Shown here one piece after another: positions 1 through 64,000 of a DNA stretch of 64,000 bases. The DNA is from Mayamaea pseudoterrestris (Eukaryota), in NCBI GenBank assembly GCA_027923505.1, contig BROI01000009.1, forward strand, positions 1 through 64,000, read 5' to 3'. The notes beneath the pieces are model-generated. The model saw only the letters and a program-made list of their open reading frames with translations, ran no database searches and was not told the origin of the DNA. The translations under genes were made by a program, and so were the position numbers. Within the stretch, counting starts at the first letter, position 1; each line of letters begins with the position of its first letter.

Positions 1-3000
1 GCCTCCAGGCAGTCCGTTTTGCACCATTTCAGCCCATCCTCATGTCAATGGCACACCCTGGACATGTTTTGCCTGACTCATTGGGTTGTTGGGTGGCCAG
101 GGCATGGGGCATTGTAGTGGTATGATTCCATAATTTGGGGTGTTGGCCACACCCATCTTGTAGACCATTCCATGCTGTAGGCCTCCAGGCAGTCCGTTTT
201 GTACCATGTCAGACCATCCTCATGTCAATGGCACACCCTGGACATGTTTTGCATGACTCATTGGGTTGTTGGGTGATCAGGGGACGGGGCATTGTAGTGG
301 TATGATTCCATAATTTGCGGTGTTGGCCACACCCATTTTGCAGATGGTGTAGGCCTCCAGGCAGTCCGTTTTGCACCATTTCAGCCCATCCTCATGTCAA
401 TGGCACACCCTGGACATGTTTTGCCTGACTCATTGGGTTGTTGGGTGGCCAGGGCATGGGGCATTGTAGTGGTATGATTCCATAATTTGGGGTGTTGGCC
501 ACACCCATCTTGTAGACCATTCCATGCTGTAGGCCTCCAGGCAGTCCGTTTTGTACCATGTCAGACCATCCTCATGTCAATGGCACACCCTGGACATGTT
601 TTGCATGACTCATTGGGTTGTTGGGTGATCAGGGGACGGGGCATTGTAGTGGTATGATTCCATAATTTGCGGTGTTGGCCACACCCATTTTGCAGATGGT
701 GTAGGCCTCCAGGCAGTCCGTTTTGCACCATTTCAGCCCATCCTCATGTCAATGGCACACCCTGGACATGTTTTGCCTGACTCATTGGGTTGTTGGGTGG
801 CCAGGGCATGGGGCATTGTAGTGGTATGATTCCATAATTTGGGGTGTTGGCCACACCCATCTTGTAGACCATTCCATGCTGTAGGCCTCCAGGCAGTCCG
901 TTTTGTACCATGTCAGACCATCCTCATGTCAATGGCACACCCTGGACATGTTTTGCATGACTCATTGGGTTGTTGGGTGATCAGGGACGGGGCATTGTAG
1001 TGGTATGATTCCATAATTTGCGGTGTTGGCCACACCCATTTTGCAGATGGTGTAGGCCTCCAGGCAGTCCGTTTTTGCACCATTTCAGCCCATCCTCATG
1101 TCAATGGCACACCCTGGACATGTTTTGCCTGACTCATTGGGTTGTTGGGTGGCCAGGGCATGGGGCATTGTAGTGGTATGATTCCATAATTTGGGGTGTT
1201 GGCCACACCCATCTTGTAGACCATTCCATGCTGTAGGCCTCCAGGCAGTCCGTTTTGTACCATGTCAGACCATCCTCATGTCAATGGCACACCCTGGACA
1301 TGTTTTGCATGACTCATTGGGTTGTTGGGTGATCAGGGGACGGGGCATTGTAGTGGTATGATTCCATAATTTGCGGTGTTGGCCACACCCATTTTGCAGA
1401 TGGTGTAGGCCTCCAGGCAGTCCGTTTTGCACCATTTCAGCCCATCCTCATGTCAATGGCACACCCTGGACATGTTTTGCCTGACTCATTGGGTTGTTGG
1501 GTGGCCAGGGCATGGGGCATTGTAGTGGTATGATTCCATAATTTGGGGTGTTGGCCACACCCATCTTGTAGACCATTCCATGCTGTAGGCCTCCAGGCAG
1601 TCCGTTTTGTACCATGTCAGACCATCCTCATGTCAATGGCACACCCTGGACATGTTTTGCATGACTCATTGGGTTGTTGGGTGATCAGAGGTCGGGGGAG
1701 TGTAGTGGTATGATTCCATATGTTGCGGTGTTGGACACACCCATTTTGCAGATGGTGTAGGCCTCCAGGCAGTCCGTTTTGCACCATTTCAGCCCATCCT
1801 CATGTCAATGGCACACCCTGGACATGTTTTGCCTGACTCATTGGGTTGTTGGGTGGCCAGGGCATGGGGCATTGTAGTGGTATGATTCCATAATTTGGGG
1901 TGTTGGCCACACCCATCTTGTAGACCATTCCATGCTGTAGGCCTCCAGGCAGTCCGTTTTGTACCATTTCAGACCATCCTCATGTCAATGGCACACCCTG
2001 GACATGTTTTGCCTGACTCATTGGGTTGTTGGGTGGCCAGGGCATGGGGCATTGTAGTGGTATGATTCCATAATTTGGGGTGTTGGCCACACCCATCTTG
2101 TAGACCATTCCATGCTGTAGGCCTCCAGGCAGTCCGTTTTGTACCATGTCAGACCATCCTCATGTCAATGGCACACCCTGGACATGTTTTGCATGACTCA
2201 TTGGGTTGTTGGGTGATCAGAAAACGGGGCATTGTAGTGGTATGATTCCATAATTTGGGGTGTTGGCCACACCCATTTTGCAGATGGTGTAGGCCTCCAG
2301 GCAGTCCGTTTTGCACCATTTCAGCCCATCCTCATGTCAATGGCACACCCTGGACATGTTTTGCCTGACTCATTGGGTTGTTGGGTGGCCAGGGCATGGG
2401 GCATTGTAGTGGTATGATTCCATAATTTGGGGTGTTGGCCACACCCATCTTGTAGACCATTCCATGCTGTAGGCCTCCAGGCAGTCCGTTTTGTACCATG
2501 TCAGACCATCCTCATGTCAATGGCACACCCTGGACATGTTTTGCATGACTCATTGGGTTGTTGGGTGATCAGGGAACGGGGCATTGTAGTGGTATGATTC
2601 CATAATTTGCGGTGTTGGCCACACCCATTTTGCAGATGGTGTAGGCCTCCAGGCAGTCCGTTTTTGCACCATTTCAGCCCATCCTCATGTCAATGGCACA
2701 CCCTGGACATGTTTTGCCTGACTCATTGGGTTGTTGGGTGGCCAGGGCATGGGGCATTGTAGTGGTATGATTCCATAATTTGGGGTGTTGGCCACACCCA
2801 TCTTGTAGACCATTCCATGCTGTAGGCCTCCAGGCAGTCCGTTTTGTACCATGTCAGACCATCCTCATGTCAATGGCACACCCTGGACATGTTTTGCATG
2901 ACTCATTGGGTTGTTGGGTGATCAGGGACGGGGCATTGTAGTGGTATGATTCCATAATTTGCGGTGTTGGCCACACCCATTTTGCAGATGGTGTAGGCCT

Positions 3001-6000
3001 CCAGGCAGTCCGTTTTGCACCATTTCAGCCCATCCTCATGTCAATGGCACACCCTGGACATGTTTTGCCTGACTCATTGGGTTGTTGGGTGGCCAGGGCA
3101 TGGGGCATTGTAGTGGTATGATTCCATAATTTGGGGTGTTGGCCACACCCATCTTGTAGACCATTCCATGCTGTAGGCCTCCAGGCAGTCCGTTTTGTAC
3201 CATGTCAGACCATCCTCATGTCAATGGCACACCCTGGACATGTTTTGCATGACTCATTGGGTTGTTGGGTGATCAGGGCCGGGGCATTGTAGTGGTATGA
3301 TTCCATAATTTGCGGTGTTGGCCACACCCATTTTGCAGATGGTGTAGGCCTCCAGGCAGTCCGTTTTGCACCATTTCAGCCCATCCTCATGTCAATGGCA
3401 CACCCTGGACATGTTTTGCCTGACTCATTGGGTTGTTGGGTGGCCAGGGCATGGGGCATTGTAGTGGTATGATTCCATAATTTGGGGTGTTGGCCACACC
3501 CATCTTGTAGACCATTCCATGCTGTAGGCCTCCAGGCAGTCCGTTTTGTACCATGTCAGACCATCCTCATGTCAATGGCACACCCTGGACATGTTTTGCA
3601 TGACTCATTGGGTTGTTGGGTGATCAGGGACGGGGCATTGTAGTGGTATGATTCCATAATTTGCGGTGTTGGCCACACCCATTTTGCAGATGGTGTAGGC
3701 CTCCAGGCAGTCCGTTTTGCACCATTTCAGCCCATCCTCATGTCAATGGCACACCCTGGACATGTTTTGCCTGACTCATTGGGTTGTTGGGTGGCCAGGG
3801 CATGGGGCATTGTAGTGGTATGATTCCATAATTTGGGGTGTTGGCCACACCCATCTTGTAGACCATTCCATGCTGTAGGCCTCCAGGCAGTCCGTTTTGT
3901 ACCATGTCAGACCATCCTCATGTCAATGGCACACCCTGGACATGTTTTGCATGACTCATTGGGTTGTTGGGTGATCAGGGACGGGGCATTGTAGTGGTAT
4001 GATTCCATAATTTGCGGTGTTGGCCACACCCATTTTGCAGATGGTGTAGGCCTCCAGGCAGTCCGTTTTGCACCATTTCAGCCCATCCTCATGTCAATGG
4101 CACACCCTGGACATGTTTTGCCTGACTCATTGGGTTGTTGGGTGGCCAGGGCATGGGGCATTGTAGTGGTATGATTCCATAATTTGGGGTGTTGGCCACA
4201 CCCATCTTGTAGACCATTCCATGCTGTAGGCCTCCAGGCAGTCCGTTTTGTACCATGTCAGACCATCCTCATGTCAATGGCACACCCTGGACATGTTTTG
4301 CATGACTCATTGGGTTGTTGGGTGATCAGGGGACGGGGCATTGTAGTGGTATGATTCCATAATTTGCGGTGTTGGCCACACCCATTTTGCAGATGGTGTA
4401 GGCCTCCAGGCAGTCCGTTTTGCACCATTTCAGCCCATCCTCATGTCAATGGCACACCCTGGACATGTTTTGCCTGACTCATTGGGTTGTTGGGTGGCCA
4501 GGGCATGGGGCATTGTAGTGGTATGATTCCATAATTTGGGGTGTTGGCCACACCCATCTTGTAGACCATTCCATGCTGTAGGCCTCCAGGCAGTCCGTTT
4601 TGTACCATGTCAGACCATCCTCATGTCAATGGCACACCCTGGACATGTTTTGCATGACTCATTGGGTTGTTGGGTGATCAGGGGACGGGGCATTGTAGTG
4701 GTATGATTCCATAATTTGGGGTGTTGGCCACACCTGTTTTGCAGATGGTGTAGGCCTCCAGGCAGTCCGTTTTGCACCATTTCAGCCCATCCTCATGTCA
4801 ATGGCACACCCTGGACATGTTTTGCCTGACTCATTGGGTTGTTGGGTGGCCAGGGCATGGGGCATTGTAGTGGTATGATTCCATAATTTGGGGTGTTGGC
4901 CACACCCATCTTGTAGACCATTCCATGCTGTAGGCCTCCAGGCAGTCCGTTTTGTACCATGTCAGACCATCCTCATGTCAATGGCACACCCTGGACATGT
5001 TTTGCATGACTCATTGGGTTGTTGGGTGATCAGGGACGGGGCATTGTAGTGGTATGATTCCATAATTTGCGGTGTTGGCCACACCCATTTTGCAGATGGT
5101 GTAGGCCTCCAGGCAGTCCGTTTTGCACCATTTCAGCCCATCCTCATGTCAATGGCACACCCTGGACATGTTTTGCCTGACTCATTGGGTTGTTGGGTGG
5201 CCAGGGCATGGGGCATTGTAGTGGTATGATTCCATAATTTGGGGTGTTGGCCACACCCATCTTGTAGACCATTCCATGCTGTAGGCCTCCAGGCAGTCCG
5301 TTTTGTACCATGTCAGACCATCCTCATGTCAATGGCACACCCTGGACATGTTTTGCATGACTCATTGGGTTGTTGGGTGATCAGGGACGGGGCATTGTAG
5401 TGGTATGATTCCATAATTTGCGGTGTTGGCCACACCCATTTTGCAGATGGTGTAGGCCTCCAGGCAGTCCGTTTTGCACCATTTCAGCCCATCCTCATGT
5501 CAATGGCACACCCTGGACATGTTTTGCCTGACTCATTGGGTTGTTGGGTGGCCAGGGCATGGGGCATTGTAGTGGTATGATTCCATAATTTGGGGTGTTG
5601 GCCACACCCATCTTGTAGACCATTCCATGCTGTAGGCCTCCAGGCAGTCCGTTTTGTACCATGTCAGACCATCCTCATGTCAATGGCACACCCTGGACAT
5701 GTTTTGCATGACTCATTGGGTTGTTGGGTGATCAGGGGACGGGGCATTGTAGTGGTATGATTCCATAATTTGCGGTGTTGGCCACACCCATTTTGCAGAT
5801 GGTGTAGGCCTCCAGGCAGTCCGTTTTGCACCATTTCAGCCCATCCTCATGTCAATGGCACACCCTGGACATGTTTTGCCTGACTCATTGGGTTGTTGGG
5901 TGGCCAGGGCATTTTGGGGTGTTGGCCACACCCATCTTGTAGACCATTCCATGCTGTAGGCCTCCAGGCAGTCCGTTTTGTACCATGTCAGACCATCCTC

Positions 6001-8805
6001 ATGTCAATGGCACACCCTGGACATGTTTTGCATGACTCATTGGGTTGTTGGGTGATCAGGGGACGGGGCATTGTAGTGGTATGATTCCATAATTTGGGGT
6101 GTTGGCCACACCCATTTTGCAGATGGTGTAGGCCTCCAGGCAGTCCGTTTTGCACCATTTCAGCCCATCCTCATGTCAATGGCACACCCTGGACATGTTT
6201 TGCCTGACTCATTGGGTTGTTGGGTGGCCAGGGCATGGGGCATTGTAGTGGTATGATTCCATAATTTGGGGTGTTGGCCACACCCATCTTGTAGACCATT
6301 CCATGCTGTAGGCCTCCAGGCAGTCCGTTTTGTACCATGTCAGACCATCCTCATGTCAATGGCACACCCTGGACATGTTTTGCATGACTCATTGGGTTGT
6401 TGGGTGATCAGGGACGGGGCATTGTAGTGGTATGATTCCATAATTTGCGGTGTTGGCCACACCCATTTTGCAGATGGTGTAGGCCTCCAGGCAGTCCGTT
6501 TTGCACCATTTCAGCCCATCCTCATGTCAATGGCACACCCTGGACATGTTTTGCCTGACTCATTGGGTTGTTGGGTGGCCAGGGCATGGGGCATTGTAGT
6601 GGTATGATTCCATAATTTGGGGTGTTGGCCACACCCATCTTGTAGACCATTCCATGCTGTAGGCCTCCAGGCAGTCCGTTTTGTACCATGTCAGACCATC
6701 CTCATGTCAATGGCACACCCTGGACATGTTTTGCATGACTCATTGGGTTGTTGGGTGATCAGGGGACGGGGCATTGTAGTGGTATGATTCCATAATTTGC
6801 GGTGTTGGCCACACCCATTTTGCAGATGGTGTAGGCCTCCAGGCAGTCCGTTTTGCACCATTTCAGCCCATCCTCATGTCAATGGCACACCCTGGACATG
6901 TTTTGCCTGACTCATTGGGTTGTTGGGTGGCCAGGGCATGGGGCATTGTAGTGGTATGATTCCATAATTTGGGGTGTTGGCCACACCCATCTTGTAGACC
7001 ATTCCATGCTGTAGGCCTCCAGGCAGTCCGTTTTGTACCATGTCAGACCATCCTCATGTCAATGGCACACCCTGGACATGTTTTGCATGACTCATTGGGT
7101 TGTTGGGTGATCAGGGACGGGGCATTGTAGTGGTATGATTCCATAATTTGCGGTGTTGGCCACACCCATTTTGCAGATGGTGTAGGCCTCCAGGCAGTCC
7201 GTTTTGCACCATTTCAGCCCATCCTCATGTCAATGGCACACCCTGGACATGTTTTGCCTGACTCATTGGGTTGTTGGGTGGCCAGGGCATGGGGCATTGT
7301 AGTGGTATGATTCCATAATTTGGGGTGTTGGCCACACCCATCTTGTAGACCATTCCATGCTGTAGGCCTCCAGGCAGTCCGTTTTGTACCATGTCAGACC
7401 ATCCTCATGTCAATGGCACACCCTGGACATGTTTTGCATGACTCATTGGGTTGTTGGGTGATCAGGGGACGGGGCATTGTAGTGGTATGATTCCATAATT
7501 TGGGGTGTTGGCCACACCCATTTTGCAGATGGTGTAGGCCTCCAGGCAGTCCGTTTTGCACCATTTCAGCCCATCCTCATGTCAATGGCACACCCTGGAC
7601 ATGTTTTGCCTGACTCATTGGGTTGTTGGGTGGCCAGGGCATGGGGCATTGTAGTGGTATGATTCCATAATTTGGGGTGTTGGCCACACCCATCTTGTAG
7701 ACCATTCCATGCTGTAGGCCTCCAGGCAGTCCGTTTTGTACCATGTCAGACCATCCTCATGTCAATGGCACACCCTGGACATGTTTTGCATGACTCATTG
7801 GGTTGTTGGGTGATCAGGGGACGGGGCATTGTAGTGGTATGATTCCATAATTTGCGGTGTTGGCCACACCCATTTTGCAGATGGTGTAGGCCTCCAGGCA
7901 GTCCGTTTTGCACCATTTCAGCCCATCCTCATGTCAATGGCACACCCTGGACATGTTTTGCCTGACTCATTGGGTTGTTGGGTGGCCAGGGCATGGGGCA
8001 TTGTAGTGGTATGATTCCATAATTTGGGGTGTTGGCCACACCCATCTTGTAGACCATTCCATGCTGTAGGCCTCCAGGCAGTCCGTTTTGTACCATGTCA
8101 GACCATCCTCATGTCAATGGCACACCCTGGACATGTTTTGCATGACTCATTGGGTTGTTGGGTGATCAGGGACGGGGCATTGTAGTGGTATGATTCCATA
8201 ATTTGCGGTGTTGGCCACACCCATTTTGCAGATGGTGTAGGCCTCCAGGCAGTCCGTTTTGCACCATTTCAGCCCATCCTCATGTCAATGGCACACCCTG
8301 GACATGTTTTGCCTGACTCATTGGGTTGTTGGGTGGCCAGGGCATGGGGCATTGTAGTGGTATGATTCCATAATTTGGGGTGTTGGCCACACCCATCTTG
8401 TAGACCATTCCATGCTGTAGGCCTCCAGGCAGTCCGTTTTGTACCATGTCAGACCATCCTCATGTCAATGGCACACCCTGGACATGTTTTGCATGACTCA
8501 TTGGGTTGTTGGGTGATCAGGGGACGGGGCATTGTAGTGGTATGATTCCATAATTTGCGGTGTTGGCCACACCCATTTTGCAGATGGTGTAGGCCTCCAG
8601 GCAGTCCGTTTTGCACCATTTCAGCCCATCCTCATGTCAATGGCACACCCTGGACATGTTTTGCCTGACTCATTGGGTTGTTGGGTGGCCAGGGCATGGG
8701 GCATTGTAGTGGTATGATTCCATAATTTGGGGTGTTGGCCACACCCATCTTGTAGACCATTCCGTGCCAGGCAGTCCGTTTTGTACCATGTCAGACCATC
8801 CTCAT
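1..8805. repeat. Satellite array: ~352-bp dimer of related 180-bp (A) and 172-bp (B) monomers, about 25 dimers, open at the window start
   Basis: GCCTCCAGGCAGTCCGTTTT recurs at 1, 181, 353 and onward. A carries gcaccatttcagcc / gggtggccagggcat / cttgtagaccattccatgct; B carries gtaccatgtcagac / gggtgatcagggga / ttttgcagatggt. The array stops at ...accatcctcat (8805). Confidence 0.98.
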
Positions 8806-8954
8806 AATGGCCACTGGCGCTTCGCCTGCTTTCTGTTTGCCGAAACCAAAGCCTGACGACTGTGGAGGCCCAGGAGAGAGCCGCAGCTATGGCGTTGCAG
8901 ATTGATGGTTGAAAGGAAGGACAGGCGGTCCTGACGAAGGAGGATGTTTACGCG

Positions 8955-10478
8955 TTGAACAAGGAGATGACGATGCAGGAAGGCGTCGACGGTGATGGTA
9001 AACAGTGGTGGCTAGGAACGCCAGCTCGCCTCAAACAGCTCACGTCGGAAAACATTGGAGGCTTCCTTACACTCTCGGCCATGCATAAACAGTATCACGA
9101 GGAATCATTGGAAGAAACGACGGAAACAGGCGAGCAATTGGTTATCATTTGCTCCGCCATGCCATCGAGCACCTTGAACGGTCAGAAGTACATTGTCGGA
9201 AACTCCAAGCTCAGCCTTTCGGATACCGATGGCCATGAAATGATGGAAGAAGGTCTTTTGGCTACCGAAGACCCATTCGTCCCGGTCAGCCACATGGAAC
9301 CAAGTGGCTTTCCAGCGCCTCAAGCGGTCGTCCCCATTCTGGCTTGTCTCTCTCGCATGACTCGTGCCGAAAAGGAGGACACCAGTGACGATTGGTACGC
9401 GAAAATACACTCGGACATTGCGGTTTTCCCGCGAGGAGACAAGCTACTCCAACCGGTCTTGTTTGTCATCCACACGGATGAGCTGCCGCCAGATAATTCG
9501 GAAGAACATGAAATCATCGGCGGCACTGGCCACTGGGAAGGAGCACCTAACTACCAACATGGCGAGCAACCGGTCTTGGCATATGCCACCGACAAAGATC
9601 CGGCCGAAGCAGAAGCAAAGTTTGCTCCATACGGAAAGTGTTTCTTTGTCCCTCCGAATCACGGCATTCCACTCGGCCTCGCTATCGATCCGACCAAGTG
9701 CAGGACAGTCGATCAGTTCAAGCATCTTTGCCAAGAGTTTACGGGCTTGCCAGGCGAGGCGTACGAATGGATGGAGGGCAATCATCTACTGGCCCTGTGG
9801 CTAAAAGGCTGCGAGCAGAGCCCATCGGAAATGCAAACTGAAATGTGGCTAATGTCGCAGGTGACTGACACATGGAACGCTTGGAAAGAGTCGCCCTCGT
9901 TACTCGCACAGCAAACATTCCTCCACCCAGAGCTCATGTTGCGATACAGAATCCTCTGGGATCACTTACTGCATACCCTGGAACCGGCCTGGCGCGACAA
10001 ACTGTTGTTACTGGGTCAAAACGCACAAACCATCTTTAACAACTCGCCGGAGTTGAGCAGTTTCCACGAGCCACGAGTGGAGAACATGTGGTACTTGGCC
10101 GGGCTACTGAATATAAAAACGACAACTTGGATTAAAAATTTTGAGTTAGGCTTCCAGCGCCGCGGCTTGCCAGATTGGTTGGAGAGTTTTGCCAGAGTCG
10201 ACATCACAGCGACGACAACAGCAGCCGACATAAGCAAACTCAGAATTGTTTCAAAACAATCGCAGATGAAGGACAATACCCCAGGAACCGAACCAAGACG
10301 ACGACGCAATATCGGGGAACTGGTCGCAAAAGTATTTCAAGAACGCTTTGTGGCGACGGTTGGCTCGCCGCTTCAAATCAAGCATTCCAAACAAGACAAT
10401 GACCCGCCGACGAGGACAGACGGAAAAGAGCACAGGGACACCCGGGCACAGCAAAAGCATTGGTGTTCGATCACTTAA
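8955..10478 (+). CDS. Element 1 ORF1, unknown protein (possibly the N-terminal half of a frameshifted gag-like ORF)
   Basis: Intronless 507-aa ORF (first ATG at 8967) upstream of the RT; no recognisable motif; its end overlaps ORF2. Confidence 0.6.
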   Translation: MNKEMTMQEGVDGDGKQWWLGTPARLKQLTSENIGGFLTLSAMHKQYHEESLEETTETGEQLVIICSAMPSSTLNGQKYIVGNSKLSLSDTDGHEMMEEGLLATEDPFVPVSHMEPSGFPAPQAVVPILACLSRMTRAEKEDTSDDWYAKIHSDIAVFPRGDKLLQPVLFVIHTDELPPDNSEEHEIIGGTGHWEGAPNYQHGEQPVLAYATDKDPAEAEAKFAPYGKCFFVPPNHGIPLGLAIDPTKCRTVDQFKHLCQEFTGLPGEAYEWMEGNHLLALWLKGCEQSPSEMQTEMWLMSQVTDTWNAWKESPSLLAQQTFLHPELMLRYRILWDHLLHTLEPAWRDKLLLLGQNAQTIFNNSPELSSFHEPRVENMWYLAGLLNIKTTTWIKNFELGFQRRGLPDWLESFARVDITATTTAADISKLRIVSKQSQMKDNTPGTEPRRRRNIGELVAKVFQERFVATVGSPLQIKHSKQDNDPPTRTDGKEHRDTRAQQKHWCSIT

Positions 10479-12169
10479 AGGCGCTACAGTCAAACGATGA
10501 CGATTCGGTGACGCTTGTGGGCGTCAAACGCGCCCCACATCCCCCGTCGACGCCACCCCGAATGAAGCTACCGCAGCGGAAGCCAAATACGCTTGCCATT
10601 CAAAGCAAATCAGGACTCTGTCTCCCGTTCGAGCAAGCAGCCACTCAAATGCACATGTATATCACGGCCGCTACCACAGACGCCGCCTGTGGTCACGTCC
10701 TCATCCCGTTCGAGAGCGAGAATGAAGACACAAACATATTCTCACGAGAAAATTATATCAAGGGATCCATGCTGCACTCAGTCTCTCAAATGGCTCACAT
10801 CGGCGCGATAGCAGTCCCTCCTGCAACGCGAATGGGCCCAGCAACAGTCACAGAAGAGGCAGTGGTATTCCCCGACTACGCCATGCTAATGCCAGGTTTA
10901 GTGAGCAAACCATACTGCGCCAACGTCCTCAGCTCGAAAGCACACGCGTCTGACATCCAACACGCGAGCAATTTCATCCAAACTGAGTATGAGGCAACGC
11001 AACGCTCCTCATTCCCTACTTACTTCAAGCCTCTGCTAGAAGGCGACACGTTCTATACAAGGCCAGAAATGCTTCGCGCACTGCAGTCGGGTGTTATTAC
11101 AGCCGGCACCTCCTTCCAAGTGAGCTCTGCTAGTCTCAGCGCAGGCATATCGCCTTATCACTTCCTCCCGACCATACTAGGCAATTGTTTTCGGCTACCT
11201 CAAGAGGGCATTCCTTGCTTAAAATTGATTCAATTGATTCGAAACATGGGATGGTGGTTACACACGGTCTTCCATTTCCCGAGCAAATTCCGAAAATTGC
11301 AACTGCTCAATGAGGAGCTGTCGCCATTCCTCTTGGCGTCACCTCTCGCTGGCCACTTGCATTGGTTCATTGACCTCTTGTCACAGAGTCAAACTCAGCA
11401 ATCCTGGGATAAAATGTCCGCTCGGCATAAAGTGGCCGCAACCAACGCCGTGTTAATAGCACTCAGCGACTTGCTACAAATCTTTCTCGACTGGGCCGTC
11501 ACACACACAGCAGAACAGCATTGTCTCCAAGTATTGTTATGGGAAAACCCGGCGCGATCGGATCTGAGTGTTTTTGAGTCTACCGTTCGAGTGCGCGATT
11601 ACAATACGGTACATGAGATCCTGCGCGACTGGCGACGCAATTGCTCGTCGTCATTCAACCACACAGTCTTCATGGCCACAGTCATGCCCCTAAATCCATT
11701 TTACACAAGACCAATCCTGCCAGATATTGCGCCGGCACGTTTGATTAACCCGCCCGGCAACCCACCATGCCGGCGCGCAGGCAGCGGCAGCGGCATGCAC
11801 CAGGCGCCAGCGCCACAGCAACAGCAGCACACCAGCACAGCCGATCGAAAAGCGCATTGTCCGTTGATTCGTTTTGTTGACAACGCGGAACCATCCATGC
11901 GCAATGTTAAAGACACACTTGGAACTTGGACTCGCGCACAAATATCGGCGCCGATTATCCAGGGCAAACAGATCTGCTTTCCATTCATCATCGCGGGCAT
12001 GCAAGGTTGCAACTCAGCCAATTGTCAACGCTGCGAAATAGACACTCGGCGAGCAACCCCTCCCTGGACGCGCGAATCGTTATTGCCCTTGACAAACTTC
12101 TTAAATCGAGGGCCAGTTAAACTCAGGTTCCAGCCAACCGCCGAGTACACACGCATCACTTCCTCTTGA
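10460..12169 (+). CDS. Element 1 gag-like ORF with C-terminal Cys cluster
   Basis: 569 aa; a Pro/Gln-rich linker precedes CFPFIIAGMQGCNSANCQRC. Same position as the zinc-finger gag of element 2. Confidence 0.65.
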   Translation: MVFDHLKALQSNDDDSVTLVGVKRAPHPPSTPPRMKLPQRKPNTLAIQSKSGLCLPFEQAATQMHMYITAATTDAACGHVLIPFESENEDTNIFSRENYIKGSMLHSVSQMAHIGAIAVPPATRMGPATVTEEAVVFPDYAMLMPGLVSKPYCANVLSSKAHASDIQHASNFIQTEYEATQRSSFPTYFKPLLEGDTFYTRPEMLRALQSGVITAGTSFQVSSASLSAGISPYHFLPTILGNCFRLPQEGIPCLKLIQLIRNMGWWLHTVFHFPSKFRKLQLLNEELSPFLLASPLAGHLHWFIDLLSQSQTQQSWDKMSARHKVAATNAVLIALSDLLQIFLDWAVTHTAEQHCLQVLLWENPARSDLSVFESTVRVRDYNTVHEILRDWRRNCSSSFNHTVFMATVMPLNPFYTRPILPDIAPARLINPPGNPPCRRAGSGSGMHQAPAPQQQQHTSTADRKAHCPLIRFVDNAEPSMRNVKDTLGTWTRAQISAPIIQGKQICFPFIIAGMQGCNSANCQRCEIDTRRATPPWTRESLLPLTNFLNRGPVKLRFQPTAEYTRITSS

Positions 12170-12265
12170 CTACCTACAATCAGCCAGCCGCTCAAAGACG
12201 GGGCCGCTAGCGGCGACGAGCGGCAGGGTGACAATGGAGCCATACGGCAGGCGACGAACATTACA

Positions 12266-15256
12266 ATGTCCCTCTCCTCTTCGACAAGCGCACCTACTCG
12301 TGACACCGCTCCGACGCCCGCACCTCCTCGACACACCGCTCCGACACCACGGAGGCCACGAGCCCGCCGGCCAACTTGCACCGACCAACTCCGTCCCACA
12401 GCGTACAAGAGCGTTCAGCCAAGCGTTCACAACTTCCACCATTCGAACAAACGACCGATTAACCGCTCCGCCAACGCATACTCCATGCGCCGAGCAGGCG
12501 TCAAACCGTGCCACACCAAGGCGTACTGGCCCTGTCCGTCCTCATACAATCAATATTTCGCCACAGTAATCGCTCCAGTTTGGGAGTATCTGCCAGCCGA
12601 TGATTCATTGGCATTGCAGGCAGCAAATCCACAAAATAATCATCCTCTCTACGGTTCGACGAGCATGCGATACCTGGACACGAAAATTTGGCAACGGCGA
12701 CGTCATGGCTGGGGCAAGGAAACAAATAAGATTCAGACAGAACATGAATGCCCCTCGATTTACCATATTGTGCACATCTTGTGGGACTACCTTCGGGTCT
12801 CGCTTCGTCGACTGGTGTCAAAAGCGCTGCTCGACAAGACGCATGCATACGCCAAACTGCGGCAGCAGGCGGCCACCCGTCCAGTGGAGCATCTTCGCGT
12901 GGAGCGGCACTATCCAGCTCTGGATCTCAGTCCTATTTGCGAAACAAGAGTACTCGACATGGGGGCGGCACTGCTTCGCTGTGACTTCAACTATGGAGAC
13001 CTGGTGCGCTGGTTGGGCGGTGAATATACACAACAAAATCAGGATTGTTCTCTTCTCAAAGATGTCATTGCAACCGTGCGCAAAAGCAACATTCCGCCAC
13101 GGTACCCACCAATTGATTTTGAGGCCGCATTGCAGGCTGTTGACGAAGGAGTTCCAGGCATTAGTCGCTTCCGCTGCCCAATCCGAGACGTTGCCCGTCG
13201 GGAAAGAGAAGACAATCGCGGTTTGGAACACTGCTGGGAGGAAATCATGGACAAATATCGGAAGGAAGAGAAGCTCTCATACCACATCATGTTTCCTCGC
13301 TTTTTGTGGAAATACATCCCGGGGTTGTTCATCGCTTTGATCTCATACATACCACCCAAACCGGGGCGTATTGGTGATGAAGGCAGACTCATCAATGACC
13401 CTTCAACGCCTCTTTATCCGGGCGACAAGGGAAACGTTAATGGACAAATACCTAAAATTAAAATGAGTAACCATGCGCAGCTACAAAATCCAAAGGTTCA
13501 CTACGGCACGGTCATTCACCGCCTTGTAAAATAAATCTATAACCTTCGCCTGGATCATCCTACCGAAGAGCTCTACATGGCGGCAGATGACATCTCGGCT
13601 GCTTTCCGCTGGCTACATTATCATCCTGACATTGCGGTTGCTTTTGGAACGGTTTTGTCGCATTGGTTGGTTATACCAGTGGGCATGATCTTTGGCGGAC
13701 GATTCTCGCCGGGTTGGTACATGATTTTAGGGGAGCTGCGCGGGCACATAGCAGCCACACTGGATATTGGCAACGCCTCCACGGACCTGTCAGAAAACAT
13801 TACTTTGGGTGCCGAGTTGGATGCTGCTGGCAAGTCCTCCATCGTCTCAGCAGTACAGGACCGCTACAACAATGGCAGTCGGGCAATCTTGGGCCAAGAT
13901 TACAAGTTTGGATTCTCCAGTTTTGTTGACGACCAAGCTGTGGTTACCACAAGGCCGTTCATACGAGAGGCCATCCATCGAAGTGTCATTGCTGCACGTG
14001 TTGTCTTTGGCGAACCGAATCCTAAACATCGCTCACCGTGTATCAATGAAAGGAAATGGAAGAGCGAAGTGACCCACCAGTTAACCTACCTTGGCTTGGA
14101 CTGGGACACTCGGGCAATGACGGTGGGTTGGCCAGAGGCAAAACAACAGAAGTTGGCGTCCATGTTGGAGCACCTACACTCGGATTGGTTGTCAAACAAA
14201 CAATTCAAAACGGTAGTCGTCACGGCCGCCGATAAATCCTCCATTGTTGGTTTGATGCGACACGGGGCCTTTGTGGCAGACCTGGCAGATTTTCTTTCCA
14301 TTCGAGTCCAACAGTCTCTTTCAGATGCGGCCCGAAAGGCCGATGAACAAGCACGGCGTGTAGCCGCTAAAGCACGCACTTCCAAGCCGTCCTCAAGAGC
14401 TTGGTGGCGCAAAGGTCGGATTGCGCTCTCAAAGGAAGTCTTAGATGACTTGCGCATGCTGTATCCAACTTTGAACAATCCAGCCTGGCGACACGTGTGG
14501 CACAAACCTATTGGCCTCATGGTTGACCGGGAGCCAAATAACTCCATGCGGAGTGATGCCAGCACGAAAGGAGTCGGGGGATGGAATCTCACCTTGCTCT
14601 TTATGTGGCGCTTGAATGACGAGGACTTGGCTACCTGCAAATTCAAAATGCGCAAGTTCAATCCCAAGCCTTCTCGACGACCACTCGTCACGGATGAATA
14701 CCATATCAATATTTTGGAATTCGTGGCCATTGTCATAAACGTGGTGCTGTCTTTGGGTGCCATCTGCCACACACCAGCCATTCGCGATCGACAACACATT
14801 CTCAACGTATTGTCAGACAACACCTCGGCGCTTTCCTGGATGCGACACGCAGCCCGCTGTACAAAACCAGAAGTGCGGAGACTTGCACGATTTTTCCATG
14901 CCATCACGACTTACCAACCGCTTGCTCTCCGCATCCAGGCAAATCACATTCCAGGGAAGGACAATGTGGAGGCCGACCGACTCTCTCGATTCACTCCATC
15001 AACAATGTCGTGGGCGTCCGTTATCTCGCAGGACACGCAGGCATTGGCAGCTTGCAGAATCTTCCTAGTGGAGCGAGAGCTGCTTTCAACGATCTCGTCC
15101 GTGATCAATGGGAGCGCAAGCGAGGCGACATACGGACCAGAAACGATCGCGCGTTTGATCAGAGAGCCTCGCATTTTGGCCGATGGAGTCTCCAGGCAGG
15201 ATTCACAGACAAGTCTTTTGAGGAAGTCTCACCGGGGCAAGAAGTCGCGATCCTAG
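12266..15256 (+). pseudogene. Element 1 reverse transcriptase-RNase H, split by one in-frame TAA (13532-13534)
   Basis: ORFs 12266-13534 and 13577-15256 share a frame. RT motifs: GRLINDPS, DDISAAFR, PVGMIFGGRFSP, FVDD, YLGLDWDT. RNase H motifs: SDAS, HINILE, SDNTSA, HIPGKDNVEADRLSR. Confidence 0.9.
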
Positions 15257-16311
15257 CGGGATACTTGTTTGCAGTGGCCTCAGGTAAAACATCACTTGAG
15301 ATCGACAAAAAGAAACTCCAAGGGAAGGCCGGCGACCAACAAAACCCATTGATGGTGAAAACATTGGTGGGCTATTTGAATGCCGCACATTCCCTCCTCG
15401 AGCTGTTCCTCAACAGAAAATTTCCAATCCAAAATCCAAGCAAGGAGGGATATCATCCAATGCTTGCCGACATACTGGCCAGTCGGCGCAAGTGGCAAAA
15501 GGCGCGAGAGAAGCGGGAGCCTTTCACCAACAAGATGTTTGAGTACTTATATGCCACATTGAAAAAGGAGACGGCCACCGACGCAACAGTAAACCTGGAC
15601 GTCCAAGCTGCAGTTTTTGACTGGACATGCCTTGGGGCTTTCACCGGCTCGCGAGCAAATGAATACGCACAGACTACAGCACGTAGAGGATGCTTCAGCA
15701 AGGTCCCCGCAAATAGGGATGCCGGTGAATGGGCCAACCAACCGCTGGCATTCATTGATTTAGATTTCATGTTTTACACGGCTGACAGTGTCCTGATCAC
15801 ACATGACAGGCTGCTAAGACAGCAAAGGTCCGCAACTGAATTACACCTGCGCTTTCGCTATGACAAAAGCCAAACCAATTTCACCATACGAAAATTTAAA
15901 CGGTCCGGGCATCCATTCATCTGCCCAATTGCCGCCAGTATTTCCATCATTGGACGCGCACGGTGCCTTCACAACAAACCGTTCAAAGAGCCTTTGGGCG
16001 TCTTTCGAACGTCCTCCACTGGGGTTTATGACTATCTACAGTCTCGGGATATCATCAAAGTGATGCGTGCGGCGGTGGTTGGAGCATACCCAAACCCGCA
16101 ACATTTCCTGCGACAGAATGTGACTCGCATTGTGGCTCACTCCAACAGAGTCACGGCTGCCGTTGCCTTGCAGAATGCAGGCCTTGATATTCAAGAGATT
16201 GCATTCAGGCTGCGCTGGTCTGCACCATCAGTTCAACATTACCTTCGAGAAAGCTCCCAGGAAGTCGGGCGCCTGACGCTCAAGGCTATCCAGGGAGCAG
16301 TTTTAATTTGA
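15010..16311 (+). CDS. Element 1 tyrosine recombinase
   Basis: Catalytic pattern FTGSRANEY ... HSNRVTAA ... LRWSAPSVQHYL; overlaps the RT 3' end by 247 bp. Confidence 0.9.
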   Translation: MGVRYLAGHAGIGSLQNLPSGARAAFNDLVRDQWERKRGDIRTRNDRAFDQRASHFGRWSLQAGFTDKSFEEVSPGQEVAILAGYLFAVASGKTSLEIDKKKLQGKAGDQQNPLMVKTLVGYLNAAHSLLELFLNRKFPIQNPSKEGYHPMLADILASRRKWQKAREKREPFTNKMFEYLYATLKKETATDATVNLDVQAAVFDWTCLGAFTGSRANEYAQTTARRGCFSKVPANRDAGEWANQPLAFIDLDFMFYTADSVLITHDRLLRQQRSATELHLRFRYDKSQTNFTIRKFKRSGHPFICPIAASISIIGRARCLHNKPFKEPLGVFRTSSTGVYDYLQSRDIIKVMRAAVVGAYPNPQHFLRQNVTRIVAHSNRVTAAVALQNAGLDIQEIAFRLRWSAPSVQHYLRESSQEVGRLTLKAIQGAVLI

Positions 16312-16959
16312 GTGTCGCTCACGACCTCAGCTACTAGCAGACGTTACACTCTTCTGCAACATTGAGATTATAGGTTACGAGAATGTAGCTAAAGGTTTGC
16401 ATCCGAGTCGCCGCCCTTCGGGTCGGTTGCTTGTGCGCTCCTCGTCTTTAGCTAGCTCCTCTTTATCAGGGGCCATCTCCAAGGTCTTTTCACAGATCCA
16501 GAGTCTTCTCGTTCTCCTTCTCTTTCCTTCTTCCGCGGTTCTCGCCACACGGCCTCTTTGTTTGTTTGTGTGGCGTGACTGCCCCCAGCAAGCTGTTGTT
16601 CGTGTGGGTTGTGGCGAATCCTCCTCACAGGATTCGCTCCAGTCATCATTGATGACGTGGTTGTTGCTCCAGGGACCCGGAGTTTGCACTCCGAGTCCAC
16701 ATAGCAAATGCAACCACAGGACATCGCTGCCGACTTTGGGCAGCTGGCCGGGCGCAGCCTAGCACGCGGAAGGAAACAGCCGAGCGACGGAGGGCAATCT
16801 GCACTTGTGCTGATTGTCCGGCTCAGGGCGGATGCTTCGAGGAGACTGCCTTGGGGACACTCATAAGATACCCTTATGAGTACACTGTGATCGATAGTCA
16901 CGTCATCAGTGGTGCGGGGAGAGAAGAATGGGAACAGCTACCGACAACGGGCAGACCAC

Positions 16960-17691
16960 ATGCCGATGTTGATCGGGTTGCCGGCCAGTCCTTTGTTTGA
17001 CTGGACATGCCTTGGGGCTTTCACCGGCTCGCGAGCAAATGAATACGCACAGACTACAGCACGTAGAGGATGCTTCAGCAAGGTCCCCGCAAATAGGGAT
17101 GCCGGTGAATGGGCCAACCAACCGCTGGCATTCATTGATTTAGATTTCATGTTTTACACGGCTGACAGTGTCCTGATCACACATGACAGGCTGCTAAGAC
17201 AGCAAAGGTCCGCAACTGAATTACACCTGCGCTTTCGCTATGACAAAAGCCAAACCAATTTCACCATACGAAAATTTAAACGGTCCGGGCATCCATTCAT
17301 CTGCCCAATTGCCGCCAGTATTTCCATCATTGGACGCGCACGGTGCCTTCACAACAAACCGTTCAAAGAGCCTTTGGGCGTCTTTCGAACGTCCTCCACT
17401 GGGGTTTATGACTATCTACAGTCTCGGGATATCATCAAAGTGATGCGTGCGGCGGTGGTTGGAGCATACCCAAACCCGCAACATTTCCTGCGACAGAATG
17501 TGACTCGCATTGTGGCTCACTCCAACAGAGTCACGGCTGCCGTTGCCTTGCAGAATGCAGGCCTTGATATTCAAGAGATTGCATTCAGGCTGCGCTGGTC
17601 TGCACCATCAGTTCAACATTACCTTCGAGAAAGCTCCCAGGAAGTCGGGCGCCTGACGCTCAAGGCTATCCAGGGAGCAGTTTTAATTTGA
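16960..17691 (+). pseudogene. Chimeric N-truncated YR copy created by the duplication
   Basis: ATG at 16960 reads in frame across the junction (MPMLIGLPASPL|FDWTCLG...) into the identical catalytic domain. Confidence 0.7.
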
Positions 17692-17985
17692 GTGTCGCTC
17701 ACGACCTCAGCTACTAGCAGACGTTACACTCTTCTGCAACATTGAGATTATAGGTTACGAGAATGTAGCTAAAGGTTTGCATCCGAGTCGCCGCCCTTCG
17801 GGTCGGTTGCTTGTGCGCTCCTCGTCTTTAGCTAGCTCCTCTTTATCAGGGGCCATCTCCAAGGTCTTTTCACAGATCCAGAGTCTTCTCGTTCTCCTTC
17901 TCTTTCCTTCTTCCGCGGTTCTCGCCACACGGCCTCTTTGTTTGTTTGTGTGGCGTGACTGCCCCCAGCAAGCTGTTGTTCGTGT

Positions 17986-18196
17986 GGGTTGTGGCGAATC
18001 CTCCTCACAGGATTCGCTCCAGTCATCATTGATGACGTGGTTGTTGCTCCAGGGACCCGGAGTTTGCACTCCGAGTCCACATAGCAAATGCAACCACAGG
18101 ACATCGCTGCCGACTTTGGGCAGCTGGCCGGGCGCAGCCTAGCACGCGGAAGGAAACAGCCGAGCGACGGAGGGCAATCTGCACTTGTGCTGATTG
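17986..18196 (+). repeat. Element 1 internal repeat B1' (211 bp; second copy at 16606-16816)
   Basis: gggttgtggcgaatcc...cttgtgctgattg matches 24923-25133. Confidence 0.95.
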
Positions 18197-18361
18197 TCCG
18201 GCTCAGGGCGGATGCTTCGAGGAGACTGCCTTGGGGACACTCATAAGATACCCTTATGAGTACACTGTGATCGATAGTCACGTCATCAGTGGTGCGGGGA
18301 GAGAAGAATGGGAACAGCTACCGACAACGGGCAGACCACATGCCGATGTTGATCGGGTTGC

Positions 18362-18492
18362 CGGCCAGTCCTTTGTCCTAGCCGACATACCGGCTTGCTG
18401 TCATCCAGCCCATCTAGGCAGCTAGCTAGTTGGAGAGACGAGTTGGTGTTAACAGGCAGTTTACTTGCCAGCCCCCCCAGGCCCAGTGTCGC
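18362..18492 (-). repeat. Element 2 repeat B2 (131 bp)
   Basis: cggccagtcctttgtcc...cccagtgtcgc matches 18729-18859. Confidence 0.96.
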
Positions 18493-18510
18493 GAGGGTGG
18501 GTGAGGAGGG

Positions 18511-18729
18511 TGAAGCTTATGAGACTATCTAATGAAGTACTGGAACTGCTTGACTCGGATGTCTGCAGTTGACTTCGTGCAACAGAATGAGGAGACGAGA
18601 ATCGACGTCGCGAGGCTTTCGCCGCGCGGAGCGTAGTAAGGCGGTATCAGGTAAAGTCTCGAGTAGGTGCATGTGCTTCTTGGTGTTCAATTGTCCGGTG
18701 CGGCTTTCTTCCCCCTGCACCGGAATGAC
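18511..18729 (-). repeat. Element 2 repeat A2 (219 bp)
   Basis: tgaagcttatgagac...caccggaatgac matches 24628-24846. Confidence 0.96.
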
Positions 18730-18859
18730 GGCCAGTCCTTTGTCCTAGCCGACATACCGGCTTGCTGTCATCCAGCCCATCTAGGCAGCTAGCTAGTTGG
18801 AGAGACGAGTTGGTGTTAACAGGCAGTTTACTTGCCAGCCCCCCCAGGCCCAGTGTCGC
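18729..18859 (-). repeat. Element 2 repeat B1 (131 bp), abutting A2
   Basis: Copy of 18362-18492 at offset 367. Confidence 0.96.
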
Positions 18860-18993
18860 TCCAACAGCCTCCCATTTCGGAGGAAGTCTGAGAAATCAGG
18901 CCACGACAAGTCTGGGTGGGAGCGAAGCGGGGAGGCACGAAGTGCGGGAAAGAAAAGCGCGCGGTCGAGAGCGCGAGACGGCGCGCGAGGAAA

Positions 18994-20115
18994 TTACATG
19001 AGTGGAACGAAATGGTTGGGAATAACATTAAAATGGCCGCCAGCGACCATGAGTTGGGCGTAGTGGTGCATGGCGGGCAGTGCTTGAACGTGGAGGTAGC
19101 GGAGCATGGCGTCGGAGTGCCAGCGACCAATGAGTCGGATGCGGTCGGAGTCCACGTTGGAGCAGAGTAGAGCTTGGGCGCCGCCAGCGCGAAGCGAGCG
19201 GGCGTTAATGTCGGTCGGAAGAATGCCCAACGCGGGGCCGAGCAACACCACGGTGTCGCGAAGGGCTGTGGTGATGTCGCCGGAGCGTAGCGCGTAGGGT
19301 TCGGGAAGATAGACGGTGGCGAGCGGGGTAGTAGTGTCGGCCGCGTGTGCGCGGAGGTGAAGGAGGCGGCGAATGATGGCGCGAGTAGGGCAAAGGAGGG
19401 GGTCGCCCGTGACGCCGTGGGCGACGACCTCCCCGCGCGTACCATTCTTTTGGGTAGTGAAAGTCAGGCTGCAACCAGTGGAGCGTGCCATGTCGGCCGA
19501 GGTTGCAGTGGCGAGATCCCATCGACCGCCAGCGTGGAACAGCTGGACATCGCAGAACCGAAACGGTTCGGAGTATTCGCCGGGGCGGAGGAGAAAGAAG
19601 TAGGCGATGGTAGTCATATCGGCGACGGCTTGGAGTAGAGGCGTGCCAGCCGGTGCGTGCGCAGCGTGGAGACACGAGCGCACTACTTGGATCGGGAGGG
19701 GCTTGACGCGATTCGGCGGCGGATCGGCGCGGCCAAAGTACTTGAGCAGGCGTTGGAGGCGAATGTCGATTTTGCCCGTGGCGTCGTACCGGATGTCGCG
19801 GGTCCCCATGAGGGCGAACGCCTGGCCGACGGCACGTAGGGCGTCATCCACGGTGCTAGCCCGGACGGGTCGACCGCGGGGTGCGATGTCGCCCGATCGA
19901 TAGAGCTGCGCGAATACCAGTAGGGGTTGGATTGGGTCGGAACAATGGGGCAGTGTGGGCGCCAGTCCGTAGCGGGTGCAGAAGGCGGTCCAGCACTGCC
20001 AGGCGGTGTCGGCGGACCGGGCGGTGGAAGAAACGACGCCGTGTCGGACGCCGTACGCAACAAGGCGGAGCTGATCGCGGAGCTCATGGCGGGTCGCAGA
20101 TGGCAGAGTGTCCAT
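18994..20115 (-). CDS. Element 2 tyrosine recombinase
   Basis: FFLLRPGEY ... TTQKNG ... RSLRAGGA ... IGRWHSDAMLRYL; overlaps the RT ORF by 433 bp. Confidence 0.95.
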   Translation of the reverse strand: MDTLPSATRHELRDQLRLVAYGVRHGVVSSTARSADTAWQCWTAFCTRYGLAPTLPHCSDPIQPLLVFAQLYRSGDIAPRGRPVRASTVDDALRAVGQAFALMGTRDIRYDATGKIDIRLQRLLKYFGRADPPPNRVKPLPIQVVRSCLHAAHAPAGTPLLQAVADMTTIAYFFLLRPGEYSEPFRFCDVQLFHAGGRWDLATATSADMARSTGCSLTFTTQKNGTRGEVVAHGVTGDPLLCPTRAIIRRLLHLRAHAADTTTPLATVYLPEPYALRSGDITTALRDTVVLLGPALGILPTDINARSLRAGGAQALLCSNVDSDRIRLIGRWHSDAMLRYLHVQALPAMHHYAQLMVAGGHFNVIPNHFVPLM

Positions 20116-22412
20116 GGGGAATCCTGTGGGTAAGTGGTGTTAAAGTGCGTGAGAAACTCATCGTCGGACAATTCCCAAAGGCGCGACGCGTCGTCGGCCA
20201 TGACGTTACAGGGGCCCGGAATGTAGTCGTGTCGCGGGACATAGCGGTAGTGACGCTGGTGCCAACTTTGGAGGCGCAGGAGATACGCGGCTGGGCCGAC
20301 GGTGGTCGTGGAGCCGCGTTGTTGCCAGCTGACGGCGGCGACGTTGTCGTGGAGGCTGTGGATCGTGCGCTCGGCCACGTCCGCGAGCTGGGCGATGACG
20401 TCGTGGTGCGCCACGCTGCCGGCCAGTTCCAAGTCGCTATTGGTGATGGTACCGTGGGGGTTGTCGCTGGACACCAGTTTGGACTGGATGCGTGGCGTGA
20501 AAGGGTGGCGCCACACGACGGGGCGCACCCGACGCCGCGAGTCGGTGAAGAAAGCTGCGCCGCCCATGCCACGGCCGGCTGCATCCGTGGTGCCGGGAAG
20601 GCCCGTGGGCTGAGGGACCACTTCGAGAATGCGAGCAGGGCGCGCGGCGAGGCGACGTGCCACGACGCGAAAGTCGGCGAGAAAAGTGTGCACGGCGGGC
20701 TTCAGGCGAAGTCTCCCTGAGTGCTCGAGGGGGTGGCGAAAAGCCTCTTGTAGCAGACTGAAGAGTCCACGTACGCCAGGCAAGGCGAGCGACATGGAGC
20801 GCAGCTCCCCCAATACCTTATGCCACGTTTTGCGGCCCACGCGGTGCTGCGTGGGAGGGATTGACTCGAGTATCGCGTGGAGGCGCGCGAGGCGATGCGG
20901 CGGTAGCGTGATGGTGCCTGCGACCGTGTCGATGTCCCACCCCAGTATGGTCTTCCGAGTGGACCACGCGCCGTCGCCTTTGCGTAACTTCTTTACCGAG
21001 ATGGGTTCCTGTCGATGTGGATTGTCAGTTGGGAGCAGTGGACGGAACACCGTGTCGAGCGCGTGGAAGAGATCGCGGCGTAGCTGGCGCTGGCGTGGAC
21101 GGCCGCCTTGGCACAGTCCAATGAAGTCATCGACGTACACGTCATGGTGGCCGACCGGTCGTTGGAAGTATGTCGCTGTCGACGTGACCGGGAGCGGCAT
21201 CGTGTCCGGAGTCGCGTCGTCGCACGGTGCGTCGGGCCCCGGCGCTGGGAGCGTGTCGGCTTCGCTTTCCAGCCGGTGCGGCGTGGTGTTGTGGCGTGGC
21301 GTGGCGTTGGCGATGTCGGCGATCGTCTCGGTGGCCGACGTGAAGAATGGCGGCGAATGTACCCACCCCATGGGTAGCGTGAGCGGAAAGGCGATCAGTT
21401 GTTCTTCGCCCGGACTCGTGGGAAAGAGGACGCCCAACTTCGGTATGTCGGCCGGTCGTAGCCCGATGCGGTAGAAACCGTCGGCGATGTCGATTTTCGC
21501 GAGGCGTACGTTTCCGTAACGTGGATTGGCGCGTGCGATGTTGTACATGATTCGGTGCAAGGCCCGGCCGAATTGCATCGACTCGAATGGTGCGATCGGC
21601 ACGGACTCGTCGTTTACGCCGAAGAAGCTGTAGTCCACGATCGTGCGCGGTCGTCGCTCACGTTGTTCCACGGCGCCCACGGGGCTGAGTCGCAAGTCGG
21701 GCAAGTGGGCGACGGAACTCGCTGGTACCACGATCCAATGTCCCTTGTGTATCATGTCGGCGAACTCTTCGCGTAGAAAAGCTTGATGGTCCTTGGCGGA
21801 CTGATGTGGGCCACGGTCGATCGCGGCTTGTCGTCGTTCAGCCGTCCACGGCGCAGTTTGCAGTTGGACGGGCGCGCCCCGGTCCCGAAGATGGCGTAGG
21901 AGGTGGCGCGCTGGATGGTCAATGTCGCCAACCGTGTCGGCGAGGTCCGGTGGGTCGCGTACTCGATTGATAAAGTCCTCCCACGACGTGGAGGCCTGCA
22001 GCGTGTGGTGTGCTTCGCGTACTAGGTCGCCGAGTGGGTCGTCGAGGAGTTGCGCCGGCCGAGGCGCCGTGGGTGTCAATGGCCGTGGAGGTGCGTCGCG
22101 TGGACCCCCGCGCGTGTGCGGTGGCGTGCGTGATGCGTCGAAGGATGTCGGTGGGGCGCGAGTCGCTACTTCGCTTGTCGGTGTCGAGGGGTCGAGCGTC
22201 TCCTCGATGGACTCGGGGATGGACGCTAATGTCGGTCGGAATGTCGGGGTCGGTGCAGCGCGGCGTCTGCGTAACGTGGTGGTGGAGCGCTGGGTCAGTT
22301 TGCCAACGGCTCCGTCGAATGGTGGCTTACCTAGATTAGCGTTTGGAACAAACATGTGACTAGTTAGGTTTTCAGTTAGACTACTCCTGCCTTCTTCGAT
22401 CCGCCGCCTCAC
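19683..22412 (-). CDS. Element 2 reverse transcriptase-RNase H
   Basis: RT motifs: RTIVDYS, KIDIADGFY, LPMGWVHSP, YVDDF, ILGWDID. RNase H motifs: TDAA, NSDLE, HDN, YIPGPCNVMADDASR. Start uncertain (first ATG at 22355). Confidence 0.95.
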   Translation of the reverse strand: MRRRIEEGRSSLTENLTSHMFVPNANLGKPPFDGAVGKLTQRSTTTLRRRRAAPTPTFRPTLASIPESIEETLDPSTPTSEVATRAPPTSFDASRTPPHTRGGPRDAPPRPLTPTAPRPAQLLDDPLGDLVREAHHTLQASTSWEDFINRVRDPPDLADTVGDIDHPARHLLRHLRDRGAPVQLQTAPWTAERRQAAIDRGPHQSAKDHQAFLREEFADMIHKGHWIVVPASSVAHLPDLRLSPVGAVEQRERRPRTIVDYSFFGVNDESVPIAPFESMQFGRALHRIMYNIARANPRYGNVRLAKIDIADGFYRIGLRPADIPKLGVLFPTSPGEEQLIAFPLTLPMGWVHSPPFFTSATETIADIANATPRHNTTPHRLESEADTLPAPGPDAPCDDATPDTMPLPVTSTATYFQRPVGHHDVYVDDFIGLCQGGRPRQRQLRRDLFHALDTVFRPLLPTDNPHRQEPISVKKLRKGDGAWSTRKTILGWDIDTVAGTITLPPHRLARLHAILESIPPTQHRVGRKTWHKVLGELRSMSLALPGVRGLFSLLQEAFRHPLEHSGRLRLKPAVHTFLADFRVVARRLAARPARILEVVPQPTGLPGTTDAAGRGMGGAAFFTDSRRRVRPVVWRHPFTPRIQSKLVSSDNPHGTITNSDLELAGSVAHHDVIAQLADVAERTIHSLHDNVAAVSWQQRGSTTTVGPAAYLLRLQSWHQRHYRYVPRHDYIPGPCNVMADDASRLWELSDDEFLTHFNTTYPQDSPWTLCHLRPAMSSAISSALLRTASDTASFLPPPGPPTPPGSAGPPSAPATDWRPHCPIVPTQSNPYWYSRSSIDRATSHPAVDPSGLAPWMTPYVPSARRSPSWGPATSGTTPRAKSTFASNACSSTLAAPIRRRIASSPSRSK

Positions 22413-22478
22413 TTGACGACCCTCCCGAAGACTTGCAGGCTGTGACCGTCGCGCGCCAGGCGACGGCCTGCCGACCCC

Positions 22479-24620
22479 CTACGGGGACGGCACGGACTGG
22501 CACCAGGCCACCAAGCGCGCCGTCTCAGTCGGCGTGTGGGGGCCATGGTCGGCGCGGCGTGCGCACGCTGTCGTGCAACTGCCTCGTACATGGTAGGTTA
22601 GACACATCGGCGTGCCGTCGTCGCGTACCGGGAAAGCGCCGCGTCCGGCCGTGATGTTCCCAATGCGGAAATTCGGCTCCTGGGCGTTGCGAAAGGCAAG
22701 GAGTTCCGGAGGTGTGTCGGCCGCCGGGAGGGCCTCGCGCGTGCCGCCTCCGCCGCCGCCGCCTGCGCCGCCGCCTTGCGTGCCGCTTGAGCCTGGAGCG
22801 GCACCGCCGTTGCGCGGCGCGCCGCCACCTTGCGACGCTCCCGTGCGGGTGCCCGTTCCCCTTGTCGAAAGTGTCGAGTCGTCCGAGGGTCCGCCGTCGA
22901 CGATGCCTCCCCGCGCCCCAGGTGTGCGCGGACCGAGGCCCGGCAGCTCGAGGTCGTACCAGCTGCGGTCTTGGTAGTTCCACATGCGGAGGAGACTGAG
23001 AAGCGCTGGCGCTGTCGTGTCCCGCGCTCCATCCGCCAAGTCGCGAAGGAAGTGGCCGACACGGATCTGGATCCAACGCATCGCCTTGCTTGGACCTTTT
23101 TCAATGCGGCCGAGGTAGCCTTCGTAGTCGTGCTCCTTCTCTCGGTACATTACCATGAACGTGTCGACTGTTACCGTGAGCGTGTGCGTCGCCCCTAGTA
23201 CCTGCTTGAGTACCTTGAGGTAGGCTTCCATCTGCGAGCGGAACTGAGTCGGGGTGTTCGGGGCGAAGATCTTGCGATTCGCCTCGCGGAACGAGCGGGC
23301 GTCGCGCAAGTCCACGGAGCCCCCTTCAAAGACCAGTTGGTGGTCTTCCACGTTGGCTTGGATCTCGGCCGTTCGAGTCGATGCTGAGTTTGTGCTGGTG
23401 TCGAGCGTGGCGACGATAAACGGCTGGAGGCCTTGCGTCAGGTCGTTGATGTTGTCGGGCGCGAGCGCGACGTGCTTGAGGAGGCTCAAGTGCGCTGGCG
23501 TGGCGATGGGGCGGCAGCCTGGTCCGCCCGACTGGCGGTAGGCGTCGGCCAAGTTGTTCAATGCGTTGGCGCTGGTGCTACCCGCGAGGACCGCCCAGAT
23601 AGGCGGCCACGCGTCGCTGTCGTCCGTTCCCAGTAGGCGCCCCAGCAAGTTCATGCCGCCTACGCCGAACGTCTTGGTGAGTTGCGTCGCGGGGTCCGTG
23701 TCGTCTTTGCGTGATGCGCTGCGTTCTTGAGCGAGGAGCGTCATCAGTCGGATGCTGTCGATTGGTGCTTGAGGCGGCGCCGGCAGCGGAAGGTACATGC
23801 GATGCACGGCGACACGCTGCTCGGCGAGGGATTGCGTCATCAGCACTGGCACTGGCGGCGGCGCCAAGGCGAGCGACGCCGGTCGATTGTTCCGCTCCGA
23901 CGTGGCGCAGACAAGGAGAAAGTCGAGTAGTTCGCGATAATTGTCAACTTGGTCGAGCGCTCGCGCGCGATGCAACACGGTGCGGTAGGCCTTGGCGGGT
24001 TCGTAGTCGTGATCCATCAGAAGCTCCACCAGCTCGTGCTGCAAGTAGCACGTGCGTCGCACTCGCGCCACGCGTCCCGGAAGCGGGTCGCCGACCGAAC
24101 CGTCATCCACGAATCCCGGGTCTTGGAGTACGCAGTTGCCTAGCATGCCGGTCCAGTCGTGGTCGTCCCACCAGGCGCACGCGATGTCGTCGGTCGTTGG
24201 GATCGTCTCGTTCGGTAGGGCGTCGAAATCGCGTTCCACGATGCGTACACAGTGCCCTTGGCCGGCGACGAGGTCGCCCAGCGTGGCGTAGACTCGCCCG
24301 TCGAGGGGCGTCATGACGAGGCCTGCGACGTACTGCTGAAAGCCAGTGTAAACCTTGATCGTCCCGATCGTGTCGCCTGGTTCCGTGCGATGGTAACGGA
24401 TGTAAGCGCCGGCGCGCGTCGGAGGCACGCTGACGATTCGTTCGAGAATGTCAGCGCCGTCGTAGTCGTGGACAAGTGGGTCGAGCTGCTCGATCCACGC
24501 GCGGCTGTTGCCGCGAAGGGCGTCGTTGGTCGGCGAGGCGAAGAAGTCGAGGAGCGAGGCGTTGGTCGAGATGCCGGCGGGGCCCCCAATGGCGTGAGGG
24601 ACAGGAGGAGCGTCAGCCAT
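22479..24620 (-). CDS. Element 2 gag-like ORF
   Basis: 713 aa from ATG; Gly-rich linker then CCCH-type finger CLTYHVRGSCTTACARRADH. Confidence 0.85.
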   Translation of the reverse strand: MADAPPVPHAIGGPAGISTNASLLDFFASPTNDALRGNSRAWIEQLDPLVHDYDGADILERIVSVPPTRAGAYIRYHRTEPGDTIGTIKVYTGFQQYVAGLVMTPLDGRVYATLGDLVAGQGHCVRIVERDFDALPNETIPTTDDIACAWWDDHDWTGMLGNCVLQDPGFVDDGSVGDPLPGRVARVRRTCYLQHELVELLMDHDYEPAKAYRTVLHRARALDQVDNYRELLDFLLVCATSERNNRPASLALAPPPVPVLMTQSLAEQRVAVHRMYLPLPAPPQAPIDSIRLMTLLAQERSASRKDDTDPATQLTKTFGVGGMNLLGRLLGTDDSDAWPPIWAVLAGSTSANALNNLADAYRQSGGPGCRPIATPAHLSLLKHVALAPDNINDLTQGLQPFIVATLDTSTNSASTRTAEIQANVEDHQLVFEGGSVDLRDARSFREANRKIFAPNTPTQFRSQMEAYLKVLKQVLGATHTLTVTVDTFMVMYREKEHDYEGYLGRIEKGPSKAMRWIQIRVGHFLRDLADGARDTTAPALLSLLRMWNYQDRSWYDLELPGLGPRTPGARGGIVDGGPSDDSTLSTRGTGTRTGASQGGGAPRNGGAAPGSSGTQGGGAGGGGGGGTREALPAADTPPELLAFRNAQEPNFRIGNITAGRGAFPVRDDGTPMCLTYHVRGSCTTACARRADHGPHTPTETARLVAWCQSVPSP

Positions 24621-24627
24621 GGTAGCC

Positions 24628-24846
24628 TGAAGCTTATGAGACTATCTAATGAAGTACTGGAACTGCTTGACTCGGATGTCTGCAGTTGACTTCGTGCAAC
24701 AGAATGAGGAGACGAGAATCGACGTCGCGAGGCTTTCGCCGCGCGGAGCGTAGTAAGGCGGTATCAGGTAAAGTCTCGAGTAGGTGCATGTGCTTCTTGG
24801 TGTTCAATTGTCCGGTGCGGCTTTCTTCCCCCTGCACCGGAATGAC
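24628..24846 (-). repeat. Element 2 repeat A1 (219 bp), 5' end
   Basis: Copy of 18511-18729; ends 8 bp before the gag ATG at 24620. Confidence 0.96.
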
Positions 24847-24922
24847 TCCCATTCCTTTGGTTAGCTTGCCGACCTTGTTGTTGTCTAGCAAGCTCTCTGT
24901 TGTTTGTCCCACCCACCCACCC

Positions 24923-25133
24923 GGGTTGTGGCGAATCCTCCTCACAGGATTCGCTCCAGTCATCATTGATGACGTGGTTGTTGCTCCAGGGACCCGGAGT
25001 TTGCACTCCGAGTCCACATAGCAAATGCAACCACAGGACATCGCTGCCGACTTTGGGCAGCTGGCCGGGCGCAGCCTAGCACGCGGAAGGAAACAGCCGA
25101 GCGACGGAGGGCAATCTGCACTTGTGCTGATTG
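24923..25133 (+). repeat. Element 1 terminal repeat B2' (211 bp)
   Basis: Matches B1'; unrelated sequence (ctaatcg...) follows 25133. Confidence 0.95.
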
Positions 25134-25244
25134 CTAATCGTATGTAAACTACGGGCGGTCCCATTGACGATAGTCAGCCGCCAAAGGATCGCCTTGTATC
25201 AGACTCTGTAGTACAATAATCACTACTCCAATCGATCAGCAGCC

Positions 25245-25862
25245 ATGACGAGCAGCTGTCTCTTCCTTTCCTTGACAATTTTCCTTGCAGCAGCGGCAGC
25301 AGTCGCGCACGGGTTTTCCGCACGTTTGGCGTCGACTCGACCACTCGACAGTCGACAGCTGCCGTCGCAAGCAGTAGAGTCACTATCATTTCTCGAGGCA
25401 TTGTCGTCTAGTACAACCGTTGACGCTCCAACGAGAGAACGTACCGATCGTTCCTCTGCATCAGACGAGGATTCGTATGACGACGACATCGAGTATTATG
25501 GCAACGATGAATTAGAGTACAATATCGACTTGGCAGTGTCACGCGAGCTACATGATCCCTACCATATTCTGTTGCTTGGAACCACCTTTGAAAAGCCAAA
25601 GATCACCATTCCCTACGTGTCTAGTAGCTTGGAGTACGTGCTCAACATGCCGGAACTGGAAGCCAAGGATTTGAGCAAGTTTGCGCAGGAGCAAGGCTTG
25701 TCGTGCCTTGGAACTTGGACGAGGGAGGAATGCTTGAGTCTGGGGCGCAAGCTGCAGCTGCGCGACTTGGTTTGTCGCGTCGTTCCGTACACGGTTGGAG
25801 GACAGCGAGGATGGCAAGCTAAGAATGCCAATGAAGAATTGGGAAGGGTATCGTCTGATTGA
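25245..25862 (+). CDS. Plastid-targeted ClpS-like adaptor protein
   Basis: Signal peptide ending VAHG-F, Ser/Arg-rich transit region, then PYHILLL...YVSSSLEYVLNMPELEAKDLSKFAQEQGLSCLGTWTREEC, resembling the ClpS core. Confidence 0.65.
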   Translation: MTSSCLFLSLTIFLAAAAAVAHGFSARLASTRPLDSRQLPSQAVESLSFLEALSSSTTVDAPTRERTDRSSASDEDSYDDDIEYYGNDELEYNIDLAVSRELHDPYHILLLGTTFEKPKITIPYVSSSLEYVLNMPELEAKDLSKFAQEQGLSCLGTWTREECLSLGRKLQLRDLVCRVVPYTVGGQRGWQAKNANEELGRVSSD

Positions 25863-27380
25863 CAATTGACAGTACTGTAGTGAATGATTTATATGATTTT
25901 TTGAATGAAATAGAGTAGGTAGCAAGTAGTTAGCAGGATGATGATTGTCATATTAGCGTGCAGGAGCGGAAGAGTACAGTACTACCTCAATTGACAGCGT
26001 TACGCATGCAACTATAGTATGCATTCCGAGAGAGTTAAATGTTTTGACGTGGCTCGACAGGCAAGAGGACAATGAGTTTGCCCCATTTTGTCGCGCCCTA
26101 CTCGTCTGCAGCTCACTTGTAGCGCCTTCGTTCCGTTCGATTGGCTAAAATGATTAGTATTGCCGCGTCGAAACCTGCGCTTGTCAAAGAGAAAGGGGAA
26201 GGCAACGCCACAGCAGGAGTCCTTCCCCAACATTCCGTCAGCCAAAAAACCATTTGATCGCTCTGGATGACATTTTTAATGCATCATACCTTACGACGTC
26301 GGCAATATGCATGACTGGCGCATTAAAAGAAGCTGCATGTCATCAGCCGCTCGATGATATTCGAGTCAAACGAGCGCCATGTATTTGTAGCGCGCCCGAA
26401 TCAACCGGACAGCCGTCGTAGCATTGAAAGTTCCATGATCAGTTTGCTTTTCACTAGTCGCGTTTTAATTGGTTGCTGCATACAAACTGAAAGGAAAGTT
26501 CAAGCGTCGGTTAAACTGCACGGAAGCCTCGTCGAGCAAGCAGGCGTACAGTATTTGCTCCAGCGACAAGCAGTCAAGCATCGCCTTAAAAACATTTCGT
26601 CGTATAAAGCATCGGGAAGCGCATTCTAAATGTCGCTGAGGAATGGCAGACTTTTGTCTTCGTTTTTCAAGGATTCAGTCATGCAAATAATGTTCGTCAA
26701 CAGCGGCCGTCTCATCAAGTTTCGAATTTCCGACAAAATGTGCGTACCACTCGCCCACTACGTCCTTGGAATCTCTCGAACTGATGCTGCAGTGTCATCA
26801 ATGCAAGCGTAGAAACCCGCTATAGACAAGCCGAATGAAAGTGTTTCGGCAGTGGTTGTTACTGACGACGTGACGGCGAGCGACGAGCGATGTAATGGAG
26901 TTGCGTTTAATGTACAGTACAGTACATATTCATCCAGCCATTCTGACTCCACTACCAGGTTCATTCCATTCGTTCATTTTTTCAAGTAGTTGCTATGGTG
27001 GAGCCTATAGTGAGGCATCGAACCTAGTAGCCATTTTCCTCGTCATTCGTCATGGTGAAGCGTGAAAGAACGAAAGGCGCGGATCGACCGAAACTTTGTC
27101 TTTTCATTCACGCATAAAATATGCGTCATCCGCAACGGTCATTATCCTCAAACCTTATCTACGTTAAACAGTCATTCAGATCTTGGCAAAGATCTTCGGT
27201 CGGGTCATCGCACGACGTTTGATGGCATGATTGTTCAAGACTCGACCGTCTTGTTGTTAAGGGAGTTTCGACCACATCTTGGACAACGACGACGAGACGA
27301 GCAATAAAGTCATCCAGCTGCAGTCTCTTGTAGCACTACTACTCGTACTCGACACTATACACTAGCAACTTTTTGCAATC

Positions 27381-30300
27381 ATGGGAGGCGGCGGAAAGGA
27401 CGACAAGCAAGCCTCGTACGTGTTCATCCATGACCCCGACTATGCCTGGCGACCGGCCTTGATGACGGGTCAGCAGGGCGACCATGCCATTTGCGTCGTT
27501 CCGGAATACAAGAATGAAGAAACCATGGACTGCGATGGTGGAAGAGCCGGCAAAATGGGTGATCCAATCAAGGTCAACCTCAAGGATTATCCGCACAAAG
27601 TCTTGCCGCTGCAAAATGTTGACTCGAATGGAAACTTGATCGAGTTTTCAGACATGGTCAAGCTTCCGTACCTGCATGAGGTAAGTGAATGCCGTGAATG
27701 GTTTGTTGCGAGTGGAATAGTCTACGCGAGCGAGCGACTGCTCGAAGGATGGATGTCTCGGCTCTGACTCGTCGCTCGTCGTTGCAATCGGTCACACTGT
27801 CGCTCACTCTACATCCTTTCATCACTTTCCAGGCCGCCATTCTCTACAACATGAAGCGCCGTCACAAGGAAGGCAAGCCATACACGCGGACTGGTGACAT
27901 TGTCATTGCCGTCAATCCCTTCCAGTGGTTCACCGAGCTCTACACGGAGAAGAAGCGCACCTACTACTCGCATCGTCTCGTTTGGGAGGAGCACGAGAAT
28001 GATCCTCGCGATGGTATGGAGCCTCACGTTTACGAGATTTCCTCACTCTCGTACAAGGGACTGGCCTTTGAAGGAGTCAACCAAAGCATTCTCGTCTCGG
28101 GAGAATCGGGTGCCGGCAAGACGGAAACTGTCAAGATTGCCATGAGTCACATTGCCTCCGTCCAGCAAGGCCCCAAGAAACTCAACGCAGGAACGCTCGA
28201 CCAGCTCGATCCCGTTGTGCAGCGTGTCGTTCAAAGTAATCCATTGTTGGAAGCCTTTGGTAACGCCAGCACGCGCCGCAACGACAATTCCAGTCGCTTC
28301 GGCAAGTACTTGCAGCTTCAATTTGACCATTCGACGGTCAATTCGTCCAATCGCGGCGATCGCACCAAGTCGCACTGCACCTTGGCGGGAAGCAAGTGTG
28401 ACGTTTACTTGCTCGAGAAGAACCGCGTGGTGGGGCACGACCCGGATGAGCGAACCTACCACATTTTCTACCAACTCATTGCGGCGCCCGAAGACAAAAA
28501 GGCAGCCTTTTGGCCAAAGCTCAAGGGCACAACCAACAAGTCCTTTAAGTACGTGCAGGATACGCAAATTAAAAAGATTGAAGGCTTGACGGATGCGGAA
28601 CACTTTGAAAAGACTTGCGAAACATTGGAGCTGGTCGGCGTGAGCGGATCCAAGCTGCGCAGTCTGTTTCGTGCCATTGCTGTCGTCATGCAGTGCGGAA
28701 ACTTGACCTTTGGCGGCGACAAGGACAAGTCGCATGTTACTTCCAAGCCCGAGCTCAAGGATCTGGCCGAGTTGATGGAAGTTTCCGAGGAGGACTTGAC
28801 GCTGGCCTTTACGGAGCGCACCATGAAGACGCGAACCGAAACCTACAAGGTTCCTCTTGGTGTAGACGCAGCCAAGGATGCGACGGATGCCTTTGCGAAG
28901 GAAGTCTACGGCAAGGTTTTTCTTTGGCTCGTTCAGGAAATTAACGCGGCAACGCGCGCCCAGGACAACTACAAGAATGGGTCCATGGCTGGGTACGACT
29001 ATGGCATCATAGGTCTATTGGATATCTTTGGATTTGAGTCGTTTGTCACCAACCGCTTTGAGCAGCTTTGCATTAACTACGCTAATGAAAAGCTCCAAGC
29101 CAAATTTACGGAAGACGTATTTCGGGCCGTCCAGCTTGAGTATGAAGCGGAAGGCATTGCCTTGGCGGAAATCACCTACGACGACAATACCGACGTTTTG
29201 GATCTCATTGAGGGTCGGACGGGCTTGCTTGCTATGTTGAACGAGGAATGTGTTCGCCCAGGCGGTAATGATGAAGGCTTTGTTCAAAAAGCATTGGCAC
29301 AAAACTCCAAGTCGCCTTGCTTGATCGTCAACAAGCACGACCGCATGGCGTTTGGCGTCCACCACTATGCTGGAAAGGTCATGTACACGGCTGCTGAATT
29401 TGTTTCGCGCAACCAAGACACCCTTCCAACGGATCTGGAAGAAATCGGTGCCAAATCAAAGAATGAGCTCGTGTCCGCCAAGATTGAGGTGGAAGCGGAA
29501 ACGGCACCTGCATCGTCGGATGGCAAGCGAGCGGCGCCCAAGCGTCAGAAGAGTAACCTTGTTGCGCCGACTGTCTGGGGCAAGTACAAGACTCAACTCG
29601 CATCGCTCATGAGCAACCTGCGAACCACCAACTCACGCTACATTCGTTGCGTCAAGCCCAACATGCGCAAGGTTCCGATTGTCATGGAGCATGTTCCAAC
29701 CGTCGAACAGCTTCGCTGCGCTGGTGTCGTTGCTGCCGTGACGCTTGCTCGGTCCGCCTTTCCCAACCGACTGGACAATCCATCGGTTCGCTTCCGCTAC
29801 GGTGGAATGTGGGACAAGAGTAAGGTTCGTTCTGAAAAGACTGCTGGCATGTCAGCCGAGGAAGGCCAACGAGCGGATTGCGCTGCCATTTTGACAAGTG
29901 CATTGAGCGAAAAGGTGTTCAAGAACGACAAAGGCGACGTCATCAAGGCTTTTGTCGTCGGTAAGACCAAATGCTTCTTCCGAGCCGGTGTGCTGGAGTA
30001 TCTCGAATCAAATCGCAAGTCGGGACTTGATGGGCAAGCCATTACGATTCAGCGCTTTGGACGAGGATGGTTGACTCGCAAGAACATGGGCAAGGCTCTC
30101 CAAGAGAATGTTGAAAAGGAGCGCATGGAACGCGAAGCCAGAGAAGCTGCGGAGGCCGCCGAGCGGGAGCAAATCGAGTCCGAAAAGGCGGCGCGCGAGC
30201 AGCATTTTAAGTCTGAGCGCTCAACCTACGAAGGCCAGATCCAGAATTTAAAGAAGCAAATGGAGGAGGCAGATCGCGACTTTAAGAAGCACCTCGCCGA

Positions 30301-30871
30301 CGCAAAGGAGCGCAAGGAGCTTCTCGAGAAAAAGATTGACGAGCTCAAGGAAGAAACCGGCGAGGAAGCGCGAAAGCGAGTCATGGAGCCAAAGAAGATC
30401 CAAGCGACGCAAAAGAAGAAGCTCGAGGAGCAGGCCAAGCTCATTGACATGCTTAAGAAGGAGAACAAGAAAGCTCGCAAGGAATTTGAAAAATGGGACG
30501 ACAAGTTTGAAATCGTCAAGAAAAATAACGACAAGCTTGTCAAGGCGAATGAGGAAGCTGGTAACGAATTTGAGACCATTGACGGCAACGCTTCCAAGGT
30601 ACATGAAAAGAATGAAAAGCTATTGGACGACCTCGACAAGGCCAAGTCTGACAACAAACGCATGAAGGACGAGTGCTCGCAGCGACAGGACGACTACATG
30701 ACGCAAGCTGAGACGCGTTTGGAGTACCAGAAGACGATGGCACGCATCTTGAACATGATTCAAGACACCTGCAAAGACTCCAGTTTAATCGAGGACACTG
30801 TTTGTGTTGCTCTTGAGTGCGAAGCCGAGGCAAAGACTGTCATGGCCGAGCTCGAAGCAGCGACGGAATAA
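27381..30871 (+). CDS. Myosin heavy chain, two exons (intron 27681-27832)
   Basis: GESGAGKTE P-loop, LEAFGNA, NDNSSRFGK, LDIFGFE, YIRCVKPN; one IQ-like motif; coiled-coil tail. GTAAGT...TTCCAG intron joins LPYLHE|AAILYN. Confidence 0.96.
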
Positions 30872-31002
30872 GTACGCAGTGGCTTGAATCATTTATGTTT
30901 CCGCATTAATGCGATCAGTTTTAATAGCAAACCAGTTGACAATGTTTCTCATTCTACATAATGTTTATTCATTCGTATGCTACGTTGTCGTACAAGAAAT
31001 CG

Positions 31003-34000
31003 TTAACTATGGTGGCGACGTTTCTTGGACCCAGTCATGCCATTCTGCTTGCCATGTTTTGCCTTCTTCTGGATTTTTGTCGCAGCTCGCTTGTCACTCT
31101 TCATACGCTTGTCGACTTGTTTCGTTCCCGCCTTGGATGTACTGGAGCCACGCCCCTTTTTCGCAACAACGTATGTCTTGCTAGGCCGCTTGACTTCCTT
31201 GCCACGCAATGCCTTGCTGATAGCTTTCAACTTCATTGCGTCAGACAACTCGGACGAATTTGCGATACCTTCGGCTTGCTTCTTTGCCGCTGCAAGCTTT
31301 GTCTTTGCTCGACGGTTCTTTCGGGCGCGAGCTTCGGCCACTTTTTGAATAGGCTTTTGCGACAAGGCGATCATCTTCTCCTTCATCTTTGCCAAAAGAG
31401 CCGGCGGAATAGGCAACTGTGGTCTGTAATGCTTGTTTTCGTCGTCAACAAACCACTCGGGAAGTTCCTCTGGATCGTTCCATGCGTAACGATTGTAAGA
31501 AGCGTCCACAAATGCCTTTTCTTTGCTTCGACGAAGCAACATTGTACCGAGAGCAAGTGTACGAGCATAATCATCGCTGTCGTAATCTTCATGGTCGCTA
31601 TCGTACTTGCGTGCGTCCATGACGGGCAAAGGGCGATCCATTTCCACAACCTGAGGCACAATCTCCATGTCTGGGTCCTTTGATTCGACTTGGCCGATAC
31701 CCTTGCCGCCTAATCCAGCCTTGATTAACTCGTTGGCTTCCTTGATCTTCTTTTGCTGGGCCTCGCTCAAATGCTCGTACCTCCGGTCGACTTCATTCAG
31801 TGAAGCTTCGTCATCAGCGGCAGGCGCCAGCTGGAATTCACGCTCCTCCTCGTCCAAGTGCCGAGCTTTCTTGGCCATGCGACGTTCTTCGCGCTCCTTT
31901 GCTTTCATTCGACGCTCGTGACGCTTTTCCTTGTCCGTTTTTGGGATGGACGCGAGAACATCCTCCGCCGACAAGCCCACTTTCTTGCTTCCAGAGTGTC
32001 GACGAGCTCCCTCATCGTTTGAATCGTCCGACGAATCGTCATGCAAATGCGCATTCTTTGTTGTTTGCCTTCTTGTTGTTGCCGTCTCTGCCGCTTGGCC
32101 TATTGTTTGAAAAAGTGGATTGCTAAACCAACGGGCGGTCTTTGTCGAAGTTGGTTCCTCCGCAAACTTGTGGATCAAAGGATTGCTTTCGCAAACCTTC
32201 CTCTTTTTTACGCGAGATTGCTCGGCCGCGTATTCCTCCGGTGTCATGGGTGCTGCGTCGAATCCGTCTTCATCGTCCTCGGACAATGCATCATCGTCTT
32301 CGTCGGCACTATCATCCGGTCCTTGCAGCATTCTGGCATATGTCTTGGCGTCGTGATCAATGCCGGAAGGCGCGCTCAGCGCCATTTCTTGATCTTCGTC
32401 CACTTCCATTGCTAGCTTGAGCCGTTGCACCTTTTTCGACCGCTTGGCCATTTTGCTTTCGCTAGTGGCAGCCGAATTTCTTGTCGTCTGCATATACATT
32501 TCATACGCCGAGTCGAGCTCCTTTTCGCGTTTCAACAAGGCAAGCTCGTCCGCTTTCGAGTCGTCATCACTGTCATTGTCGTCACCTCCAACAATAATAT
32601 CATCATCCGAGTCACCAAACACCTGCTCGTCCGTGACTTGGTCGAGGTTGACTTCCGAAACAGCCTCCAAGTGACCATGCGAAGTAAGCGTCGCCAAGGA
32701 AAAAATCTGATCATGCTCTGGAACATCAATGGCATTGAGATCCATGCCCATGGCAGCGTGTCGACGCCGCTTACCCGCCAGTGCGCGTTCCTTCTTTTTG
32801 CGCCGCTTGGCTTCGCGCATGCGTCGCTCACGAATCTTGGCAATCTCGCCCGAAATGGCTTGCTCCTCCTTTTCCGAGTCGTCGTCATCCGATGCTTCAT
32901 CCGACTCGACGTCATGGTCCATGGCGGCAGTGTCACTCTTGCCTCGAGTGCCTTCCTTTTGGCGCTCCTTGGCCGCTTGAAGTGCTTCCTGCATGTTGGT
33001 ACGCCACGTCAAAAGAACTTTAAAGTCCTTCTTGTTGAGGACTTGCAAATCAATGACACTTTCCTTAATTTCCGACGTTGTCAATGGATGATGAAGGTAA
33101 AACGGACAAGAACACTTCTTGGTTTCATCCGCCGCATCCGACACACTCGCACCACTAACATCCTTGCACTGCTCGCAGGTGAACGTCATGCCCGTACTGG
33201 AGCTCAATATCTGAATGGCATCCTTCATAGTCTCCGACGCCACAAAGTCATGTACGCTCGTAATATGCCGCATCGTGGCATCGTAATGCTCCATGTCGTA
33301 TCCCTGTCGCTGCCGTTGCTTCTTGGTATCAAAGTTCTTGTTGAAGACGCTCAAGGCCGTCGCGTTCAAATTGCCTCCACCGGACGAGTCACCCTCCACA
33401 CTAGCAAAGACATGCTTTGGGTCCAAAAACTTGGGGTCAAGCTTGCTGGGCGCTTTATATTGCTGCGCAATGAGAAAAATCTCGGCCGACTGCGCGCGCG
33501 ACGCCTTTGGTTTGAGCGCACTCACATTCTCAAACAGCTGCTGCAGCACCCAGTGATACGAGGCGTAGTCACGTGAGCGATAAATCTTGGTAATGAATGT
33601 TCCTCCCGCCTGCAAGTGCTGCGTCGCGCACCGGAGCGCGTAGAGTGAAATCTCGTTTTGCTCGTAGGCATCCTTGGCGTAGTCGGCGCCAATGTTGGGG
33701 GCGCCGTCGTGCAAGACGACATCGACGGAGCGTCCCTGCAGCGCTCGTTTAATGTCAGCGCGACACTTGTCCGTGGTAATGTCGCCAAGTAGCGTCGTGA
33801 CGTGTGGAACGGAACGAATGGGAAGAATATCAACGGCGACGATCAAAACGTCGTTCGGACAAGTGCGTCGGGCAATCTGCGTCCATCCACCGGGAGCTGC
33901 ACACAGATCCAAGACGGCCGATTGACACTTTTCAAGTACAGGAAACTTGCGGTTAATTTGGGTTAGTTTAAAGGCGGCTCGGGATCGAAGGCCTTGCTCC

Positions 34001-34164
34001 TTGGCCACTGCAGAAGTAGGCGAGTTGGATGGAAAATGTGAGACAAGAAGTCTTTCGCTCAGACGATGTTTATCACGAAGCAATCAATCAATATTGCTAC
34101 ACGTACATCGATAGTACTTGTCCTTGTCATGAAACTTTTTGCGCTTGGTAGAGCCAGCCGCCAT
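31003..34164 (-). CDS. SPB1: Pre-rRNA 2'-O-methyltransferase SPB1/FTSJ3 (intron 34008-34106)
   Basis: Splicing gives DKYYRLAKEQGLRSRAAFKL; VLDLCAAPGGW, HDGAPNIG, KPKASR and the C-terminal Spb1 domain (DASYNRYAW, KVAEARARK) are present. Confidence 0.95.
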
Positions 34165-35298
34165 GGTTAAGTCGTCTCGAGTGAAAGCAAGAAGAAGATT
34201 GTGATGTTGTTCCTTGGTTTCGTTGGTGGCGCGGCAAAACGGACGATTGACGGACATCGCCTGCGGGAATGAAAACAGACGTATGGCTCTTTCCGGTACT
34301 GATGTGAGCGTCCACTCGCATGCACATTGCACGACCGTGGCGAAGCTTTTGCAATGGACATCGTTACGCTCGTAAGCTTTAAAAATCGATCGAGACGCTA
34401 AATTTTTCAAGTAAGCAAACTAAGGGGTTGGAGAATTGCGACGTTACGATGGATATTCGTGAATGATGACGTCTCTTCCTGCGTTGAGCTTGGATGCGAA
34501 TGCGATCCATCATGCATCTTGCCAAGGAACTACATACATCGTACCTTCAGTACATGGCTGACTTTCATGCCTTCAAAGCGCTAAATTTACCGGCCTACCA
34601 CTTTAAAGACTTGTTACAGCGCAAACGATGCGAAGAGTTTGACCTTGTTGGCATTGCCTTCTGCTTCGATCGCAAGATTGCGCCAGCCAAGCAATTCGTC
34701 AACGACGAGCAAGAGAAAGCTTTACATCAACAATCACCATAAACAGCAGCAGCGATCAAATGGAACAATCACTAGCGAAACTAACAGGATGATTCAAACA
34801 ACTCGGGTATCGTTCATTGGGCATTTCCTTGGCATCAACGACGACTCGATTGGACGACGGCTCTTCATCACGACGACGGATGGCAGAAGCCGAGAATCTT
34901 TATGTCGACGACTGCATTTTCGGTGCATTGAAACGTACGAAAGTCTTTTTTACCCATAGCAGCAGCAACATTTCCTTCGCAAAAGTCCTTGTCGGCTTGC
35001 TTGTAAAGCTGATGAGAGATGAGAGTGACATTGGCGAGGATCTGAACACTTTGAACGGCAGCGCATCTTTTGAAGGAATCGAATCGCCGACTGTAAAGGT
35101 TGAAATTGATTGCTGATATTGGGAGAAAGTGTGGACAGCGGCAGCGACGACTAGTAAAAAGGGTAGGGCGACTGGACAAAGGAGCTTGTGGCAGGTTTCG
35201 ATGTAGTTATAAACGCGAAATGTTAACGCAGTAGTAACAATGAGCATAGTCGTCACCGGTTGCTACGAAATATATGTATTCATTATTTATTCATTCAT

Positions 35299-37584
35299 TC
35301 ACTTGCTTTCATCCATCTTGTCCGTGTCGGTACTGCTGTTGGTCTTTGCCTTTGGCGGAAGAGGAAACGATTGACTATCCGGGGTCGATGCAGCTAATGT
35401 TTGTTGGAAAGTTTTCGCTGGCGTGTCGATCATTGTCGGAGACGGCTGTGGTGAAGGCCTTCGCGATGACACTGCAACGGCGGCAGTGTTATCAAAGAGC
35501 GATGAACTGCCAGATGGTGCCGCAACTGAATTCGTAACTGCCGCTGCAGGAACATTCAATGTAGCATGATTTGCGCGTTGCTGCTGCTGTTGTAACTGTT
35601 GTGGCTGACTCGCATGGTTCTGCTGCTGCTGTTGGTGGTGATTGTTGTGATTATGAGTATGATTATTATTCGCCAAGGCAGCCGCGGCGGCATTCGCAGC
35701 CGCCATGGCAGCTTGCTGCTGGAGCGAGGCAGTGAGCATTTGCATCATGGCCAAGGTCGCTGGCGAAAGCACTCCAGCGGGCGAAGGAGGTGGCGGTGGT
35801 GGAACCATCATTCCTCCGTTGTTCATGTTCATGGCAGGTGCGACGGGAGTATTGGCAGGTGTCGCGCCCACGTTTGGTCGTGGCGTTGACGCTGCACCCT
35901 TCTTGTTCCCAGTGGCACCAGCTGTAGCATCCGTAGGATTCACCTTTTTACGCTTTCGGATTCGCTTGGGTGCAGTCTTTGTCGTATTACCGCCAGCTGT
36001 TGCACCACTACCAGTGGATGGACTCGCGTTGCTGGCGCTACCACCAGCGAGTGCACCAACGTCGACTGGAACATGACATAATCGTAGCGCCGTCACGTAG
36101 ACTGGATCGCGAGCAATCTCTGGATAATCCTTGAGCAGCTGCTGCAGTGTTTGCTTGAGCTGATTGGCTGTCGACGCATTATTCGTGGACTGTTGTTGTT
36201 GCTCCATGAGTGCCTTTTGCAACCGTTGGCGTCGTTGCACACTTTGCGCAATCTCCTCGTGCGCGTCGTGAATCTCCTTGACAACAGTTTCCGGCATGAT
36301 GGGATCGACTCGAGTGTAACCGCTACCGACGCAGTATCGGGCGGGTGTTTGATGCAACGCTGGCGTGGTGATTGACGTTGCCGTTGCCGTTGCATCAGCA
36401 ACAGCACCTGTCACTGCAGATGCATTTGAATCGTCCGTTTCATCCTTGACTTGATGGACCACACCGACAGCCACTAGTATTTGCAGCACGTCCAGCAAGT
36501 TGTCAAAGGGCGGTAGATTGTACTCCAGCTGTCCCGCCGTGAGTGGTCCATATGCCTGCAGCAAGGCAATCATGTTGGTGACGCAATCCTTGGTGCTGGT
36601 GCTGGTAACTGATGTTGTTGACGGTGCATTCGTCGAGTCCTTTGACGACGGAAAGAGCAGCTGCATCGACGGCGACGATAGTTGATCTACAATCATTTGC
36701 TTGGTAGGAATTTGAGGTTGCGCCGGCGGAGCAGTCTGCTGCGAAGCGATGGTGGGTGCTGCGCTCGATACATTGCTACTGCTCAATGGAGATGTAGTAG
36801 CCGTCGCTGCAGTCGGCACTGCCATGGTGGACGCAATGGCTGCAGCCGTTGCAGCTGCCGCAGAAGGAGCCATAAAGTTGGAAGCATGACTGCCTTTGGT
36901 AGCTGCTTGACTTGGTTTCAGTGTTGTAGTCAATGTAGTCACTGCTGGCTTGTTGTGGTTGCCTTCGCGGCGAATTTGATTCACTGTAGTAGATGCCGCA
37001 AGGGTAGGTTGACTGCTAACGTTGATGCTGCTGCTGAATCCACTGTCCTTGCGGACCACTGTTACGGAAGAAGACATCTGGCTCTTCATCTCAGTAGTAG
37101 CAGCTGCATCGACAGGTTTCGGAGCTTGCGATTTGATTTCAGTTTTCACTGTCACAGGATCGGAATGATTGGGTGCAACAATGGAAGCAGCCGTAGACGA
37201 GGCGGCAGTAGCAGCAGCCGGCAAGGTACCGATAGTCTTGTTCGCTTGCGTTGTGATTCCAGTAGTTTTAGTAAACGTTTGACCTTTTATAGGACCTGCT
37301 GCAGTGCTGGTAGAAGCTCCTCCAGGTTGTTGCGTCTGCGTGGAGCTGCTCGTTGCAGACGCTGTCGTGTGAGTAACTGTCGACTTCGCTGCTACTACTC
37401 TGCTTGCATCGACAGATGCATCAGATTTTTTAATGCTACTGCTCATGCTGACTTTATTGGTAGCTTGCGGAGCGCCCTTTGGCTCCATGCTTGATGAAGG
37501 TTCGGAAGTTTTGGATGATGCTGCTGCTAATGGTGCCTCCTCGACATTCGCTGCTGCAGTCGCCGCCGCCGCGGAATCACTCAT
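35299..37584 (-). CDS. Ser/Thr/Ala/Gln-rich hypothetical protein
   Basis: 761-aa ORF with a small central globular segment and a basic KRIRKRKK motif (possible NLS). Confidence 0.75.
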   Translation of the reverse strand: MSDSAAAATAAANVEEAPLAAASSKTSEPSSSMEPKGAPQATNKVSMSSSIKKSDASVDASRVVAAKSTVTHTTASATSSSTQTQQPGGASTSTAAGPIKGQTFTKTTGITTQANKTIGTLPAAATAASSTAASIVAPNHSDPVTVKTEIKSQAPKPVDAAATTEMKSQMSSSVTVVRKDSGFSSSINVSSQPTLAASTTVNQIRREGNHNKPAVTTLTTTLKPSQAATKGSHASNFMAPSAAAATAAAIASTMAVPTAATATTSPLSSSNVSSAAPTIASQQTAPPAQPQIPTKQMIVDQLSSPSMQLLFPSSKDSTNAPSTTSVTSTSTKDCVTNMIALLQAYGPLTAGQLEYNLPPFDNLLDVLQILVAVGVVHQVKDETDDSNASAVTGAVADATATATSITTPALHQTPARYCVGSGYTRVDPIMPETVVKEIHDAHEEIAQSVQRRQRLQKALMEQQQQSTNNASTANQLKQTLQQLLKDYPEIARDPVYVTALRLCHVPVDVGALAGGSASNASPSTGSGATAGGNTTKTAPKRIRKRKKVNPTDATAGATGNKKGAASTPRPNVGATPANTPVAPAMNMNNGGMMVPPPPPPSPAGVLSPATLAMMQMLTASLQQQAAMAAANAAAAALANNNHTHNHNNHHQQQQQNHASQPQQLQQQQQRANHATLNVPAAAVTNSVAAPSGSSSLFDNTAAVAVSSRRPSPQPSPTMIDTPAKTFQQTLAASTPDSQSFPLPPKAKTNSSTDTDKMDESK

Positions 37585-37754
37585 GTTTGTACCGGTAGAA
37601 TATTTTTCGTGATTTACTTGCTGCAGTCTATTCTTCCACCGCTTGTCGTTGATTGCTGCGTTTTGGTATGGTATTTCCTTTGGCTTTCAGATGCGATGCT
37701 CCATGGCCGAACGTTTCGCCGCGCATTGCTGCTGCGACGAGATACTACCGCTGC

Positions 37755-38777
37755 TACGTCATGAGGCAATAGTACGAAACGAGTGCCAGTGTCAATTACG
37801 TCATACGGCAATAGTACGAAACGAGTGCCAGTGTCAATTACGTCATGAGGCAATAGTACGAAACGAGTGCCAGTGTCAATTACGTCATCAAGGCAATAGT
37901 ACGAAACGAGTGCCAGTGTCAATTACGTCATCAAGGCAATAGTACGAAACGAGTGCCAGTGTCAATTACGTCATGAGGCAATAGTACGAAACGAGTGCCA
38001 GTGTCAATTACGTCATGAGGCAATAGTACGAAACGAGTGCCAGTGTCAATTACGTCATCAAGGCAATAGTACGAAACGAGTGCCAGTGTCAATTACGTCA
38101 TACGGCAATAGTACGAAACGAGTGCCAGTGTCAATTACGTCATAAAGGCAATAGTATGAAACGAGTGCCAGTGTCAATTACGTCATGAGGCAATAGTACG
38201 AAACGAGTGCCAGTGTCAATTACGTCATCAAGGCAATAGTACGAAACGAGTGCCAGTGTCAATTACGTCATCAAGGCAATAGTACGAAACGAGTGCCAGT
38301 GTCAATTACGTCATGAGGCAATAGTACGAAACGAGTGCCAGTGTCAATTACGTCATCAAGGCAATAGTACAAAACGAGTGCCAGTGTCAATTACGTCATG
38401 AGGCAATAGTACGAAACGAGTGCCAGTGTCAATTACGTCATCAAGGCAATAGTACGAAACGAGTGCCAGTGTCAATTACGTCATACGGCAATAGTACGAA
38501 ACGAGTGCCAGTGTCAATTACGTCATGAGGCAATAGTATGAAACGAGTGCCAGTGTCAATTACGTCATGAGGCAATAGTACGAAACGAGTGCCAGTGTCA
38601 ATTACGTCATGAGGCAATAGTACGAAACGAGTGCCAGTGTCAATTACGTCATCAAGGCAATAGTACGAAACGAGTGCCAGTGTCAATTACGTCATGAGGC
38701 AATAGTACGAAACGAGTGCCAGTGTCAATTACGTCATGAGGCAATAGTACGAAACGAGTGCCAGTGTCAATTACGTC
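37755..38777. repeat. Minisatellite, 24 copies of a 42/43-bp unit
   Basis: Core GGCAATAGTACGAAACGAGTGCCAGTGTCAATTACGTCAT followed by a variable GA, AC, CAA or AAA. Confidence 0.97.
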
Positions 38778-38879
38778 GCAAGATACTTATCACGTTGATC
38801 CCTTCCATCACGCTTTGATCCAACACAATCTTCATCGCCCTGCTGCCTTCCAACAATACTTAATAGATATAAGGCAAGA

Positions 38880-39874
38880 ATGAATCAACTATTGGCTCTG
38901 CTATATCTATTGCTATCGCTCACAAACCTGTCGGTTGCGCAGGAGAATTGCAGTTGCTCGTTTACCGTATCCGCCGACGATGAGGATGGATGCAAAGTCT
39001 ACGGACAGCTTGGAAATGGTGCGTCGCCAAAGACAAGGAGGAGAGTATGAGGCAATGGGAACATGAACTTTCTCATTCTGCTCACCTTTCATACTGTACT
39101 CATTTTCATGCAGACGTCTTGATTCCATACAATCGCGCCTCGCAGGATTGTTTGGATAAATTCAACATTCGCATCCGCGCCTTGGACACGGACCAAGTCG
39201 AATCGCTGTGCGGACCACCCGTCAGTGTCACCGGCTTGGTGAACTTCATCAAGTTTGACTCGAGCTCCGCAGCAAATGCACTCAAGAGTCAATTGTCGCC
39301 AATGTTCTTTGATAGCAACGAGGATGGAAGTGTCTACACGCTGCGAAGCAACATTACCTCGTCATCTGACGGTTCCAATTCACTCATTGACTGCACCGCC
39401 TCATCCAGTGACTGCTGGTCGGAGATTAGCAACTACTTGACGAATGATGACAAGGGTGCAGCCTTGCTGGAAACCATGTGCGACGAACTATACGCGCGCT
39501 TGAACAATGGCTACGAGCTGGAGCAGTCCACGGTGCGGATCGCCATTTGCAACGCCATTGCGGATACGCAAACGACAGGCAGCGATAGCTGCACCGACTT
39601 GTACGATCAAATTAGTGACATTCAGGCAAGTGACGCGGCTCCCAACGACTGCTCGGCGTTTGGACTTGGTCCGGCCGAAAATGAGATTCCAGACGCGTGT
39701 GTCTCGGGGCCAGCAACGACGACGGATGATGATGATGCAGCGACAGACGACGACAATGCTACTGATGATGGCGACGACACGAGTCGCGAGATCAGTGGAC
39801 GAGTAGAGTCGCAGTGCGAGGGTCTGCTGCTGCTGAGCTTTATGGTTGCTGTAGTCGTTGCGGCGAAAATGTAA
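38880..39874 (+). CDS. Secreted Cys-rich protein, possibly GPI- or membrane-anchored (intron 39019-39113)
   Basis: Signal peptide MNQLLALLYLLLSLTNLSVA; GT...CAG intron keeps the frame; Asp/Thr linker and hydrophobic C-terminus. Confidence 0.8.
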
Positions 39875-40181
39875 AAAGGCGTTGTTGATACAGTCTATGC
39901 TGGTGTTGCAGTAACATCCGTAATACGTCATTTGCATTTCAGATAATACTTGTTTTCTCTATTAGATGCACTTTGCATGCAACGTATGGTAGCTAGCCGA
40001 CACAGTGAACAAATGACACTCAACAACTTGCTTGCAGGAACAGGTTGTGCCGCCGCAAACACACGTTTCGTATTCTACACGTAGGAAGTCCAATTTTGAC
40101 ATGCAAATGTATCTACTACTTTATCGAAATAATTCTCAGCGCTGCTTTTCAATAAGCTTGTGCTGGAATCATCGGCGGCGG

Positions 40182-43100
40182 CTAATTTAGACCAAAGCAA
40201 TCAACGACGAAAACCTTGACAGCGCCAGCGTCGTCACGTACTCCAAGCTCAGCTACCTTGTGCTGCGACTCCAATTTTGTGCTAATATTGCCAAGACGCG
40301 GGTCAAAGAAGCAATAGTCATGTGGCAGCGCCAATGCTAGCTCCATTGAGGACGATGATTCCATTGCGAGACGCAAGTCGGCGAACGTGGAATCATGACT
40401 GACGCTTACCGCTCCAGTCATCGTCGATTCATTGTTACTGGAGCTTGGATCCATTGTTCGAATGATACAGCGCATGTGGCCGCGATCAAGCGCCGGTATA
40501 CGGCTGGTCGCTGCATGGTTTGATGCTTTTGTGACAGGCTGTCTTCCTAGCGATTCCTCCCAATCAAAAACAGAGTCGAGAATTGCTGCGTACTGCTCCG
40601 TCACCGTTGCTACTTCTGTGAGTGCATCGGACATTGTTTGCTTGTCATGCTTGCCAAAGGCTTTTTGAGGTAGATTGATGTTTGGATCCTCGTCAGCGTC
40701 ATACTCGAGTACGTTCGATGATCGCACCCAATCATACTCGTGGCTACCGAGGAACTCAACCAAAAAGTAGGAATTGCTGGACTTTTGTACCGATCGCTCG
40801 GCCGTTTCGCGAGCACGAACTAATGAATCTGATATCGCTTTTGGAAGACGTCGCTCGTTTCGTTCCGTAATCGTTGCGTGCCAATCTTCCCGATTTTCAA
40901 CTGGAGCAATGACTCCCAGACAGAGCGACGGCCAATATGGTTTGCTTGATTTGTCACGCGCATATATCGTTGTGACGACGTCGCCCCACATGCTAGAAGA
41001 ATCGACGCCGCGTGTATTTGCTTCGTGGACTGGAGTAGTCAGCTTCCAAAAGAAACGTTCGAGGCGCTGAGTAATTCGATAGAATTGCGACAATGACTTG
41101 GGCACGCAAGACAAAAGATCATTGTGAAGTCGATGCATGTTGTAATTGGGAGATGAGTCCTTTGACAAACTCGACATCTTTGCAACAAGCCCTTTCAGTT
41201 CGGTATCGAGATTGGTTCCACCAGCCAAAGCCCATAAGTCCTCATTGTCATTGTCATCCACGCCGCCACTTGACGCAACGTACAAGTCCAATTTAAAGCG
41301 AAGGTGATTGAGAATTCTTGCGGTAAACGGTACGTGACCGGAGTTCTGCATTCGTTTCGTGCGACTTGTCTCTCGCTCCTCGTACAATGGGTAAGCAACA
41401 TCGGATTTTGAGGAGGGCGGCTCTGACGGAAGCATGTATTCTTGCCAGAGCATGATAACATAGTCCTTTAAATGTGAAACGATGGAGACAGATAAAGATG
41501 CGTCTATGACTTGTGGCAACGAAAACACCTCTATACTTTGATCAAAAACGCGACAGAGTTCGTCAAGAATGTCCCGAGAAGTTTCGTAGCATCGGGCCTT
41601 TATACGGCTGGCGACGATGTCTAGATCAATCGAGTCGTCAGTATCGACTCGGTTGTAGTGATATGCCAGCTGCCAATCAAAGAAGGATTAGAGTCAACGC
41701 GTATAAGACCCACCCATTACTTCTACCTGCAAGTACATACCTCGGGATGACGTGATTCGAATGGTTTGCAAGCGTATTCTTTTATCAATGGGTTCAAAAA
41801 AAGTTGCGCCAACAATGCTTCCACATTGCGATAGTCAGCCGTGCTCACTTGTTTTCGTGGATACAAGAGTTGTGTCTTGGTTTTCGCAGGTGCAGTAACG
41901 AGACCGCGGGAGTATTGAGCGCCTGCGCCAGATCCGTCGGAAGATGTTGACGGCGCGTTAGGCTCGTCGCTCAATCGCATCTTCTTTACGTTGCGAGAAC
42001 CAGCTTGGACCGATTCCGACTTTGGAAGGAAGCTCAAAACAACGGGTACTTCAATCTTCATCGGGTTCACCTGCCACGCAAAGCCATATTCATTCAGCTT
42101 CTCGAAATGGTGTTGCTGTAGTGACTGCGACTTCAGCTTCTTGCGCAAAACATTTACCCACTGTCCAAGCTCAATGTGTTCGCGAGCCTTTTGTGGAACT
42201 CTTGCATGACCATACTTTTTTATAAATTTTTTCAACATCTTCAAATTTCTTTGAAAATGCGCCTCAAGCGCCTTTTGTGCGGGAGTCATGGATTTTGGAT
42301 CGGGTGGAGGTGGAAGATACTTTTTGACGCGGGTGTAAAACTCTTGTAGATCATTCGTGTCTTCAGTCGAGCGTTTTAGCGAGACGCTTACTACATCATC
42401 ATCATTATCATCTTCTTCTTCTCCTCTTCCTTCTTCGGCAGACACCTCCTCGGATGATTCTTCAAGTGCGTCACTGAGAAAGTCTTCCAAGCGAAGAGGT
42501 TGTTCTCTATGCTTTGTATCTAAAAAAGTAAAGTCTCGTTTAGAAAAAATCCAACAATTCTTGACCAGAAAAAAAGTGTACAATGCTTACCAAAAGACCA
42601 TGAAAAGCCCAAGCCATTCAACAGTTCAAACTGTTCCTGCGACAAAGCCTTGACTCGAAGACGCCGTCGAACACCTATGAACGAACAGCAGTATTTAGTC
42701 CACCTTCTTGACAAATCCACACAATGTACACAGCAGCGCACTTACTATTAACCCATTCCCCGAGACCGTCCTGAGCGTACGAGCGCGGAACCCTGGCATG
42801 GCCATGCTTCTGGACGTATGCTCGGAGCAATTGCAATCTGTTGCTGTCGAGTTTCCTTTGCGTCAACAACGGAAGACAAGCCTTGATTGCGTCCAAAGTT
42901 TCGCGGCTATTTACGGAAATGATTGGTTGTTTCGCAGAAGGGTTGTTGTATTCTCCAACGGGTTGCGTCGCTATTTTCGAAACAGTCGTGGTCAACGGCC
43001 GTTCAAAGCTCGCGGCTCGCTGCCTTGTGAATTGAGGTGGCGGTGGCAACGCTCCCTTGACATATGACAGCGAGATTTCCAAGGGCTGGCGAGTCCGACT

Positions 43101-44690
43101 CGATTTCCATACAAAGTGCGAGTCGCACAAGTGCTGAAAGCGATCTTGATCCAAGGTTTGCGCCAGCAATTTATGGCGCTGAGAGGAAACCCAAGCTCCG
43201 AGATCAATGTCTCGGGCAAAATGTTGAGGAACCAAGGCGTCGCCGTATTCTTGTACGTAAGCTTTTAATCGTGGAAGCATAGTGTCGTAAAACTGGATAT
43301 AATCTTCAAGCTGTGACGGAGTCATGCTAGCTGGATCGCGAGGAGGTGGAAGGCGCGCCTTGACTTTGGCAACCATGTCACGATATTCGCGCACTTGCGA
43401 TGGATTACTGGTCATAGCGGCGGCGCCTTTGGCAGCAGCCTCGCTTGCTTCAACTTTATCATCATCGTCCAGCACGTCCATTGACTCCGAGTCGGCGCGA
43501 ATCCTTCTCGTCGCCGTTTCCTTTGCTTTGCGGATTGGTCTAGCCGTCATTTCGTCGGTATCTTCCTCCACGCCGTGTACCACCCACACAAAACCAATCG
43601 ACTCTAGCTGAATTATGCGATCCTCCGAGAGCTGGCCTTGCTTGTAGAGCTTGCGCTGCTTGGCCGTCCAAGCCGCCAGTTTGGTATTTCGCACGTACCC
43701 GCCAGGCACCAGCGCACCTCCATCGTGCTTGTCGCTCCGCAAGCAATCGTACATGGAGATCCAGTCCTGGTCGCTGTCTTCCGCCTTTGACAAGTTGCCC
43801 TCCTCGTCGTTACTCTCCGAGCCGTAGCTTACTTCTTCGCCGTCAGCGTCTTCATTTTCATCGTCTCCATCTCCTTCACTCTCGTCATCTTCATCGTCAC
43901 TCTCCGCAACAATTTCATCCTCCAGCTTTGGAATTTCGTACTTGCAATCCTTGTACTTTGGGTGAACGCCGCCACGTGATTGAATGGGATTGCGGGAACT
44001 ATCAAGTCTAAAGCAAAAGCCGACTCGCTCAAGGCGTTCAAAATGGTCCGGTCGGAGTTGAAACTTGCGATACAACTTGCGCTGGCGCCTGCGAATATAA
44101 AGAGCGATGATGAGAGAACGGAATCAATGCCAAGCTTTTACAAAAGACTCATATAATTCGCTCGTTATGCTCGTGCGATACATTCCAGTCACTTACATTA
44201 CCCAGTTGCTCAGTTTCTTCTCCTTCGTGTTGGTGAGACGCTGCGGCACGGATACGTCGCCATGCTTGCGCTTCCACGCGAGCAGCCGCGCAAAGGAGGC
44301 GTCCCAATTCGAATTTGGCTGCAGAATGCGAGCTTCACTGTCACTGCTGCTGCCGCTTCTGCTGGTATTGTTGCTACGGTCGCTACTTTGGCTGCTATTC
44401 TCGCTATCGTCGTCGTCGTCACTGCTGCTTTCGTCAACTTCAATTTCAAATTTTGCAATTGGCTTGGGCTCATTTGTTTTCACTTGCGTCGTTGTAATTT
44501 TACGCGGTCTTCCTCTTCCGCGTTTAATCTGGCCTGTTGCAGCGCTTACAGTGGGAGGTTCATGCTTGACCTTTTTCTTCGTTCGCTTTGCCTTTGTTTG
44601 GAATGTCATGCTCGAACTTAAATAGGCGTTAACGCCACTCGCTGGACGATTGTACGATCGCAAACGAAGGCGACGGCGAGCTGAAGGCAT
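40182..44690 (-). CDS. Gene A: AT-hook, about five helicase-associated (HA) domains, degenerate bromodomain, PWWP-like domain; five exons
   Basis: KRGRGRPRK; repeated W...L..YK..HG...VP...LG.WV..QR...LE.IGF; PYWPSLCLG...FLVEFLGSHEYDWV. Introns about 44089-44196, 42675-42745, 42520-42590 and 41670-41740. Confidence 0.78.
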
Positions 44691-45151
44691 TTGAATTTAT
44701 GCAAGTGGAAGCAAAATTTCTAATTGTAAAATGGTTGCTGTGGAAACGAAAGATTCTTTGTGATGAAAGAACGAATGGCATCGTCATGGTGGTGCGGTGC
44801 TTTTTCTCGCGCGAAAAGATGCAAACGTGGTGCGACATGGAACGAACGCTAGCTATCATACCGGTGCGTACAACGCAGCTTCAGCGCACCTGTCAAGCTT
44901 GGAAAGATGGAGCAGACTTTCTATATGGCAATGCCCCTGAAGCAAGCAGTTCCTTTTTGTTGCTTTTGCAGTTGTGTATGGAAGAGGTTGATGAACACTC
45001 GCAAAAAAGCACCGTTTCCTATTTTGCTTCGCGACGCAAACTTGCGTCGGGCGCCAGAGCAATACCTTGTCGAGTACTGTCCCACCTGCAATTGTAGAAT
45101 AAGGCAATGCAATCATATTTTATATATTTATATATTGTTATTCGTGAAGAG

Positions 45152-48100
45152 CTATGAACGGCCGTCGCTGTAGATAGAGTTGATTGCCTCCGCAAACTCC
45201 TTCTCCACCTTCGCCATTTCCTCCACAGCCCTCGGCAAAGTTTCTTGCTTGAATCGCTTATTGAAGCAGACGGAAGGCAATTCACTGTTGGCGTCTTCGT
45301 GCGCATGGTAAAGGCGCGTATTTCCCGAGTCAAGCCAGCCAAACTGGTGCGTACCAAGGTATTCCACCAAGCAAAAGCAACTGTCAGGATCCTTCTCGGC
45401 CGCCCTTTCGCACTTGAGACGGACAGACTTGAGTCGACGCATATTTTCGAAAGGAAGCTTGCGCTCATTGCGCGCCGTGACAGCAGCATGCCAATCTTCA
45501 TGCATGTTTGAACCAGCGATCAAGCCGAGGCAGAGCGATGGGTAGAACGGCTTCGTGTTGAGCTTGTCACAGGCCCACATTATAGTCGCCACTTCGGCCG
45601 AAATGCTCGAAAATCGCGAGCCACGGGTGCAAGCTTCATAGAATGGAGTCGCAATCTTCCAAAAGAAGCGGTCTAGGCGATTCATAATCTTCTCAAAGTG
45701 ACGCGACGTGGCCGGAGCACACTCCTTTAGGTCATCGTAAAACGTCGTAATAGTGTAACCGATTGGCTCTACCTCTTGTTGCGTCATAATTGTCAACTTG
45801 AAACTCAACTCCTTGAGCTTGCCTTCCAGAATGTCGGCTTTATCAAATTTTGAAAGGTGCTCTGCATCCAATCCATCTAGCACGCCGCCCGACGAAAGAT
45901 ACTGGCCAAGTTTATAGTGAATATGCGCCAGAATTGCCTTAAGCAATGGTACGCCACAACGATGCTCGAATCGAGCCCTGCGGCTTGACGCGCGTTTTTC
46001 AAACAAGGCACATTCTTGATCGTCGTCAGAGGAAAAAGGACGATCGGACGGCAGCATGAATTCTTGCCAGAGCAACATGACGTAGTCTTTCAAATGGTGC
46101 ATGATGGAAACGTGTCGTTGCACTTCCTGTACCTGCGGTTGATTATATACTTTCAATGCTTGGTCAAAGACTTTGCAAATTTGGTCAAGAGCGTGTCCTG
46201 ACGAGGCGTAATCCCTATCTTCGATACGCTGCAACACCAAGTCCATATCGATGGGATCGGCCACGACGTCATCATGAATATCCGCAAGCTGTAAACGAAT
46301 GCATCCATATGAGACGCGTCAATATACCACTTCGATCGTGATCGACGCAACGCATTTGCTGGCTTACCTCGGGATGTCGTTCGCCGAAAGGCTTGCATGC
46401 GTACTCATCAACGAGGGGATGCCGGAAGAATTGCGCCATCATCTCATTCAGATTTTCGTAGTCGCTTCCAGTCATTGCATGGCTGTTTTCCAAGGCGTAA
46501 GATCTTGCTTTGAAAGACGCCGTGCTTAATTTCGAACCTTCAAAGCTTTTAGTGGATGACTTGCTACCATTGTTGTCGTGGCCTTGATCATTCAAAGTTA
46601 TCAAAAGGGATTGCTCTTTAGCATCCAAGGTGGCCGGGTTCTTGTGGTCAGACGCAACGTTTTGAAATTTTGGAGGAGGGAGCAGTAGTTTTCCTCGGAT
46701 AAAGTCCAGTTTCAAAGGTTTTGGCCTACGCATTGTATCACAGTGCCACACAAAGTCCAACTCGCACAAACTTTGAAATTCTCTCTGGTTCATTTGTTGT
46801 TTACGCAGTCGCTGGCGTTGCGCAAGTACCCATGCACCGAGTTCCCCGAATGAGTGGCTGGAAACCATTGTATCGCCGTGCTCATCGTTGTAGGCCTTTA
46901 GCATCTCCAGCAACTTCAGAAAATTCTCATGATGCTGCATTTCTACTTCGTCCATTGTTGCTGGCGTAGGAGGTAGCGGAAGGCAAGACTTGACTTCTGC
47001 AACCAAGGCATTGTAGTCGCTCGTCCGATTGCTTTCGTTTGGTAAACTCACCCTGCTAGGCGAGTCAGCCGCGGTATCAGGCAAAATCTCGCATTCTGTT
47101 CGGCTCACGGAGCATTTATCTATATTGTCCCGATCGTCGCTCTTTGCTTCAGTCGCTTCCTTTGAGGTGCCTCCGGTACTGATGTCTGATGCCTCGACTT
47201 TGTCGTCGGAAATCGAGGATCGATAGTTGCGATATTTTGGGTCCCTCCCACCCGTGGCCTGGCGTGGTTCGCCGCAGCGCGAGATGTGGAACGCGAAATC
47301 AATGCGCTTGAGTCGCTCCAAGTGGTCCGGCCGAAGCTGATAATTTTTGTAATCTTTACGCTGTTTGCTGGAATGAGAACACATGTGTTTGCGCAAGTAG
47401 AGAATTAAGATGGCATGAGTCACGAAATTAGCACTTGCTTTCCTGACTTAACTCTGCCATGTACTTACTGGACCCAGTGTGCCAACGAATTATCAACACC
47501 AACTCTTTTTCGCAACGGCACCAACGTGTCACCCATGCTCCGCTTATAGGCAACCAGACGAGCCATGAATGCGTTCCAATCGGGATCGTCTTCTAAAATG
47601 AGACGATAACTCTCGGAAGGGCTCGGGCTCGCATCACCATTCTTTGCCATAATTGTATCACTATGAGTATCATTGGCAGTAATGTCATCTCCGTTGTCGC
47701 TGTTGACCTCGTTCATCTCAATGTCGCTACAAACGTCTTCAATTTCTGGAATTGTGTATTCACAATCGTCATACTTGGAGTCGCTTCCGCCCGTGGCTTC
47801 AATGGCTCTTCGCGTTGTTACATCGCCTGGTGATACTCTAAAAGCAAAGCCAATGCGTACAAGACGTGCCAAGTGATCTGGTCTCAAAAGAAACCTGCGA
47901 TAATCTTGCCGTTGCTTCCTTTGGGTTGACAGGAAAGACAGGTGTGTGAGCATGCGCCATAAGTCACGTATATCACCTCAAACTTCTTACTTACCCTACC
48001 CAAACGCCAAGTGCACCAGAACTTGACAATAAAACCATTGTATGACCATGATCTCGCTTGAAAGCAACAAGTTCGGCAAAGAAACCGTCCCAAACTGGGT

Positions 48101-50090
48101 CAGGCTCCAGAGTGCGCCGACCCTTTGCCTTGCGCTTGTTTCTGCTTTTAGAGGTGCGCCGACTCTTTGCCTTGCGCTTGTTTCTGCTTTTAGAGTGCTC
48201 GTTGTCGGAAAAATCAATTTCATCCTGCTCCTTTCCATTCTCGTTATCATCATCTTCTTCTTCTTCTTCTTCTTCGTCGATTTCTCCCCCATTGTTGCCA
48301 TCCAGATCCATGTCGACAAGGCCGGGACGTGTCGCAGTTGCAATCTCACAATCCATTTCTGGAAGAGTGTAAGAGCAGCCTTGATACTTTGGGTCGGGCC
48401 CTCCTTCCGAACGATTAAACGTATGGAAGACAAAGCCGATACGCTCAAGACGCTCCAAATGGTCCGGTCGCATTTCGTAGTTATAGTACGAGTTCCGCTG
48501 ATGACTGTCAACGTAATGAAGTAAACGAGTTTGTTCGAAAATTAACCATGCAATGTAAGTTTGCTGATTCGTTTATTCACAAGCAAGCAAACTCATGTTC
48601 ACTTACGAAACCCAAAAAGCCAATTGCTGAACACTGGGGTCCGTTGTTTGCGCCTCGAAGAATTGCATATTTCCGAACTGACGCATGTAGGCAAGAAGAC
48701 GAGTCAACATTGCATCCCACTCTGCGTCGGGCTCCAACACAACCTGACCTTTTACTTGGTTGTCAACATCGCCGGTGCGTTCGGTCGCCGGCGCCTCTGC
48801 GCCGCCAGGCAGTGAAGTCGTTTGACTCGCCGACAATGTTGCATCCCTCACCTGCAGCTGCTCGCCTTCCGTTTCCTTTGCATCTTCCATCCCTTCATCC
48901 ACTACAACATTGCCATGACTCGCAGTAGCGATGGCGTCCGCTGGCGAGTGTTTCAAACCACGTTGCTGAGCAGGGCAATCATCCTTCTGGCCAAGTTGTT
49001 CGTGATGATTTGCATCGTCAGCCTCAAGCTCGCCTAGTAAATCCTTCTTCTCGTCCACGCTATCTTCCAGGTCGGGATTGTGACTCACAAAGGCTGTCGC
49101 TGTCGCTGGCGCATCTTTGCAATCGAGTGGCGGAGCCATGGGAACCATCTTTTGGTCAAGTGGATTGAAAGCATTCGCATCCGCGTCTCCATCTTCATGC
49201 GCAGCCGCAGCCGCATCGGCATTCTGCTGCTCGCGTACAGCTCCCTTTTCCTCATCCGTGTCATCCTCCATAACAAAACTGTTCTGACTCGCAGTAGCTG
49301 AATTTTCGGCTGACTCATCGCTCCATTCCGCCTCCGGAATGATGCGACTAGAGGTTTGGGCAGGAGGATCGCAGCTGTTCGCATCATCCGCCTCCACTGG
49401 CTCTTCATTTGCTTCCTCCTTCGATTCATTGTCTTCATCCGTTCCGCCAATGTCTTGAGTCGCAAAGACTGCAGATTCCGCTGGCGCATCGTTCAATGTA
49501 GCTTGCGGAATGGTATACTCGTAATTTTGATAAGCTGGGTTGCATCCACCGCAAATGCTAGCCCCAAAATCGAAGGCAATGCTCTCCAAACGCGCCAAGT
49601 GATCGGGTCGCATCATGTGATTGCGATAGTTGCCACGTTGTCGCCTGCAGTAGCAGAAGAATACAGTATAATCGAATGAGAATGCGACGAGAGTGAACAT
49701 GAACAAAAGAACATGCGCTTGCTTGACTTACTGCACCCAGTATACCAGCTTTTTCCCTCCGTCTGGTCCTACATTCCGCATATTCACCCGAGTATCATTG
49801 TTATTGCAACGCATGTGTTCGAGTAGCATATCAAACATGGCGTCCCAATTGGAACAAGGCTTGAGAATGTATCGCTTGATCTTCTCCTTGGCCATGCCAT
49901 CGCCGCTACTTGCAGCTGAATCTTTGTCGGAGGCTCCTTTTTCGCGCTTTGACTGCTTCTTTGCAATTTTTGTTGGACGAGTCAATGAGTGACTGTGAGT
50001 GCTCGAGCTACGCCGCTTCGTTTCCTGCTTCCTGGACGACCGACGCGTGGTCGGTGAGGATTTCGTCAATGAATCCTCGTCGCCTTCCAT
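45152..50090 (-). CDS. Gene B: about five HA domains, bromodomain-like and PWWP-like domains; six exons; paralog of gene A
   Basis: Introns 49645-49731, 48505-48606, 47919-47994, 47368-47468 and 46289-46367 restore one frame; DPIDMDLVLQRIEDRDY...KVYN; PFYPSLCLG...LVEYLGTHQFGWL. Confidence 0.8.
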
Positions 50091-51130
50091 GCTGCTCTGC
50101 GCCTTTCAAATTGCACTTTTGAATCTGCAACTAGATGCTCTTAATTACGATTATGACTGCAGCTTGCTTTCAACTCGAACAATGGTTACAAATAGGATGG
50201 ATCTTGCCATGTTCTTTCAAAAATTTTGCGCGATCGAACGGCGGCGGAAGATCCGCCGCGCCGTCGCGGTTCACGCTGGCAGCTCGGTCTTGGTGCGACA
50301 TCAGTCACACTACGACTTTGATTTTGACGCTCATGCGACGATTCGTGCAATACGATATACGGAGCAATCAATTCATCATCGCCTACGTGTTGGCTACAGC
50401 ATTGTATTGTACAAGATGTCAGCATTACTACAAAGCTTTGAACCTGGCCACTATGCCAAATCGTGAGGGGAAAGAAAGATTAAAAAGGACAGCAGCGCCA
50501 TGGAGAGGGCAGGCGCGTCGATCATTACCGGTGCGAGAAGCACGACGATTCCGGTAGGACATTCCCATTTCGAGGCACGACCTGTGAATCGTGCCAAACA
50601 ATTCTCCGTGTAAAGTTGCTTCGGGAACTGGCGTATGTTACCAGTGAAAATGGACAAGAAGCAAGACAATGAAGGAGGGTATAGAATCCTTGAATGTAAT
50701 ATTGTTGAAGTGTATATATGTTCGCAAGTACGAGCATGTTGCATGTGCCAAGATTGATTGATGGATGATGGATGATGGTTTTGATGATGGATGATGCACT
50801 TTGCAGGTGATCGAGGAAAGCTGGCCCAAAGATGGCCATCTGGCATGACGACACTGGAACGTTTGATCAAACATGCCGATGGAAAGTGACCAGCTGATCC
50901 GTGACTCCATGACGCTGCTTCGCGAAAGTGTGACTGGTTTTAGTGGATCAAGCGATGGAAACAAGTTTATCGCATCGCGCGGAACGCTGTCCTCGACATG
51001 GCTGCGCCGCTAGTAGTAAAGACAACTAGTACAAATGAAGTAATATGAAAATGGACTTCTAAATTTTATAAACACTGTATGTTATGCTCTGAATTGTGTG
51101 CGACTCATGCCGGCGTTGATGTGCTCACTT

Positions 51131-51421
51131 TCATGGAACCGTCACGAAATCGACAGTGCATTCTGTGGTTGAGCTTGCATTCGATCCTGTTTCTGCAATG
51201 TCCATGTCTTGACTGATGAGACGCCGTGGTAGCCTTGGTGGCGAGTCACACTTGTTTTCGTCAATGGACCGACGAGGCAGGCGAGGTTGGCAGTCTCTTG
51301 GCGCAAAGTCGTCCGACGGAGCATAAAAGCTGCTGCTGTTGTGACGAAGGAGGTGAAAGTCTTGAGAGCAGTTCATGTCTTCTTCTTGAGCGATAGTGAT
51401 GATCATGCCAATGCAACACAT
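51131..51421 (-). CDS. Small hypothetical protein with a twice-repeated PRLPRR motif
   Basis: 96-aa ORF containing CQPRLPRRS and DSPPRLPRRLISQD; start uncertain. Confidence 0.5.
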   Translation of the reverse strand: MCCIGMIITIAQEEDMNCSQDFHLLRHNSSSFYAPSDDFAPRDCQPRLPRRSIDENKCDSPPRLPRRLISQDMDIAETGSNASSTTECTVDFVTVP

Positions 51422-52187
51422 GATGAGAAAGTTGAGAATTGAATGAGGTAGTCGAGTGAGATGATTTGAGTTTTATGGCAAGATGGTCGGTTTGCAAGCT
51501 CGACAAACACTGGCGGCACTTCAAGTTCTTTCTTCGGATTCAGCGTTCGCGGAGAATCGTTTGTACGGTGAAGAGGTCGTTATCAAAATTAGGCTTCTCC
51601 GCGCCTGGAGTCACTGTTTAATCAAGTTCAAGAGCTTTACTTATGTGAAAATAGCTTGGAACAAGAACATCCTTGAACTCTGGCGTCAATAATGCGGGCT
51701 CGGATCGGCATTTCCAAGGGCGCTGCCGAACGTGATGCCAGATGAGGGAAGTCGATTGAAGAGACTCTTCGGGCGTGACCTAGTTATTCCGAAATTGAGG
51801 GTCACAAAGGAGTCACTGTTCGGAGTACAAAAAATGATCGAGGCTATTTTCGCAAGTGACTGGTGAATCTATTGCCCCCACGTGTTCGCCTCTTGCCCGG
51901 CCAGTACTCAAGTACGTTATAGTAAAACGTACTTTTGTGTTTGGCGATGTTCCTTGCTTTGATTTGTTTTCTTGACCAGTCAACGTAAACTTGCTATCAA
52001 AACATGTGTTCTTGTACAGTAGATGTATAAACTATTGGCCGGCGTAAATTTACTTGTTGCACCCTTCCTTCGGCCAGAATACTCTGAGTAATCTGGTCGA
52101 CTCAAGAGCTTCACGCCCAAAGTGTTACTCGAGGGAAATTGCTGACATCTAAGCAGCTCACTACAAACTACGATTCCAAATGCTCCT

Positions 52188-55100
52188 CTATAGTCCTAGT
52201 CGACCCATTTTCCGCTTGGGCATGAAGCGAGGTGTAGCGTTGGCGGAACGACCAGGAGTTGCGATTCGTTGTCGATGGGCGGCATATGCTGGGCGAGCTG
52301 TCTTGTCGCTCAATTCCTCCTCTTCTTCCCGCTCCGCCTTGGCAACCATCTCTTGCTCCATGACGGCCTTATTCTGCCGCTCTTTTACTCGCCGCTGTAA
52401 TGTTGCTTCGAACGACTCCTTTACACTAAAGAACATCGGACCGGCTTCCGCGAGCCATTCACCATCGACAGCAGTCACACAAGACATGTACTCTTTGCTG
52501 GTTGAAATCAGTTCGTGATAGCAAACGTAGTCGGGCGTGTACCCAAGGCCATATAGCGAGCTGCTCGGGTGCAATGAGGCAGGAATACCTGTCAGCAAGT
52601 TAATGTATTCGCCAATTCCCTTGATTTTGGAGCTGTTGTAAAAGTAAGCAGCACAAATCGACTTGCGAATTACATCCCAGGAACCGCCAGTCGATTTAAG
52701 TTCAAGTCGGTGCTGCTTCATCAAGTCGAGCAATTGTGCGTGGACTTCACGAGCCTTGCGAATGCCTTTCGAATGGATAAAATGGCGAGCGCACCACTGT
52801 GCGTCAAAGCGATACTGCTTGGCGCGTTGGTAAACGTTGAGGAGCGTCAAATGATCCGACTCGGGAACAAAAAACTTTTCGCGAGCAGCGTCACTTTCCT
52901 CAGCTCGATCGTTCGGCCGAAAAAAGACACTAGGGACAGAAAGCATGCTTACAATGATCAACGCTTCGGCCGAGCAGCCGCATACATCATGTGCGTATAG
53001 GAGCATCTTGCTGAGTGGAGGATCCAGCGGAAAATCGGCCATGCGCTTGCCCGTCACAGTTAAATCGCCAGTGTTGTCAAGAGCCCCGAGGATCCAGAGC
53101 TGATACAGCGAGTTTTGGATATTTTCCTGTGGTGGTGGGTCCATGAAATCAAACTCGATCAAGTTCTTAACGCCCAACGACTTGAGCAGCAAGACAACGT
53201 TACTCAAGTTAGTTCGTTGTATCTCTGGTACAGAATTTTCCATTAGCTCTTCGCGAAACTGGCGATCCGTGTATAGCCGAAAGCAGTAGCCTTTGCCCGT
53301 TCGTCCAGCACGACCGCTTCGTTGGTTCGCGTTGGCCTTGCTAATCGGAGTCACGAGGAGCGCATCCATGCCAATCTTTGGGTTATAAACCTTCAGCTTG
53401 CAGTAACCAGCATCAATGACATATTTAATGCCGTCAACCGTCAAACTAGTTTCTGCCACGTTGGTAGAGACAATGCACTTGCGCGTACCTGCTTCGGCAG
53501 CATCAAAAATCTTGGATTGCAAATCCGCCGGCAGCTGACTGTACATTGGTAGGACAAGCAACGGAGCCGCATCACCACCAATCTTCTCCATTTTGTCGGC
53601 CAGAACCTGGCAAGTACCATCGATATCTTCCTGTCCAGTCATGAAGATCAAAATATCGCCAGCTGGCGAATTGAAATGAATTTGTAACGCTTGCTTGACG
53701 GCCGCCATGACATAATCCTCCTGCACCGATTTGGCAAAGTAGGTTTCAACCGGAAACGTCCGACCCGGAATATGGAACACAGGAACACCACCAAAGTAGC
53801 TGCTAAACAATTCCGCATTCAAGGTAGCACTCGTCACGATGAGCTTCAGGTCCGAACGCCGCGTGATGACCTTGCGAAGCACACCAAACAAAACATCTGT
53901 ATTTAAACTCCGTTCATGCGCTTCGTCCATGATGATTGCCGTGTACTTATTTAAATCTGGATCGTTCAAGCTTTCGCGCAACAGTACACCGTCCGTCATG
54001 TACTTGATCAATGTATGATCGGTTGTGCAGTCCTCGAAGCGAATGGCGTAACCCACCGTCCCGCCAAGGTCATACTTTTCCGTTAAAGCTTCGCCTTTGG
54101 CCTCGACGCTAGCGGCCACTTCTTCACTGACTCGCTTGGCGACGCTCATTGCCGCAACGCGACGAGGCTGCGTGCAACCAACAATTCCAAAGTCGCAGTA
54201 GCCTTCCTCCATGAGGTACTGGGTCAGTTGCGTTGTCTATTGCAACGAAGGGAACAAGAGCGCGTGAGCGTGCATGTTCAAATCCACGACGACCGGTAAC
54301 AACAGCAATGTCCGACGTACCTTTCCAGATCCAGTTTCACCAACAATCACCACTACATTATTTTCGCGAATCACTTGAAGGAGCTCCTCGCGAACCGAGT
54401 AGACTGGTAGAAACTCTCGCTGCTGCTGCATCGTCTTGCTCTTGCTAAAAGCTGAAACCTTTTGCTCCTGGCCGTCCTCCTTTTTTCGTTTCAAATGAGC
54501 CGCGTAACCCGACGACTTTTTGTAGTCGACTTCGCCATCACCATTTGCATCATCGTTACCGTCATTTGCACCAGTCGTTTCCTCCTTGCCACTGGCACCG
54601 TCTTCTGCACCATCACCACCATCACCACCATTGTTCTTTCCCATGACGGCTTGTCCCATGCGCGTGCCACCCAACTCCCAAAACTTTTGTCGCATGGCAG
54701 TCTTGTCGCGATTCTCCCGCAGCAGTTGCAAGGTCGCCGACCCTTGTCTTGCCATTTTGCTAAAGTCGCTACTCGCATCCTTGACGGTTGGCACTGCCTG
54801 CGTTTGCTTGCTAAAGGAAACGCGCCCATCCAAGAATGGTGGTTTCACGTGATGCACAATGAGCGTGGTGCGTGACACGTTGGCGTCGTCGGCGTCGTCG
54901 AGCGAAAACTTGGTGCGCATCGAGGTGGCACCGGCACTCGCCAAGCGGTTGGCTTCCCACTTGTTTTGGTCGTCCTGCATGGCGCTGGCGCGCGCACTCA
55001 AGTGTGCGGGTTGCTGTTGCTGCTGGCGCTGCTGCATTTCGTCTTGTCGCGCTTGAATCTTGCGATTGGTGAATAGAAAGCGTCCCAAATTGTGCTCGTC

Positions 55101-56084
55101 GTCGTTGCCGGCCGAAGTGTCGTTATCAAGCAAGTAGTGTCCGTCATCGTCTTGGTTCAAGTAAAAGTCTCTGTCAAAGGCTTCGTCCTGTTCCTCGTTT
55201 TGAGCGAGTGCTGCATCTGGATCATTTGGAGCATTTGGAGCTGGCGTTTCCACTTCCCAGTCGTCATGATGATTGTTGTTGTTATTGCGACGAGTGCTGC
55301 TGCTGCCGCTGAACTGGTTTCGCATGTAGGAATTTGCTCCTGCAGTCGATGATGCTGACGCTGTCACTACAGATCGATTCGAGTAGTCTCGTGGTGTTTG
55401 CGCATGTATGTTTCGCGAGGCTGGCGGAGGCATGCTGCTGCTGTTGCTGTGAGCATTGGCGTTTCCTCGTGCTTGACTGATATTGCCGTTCTGAATGTTT
55501 CGATAAAAGTCGCGCCTTCGGTCGTCCGTATCGTAGTGCTGCTGCTGCTGCTGCTGCTGTGACGGACGACTGCTACTACTGCTTCTGCCGTAATGCTGAT
55601 TGTTGTTATTGCTGCTGTTTCGTGAATATTGCTGTTGCTGTTGACTGTGATTGTTGTTGCGAGGAGGACGATTCCAATCATCTTGCTGCTGATTCCTTCC
55701 ATGCTCATCATTTGTACGCTGCCTTGCTATTCCATCATCTTCTTCATCTTGTTGCTCACTTTGATTACGCCTTCGTTTCCGAAAAGAGTCGTAGTCTCGT
55801 TGCTGTCGCTCTCGCTTGGCGTGCAAGGTTCGACTCGTTTCGTCTTGCTGCATGGGAGTTTCGTTTCCAGGTTTGCGATAGTTTCTTTGACCCTTATGGT
55901 TCCTTTCGTCGTCATTGCCATGCGCTCCTCGTGCAGACTGCTTGGACTGCACGTGAACGAGACCCCCTTGACCGCTCTGCGGCAGAAGCGAAACGAGTCG
56001 ATGCAAATTGTTGTTGCTGCTGCTAGTATTGCTCTCGTCTTGATTGTCGGAATTATTATTATTACTATTGGACGACATTATCAT
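52188..56084 (-). CDS. PRP16: Pre-mRNA splicing DEAH helicase PRP16/DHX38 (intron 54237-54320)
   Basis: [48 protein letters not shown]16-type segments VKPPFLDGR and [15 protein letters not shown]. Confidence 0.93.
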
Positions 56085-56436
56085 GCAGTAAACGTATGTA
56101 TTCGAGATGCAGTGAATGAATGTTTCAAATGGCTTGAAGAATGGGACTATGCGACGCAAATCCCATGGTCGCGAGGCCGCGCGCCGCGATCAGCGTCCTA
56201 ACGGTACTTACTCGAAAAGAGAACCACTACGACGTGCTACCCCGCCACCGCGCGATCGCTCGATGGCATCTGCAGCGTCACCATGGTGCGACGAGGCGCA
56301 AATCGTCAATTCAAGCGTAACAAAAACGAGTTTGGTCTCGCATTCAGTCGAGTTTAATCATATTTTTGAATTAGTTACAATCATCAAAGAATTGTGGCAG
56401 CAGCAGCAGCAGCAGCAGCCAAAGCAGCATACCACA

Positions 56437-58389
56437 ATGTCCTCGGACTTGCTGACCAACAAGCCATCACATCGGCGCAAACGAGCTTCGTCTGGCGAAC
56501 ACAATCAGCAAGACTCGACTCTCAACCAAAATAGCTTTGACAATGATCACGATGAGGATGAATCCAAGACGAGGCGTCATCACGGAGTATCGCTGTGGAG
56601 TAGGTTTCGCAATCAACTGTTTGCGAGCAGCGCTTCATCGCGACGTAAACTATCGTCGCTTCTTCCAATCACAAGTTCAAATACAAATACAAATACGAAC
56701 CAATCACTGAAACCACTGCCCGTCGCAAACTCTTATCTATTTGGCGGCGCCTACTATCCAAGCAAGCATCATCGACGAAAACTACACAAGACGCATTGGA
56801 TGACGCGCTACTTGGTTCACTACGCCAGATTGTGCTGCCTTCCACTACTACTGCTACTCTTTCTGGTATACTACAATACTGCCAACTCGCGAAAGTCATC
56901 ATCTTCTTCCTCCAATTGGTTCTTACGAAATCGCAAACACCAGCCGCAAGTACCATCCATACCGCTTCCGTCACTGGCGGAGGACCGCCAACAATTCCAA
57001 GCTTTGGCCAAGGAGCGACTCAAGCTGGCACCTGCATATCAAGCGAAACGCAACGAAATATTGCAGCGCATTGTTCCAGATTGGGTGCATCGCAATGATG
57101 TAAAAATAAAAGTGGATGAAGTTGTAACAACGAAGGAGGATGTGAAGGAGGAGGAGGATGTGAAAGTGAAAGAAGAAGTGAAAGTGAAGGAAGAAGTGAA
57201 GGACCACCAACCGCCAGCACAACTAAATATCTCGCCCAAGAATGCGACAAGCAATCAACAGCAGCCTCATCCACGCCTTTTACGGACCATACACAATATG
57301 CATGATCCAGTCTTTAGCAATCGAACGGCCTGTCGAGCACCCTCGGAAATCGCTACCACGCTCGTCGTTCAATCCAGCATGGATCGACTATACATATTGC
57401 ATGAAACTTGCCGGCGTTGGAAGGATCCCATAATATTAGTTATCGCTGCTGCTGGAGACGAAACAGAGGAGCAGTTGATTGACATTGACAGTTGGAAGGT
57501 AACTTGTCCGCAAATGACCATGATTATGCATCGACTCGAACATCACAATGACAACAATCAACCGACAATCTATCCCGTCAATCACCTGCGCAACCTTGGT
57601 TTGGAGCAAGTGCAAACGACACACGTTTTGGTGGCGGATGTGGACTTTTTGCCGTCGCTCCGTTTGCATGTCACAATAAAGTCGTCCCTGCAGCAGCAGT
57701 TTGCGTGGGAGCGCGCGCAACAAAATCACAGCACGGCACCCATGGCAATGGTTGTTCCTGCCTTTGAGCGCATTGCCGATTGCTCAACACAAGACTGTCA
57801 GCGGTTGATGCAACAAAATGTATCGTTCGTTCCGGAAACGTTTGAAACGTTGAAACATTGCATTGACGCCAAAGACTGCAGCGTGTTTCAGAGCGGCAAC
57901 AACCGCGACGGACATGGGTCGACGCGGTCGTCCGAGTGGCTTGAAAGGCAGTGGTACGAACATGACGACAGCAACGATAAGGAACCGGCACGTTCGATGC
58001 GGCGGATTCGTTGCTTTGAATCGCTGCGATACGAACCATACGTGGTCATGGAATGGTGCTCGTCGCCATTGACTGGAACTGCATTCCATTCTGAAGTCTA
58101 CTACGACGAACGGTTCCATACATATGGCAAGAACAAGATACAGCATGTTCAGCATTTGCGCCTGCTGGGATATCGCTTCGCAGTGCTCCCGGAAGGCTTT
58201 CTGGTGCATCACCCTCACAAGGATTCGGCCGCCAAGGAAATTTGGAACAATCGCACTGGATCTGATTTACACGCAAGCATGGACGCCTTGTATCCGCAGT
58301 TTCTACATGAGCTAGTGCAGATACTAAAGGAACAGAACCAAACGTCTCACGACATTGTCCAGCAGTGTCGAAAGCACAAGACGAAATAG
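56437..58389 (+). CDS. GT49 (LARGE/B4GAT1-like) type II membrane glycosyltransferase
   Basis: N-terminal transmembrane segment; YPVNHLRN, DVDF, VVPAFE, YEPYVV, YDERFHTYGKNK. Confidence 0.88.
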   Translation: MSSDLLTNKPSHRRKRASSGEHNQQDSTLNQNSFDNDHDEDESKTRRHHGVSLWSRFRNQLFASSASSRRKLSSLLPITSSNTNTNTNQSLKPLPVANSYLFGGAYYPSKHHRRKLHKTHWMTRYLVHYARLCCLPLLLLLFLVYYNTANSRKSSSSSSNWFLRNRKHQPQVPSIPLPSLAEDRQQFQALAKERLKLAPAYQAKRNEILQRIVPDWVHRNDVKIKVDEVVTTKEDVKEEEDVKVKEEVKVKEEVKDHQPPAQLNISPKNATSNQQQPHPRLLRTIHNMHDPVFSNRTACRAPSEIATTLVVQSSMDRLYILHETCRRWKDPIILVIAAAGDETEEQLIDIDSWKVTCPQMTMIMHRLEHHNDNNQPTIYPVNHLRNLGLEQVQTTHVLVADVDFLPSLRLHVTIKSSLQQQFAWERAQQNHSTAPMAMVVPAFERIADCSTQDCQRLMQQNVSFVPETFETLKHCIDAKDCSVFQSGNNRDGHGSTRSSEWLERQWYEHDDSNDKEPARSMRRIRCFESLRYEPYVVMEWCSSPLTGTAFHSEVYYDERFHTYGKNKIQHVQHLRLLGYRFAVLPEGFLVHHPHKDSAAKEIWNNRTGSDLHASMDALYPQFLHELVQILKEQNQTSHDIVQQCRKHKTK

Positions 58390-58460
58390 CTAGTGGTTGG
58401 TAAAAGTAAATTTGTTAAACATGTAAATACACTTATATATTGATTACTACCTTTTCGTTC

Positions 58461-59915
58461 TTACTTGGAAACTTGTCGTCGCTGCTGCGGCGACATGGTC
58501 TGATACTTTGTCAAACTGTCCATGGCCAGTGAAACGACCCAACTGGGAAGGGCTTGGGTCTGCTCGGTTGATGCCGAAATGGTTTCGGACGTTGTAGAGG
58601 CTGCGGAGGCAATCGTCCTTGCAATCTTGGGCAGCGTCAATTGGGCGCGTCGACTGGTTGGTAGCTTTCGTCGCGAGGTAATAGCAGTTGGTCGACCTTG
58701 CTTTATATTAACGGCAATAACCTTGCTGGTATCAATTAAGAGCTTGTTCCTTGGAGGAGTCACAATGGTGCGTCTGGCGCTTTTCCTTCTCCTGCCACCA
58801 CTAGGTACCGACTTAATCGAGCCACTGCATCTTGCTTGCACAAAGCCAATCTCTCGCAACTTGTCGACTCGATCCTGTGGCAGCGCCGGCTTGACGTTTT
58901 GCAAGTAGTTTGCATACAATCGCCGTTGATTGCGCGCCCAGCTAAAGAGGCTGCGGCCGTCATGCGAGTAGCCTTCCGGCAGAATGAAGCTTTGATGCTT
59001 GTCATGAAAGGCTACGAGTCCGTCGAGCATGATGAGCCATCGTTCTTGTTCGGTCCGATGATCCTGTCGCTGGCCGGTTGGGTCTAAGTCAAAGCCAATG
59101 GATAGCAGCCGCTCAGTGCGCCCCTTTGACAGCGCCGGCCGAGCGCCCTTGAGCGCATTTGAGTATTGGGACCGCTGGTGTCTAATCCAATCCAACAGGC
59201 TGCGATTGTCACAAAGATAACCGACTGGGACCGAGTAGTTGCCTGTGCAGAATATGGTTTGTGGAGATGGAACGAGGAGCGATGAGTAACGTGAAGTGCG
59301 AGTATAGCGGCCCCTTCTTTCACCTTCTGCAACTAGTCACATACCTGTAGAGTGCTTGTATTCGACTAGTCCTTCAAACATGGCGACCCATCGCATATCA
59401 TCGTACGCATCGTTGCTTCCCAACACTCCAGTAGGATCAAAGTCGAATCCAATCGACTGCAGCGCCGCGATGCGACTGGTCGAAAGAGCGGGCGACTTTG
59501 ACTTGAGGCCATTCAAGTAGTGCTTGCGATTGTTTCGAATCCATTCATACAAGCTTTGATTATTCCACATGGCAGTCCGAGTCACCTTGAGTGAGCCATT
59601 GTGGAGTCGCTGATGCTCGACGAGACCTTGAAACATGATGAGCCAGCGTCCGTCGCTGGCAGAGGTGGAAGCGGTGATTTGATTGCTACTGATACTGCTG
59701 CTTGGACCATGCATCTCTTCGTCTTGCTGCTTCTCTGTAGTAAGTTTACTGGAAGATGCTGATGATTCGCTAATGCTTTGCCGGAGTAATGGAGGCTGGT
59801 GCTCAAGATCCGTTGGCTTGATCAACATTGATCCCGATGCAGATAAGCCTTGCTGAAGCTGAATGCGTCGCGAGACGGCAAGGAGTCCGTGTACGGCCGA
59901 GGAGGAGTGAAGCAT
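58461..59915 (-). CDS. Protein with three HA domains (intron 59243-59344)
   Basis: Three copies of RW.IM..GLV.....G...V/L......SL..W.R.QR...L..IGF; a GTATGT...CAG intron joins the two ORFs. Confidence 0.82.
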
Positions 59916-60456
59916 GATTTACAATGGTGGATTCCTTGGCTGTTGTGCCAGCAAGATCAATCAACTGTGAATAGATTTTGCGCCTCCAACGCACCAGCGG
60001 TATTTTGCATCGCGGGTGGCTGCCACGCTTGCGAAACGAGAGTTTTCAGCCTTCCTGCGCAGCCAGGGTACGTTTTTGAATGGCCCGTGAACGTAAGGGC
60101 AATAGTAGCAGTGTCACGCAAACTGTGACTGAAAGCCAATGAAAACGACGTATTGTTATCGCTTGATTCACTTGTTTCAGGACGCGTCATCCGTGTCAAT
60201 AATTTTGTGCAATTTGAAAACGAGTACTTTTCATGCCATATTCAATGTCCCACTGAGGATACGATCGTCCAACATAGTCACGCCTACCATTGCCCTTTGC
60301 AAGGTTCAATGAGCCGGCAGCACAACAACCGTGTCAATTTACTCCATCAAGTGTATCATGGCATGTCACGATTAAGAAGCGGACAAACTCGGAGAATGCG
60401 GGGTTATAGCATAGCGCAATGCCAGCTATGGATACAATATGACGCTTGCCACAATC

Positions 60457-62160
60457 CTAGAAATAGATCCACAATCGACGGTAGAGTGGATGGAAGTATA
60501 GAGTAAGTAGGGAAATAATGATAATACTATCCAAGCTTGCAACATTACCGCTGCTAGAGTCGTGCAAGATCCATTGACTTGCAAAGTCGGCTAGATTTCG
60601 CACATTCAAATTGTATCCGCAGGAATACGAATTGATGAGGTCTTCAAGCGAAAGATAAGTTGCTAGCTCTGGTGACTCTTTCAATGGTAATTCATGTTCA
60701 CTTGCGGCCTCGATAGGCGCCGCCTGCTCCACAAGTCCAGGTCCTCTGGCCAAGGCAACCTCCACCAACATTGCTAATGCATCTTTGCAGTTTTTGCTAC
60801 TGCTTTCCGTCGATTCGCCATGTCCCTTTGCGTCAGCTCCATGGATCGAGTCTTTCATGGTGACAAGAGGAAGTGTAAAATTGGTGGACGCATCCGCGGT
60901 GATTGCTGCAGACGCAGGTAACGGAGATAATTCCTTCAACTCTTTGCCAGTGTCCGCACTTGCCTCGTCAACTTTCGGCACAGTACCCTCATCATCCGTG
61001 CGCATCTTTTCAGCAGCGTCTGGTAGTGGAAGCGATGGCTCCATGCTTTGACCCCCGTCCACCGAATCCGATCCGGCTCGACTAACACCTGGCGCTTCGA
61101 CAGTCACACCTTTCTCTTTCACGTTTTGCTGCCGTTCGTGACTTCTCGGGGCAAGTGCCTTGTGTTGTCGCTTGAACGGTGCCATGCGTCGAAGGTCGCC
61201 AATGTTTGATACGACTGGTGAAAGTACGTTTGGCTTGTGCGGCGGCCCGCCCATTGCCTGCTGCCGCCGCTCCATTGCAGCGTGTGGCTTTTTAGTGGAT
61301 GCATTCACCAAGAGGGTCGATACATTGTGCTTCATTTGCATGCGTCGACGTTTTGGCGATGTAATCGTAGAGTCGTTTGCAATCGTCGGGTTGCTGGGTT
61401 CGCCTCCATTTGCCTTTGTTACTCGCCCTACTACATGTTTTGCAGCAGCATTGACAGTTGCCGCTGCGTCCGAGTCAATCTCTTGCGTTGAACGAGACGA
61501 GGCAAGAGTGGACGCAACATTTGCTGGAGGCGACGCGACGAATGCATCAAGCTCGGGCGAGACTGCGTCTTGAGTGGCGCGCATTCGTTTGCTGCGTTGC
61601 ATTCGCGGACGCGACTCTGGCATGTAGTAATACCCTACAGCCTCCAAGACGCTGCACAAATCCATGTCTTCCGAGTCTCCGTCATCGTACTTGACGCGAT
61701 AGTGTCCAGTGAATTGGTTGTAGCTGGAAATCTTGCCGTCGTACCAGTTTTCGTAAACGGTTCCGTCCTCACTCTTGCCGCAAAAAAACTTTGAGACGCG
61801 AGGCTTTTTCACGGTGAAAATGTCCGGCAAGTTATTCAATGACTGCTGCTCCTGTATCTGCTTCTGCTGCTTGCCTTTTTGATTTTCAAAATTTGGTTCA
61901 GTAGACGCGTAGCTTGCTGAAACCGCCTCAAGCGCCTGCAAAAGATGCAAAAGATTTAAATCTTCCTCGTCGCCGTCATCATAGTGAACGCGATACGTTC
62001 CAGTTTTGCTATCGAAACTGACGATTATACCGTGGATCCATTGCTGATAGGATCTTTTGCCGCTCTGATGGAACCAGTAGCAGCGAGAAACTGCAGGTGT
62101 CTTGGAGGCGAATATATTGGGCAGCAATGATCGCGATGGCGAGGGCAATGGGCGAGTCAT
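60457..62160 (-). CDS. Protein with two Tudor-like repeats
   Basis: GIIVSFDSKTGTYRVHYDDGDEEDL and GKISSYNQFTGHYRVKYDDGDSEDM; the 3' end may be spliced differently. Confidence 0.75.
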   Translation of the reverse strand: MTRPLPSPSRSLLPNIFASKTPAVSRCYWFHQSGKRSYQQWIHGIIVSFDSKTGTYRVHYDDGDEEDLNLLHLLQALEAVSASYASTEPNFENQKGKQQKQIQEQQSLNNLPDIFTVKKPRVSKFFCGKSEDGTVYENWYDGKISSYNQFTGHYRVKYDDGDSEDMDLCSVLEAVGYYYMPESRPRMQRSKRMRATQDAVSPELDAFVASPPANVASTLASSRSTQEIDSDAAATVNAAAKHVVGRVTKANGGEPSNPTIANDSTITSPKRRRMQMKHNVSTLLVNASTKKPHAAMERRQQAMGGPPHKPNVLSPVVSNIGDLRRMAPFKRQHKALAPRSHERQQNVKEKGVTVEAPGVSRAGSDSVDGGQSMEPSLPLPDAAEKMRTDDEGTVPKVDEASADTGKELKELSPLPASAAITADASTNFTLPLVTMKDSIHGADAKGHGESTESSSKNCKDALAMLVEVALARGPGLVEQAAPIEAASEHELPLKESPELATYLSLEDLINSYSCGYNLNVRNLADFASQWILHDSSSGNVASLDSIIIISLLTLYFHPLYRRLWIYF

Positions 62161-63138
62161 GATGCGTCAAGCGTCAATGAGGGGAAGATTAATATTATGG
62201 CTTCAAAAGGATCTTGGCAGCAGCAATGAATAAGGAAATGTATGCTTCTATGTAGACCAGAGTAATAGCAGCAGTCTAGAGAGTACTTGCAAGCATCAAT
62301 GCTCGACGCTCGCGACTCTCGACTGCTCGACGCGCGATCATTCTCTCGCTCGCGATTACCGTCGTAGCGGTTTTGAGTGCGACATACGGTGAAAATTTCT
62401 CACCAATGGCATTGCAGCATCATGAGGGATTAAACCAGGCATTCATTCCTTCTTATACAGCAAAGTAAATGCCCCCACCCTGGTGTCTAAAAGTCAGGAA
62501 TATGGCTCTAAGTATCTATGCCATAGTGAGACTCAGCGGATTCAACAACTTGTTGAATCTGCTAGCACCACACCTCAATTGGCACTTCCAAATGCCAAAA
62601 TGGTGCAATCCTGGAATACAAAGCTCATTGTGTTTATATATGATTACCATGCAAAGGCTTGTCATTTCGGGTGTGGAACCCTTCCCCCTGCCATGGGACT
62701 CCGCACATTTGACCATTGGTTGAATGTGCCAGCAAGTTACCCTTTCTGGCTACAGGGACCATCAGCACAGCCTTCTGAGCCCTCCAATCCTTTTCCATTC
62801 ATGTTTGTTCTCATGATGGGCCAATGCTTTGGTCAGTTACAGCTCAGCAGCCCCTACCATAATGTCACAGGTGTTCCAAGTACCGCTCCGACGATCATTT
62901 TTTTCGCACGATTGAAACCTCTTCTACTTGAGGATAACAGTTGCGGCGCGCGCAGTCTTTTCCCTCCCAAGCGGAGGGACGACTTTGACTTTTGTGACCG
63001 ACCGACGGCGACCATCGTTTCGTTCCTTCCTTCGATCCTCCTACTCCGACCGTCCAATTGCTCCACCTTCACATGCCAAGGGATCAAGGGGACGACGACG
63101 ACTCGCAGCAAAAGAACAAGACCAATAATCGTAGACGA

Positions 63139-64000
63139 ATGAATCTGCAACTAATCTTCAAGTCATGGAAGGGATCCAAGGAGTTTGGATTGGCGCAGGC
63201 GCAAGTCACTTTGATTCTAGCACTTGCGTGGCTCGGCAATAACTTTCCCAAGTCGTATCCTCGCAATGACAATCATAACATGTTCATGTTTTATGTCATG
63301 AATGCAGCGTTCGTTGTGGCCGGCTTGGTGACGCTTCATCATGATGCGCAAGGGTCGTCGCGAGGAGTGCAGCTGCTGAGCCGACCGCAAACGGAGGAGT
63401 GGAAGGGATGGATGCAGTGGGCCTTTATCATGGTGAGTCGATTTGTGATGTGACGCATTTCCGTGTGGCATGCGATTCAGGCCTTGACAAGTGTCATCGC
63501 TTACTGCTTTGGCGCGCCTCTCACCTTTCGTCTCCATCGTTTCATCTCATTTGCTATATATATTTATCCAGTACCACTACTACAGAGCCTACAGCGTCTA
63601 CAATGAAATCAGAGTCTTTGTATCAGCCTACGTTTGGATGACGGGCTTTGGAAACTTTTTATAGTACGTGCGATAGTGGAATGGTGTTCTGTCGAATGGA
63701 ACGAACGATGGACCCTCATTTTTTCGACGACGGCCGACCAATCGGATTTGACCATTGTCTTGATTCTCAACGATCCCTATTCCTCTACCTTTTTAGTTTC
63801 GACAAGAAGCAAGACTTTACCTTTGAGCGAGCCGTCAGCATGTGGCTGCGCATCAACTACTTTCCACTGCTGCTCAGTTTCTTTCTGGGCGTCAAGCTGG
63901 AGCTATACTATGTTGTTCCGCTCCATACGGCTGGATTCTTCATCACCATGATTACCTGCTATTTGGCAAAAAAGCTGGAAACAATCAAACCAACATGGAG
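63139..64000 (+). CDS. CAS1/CASD1/RWA-family O-acetyltransferase, 5' part (introns 63433-63571 and 63664-63796)
   Basis: Spliced product reads [22 protein letters not shown]...[26 protein letters not shown]...YYVVPLHT; runs off the window end. Confidence 0.9.

Follow-up and report, generated by a model that had tools for sequence, protein, structure and literature searches.

The window, which comprises 64,000 nucleotides of the diatom Mayamaea pseudoterrestris (contig BROI01000009.1), contains an element, E1, that a sequence-only reading described as a complete and potentially active retrotransposon with a tyrosine recombinase (YR). The questions raised by this locus are to which group the element belongs, how its genes would be expressed, how it entered its target and whether the family still moves. 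In our view, E1 is likely to be a retrotransposon of the autonomous type with Ngaro architecture, one that belongs to a large, unnamed, diatom-associated clade and has recently been mobile in this genome.

Anatomy, ends and insertion site of E1

E1 carries three long minus-strand open reading frames (gag, the pol frame and YR) and is arranged in the order A1-gag-RT/RNase H-YR-B1-A2-18 bp-B2 (Table 1). The exact repeat matches are 18511-18729 with 24628-24846 (A) and 18362-18492 with 18729-18859 (B). Both repeat pairs are identical as first described, and the internal B1/A2 joint at 18728/18729 does equal the two ends of the element joined together. Base 24846 belongs to the target, as the empty sites indicate, so that the A repeat is 218 bp and not 219 bp, and the joined ends read GAATGA/CGGCCAG, one base away from the cut gaatgac/ggccag given earlier. 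The 18-bp spacer between A2 and B2 was missing from the earlier layout (A1-ORFs-B1-A2-B2), which is otherwise borne out by the repeat coordinates. The end of E1 was placed at 24845 because of the empty sites, the contigs that skip 6,484 bp and the flanks of other copies, in which the right flanks begin with C, G or A and the left end always begins with C. No inverted repeat pair was found at the ends of E1.

The insertion is clean, with zero target duplication. Of the 10 host-repeat loci examined, 9 show the empty site, and contigs from two read runs omit exactly 6,484 bp at the E1 site. For two copies that lie in satellite, the flanks put together match satellite sequence 73 and 115 times without an extra base (0-1 matches when any extra base is added), and a one-base target duplication was rejected on these matches. 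A target resembling the joined ends was suggested by the bases to the right of the E1 site (10 of 13 alike) but failed at other sites. As no sequence is common to the joined ends and the targets, integration looks homology-independent.

The sequence-only reading overlooked that E1 sits inside the terminal repeat (A2') of a second YR retroelement, E2. It also overlooked a 1,380-bp duplication that contains the end of the E2 YR and the first 14 bases of E1; this duplication is either later than the E1 insertion or an assembly artefact. Among the read contigs listed, none spans the filled E1 junctions or the joint of the duplication. TpA-erasing hypermutation of E1 was considered and rejected (TpA o/e 0.69 vs 0.56 in host genes).

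Following the family model, a full-length RNA would serve for reverse transcription, and both ends would be rebuilt through strand transfers that the A and B pairs permit. The internal B1/A2 joint would provide the template for the joined ends, and insertion of the product would fall to the recombinase. The E1 copy jumped into the A2' repeat of E2. A circular intermediate is part of the model; the sequence of the joined ends is also present within every element, so that its occurrence in a short contig is no sign of a circle. DIRS-1 cDNA was found to be mostly linear and single-stranded (available text of PMC7192593).

Table 1. Features of E1, its host element E2 and their surroundings in the window
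Feature	Position	Strand	Remarks
E1, full-length split-direct-repeat YR retrotransposon	18362..24845	minus	6,484 bp, GC 63%, no target-site duplication
A1 repeat	24628..24845	minus	218 bp, identical to A2
A2 repeat	18511..18728	minus	218 bp
B1 repeat	18729..18859	minus	131 bp, identical to B2
B2 repeat	18362..18492	minus	131 bp, E1 3' end
Unique spacer between A2 and B2	18493..18510		18 bp
ORF1, Gag-like	22479..24620	minus	713 aa, no Pfam match
CCCH-like finger	22545..22604	minus	spacing C-x8-C-x3-C-x5-H
Single UAG between in-frame gag and pol	22476..22481 (stop 22479-22481)	minus	UAG-GGG, type III readthrough context
ORF2 frame, RT-RNase H	19683..22478	minus	931 codons, first ATG 22355
Predicted splice donor AG/GTAAGC	22325..22333	minus	intron starts at base 22330, phase 1
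Predicted branch motif CTCAC and acceptor CAG	20124..20153	minus	last intron base 20124
ORF3, Cre-like tyrosine recombinase	18994..20115	minus	373 aa from ATG, overlaps pol
18-bp (6-residue) gap in YR of E1	19572..19573		
E2, host YR retroelement, distant family	8812..25133	plus	5' end lost at satellite
E2 ORFs	8913-10478, 10403-12169, 12170-15256	plus	third with stop at 13532-13534
E2 YR	14698-16311	plus	
E2 B1'	16606-16816, copy 17986-18196	plus	
E2 A2'	18197-18361 and 24846-24907	plus	split by E1
E2 B2'	24923-25133	plus	
Exact tandem duplication, 1,380 bp	15616..18375 (15616-16995, 16996-18375)	plus	
Satellite, alternating 180/172-bp units	1..8811	plus	CpG-depleted (o/e 0.17), adjoins E2

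The three proteins and their predicted expression

The pol frame contains the YVDD of reverse transcriptase and the D-E-D-D of RNase H, and the best matches of its fold are the reverse transcriptases of retro-elements (E 6e-14); in Pfam, RVT_1 matches at no better than E 0.057. Pfam searches gave no match to an integrase or protease in E1 or its relatives and no match to a methyltransferase in the full pol frame or in 52 relatives. RNase H runs directly into the YR overlap (the fold covered pol up to its last 170 residues). Protein relatives were found for both pol (1,220, best identity 63%) and YR (1,014, best identity 57%).

The best match of the YR fold is Cre (E 2e-6; model pLDDT 88.9). 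The YR profile, run against the sequences in PDB, returned 0 matches. The active site reads R-K-(R)-R-W-Y, in which Arg replaces the His of H-x-x-R, so that E1 departs from the R-H-R-Y tetrad given for this enzyme family in work on Cafeteria Ngaros. The same Arg occurs in 117 of 120 relatives, where the column was set by alignment with the H-S-N-R of E2, and it marks a variant and not a dead enzyme. The 149 distant YR representatives include 56 with R, 4 with H and 55 not covered at this position, a count made with a loose pattern and indicative only. The three frames reported earlier as intact are indeed open, but the YR of E1 lacks 18 bp directly after the first catalytic Arg, which shortens this stretch to 2 residues; it is 8 residues long in 63 of the 82 relatives that could be scored. 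These 18 bp are present in four other assembly copies (C41, C11a, C11b and C18) and in all of the depth of read runs X1 and X3, and the E1 copy may be impaired by this private deletion.

Gag weakly matches the N-terminal portions of gene models from diatoms in which pol and YR are included as well. The CCCH finger noticed earlier is better described as CCCH-like; its spacing is identical in family E3 and in a Skeletonema relative, and Pfam gives no support for it in gag. We infer that Gag would be made from the full-length RNA and that Pol would be made as a Gag-Pol fusion through occasional readthrough of the UAG. At 15 of the 21 loci examined, gag ends directly before one in-frame stop (8 of 29 loci were dropped as short fragments). 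These 15 loci represent 8 lineages, 7 with UGA-C and 1 with UAG-GGG, so that the stop contexts are leaky in 8 of 8 by the definitions in the available text of PMC13517186; the lineages are related by descent and the contexts are therefore not independent. The background of 84 long-frame stops contains 2 UGA-C and 0 type II/III hexamers. Five long proteins, candidates for natural Gag-Pol fusions, were rejected as evidence: they are gene models from diatoms in which YR is joined on as well, and are thus products of prediction. RNA structure after the E1 stop is weak (z -0.06 over 82 nt, -2.7 over 122 nt and -1.8 in a second run), none of 8 other loci passes z -1.4, and a pseudoknot or hairpin 3' of the gag stop is unconvincing by these scores.

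The recombinase would be translated from an RNA with 22330-20124 spliced out, as this conserved 2,207-nt predicted intron would fuse it in frame. The donor is the only GTAAG on the E1 coding strand, and the spliced frame is open to the end of YR in E1 and into YR in E3 and in locus L118. Among 25 long N-terminal arms, 20 show the donor footprint [LI]G[KE], compared with a mean of 0.83 and a maximum of 4 in shuffles. The Gln of the acceptor is found in all 120 proteins, and CTCAC...CAG in all 4 DNA lineages.

It is unlikely, in our view, that translation of Pol and YR instead starts at ATGs of their own (22355 and 20115), via re-initiation or shorter RNAs, with a common frame that was inherited and is not read through. 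Both ATGs exist, so that this family has no strict need of readthrough or of an in-frame splice. A CTAAC...TAG acceptor-like stretch is found immediately 5' of the pol ATG, gene calls put a Met no more than 2 columns from the E1 YR start in 67 of the 119 YR relatives, and strong structure 3' of the gag stop is lacking. However, the first Met of relatives comes 7-190 codons past the stop, or is missing for 176 codons, while the frame remains open; the YR of E3 has no ATG at the E1 start position, and the leaky contexts in all lineages also speak against separate starts.

Readthrough and splicing together would resemble the expression of a gammaretrovirus, in which env is expressed from spliced RNA, as is predicted for the third gene of E1. 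Moloney murine leukaemia virus (MoMLV) likewise has UAG-GGG between in-frame gag and pol, with type III readthrough (PMC13517186, text available in part). E1 has no convincing pseudoknot and no protease, integrase or envelope, and the likeness is one of analogy and not of membership.

Classification and relatives

E1 combines RT-RNase H with a tyrosine recombinase, both recognised by their folds and by catalytic motifs that are invariant, and has no DDE integrase or protease, as is characteristic of the DIRS order. Within this order, the split direct repeats (A1-[ORFs]-B1-A2-B2), the lack of a detected methyltransferase, the internal repeats downstream of YR and the location of gag, RT/RH and YR on one strand are those of Ngaro-like elements, with the position of the repeats judged by the classification key in section 7 of PMC4157794. 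This supports E1 as Ngaro by structure, a class assigned from layout and domains. Layout, folds and domain searches thus agree with the split direct repeats and Ngaro-type YR proposed at the outset. The proposal had named Ngaro and PAT together as groups with split direct repeats; PAT is disfavoured because no methyltransferase was found (PAT-like elements have one after RNase H) and because of the placement of the internal repeats downstream of YR. The inverted terminal repeats and internal complementary region of DIRS-like elements are absent, and VIPER-like elements are set apart by the order gag, RT/RH, YR and by named relatives that are diatoms and not kinetoplastids.

Structure alone is known to misclassify YR elements, and a Pat1 derivative without methyltransferase has been described (available text of PMC4157794). 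The clade is also far from curated profiles, as seen in the marginal RVT_1 score and the lack of integrase and PDB sequence matches, and its YR has R-x-x-R. These points speak for a clade that derives from PAT, or is a YR lineage of its own, and that lost its methyltransferase and reached the Ngaro layout by convergence, but every structural criterion tested fits Ngaro and we regard such a descent as improbable. The RT motifs of E1, which we take to be closer to Ngaro than to DIRS1/PAT, were also counted against it.

Ngaros of Cafeteria burkhardae, compared by description in the available text of PMC8547959, are like E1 in layout (A1-[gag, RT/RH, YR]-B1A2B2), size (6-7 kb) and GC-richness, and they share solo AB repeats with the E1 family and have an apparently similar, family-specific insertion bias into other parasitic DNA. 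Their YR is described with His-x-x-Arg, whereas the E1 clade has Arg-x-x-Arg, and the main text of that paper makes no mention of readthrough. Xenopus DIRS-53_XT shares split direct repeats of similar size (236 and 152 bp; PMC9210276). Animal and fungal Ngaros (PMC9210276; fungal clades PMC3783388) also lack a methyltransferase and have a YR frame shifted against pol. The Xenopus elements encode an SGNH hydrolase and all of their ORFs overlap (PMC9210276), whereas E1 has no fourth ORF and its gag and pol abut in frame. PAT-like elements (Pat1, Toc3 and Kangaroo) share the split direct repeats, and Pat1 has a Gag zinc finger; unlike E1, PAT elements encode a methyltransferase (PMC4157794, in the text available).

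The novelty for diatoms is weaker than first suggested. Ngaro is curated in two other stramenopiles, Cafeteria and Ectocarpus, the latter with 15 families that make up 2.45% of its genome (PMC12477816, available text), and Chaetoceros muelleri has an 'LTR/Ngaro' software label (bioRxiv 10.64898/2026.04.27.720831, available text), the same superfamily label as E1, assigned automatically in the diatom and without element structure. Relatives of E1 occur in five named diatom genera, and no curated diatom Ngaro family was found in the literature searched. Elsewhere, 0 of 55 candidates from viral contigs were confirmed as relatives, a metagenome scan gave 3 loci from 200 candidates, and a protein-cluster atlas gave unnamed clusters only, with taxa from 1-4 members.

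Copies, targets and biological meaning

The identical repeats, high read depth and further assembly copies support the earlier view that the element is young and point to a multicopy family. Two X1 contigs of 1,154 and 1,811 bp have 0 and 1 differences from E1, at a depth of 281-327 compared with 24 for the flanking gene, as a rough estimate. All 12 coding differences among 14 E1 rows from read contigs are synonymous. E1 differs from C18 by 17 synonymous and 1 nonsynonymous changes and from C12b by 11 and 3; the counts for C11b (49 and 35) and C4 (1 and 2) are as expected for decayed copies. Judged from these substitutions, purifying selection acts between copies. The A1 of E1 recurs unchanged in two decayed copies, C41 and C30, so that repeat identity is either a weak clock or has been homogenised in the assembly.

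The family looks recently mobile, which fits the earlier suggestion of a potentially active family, but for this copy the claim of potential activity is qualified by its YR deletion. It is quite possible, if short of an even chance, that E1 itself is a defective copy, or in part a composite made by the assembly, and that the mobile master is a sister sublineage. Besides the private deletion, the differences from the read majority concentrate in the YR half, with gag/RT nearly identical, and exact duplications occur both here (1,380 bp) and at C11 (3,405 bp). Against this, E1 has three open frames, retained catalytic residues, synonymous differences and a YR model that folds well.

Copies of the E1 family appear to be enriched at satellites. 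Five of 12 independent sites adjoin a satellite of at least 160 bp, as do 3 of 40 random points (p 0.011). A satellite is no more than about 200 bp away at 7 of the 12 sites, compared with 7 of 40 random points that have one within 2 kb (p 0.0095). The 12 sites exclude the internal remnant C13, which has no end, and count duplicates with common flanks once (C7/C11:571k, C4:1178k/C20 and C11a/b). It is rather likely that this clustering reflects survival in gene-free DNA and not targeting: the targets have no common motif and include five repeat types, E2 and a remnant labelled copia-like by eye, and p rises to 0.04-0.16 if satellites make up 25-30% of the real genome. In the assembly, however, the sites do adjoin satellites more often than random points, and both Cafeteria Ngaros and DIRS-1 have a known target bias (available text of PMC8547959 and PMC7192593). 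The idea that the satellites mark one centromere per contig found no support, as they lie at several places per contig.

DIRS-1 of Dictyostelium is, in the literature searched, the only DIRS-order element studied experimentally. Like E1, it is a YR retrotransposon that collects in heterochromatin and pre-existing elements; it differs in its inverted repeats with an internal complementary region, its methyltransferase domain and a proposed trinucleotide common to junction and target, a word that the E1 targets do not share (available text of PMC7192593).

A fuller reading, which we hold only tentatively and consider doubtful as a whole, is that of a large, undescribed diatom YR clade with gammaretrovirus-like expression (readthrough Gag-Pol, and a spliced recombinase in the place of env) and a His-to-Arg recombinase that acts without target homology and is steered to heterochromatin of nucleosome-length satellites.

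That a diatom has a Ngaro-type element fills a gap and is by itself unsurprising. The translation of the overlapping ORFs, the form of DNA that is integrated and the choice of target are largely untested in DIRS-order elements. A young family that is multicopy and full-length, with ends known to the base, empty sites, and predicted readthrough and splice signals at known coordinates, opens each of them to a simple assay. A clade-wide Arg at the position of the general-base His, together with insertion without shared sequence, would widen the known behaviour of tyrosine recombinases.

Structure and insertion of E1

E1, the Ngaro-like tyrosine recombinase (YR) retrotransposon, interrupts E2, a YR retroelement of a distant family whose repeats are designated A' and B'. 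The element is genuine, complete and young, with the architecture of a Ngaro. The order A1-ORFs-B1-A2-B2 proposed in the sequence-only reading is correct and far above chance, given three minus-strand ORFs and exact repeat pairs, and a unique 18-base spacer separates A2 from B2. The A and B pairs are identical, as had been read, but the length of 219 bp for A and the end at 24846 require correction: the two repeats share a single overlapping C at 18729 that the analysis of ends and target places in B, which leaves 218 bp for A and 18362-24845 for E1. Likewise, the internal B1/A2 joint does correspond to both termini joined, in the register GAATGA/CGGCCAG instead of gaatgac/ggccag.

Features of E1 and its host element E2 in the window
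Feature	Coordinates	Strand	Remarks
E1 gag	24620-22479	minus	long ORF
E1 pol frame	22478-19683	minus	long ORF
E1 YR	20139-18994	minus	long ORF (open frame)
E1 A repeat pair	18511-18729; 24628-24846		exact extension, 0 mismatches
E1 B repeat pair	18362-18492; 18729-18859		exact extension, 0 mismatches
E2 YR retroelement	8812-25133	plus	flanks of E1; repeat 17986-18196 recurs at 24923-25133
E2 ORFs	8913-16311	plus	long ORFs

E1 integrates with fixed ends and its target is neither duplicated nor lost, as empty sites, read contigs and satellite flanks indicate. A genome search with the 3' part of E2 gave 62 matches, and at 9 of the 10 E2-repeat loci tested the site was empty, with base 18361 running straight into base 24846. 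Contigs from the sequencing runs X1 and X3 omit exactly 6,484 bases at this site. The flanks of two satellite-embedded copies, C41 and C30, when joined without an extra base, match satellite 73 and 115 times in the examined loci (at most two mismatches), and adding any base reduces this to 0-1 matches. When the copies' sites were compared, no word was common to the B1/A2 joint and the bases flanking E1-family insertions; the family differs in this from DIRS-like elements, for which a trinucleotide common to joint and target has been proposed (parts of PMC7192593). An exact 1,380-bp tandem duplication (15616-16995 and 16996-18375) includes the first 14 bases of E1 and is either later than the insertion or an assembly artefact. 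At another locus (C3:1581776) the A' repeat of E2 is broken by a different insertion, three bases from the E1 site.

In the family model of reverse transcription (parts of PMC6681497), repeat annealing would rebuild both ends of E1, which would account for the identical A and B pairs. The customary proposal for the intermediate is a double-stranded circle; DIRS-1 cDNA is described as mainly linear and single-stranded, with no circle joint amplified (parts of PMC7192593).

Proteins and predicted expression

Pfam is nearly blind to E1, returning only RVT_1 (E 0.057) and no match in gag or YR. Among 52 aligned pol sequences it found RVT_1 in 40 (best E 6e-6) and a methyltransferase in none. Despite this, the predicted folds settle pol as an RT-RNase H and YR as Cre-like: the model of pol segment 22001-20200 (pLDDT 89.8) matches caulimoviral and retroviral RTs (E 6e-14), and that of YR (pLDDT 88.9) matches Cre (E 2e-6). 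The best relatives are 63% identical for pol (1,220 proteins among 8,000 candidates) and 57% for YR (1,014 among 8,000), and the YR profile matches 1,140 clusters at E 1e-30. Named relatives are diatoms only, namely Mayamaea, Cylindrotheca (assigned from one of ten clusters looked up), Pseudo-nitzschia, Cyclostephanos and Skeletonema. The host, too, is probably a diatom.

Between 116 and 120 of the 120 relatives retain the acidic residues of RT and RNase H. With YR residues counted from the Asp at 20112, R176, K222, W331 and Y339 never vary, and 119/120 relatives have R308. At the His position of the H-x-x-R motif E1 has Arg, as do 117 of the 120 relatives; a profile alignment places this Arg against H-S-N-R of E2, and all five proteins from Pseudo-nitzschia, Cyclostephanos and Skeletonema carry A-R-[SC]-L-R. 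The ORFs had been called intact, and the three frames are indeed open, but YR is not full length: 18 bases are missing at 19572/19573 that are present in copies C41, C11a, C11b and C18 and in all X1 and X3 depth. The GEY-to-PFR spacing is two residues in E1 and eight in 63 of 82 scorable relatives (38 more were not scorable).

The first pol-frame codon of E1 directly follows the gag UAG. The gag/pol junction was examined at 21 of 29 loci; in 15 gag ends immediately before a single in-frame stop, and the other six are broken copies. These 15 loci represent eight lineages (56-83% identity inside groups), with E1 and E3, a further related family, scarcely alignable to the E2 group. The stop context is UGA-C in seven lineages, of which three read UGA-CUA or UGA-CGG in full, whereas E1 has UAG-GGG; these hexamers belong to the type II and type III classes of readthrough context, respectively (parts of PMC13517186). 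Among 84 background long-frame stops, which include non-genic frames, UGA-C occurs twice and the hexamers never. Pol frames are open for 159-295 codons upstream of the conserved RT start, and their first Met varies from codon 7 to 190. RNA folding of the stop regions of E1 and related loci gave no convincing downstream structure. Pol is probably made by readthrough of the gag stop.

The recombinase is, with somewhat greater confidence, predicted to be expressed by splicing. The sole GTAAG on the E1 coding strand lies at 22330 in phase 1 (a scan gave 18 donor-like sites, three in phase 1), and the intron would close at 20124 with an acceptor that carries a CTCAC motif. Excising these 2,207 nt would create a 425-codon open frame running from the gag stop through the end of YR. 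In-frame joints are also predicted in E3 (2,648 nt) and in metagenomic locus L118 (2,246 nt). The donor footprint [LI]G[KE] occurs in 20 of the 25 sequences, out of 120, with a sufficiently long N-terminal arm (shuffled mean 0.83), and the acceptor Gln is present in 120/120 relatives, encoded by CAG downstream of CTCAC in all four DNA lineages. E1 pol and YR each contain an ATG, and use of these would make neither readthrough nor splicing necessary.

E2 has two long ORFs ahead of pol (8913-10478 and 10403-12169; the first is 717 codons in the C14 copy), neither with a Pfam match. No GTAAG donor was found near its gag stop, and the only GTRAG matches are those in 12170-14800 (window position 14141), so E2 YR expression may differ. 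The genome holds at least six lineages related to E2. Over 8812-12174, E2 and the C14 copy are 66-79% alike in the ORFs and 99% in the terminal repeats, and locus L122 is 98.5% alike in RT yet diverges directly after the gag stop; this mosaic similarity shows signs of recombination among E2-group families. A host gene with a signal-peptide-like start (25245-25862) lies 110 bp from the E2 end; it has no Pfam match and by eye presumably resembles a plastid-targeted ClpS-type protein. The window also contains a 42/85-bp tandem repeat of 24 units (37755-38777) and a gene cluster (40182-59336) with helicase-associated domains, confirmed by Pfam for 42675-44123 only, and two paralogous PWWP-like ORFs.

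Copies, age and genomic setting

The E1 3' repeat block has 22 matches in the assembly, which collapse to 12 independent sites where an element end is present. Each of the other 11 aligned pieces has a truncation or deletion and shows 0.3-2.6% substitutions, and E1 is the only copy found with all three frames open. Differences from close copies are chiefly silent, showing purifying selection between copies: coding differences in the read table were synonymous in 12/12 (14 rows, from 40 of 168 covered), and silent/non-silent counts were 17/1 for C18 and 11/3 for C12b, but 49/35 for C11b and 1/2 for C4. X1 contigs of 1,154 and 1,811 bp differ from E1 at 0 and 1 positions and have depths of 281 and 327, where the flanking gene has 24; the corresponding depths in run X2 are ~2,200-3,500 and 89. 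The simplest reading is a homogeneous family with more copies than the assembly displays, although depth is not a count of copies and X1 could itself be the source sample. The deep near-identical contigs bear out the earlier proposal that the element is young, and the family is multicopy. Repeat identity alone is a poor clock for insertion, because A1 of decayed copies is also identical to that of E1.

Five of the 12 sites adjoin an array of at least 160-bp unit and seven lie within ~200 bp of one; an additional site adjoins a minisatellite, and the remaining four comprise the one in E2, one in a copia-like remnant and two whose flanks are unplaced. For comparison, 40 stretches of 8 kb were sampled at random from 27.8 of 30.6 Mb; arrays of this kind make up 10.5% of their bases and reach 3/40 midpoints and 7/40 2-kb neighbourhoods. 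Targeting of satellites is possible, but no more likely than the survival of copies in gene-free DNA. Against this assembly background the enrichment is significant (Fisher p 0.011 adjoining, 0.0095 near), which counts against survival alone, but it weakens to p 0.04-0.16, as survival would allow, if the true satellite share is 25-30%. Many E2-group ends likewise adjoin satellites.

Satellites make up ~10% of the random sample. The contig start (1-8811) is a satellite of alternating 180/172-bp units (CpG o/e 0.17, a strong depletion), and arrays occur at several positions on many contigs. Further families have units of 169, 171/172, 181, 183, 352-357 and 371 bp (e.g. L074, L035, L063, L036, L055); one word, from the 169-bp family, occurs 7,955 times and another 1,141 times. 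Solo A'B' repeats of E2 lie within satellites (C1:607k and C25:437k); Cafeteria Ngaros have comparable solo AB repeats. One E1 copy (C11:15182-24505) has an exact 3,405-bp tandem duplication of its 3' half, flanked by two minisatellites.

Classification and novelty

The defining traits of Ngaro elements are split direct repeats that lie downstream of YR and the lack of a methyltransferase (parts of PMC4157794 and PMC13465315), and classification of YR elements from structure alone can mislead (parts of PMC4157794). The class assignment of E1 is very probably right, and it is likely a Ngaro by descent. Curated Ngaros are known in Cafeteria (PMC8547959) and Ectocarpus (PMC12477816, PMC3145265), and an 'LTR/Ngaro' label in Chaetoceros muelleri (bioRxiv 10.64898/2026.04.27.720831), each source in part; for Fragilariopsis one source gives a 'DIRS' category (bioRxiv 10.1101/2025.04.02.646770). 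The available portions of PMC2806351, PMC8613185 and PMC3212892 describe no such diatom family, and the literature searched, in partial texts, yielded no curated diatom Ngaro family. Nor did these partial texts yield readthrough or splicing in YR retrotransposons; the in-frame stop or the Arg variant may be on record already in the founding Ngaro work and reviews (Goodwin, Poulter, Butler), in Repbase or Dfam, in the alignments of PMC6681497 or in the PMC3783388 motif figure. The Ngaro class is already known and expected in diatoms; what appears to be new here, judged from sequence comparison, is a clade-wide His-to-Arg recombinase together with a conserved predicted readthrough-plus-splice layout, including a UAG-type junction.
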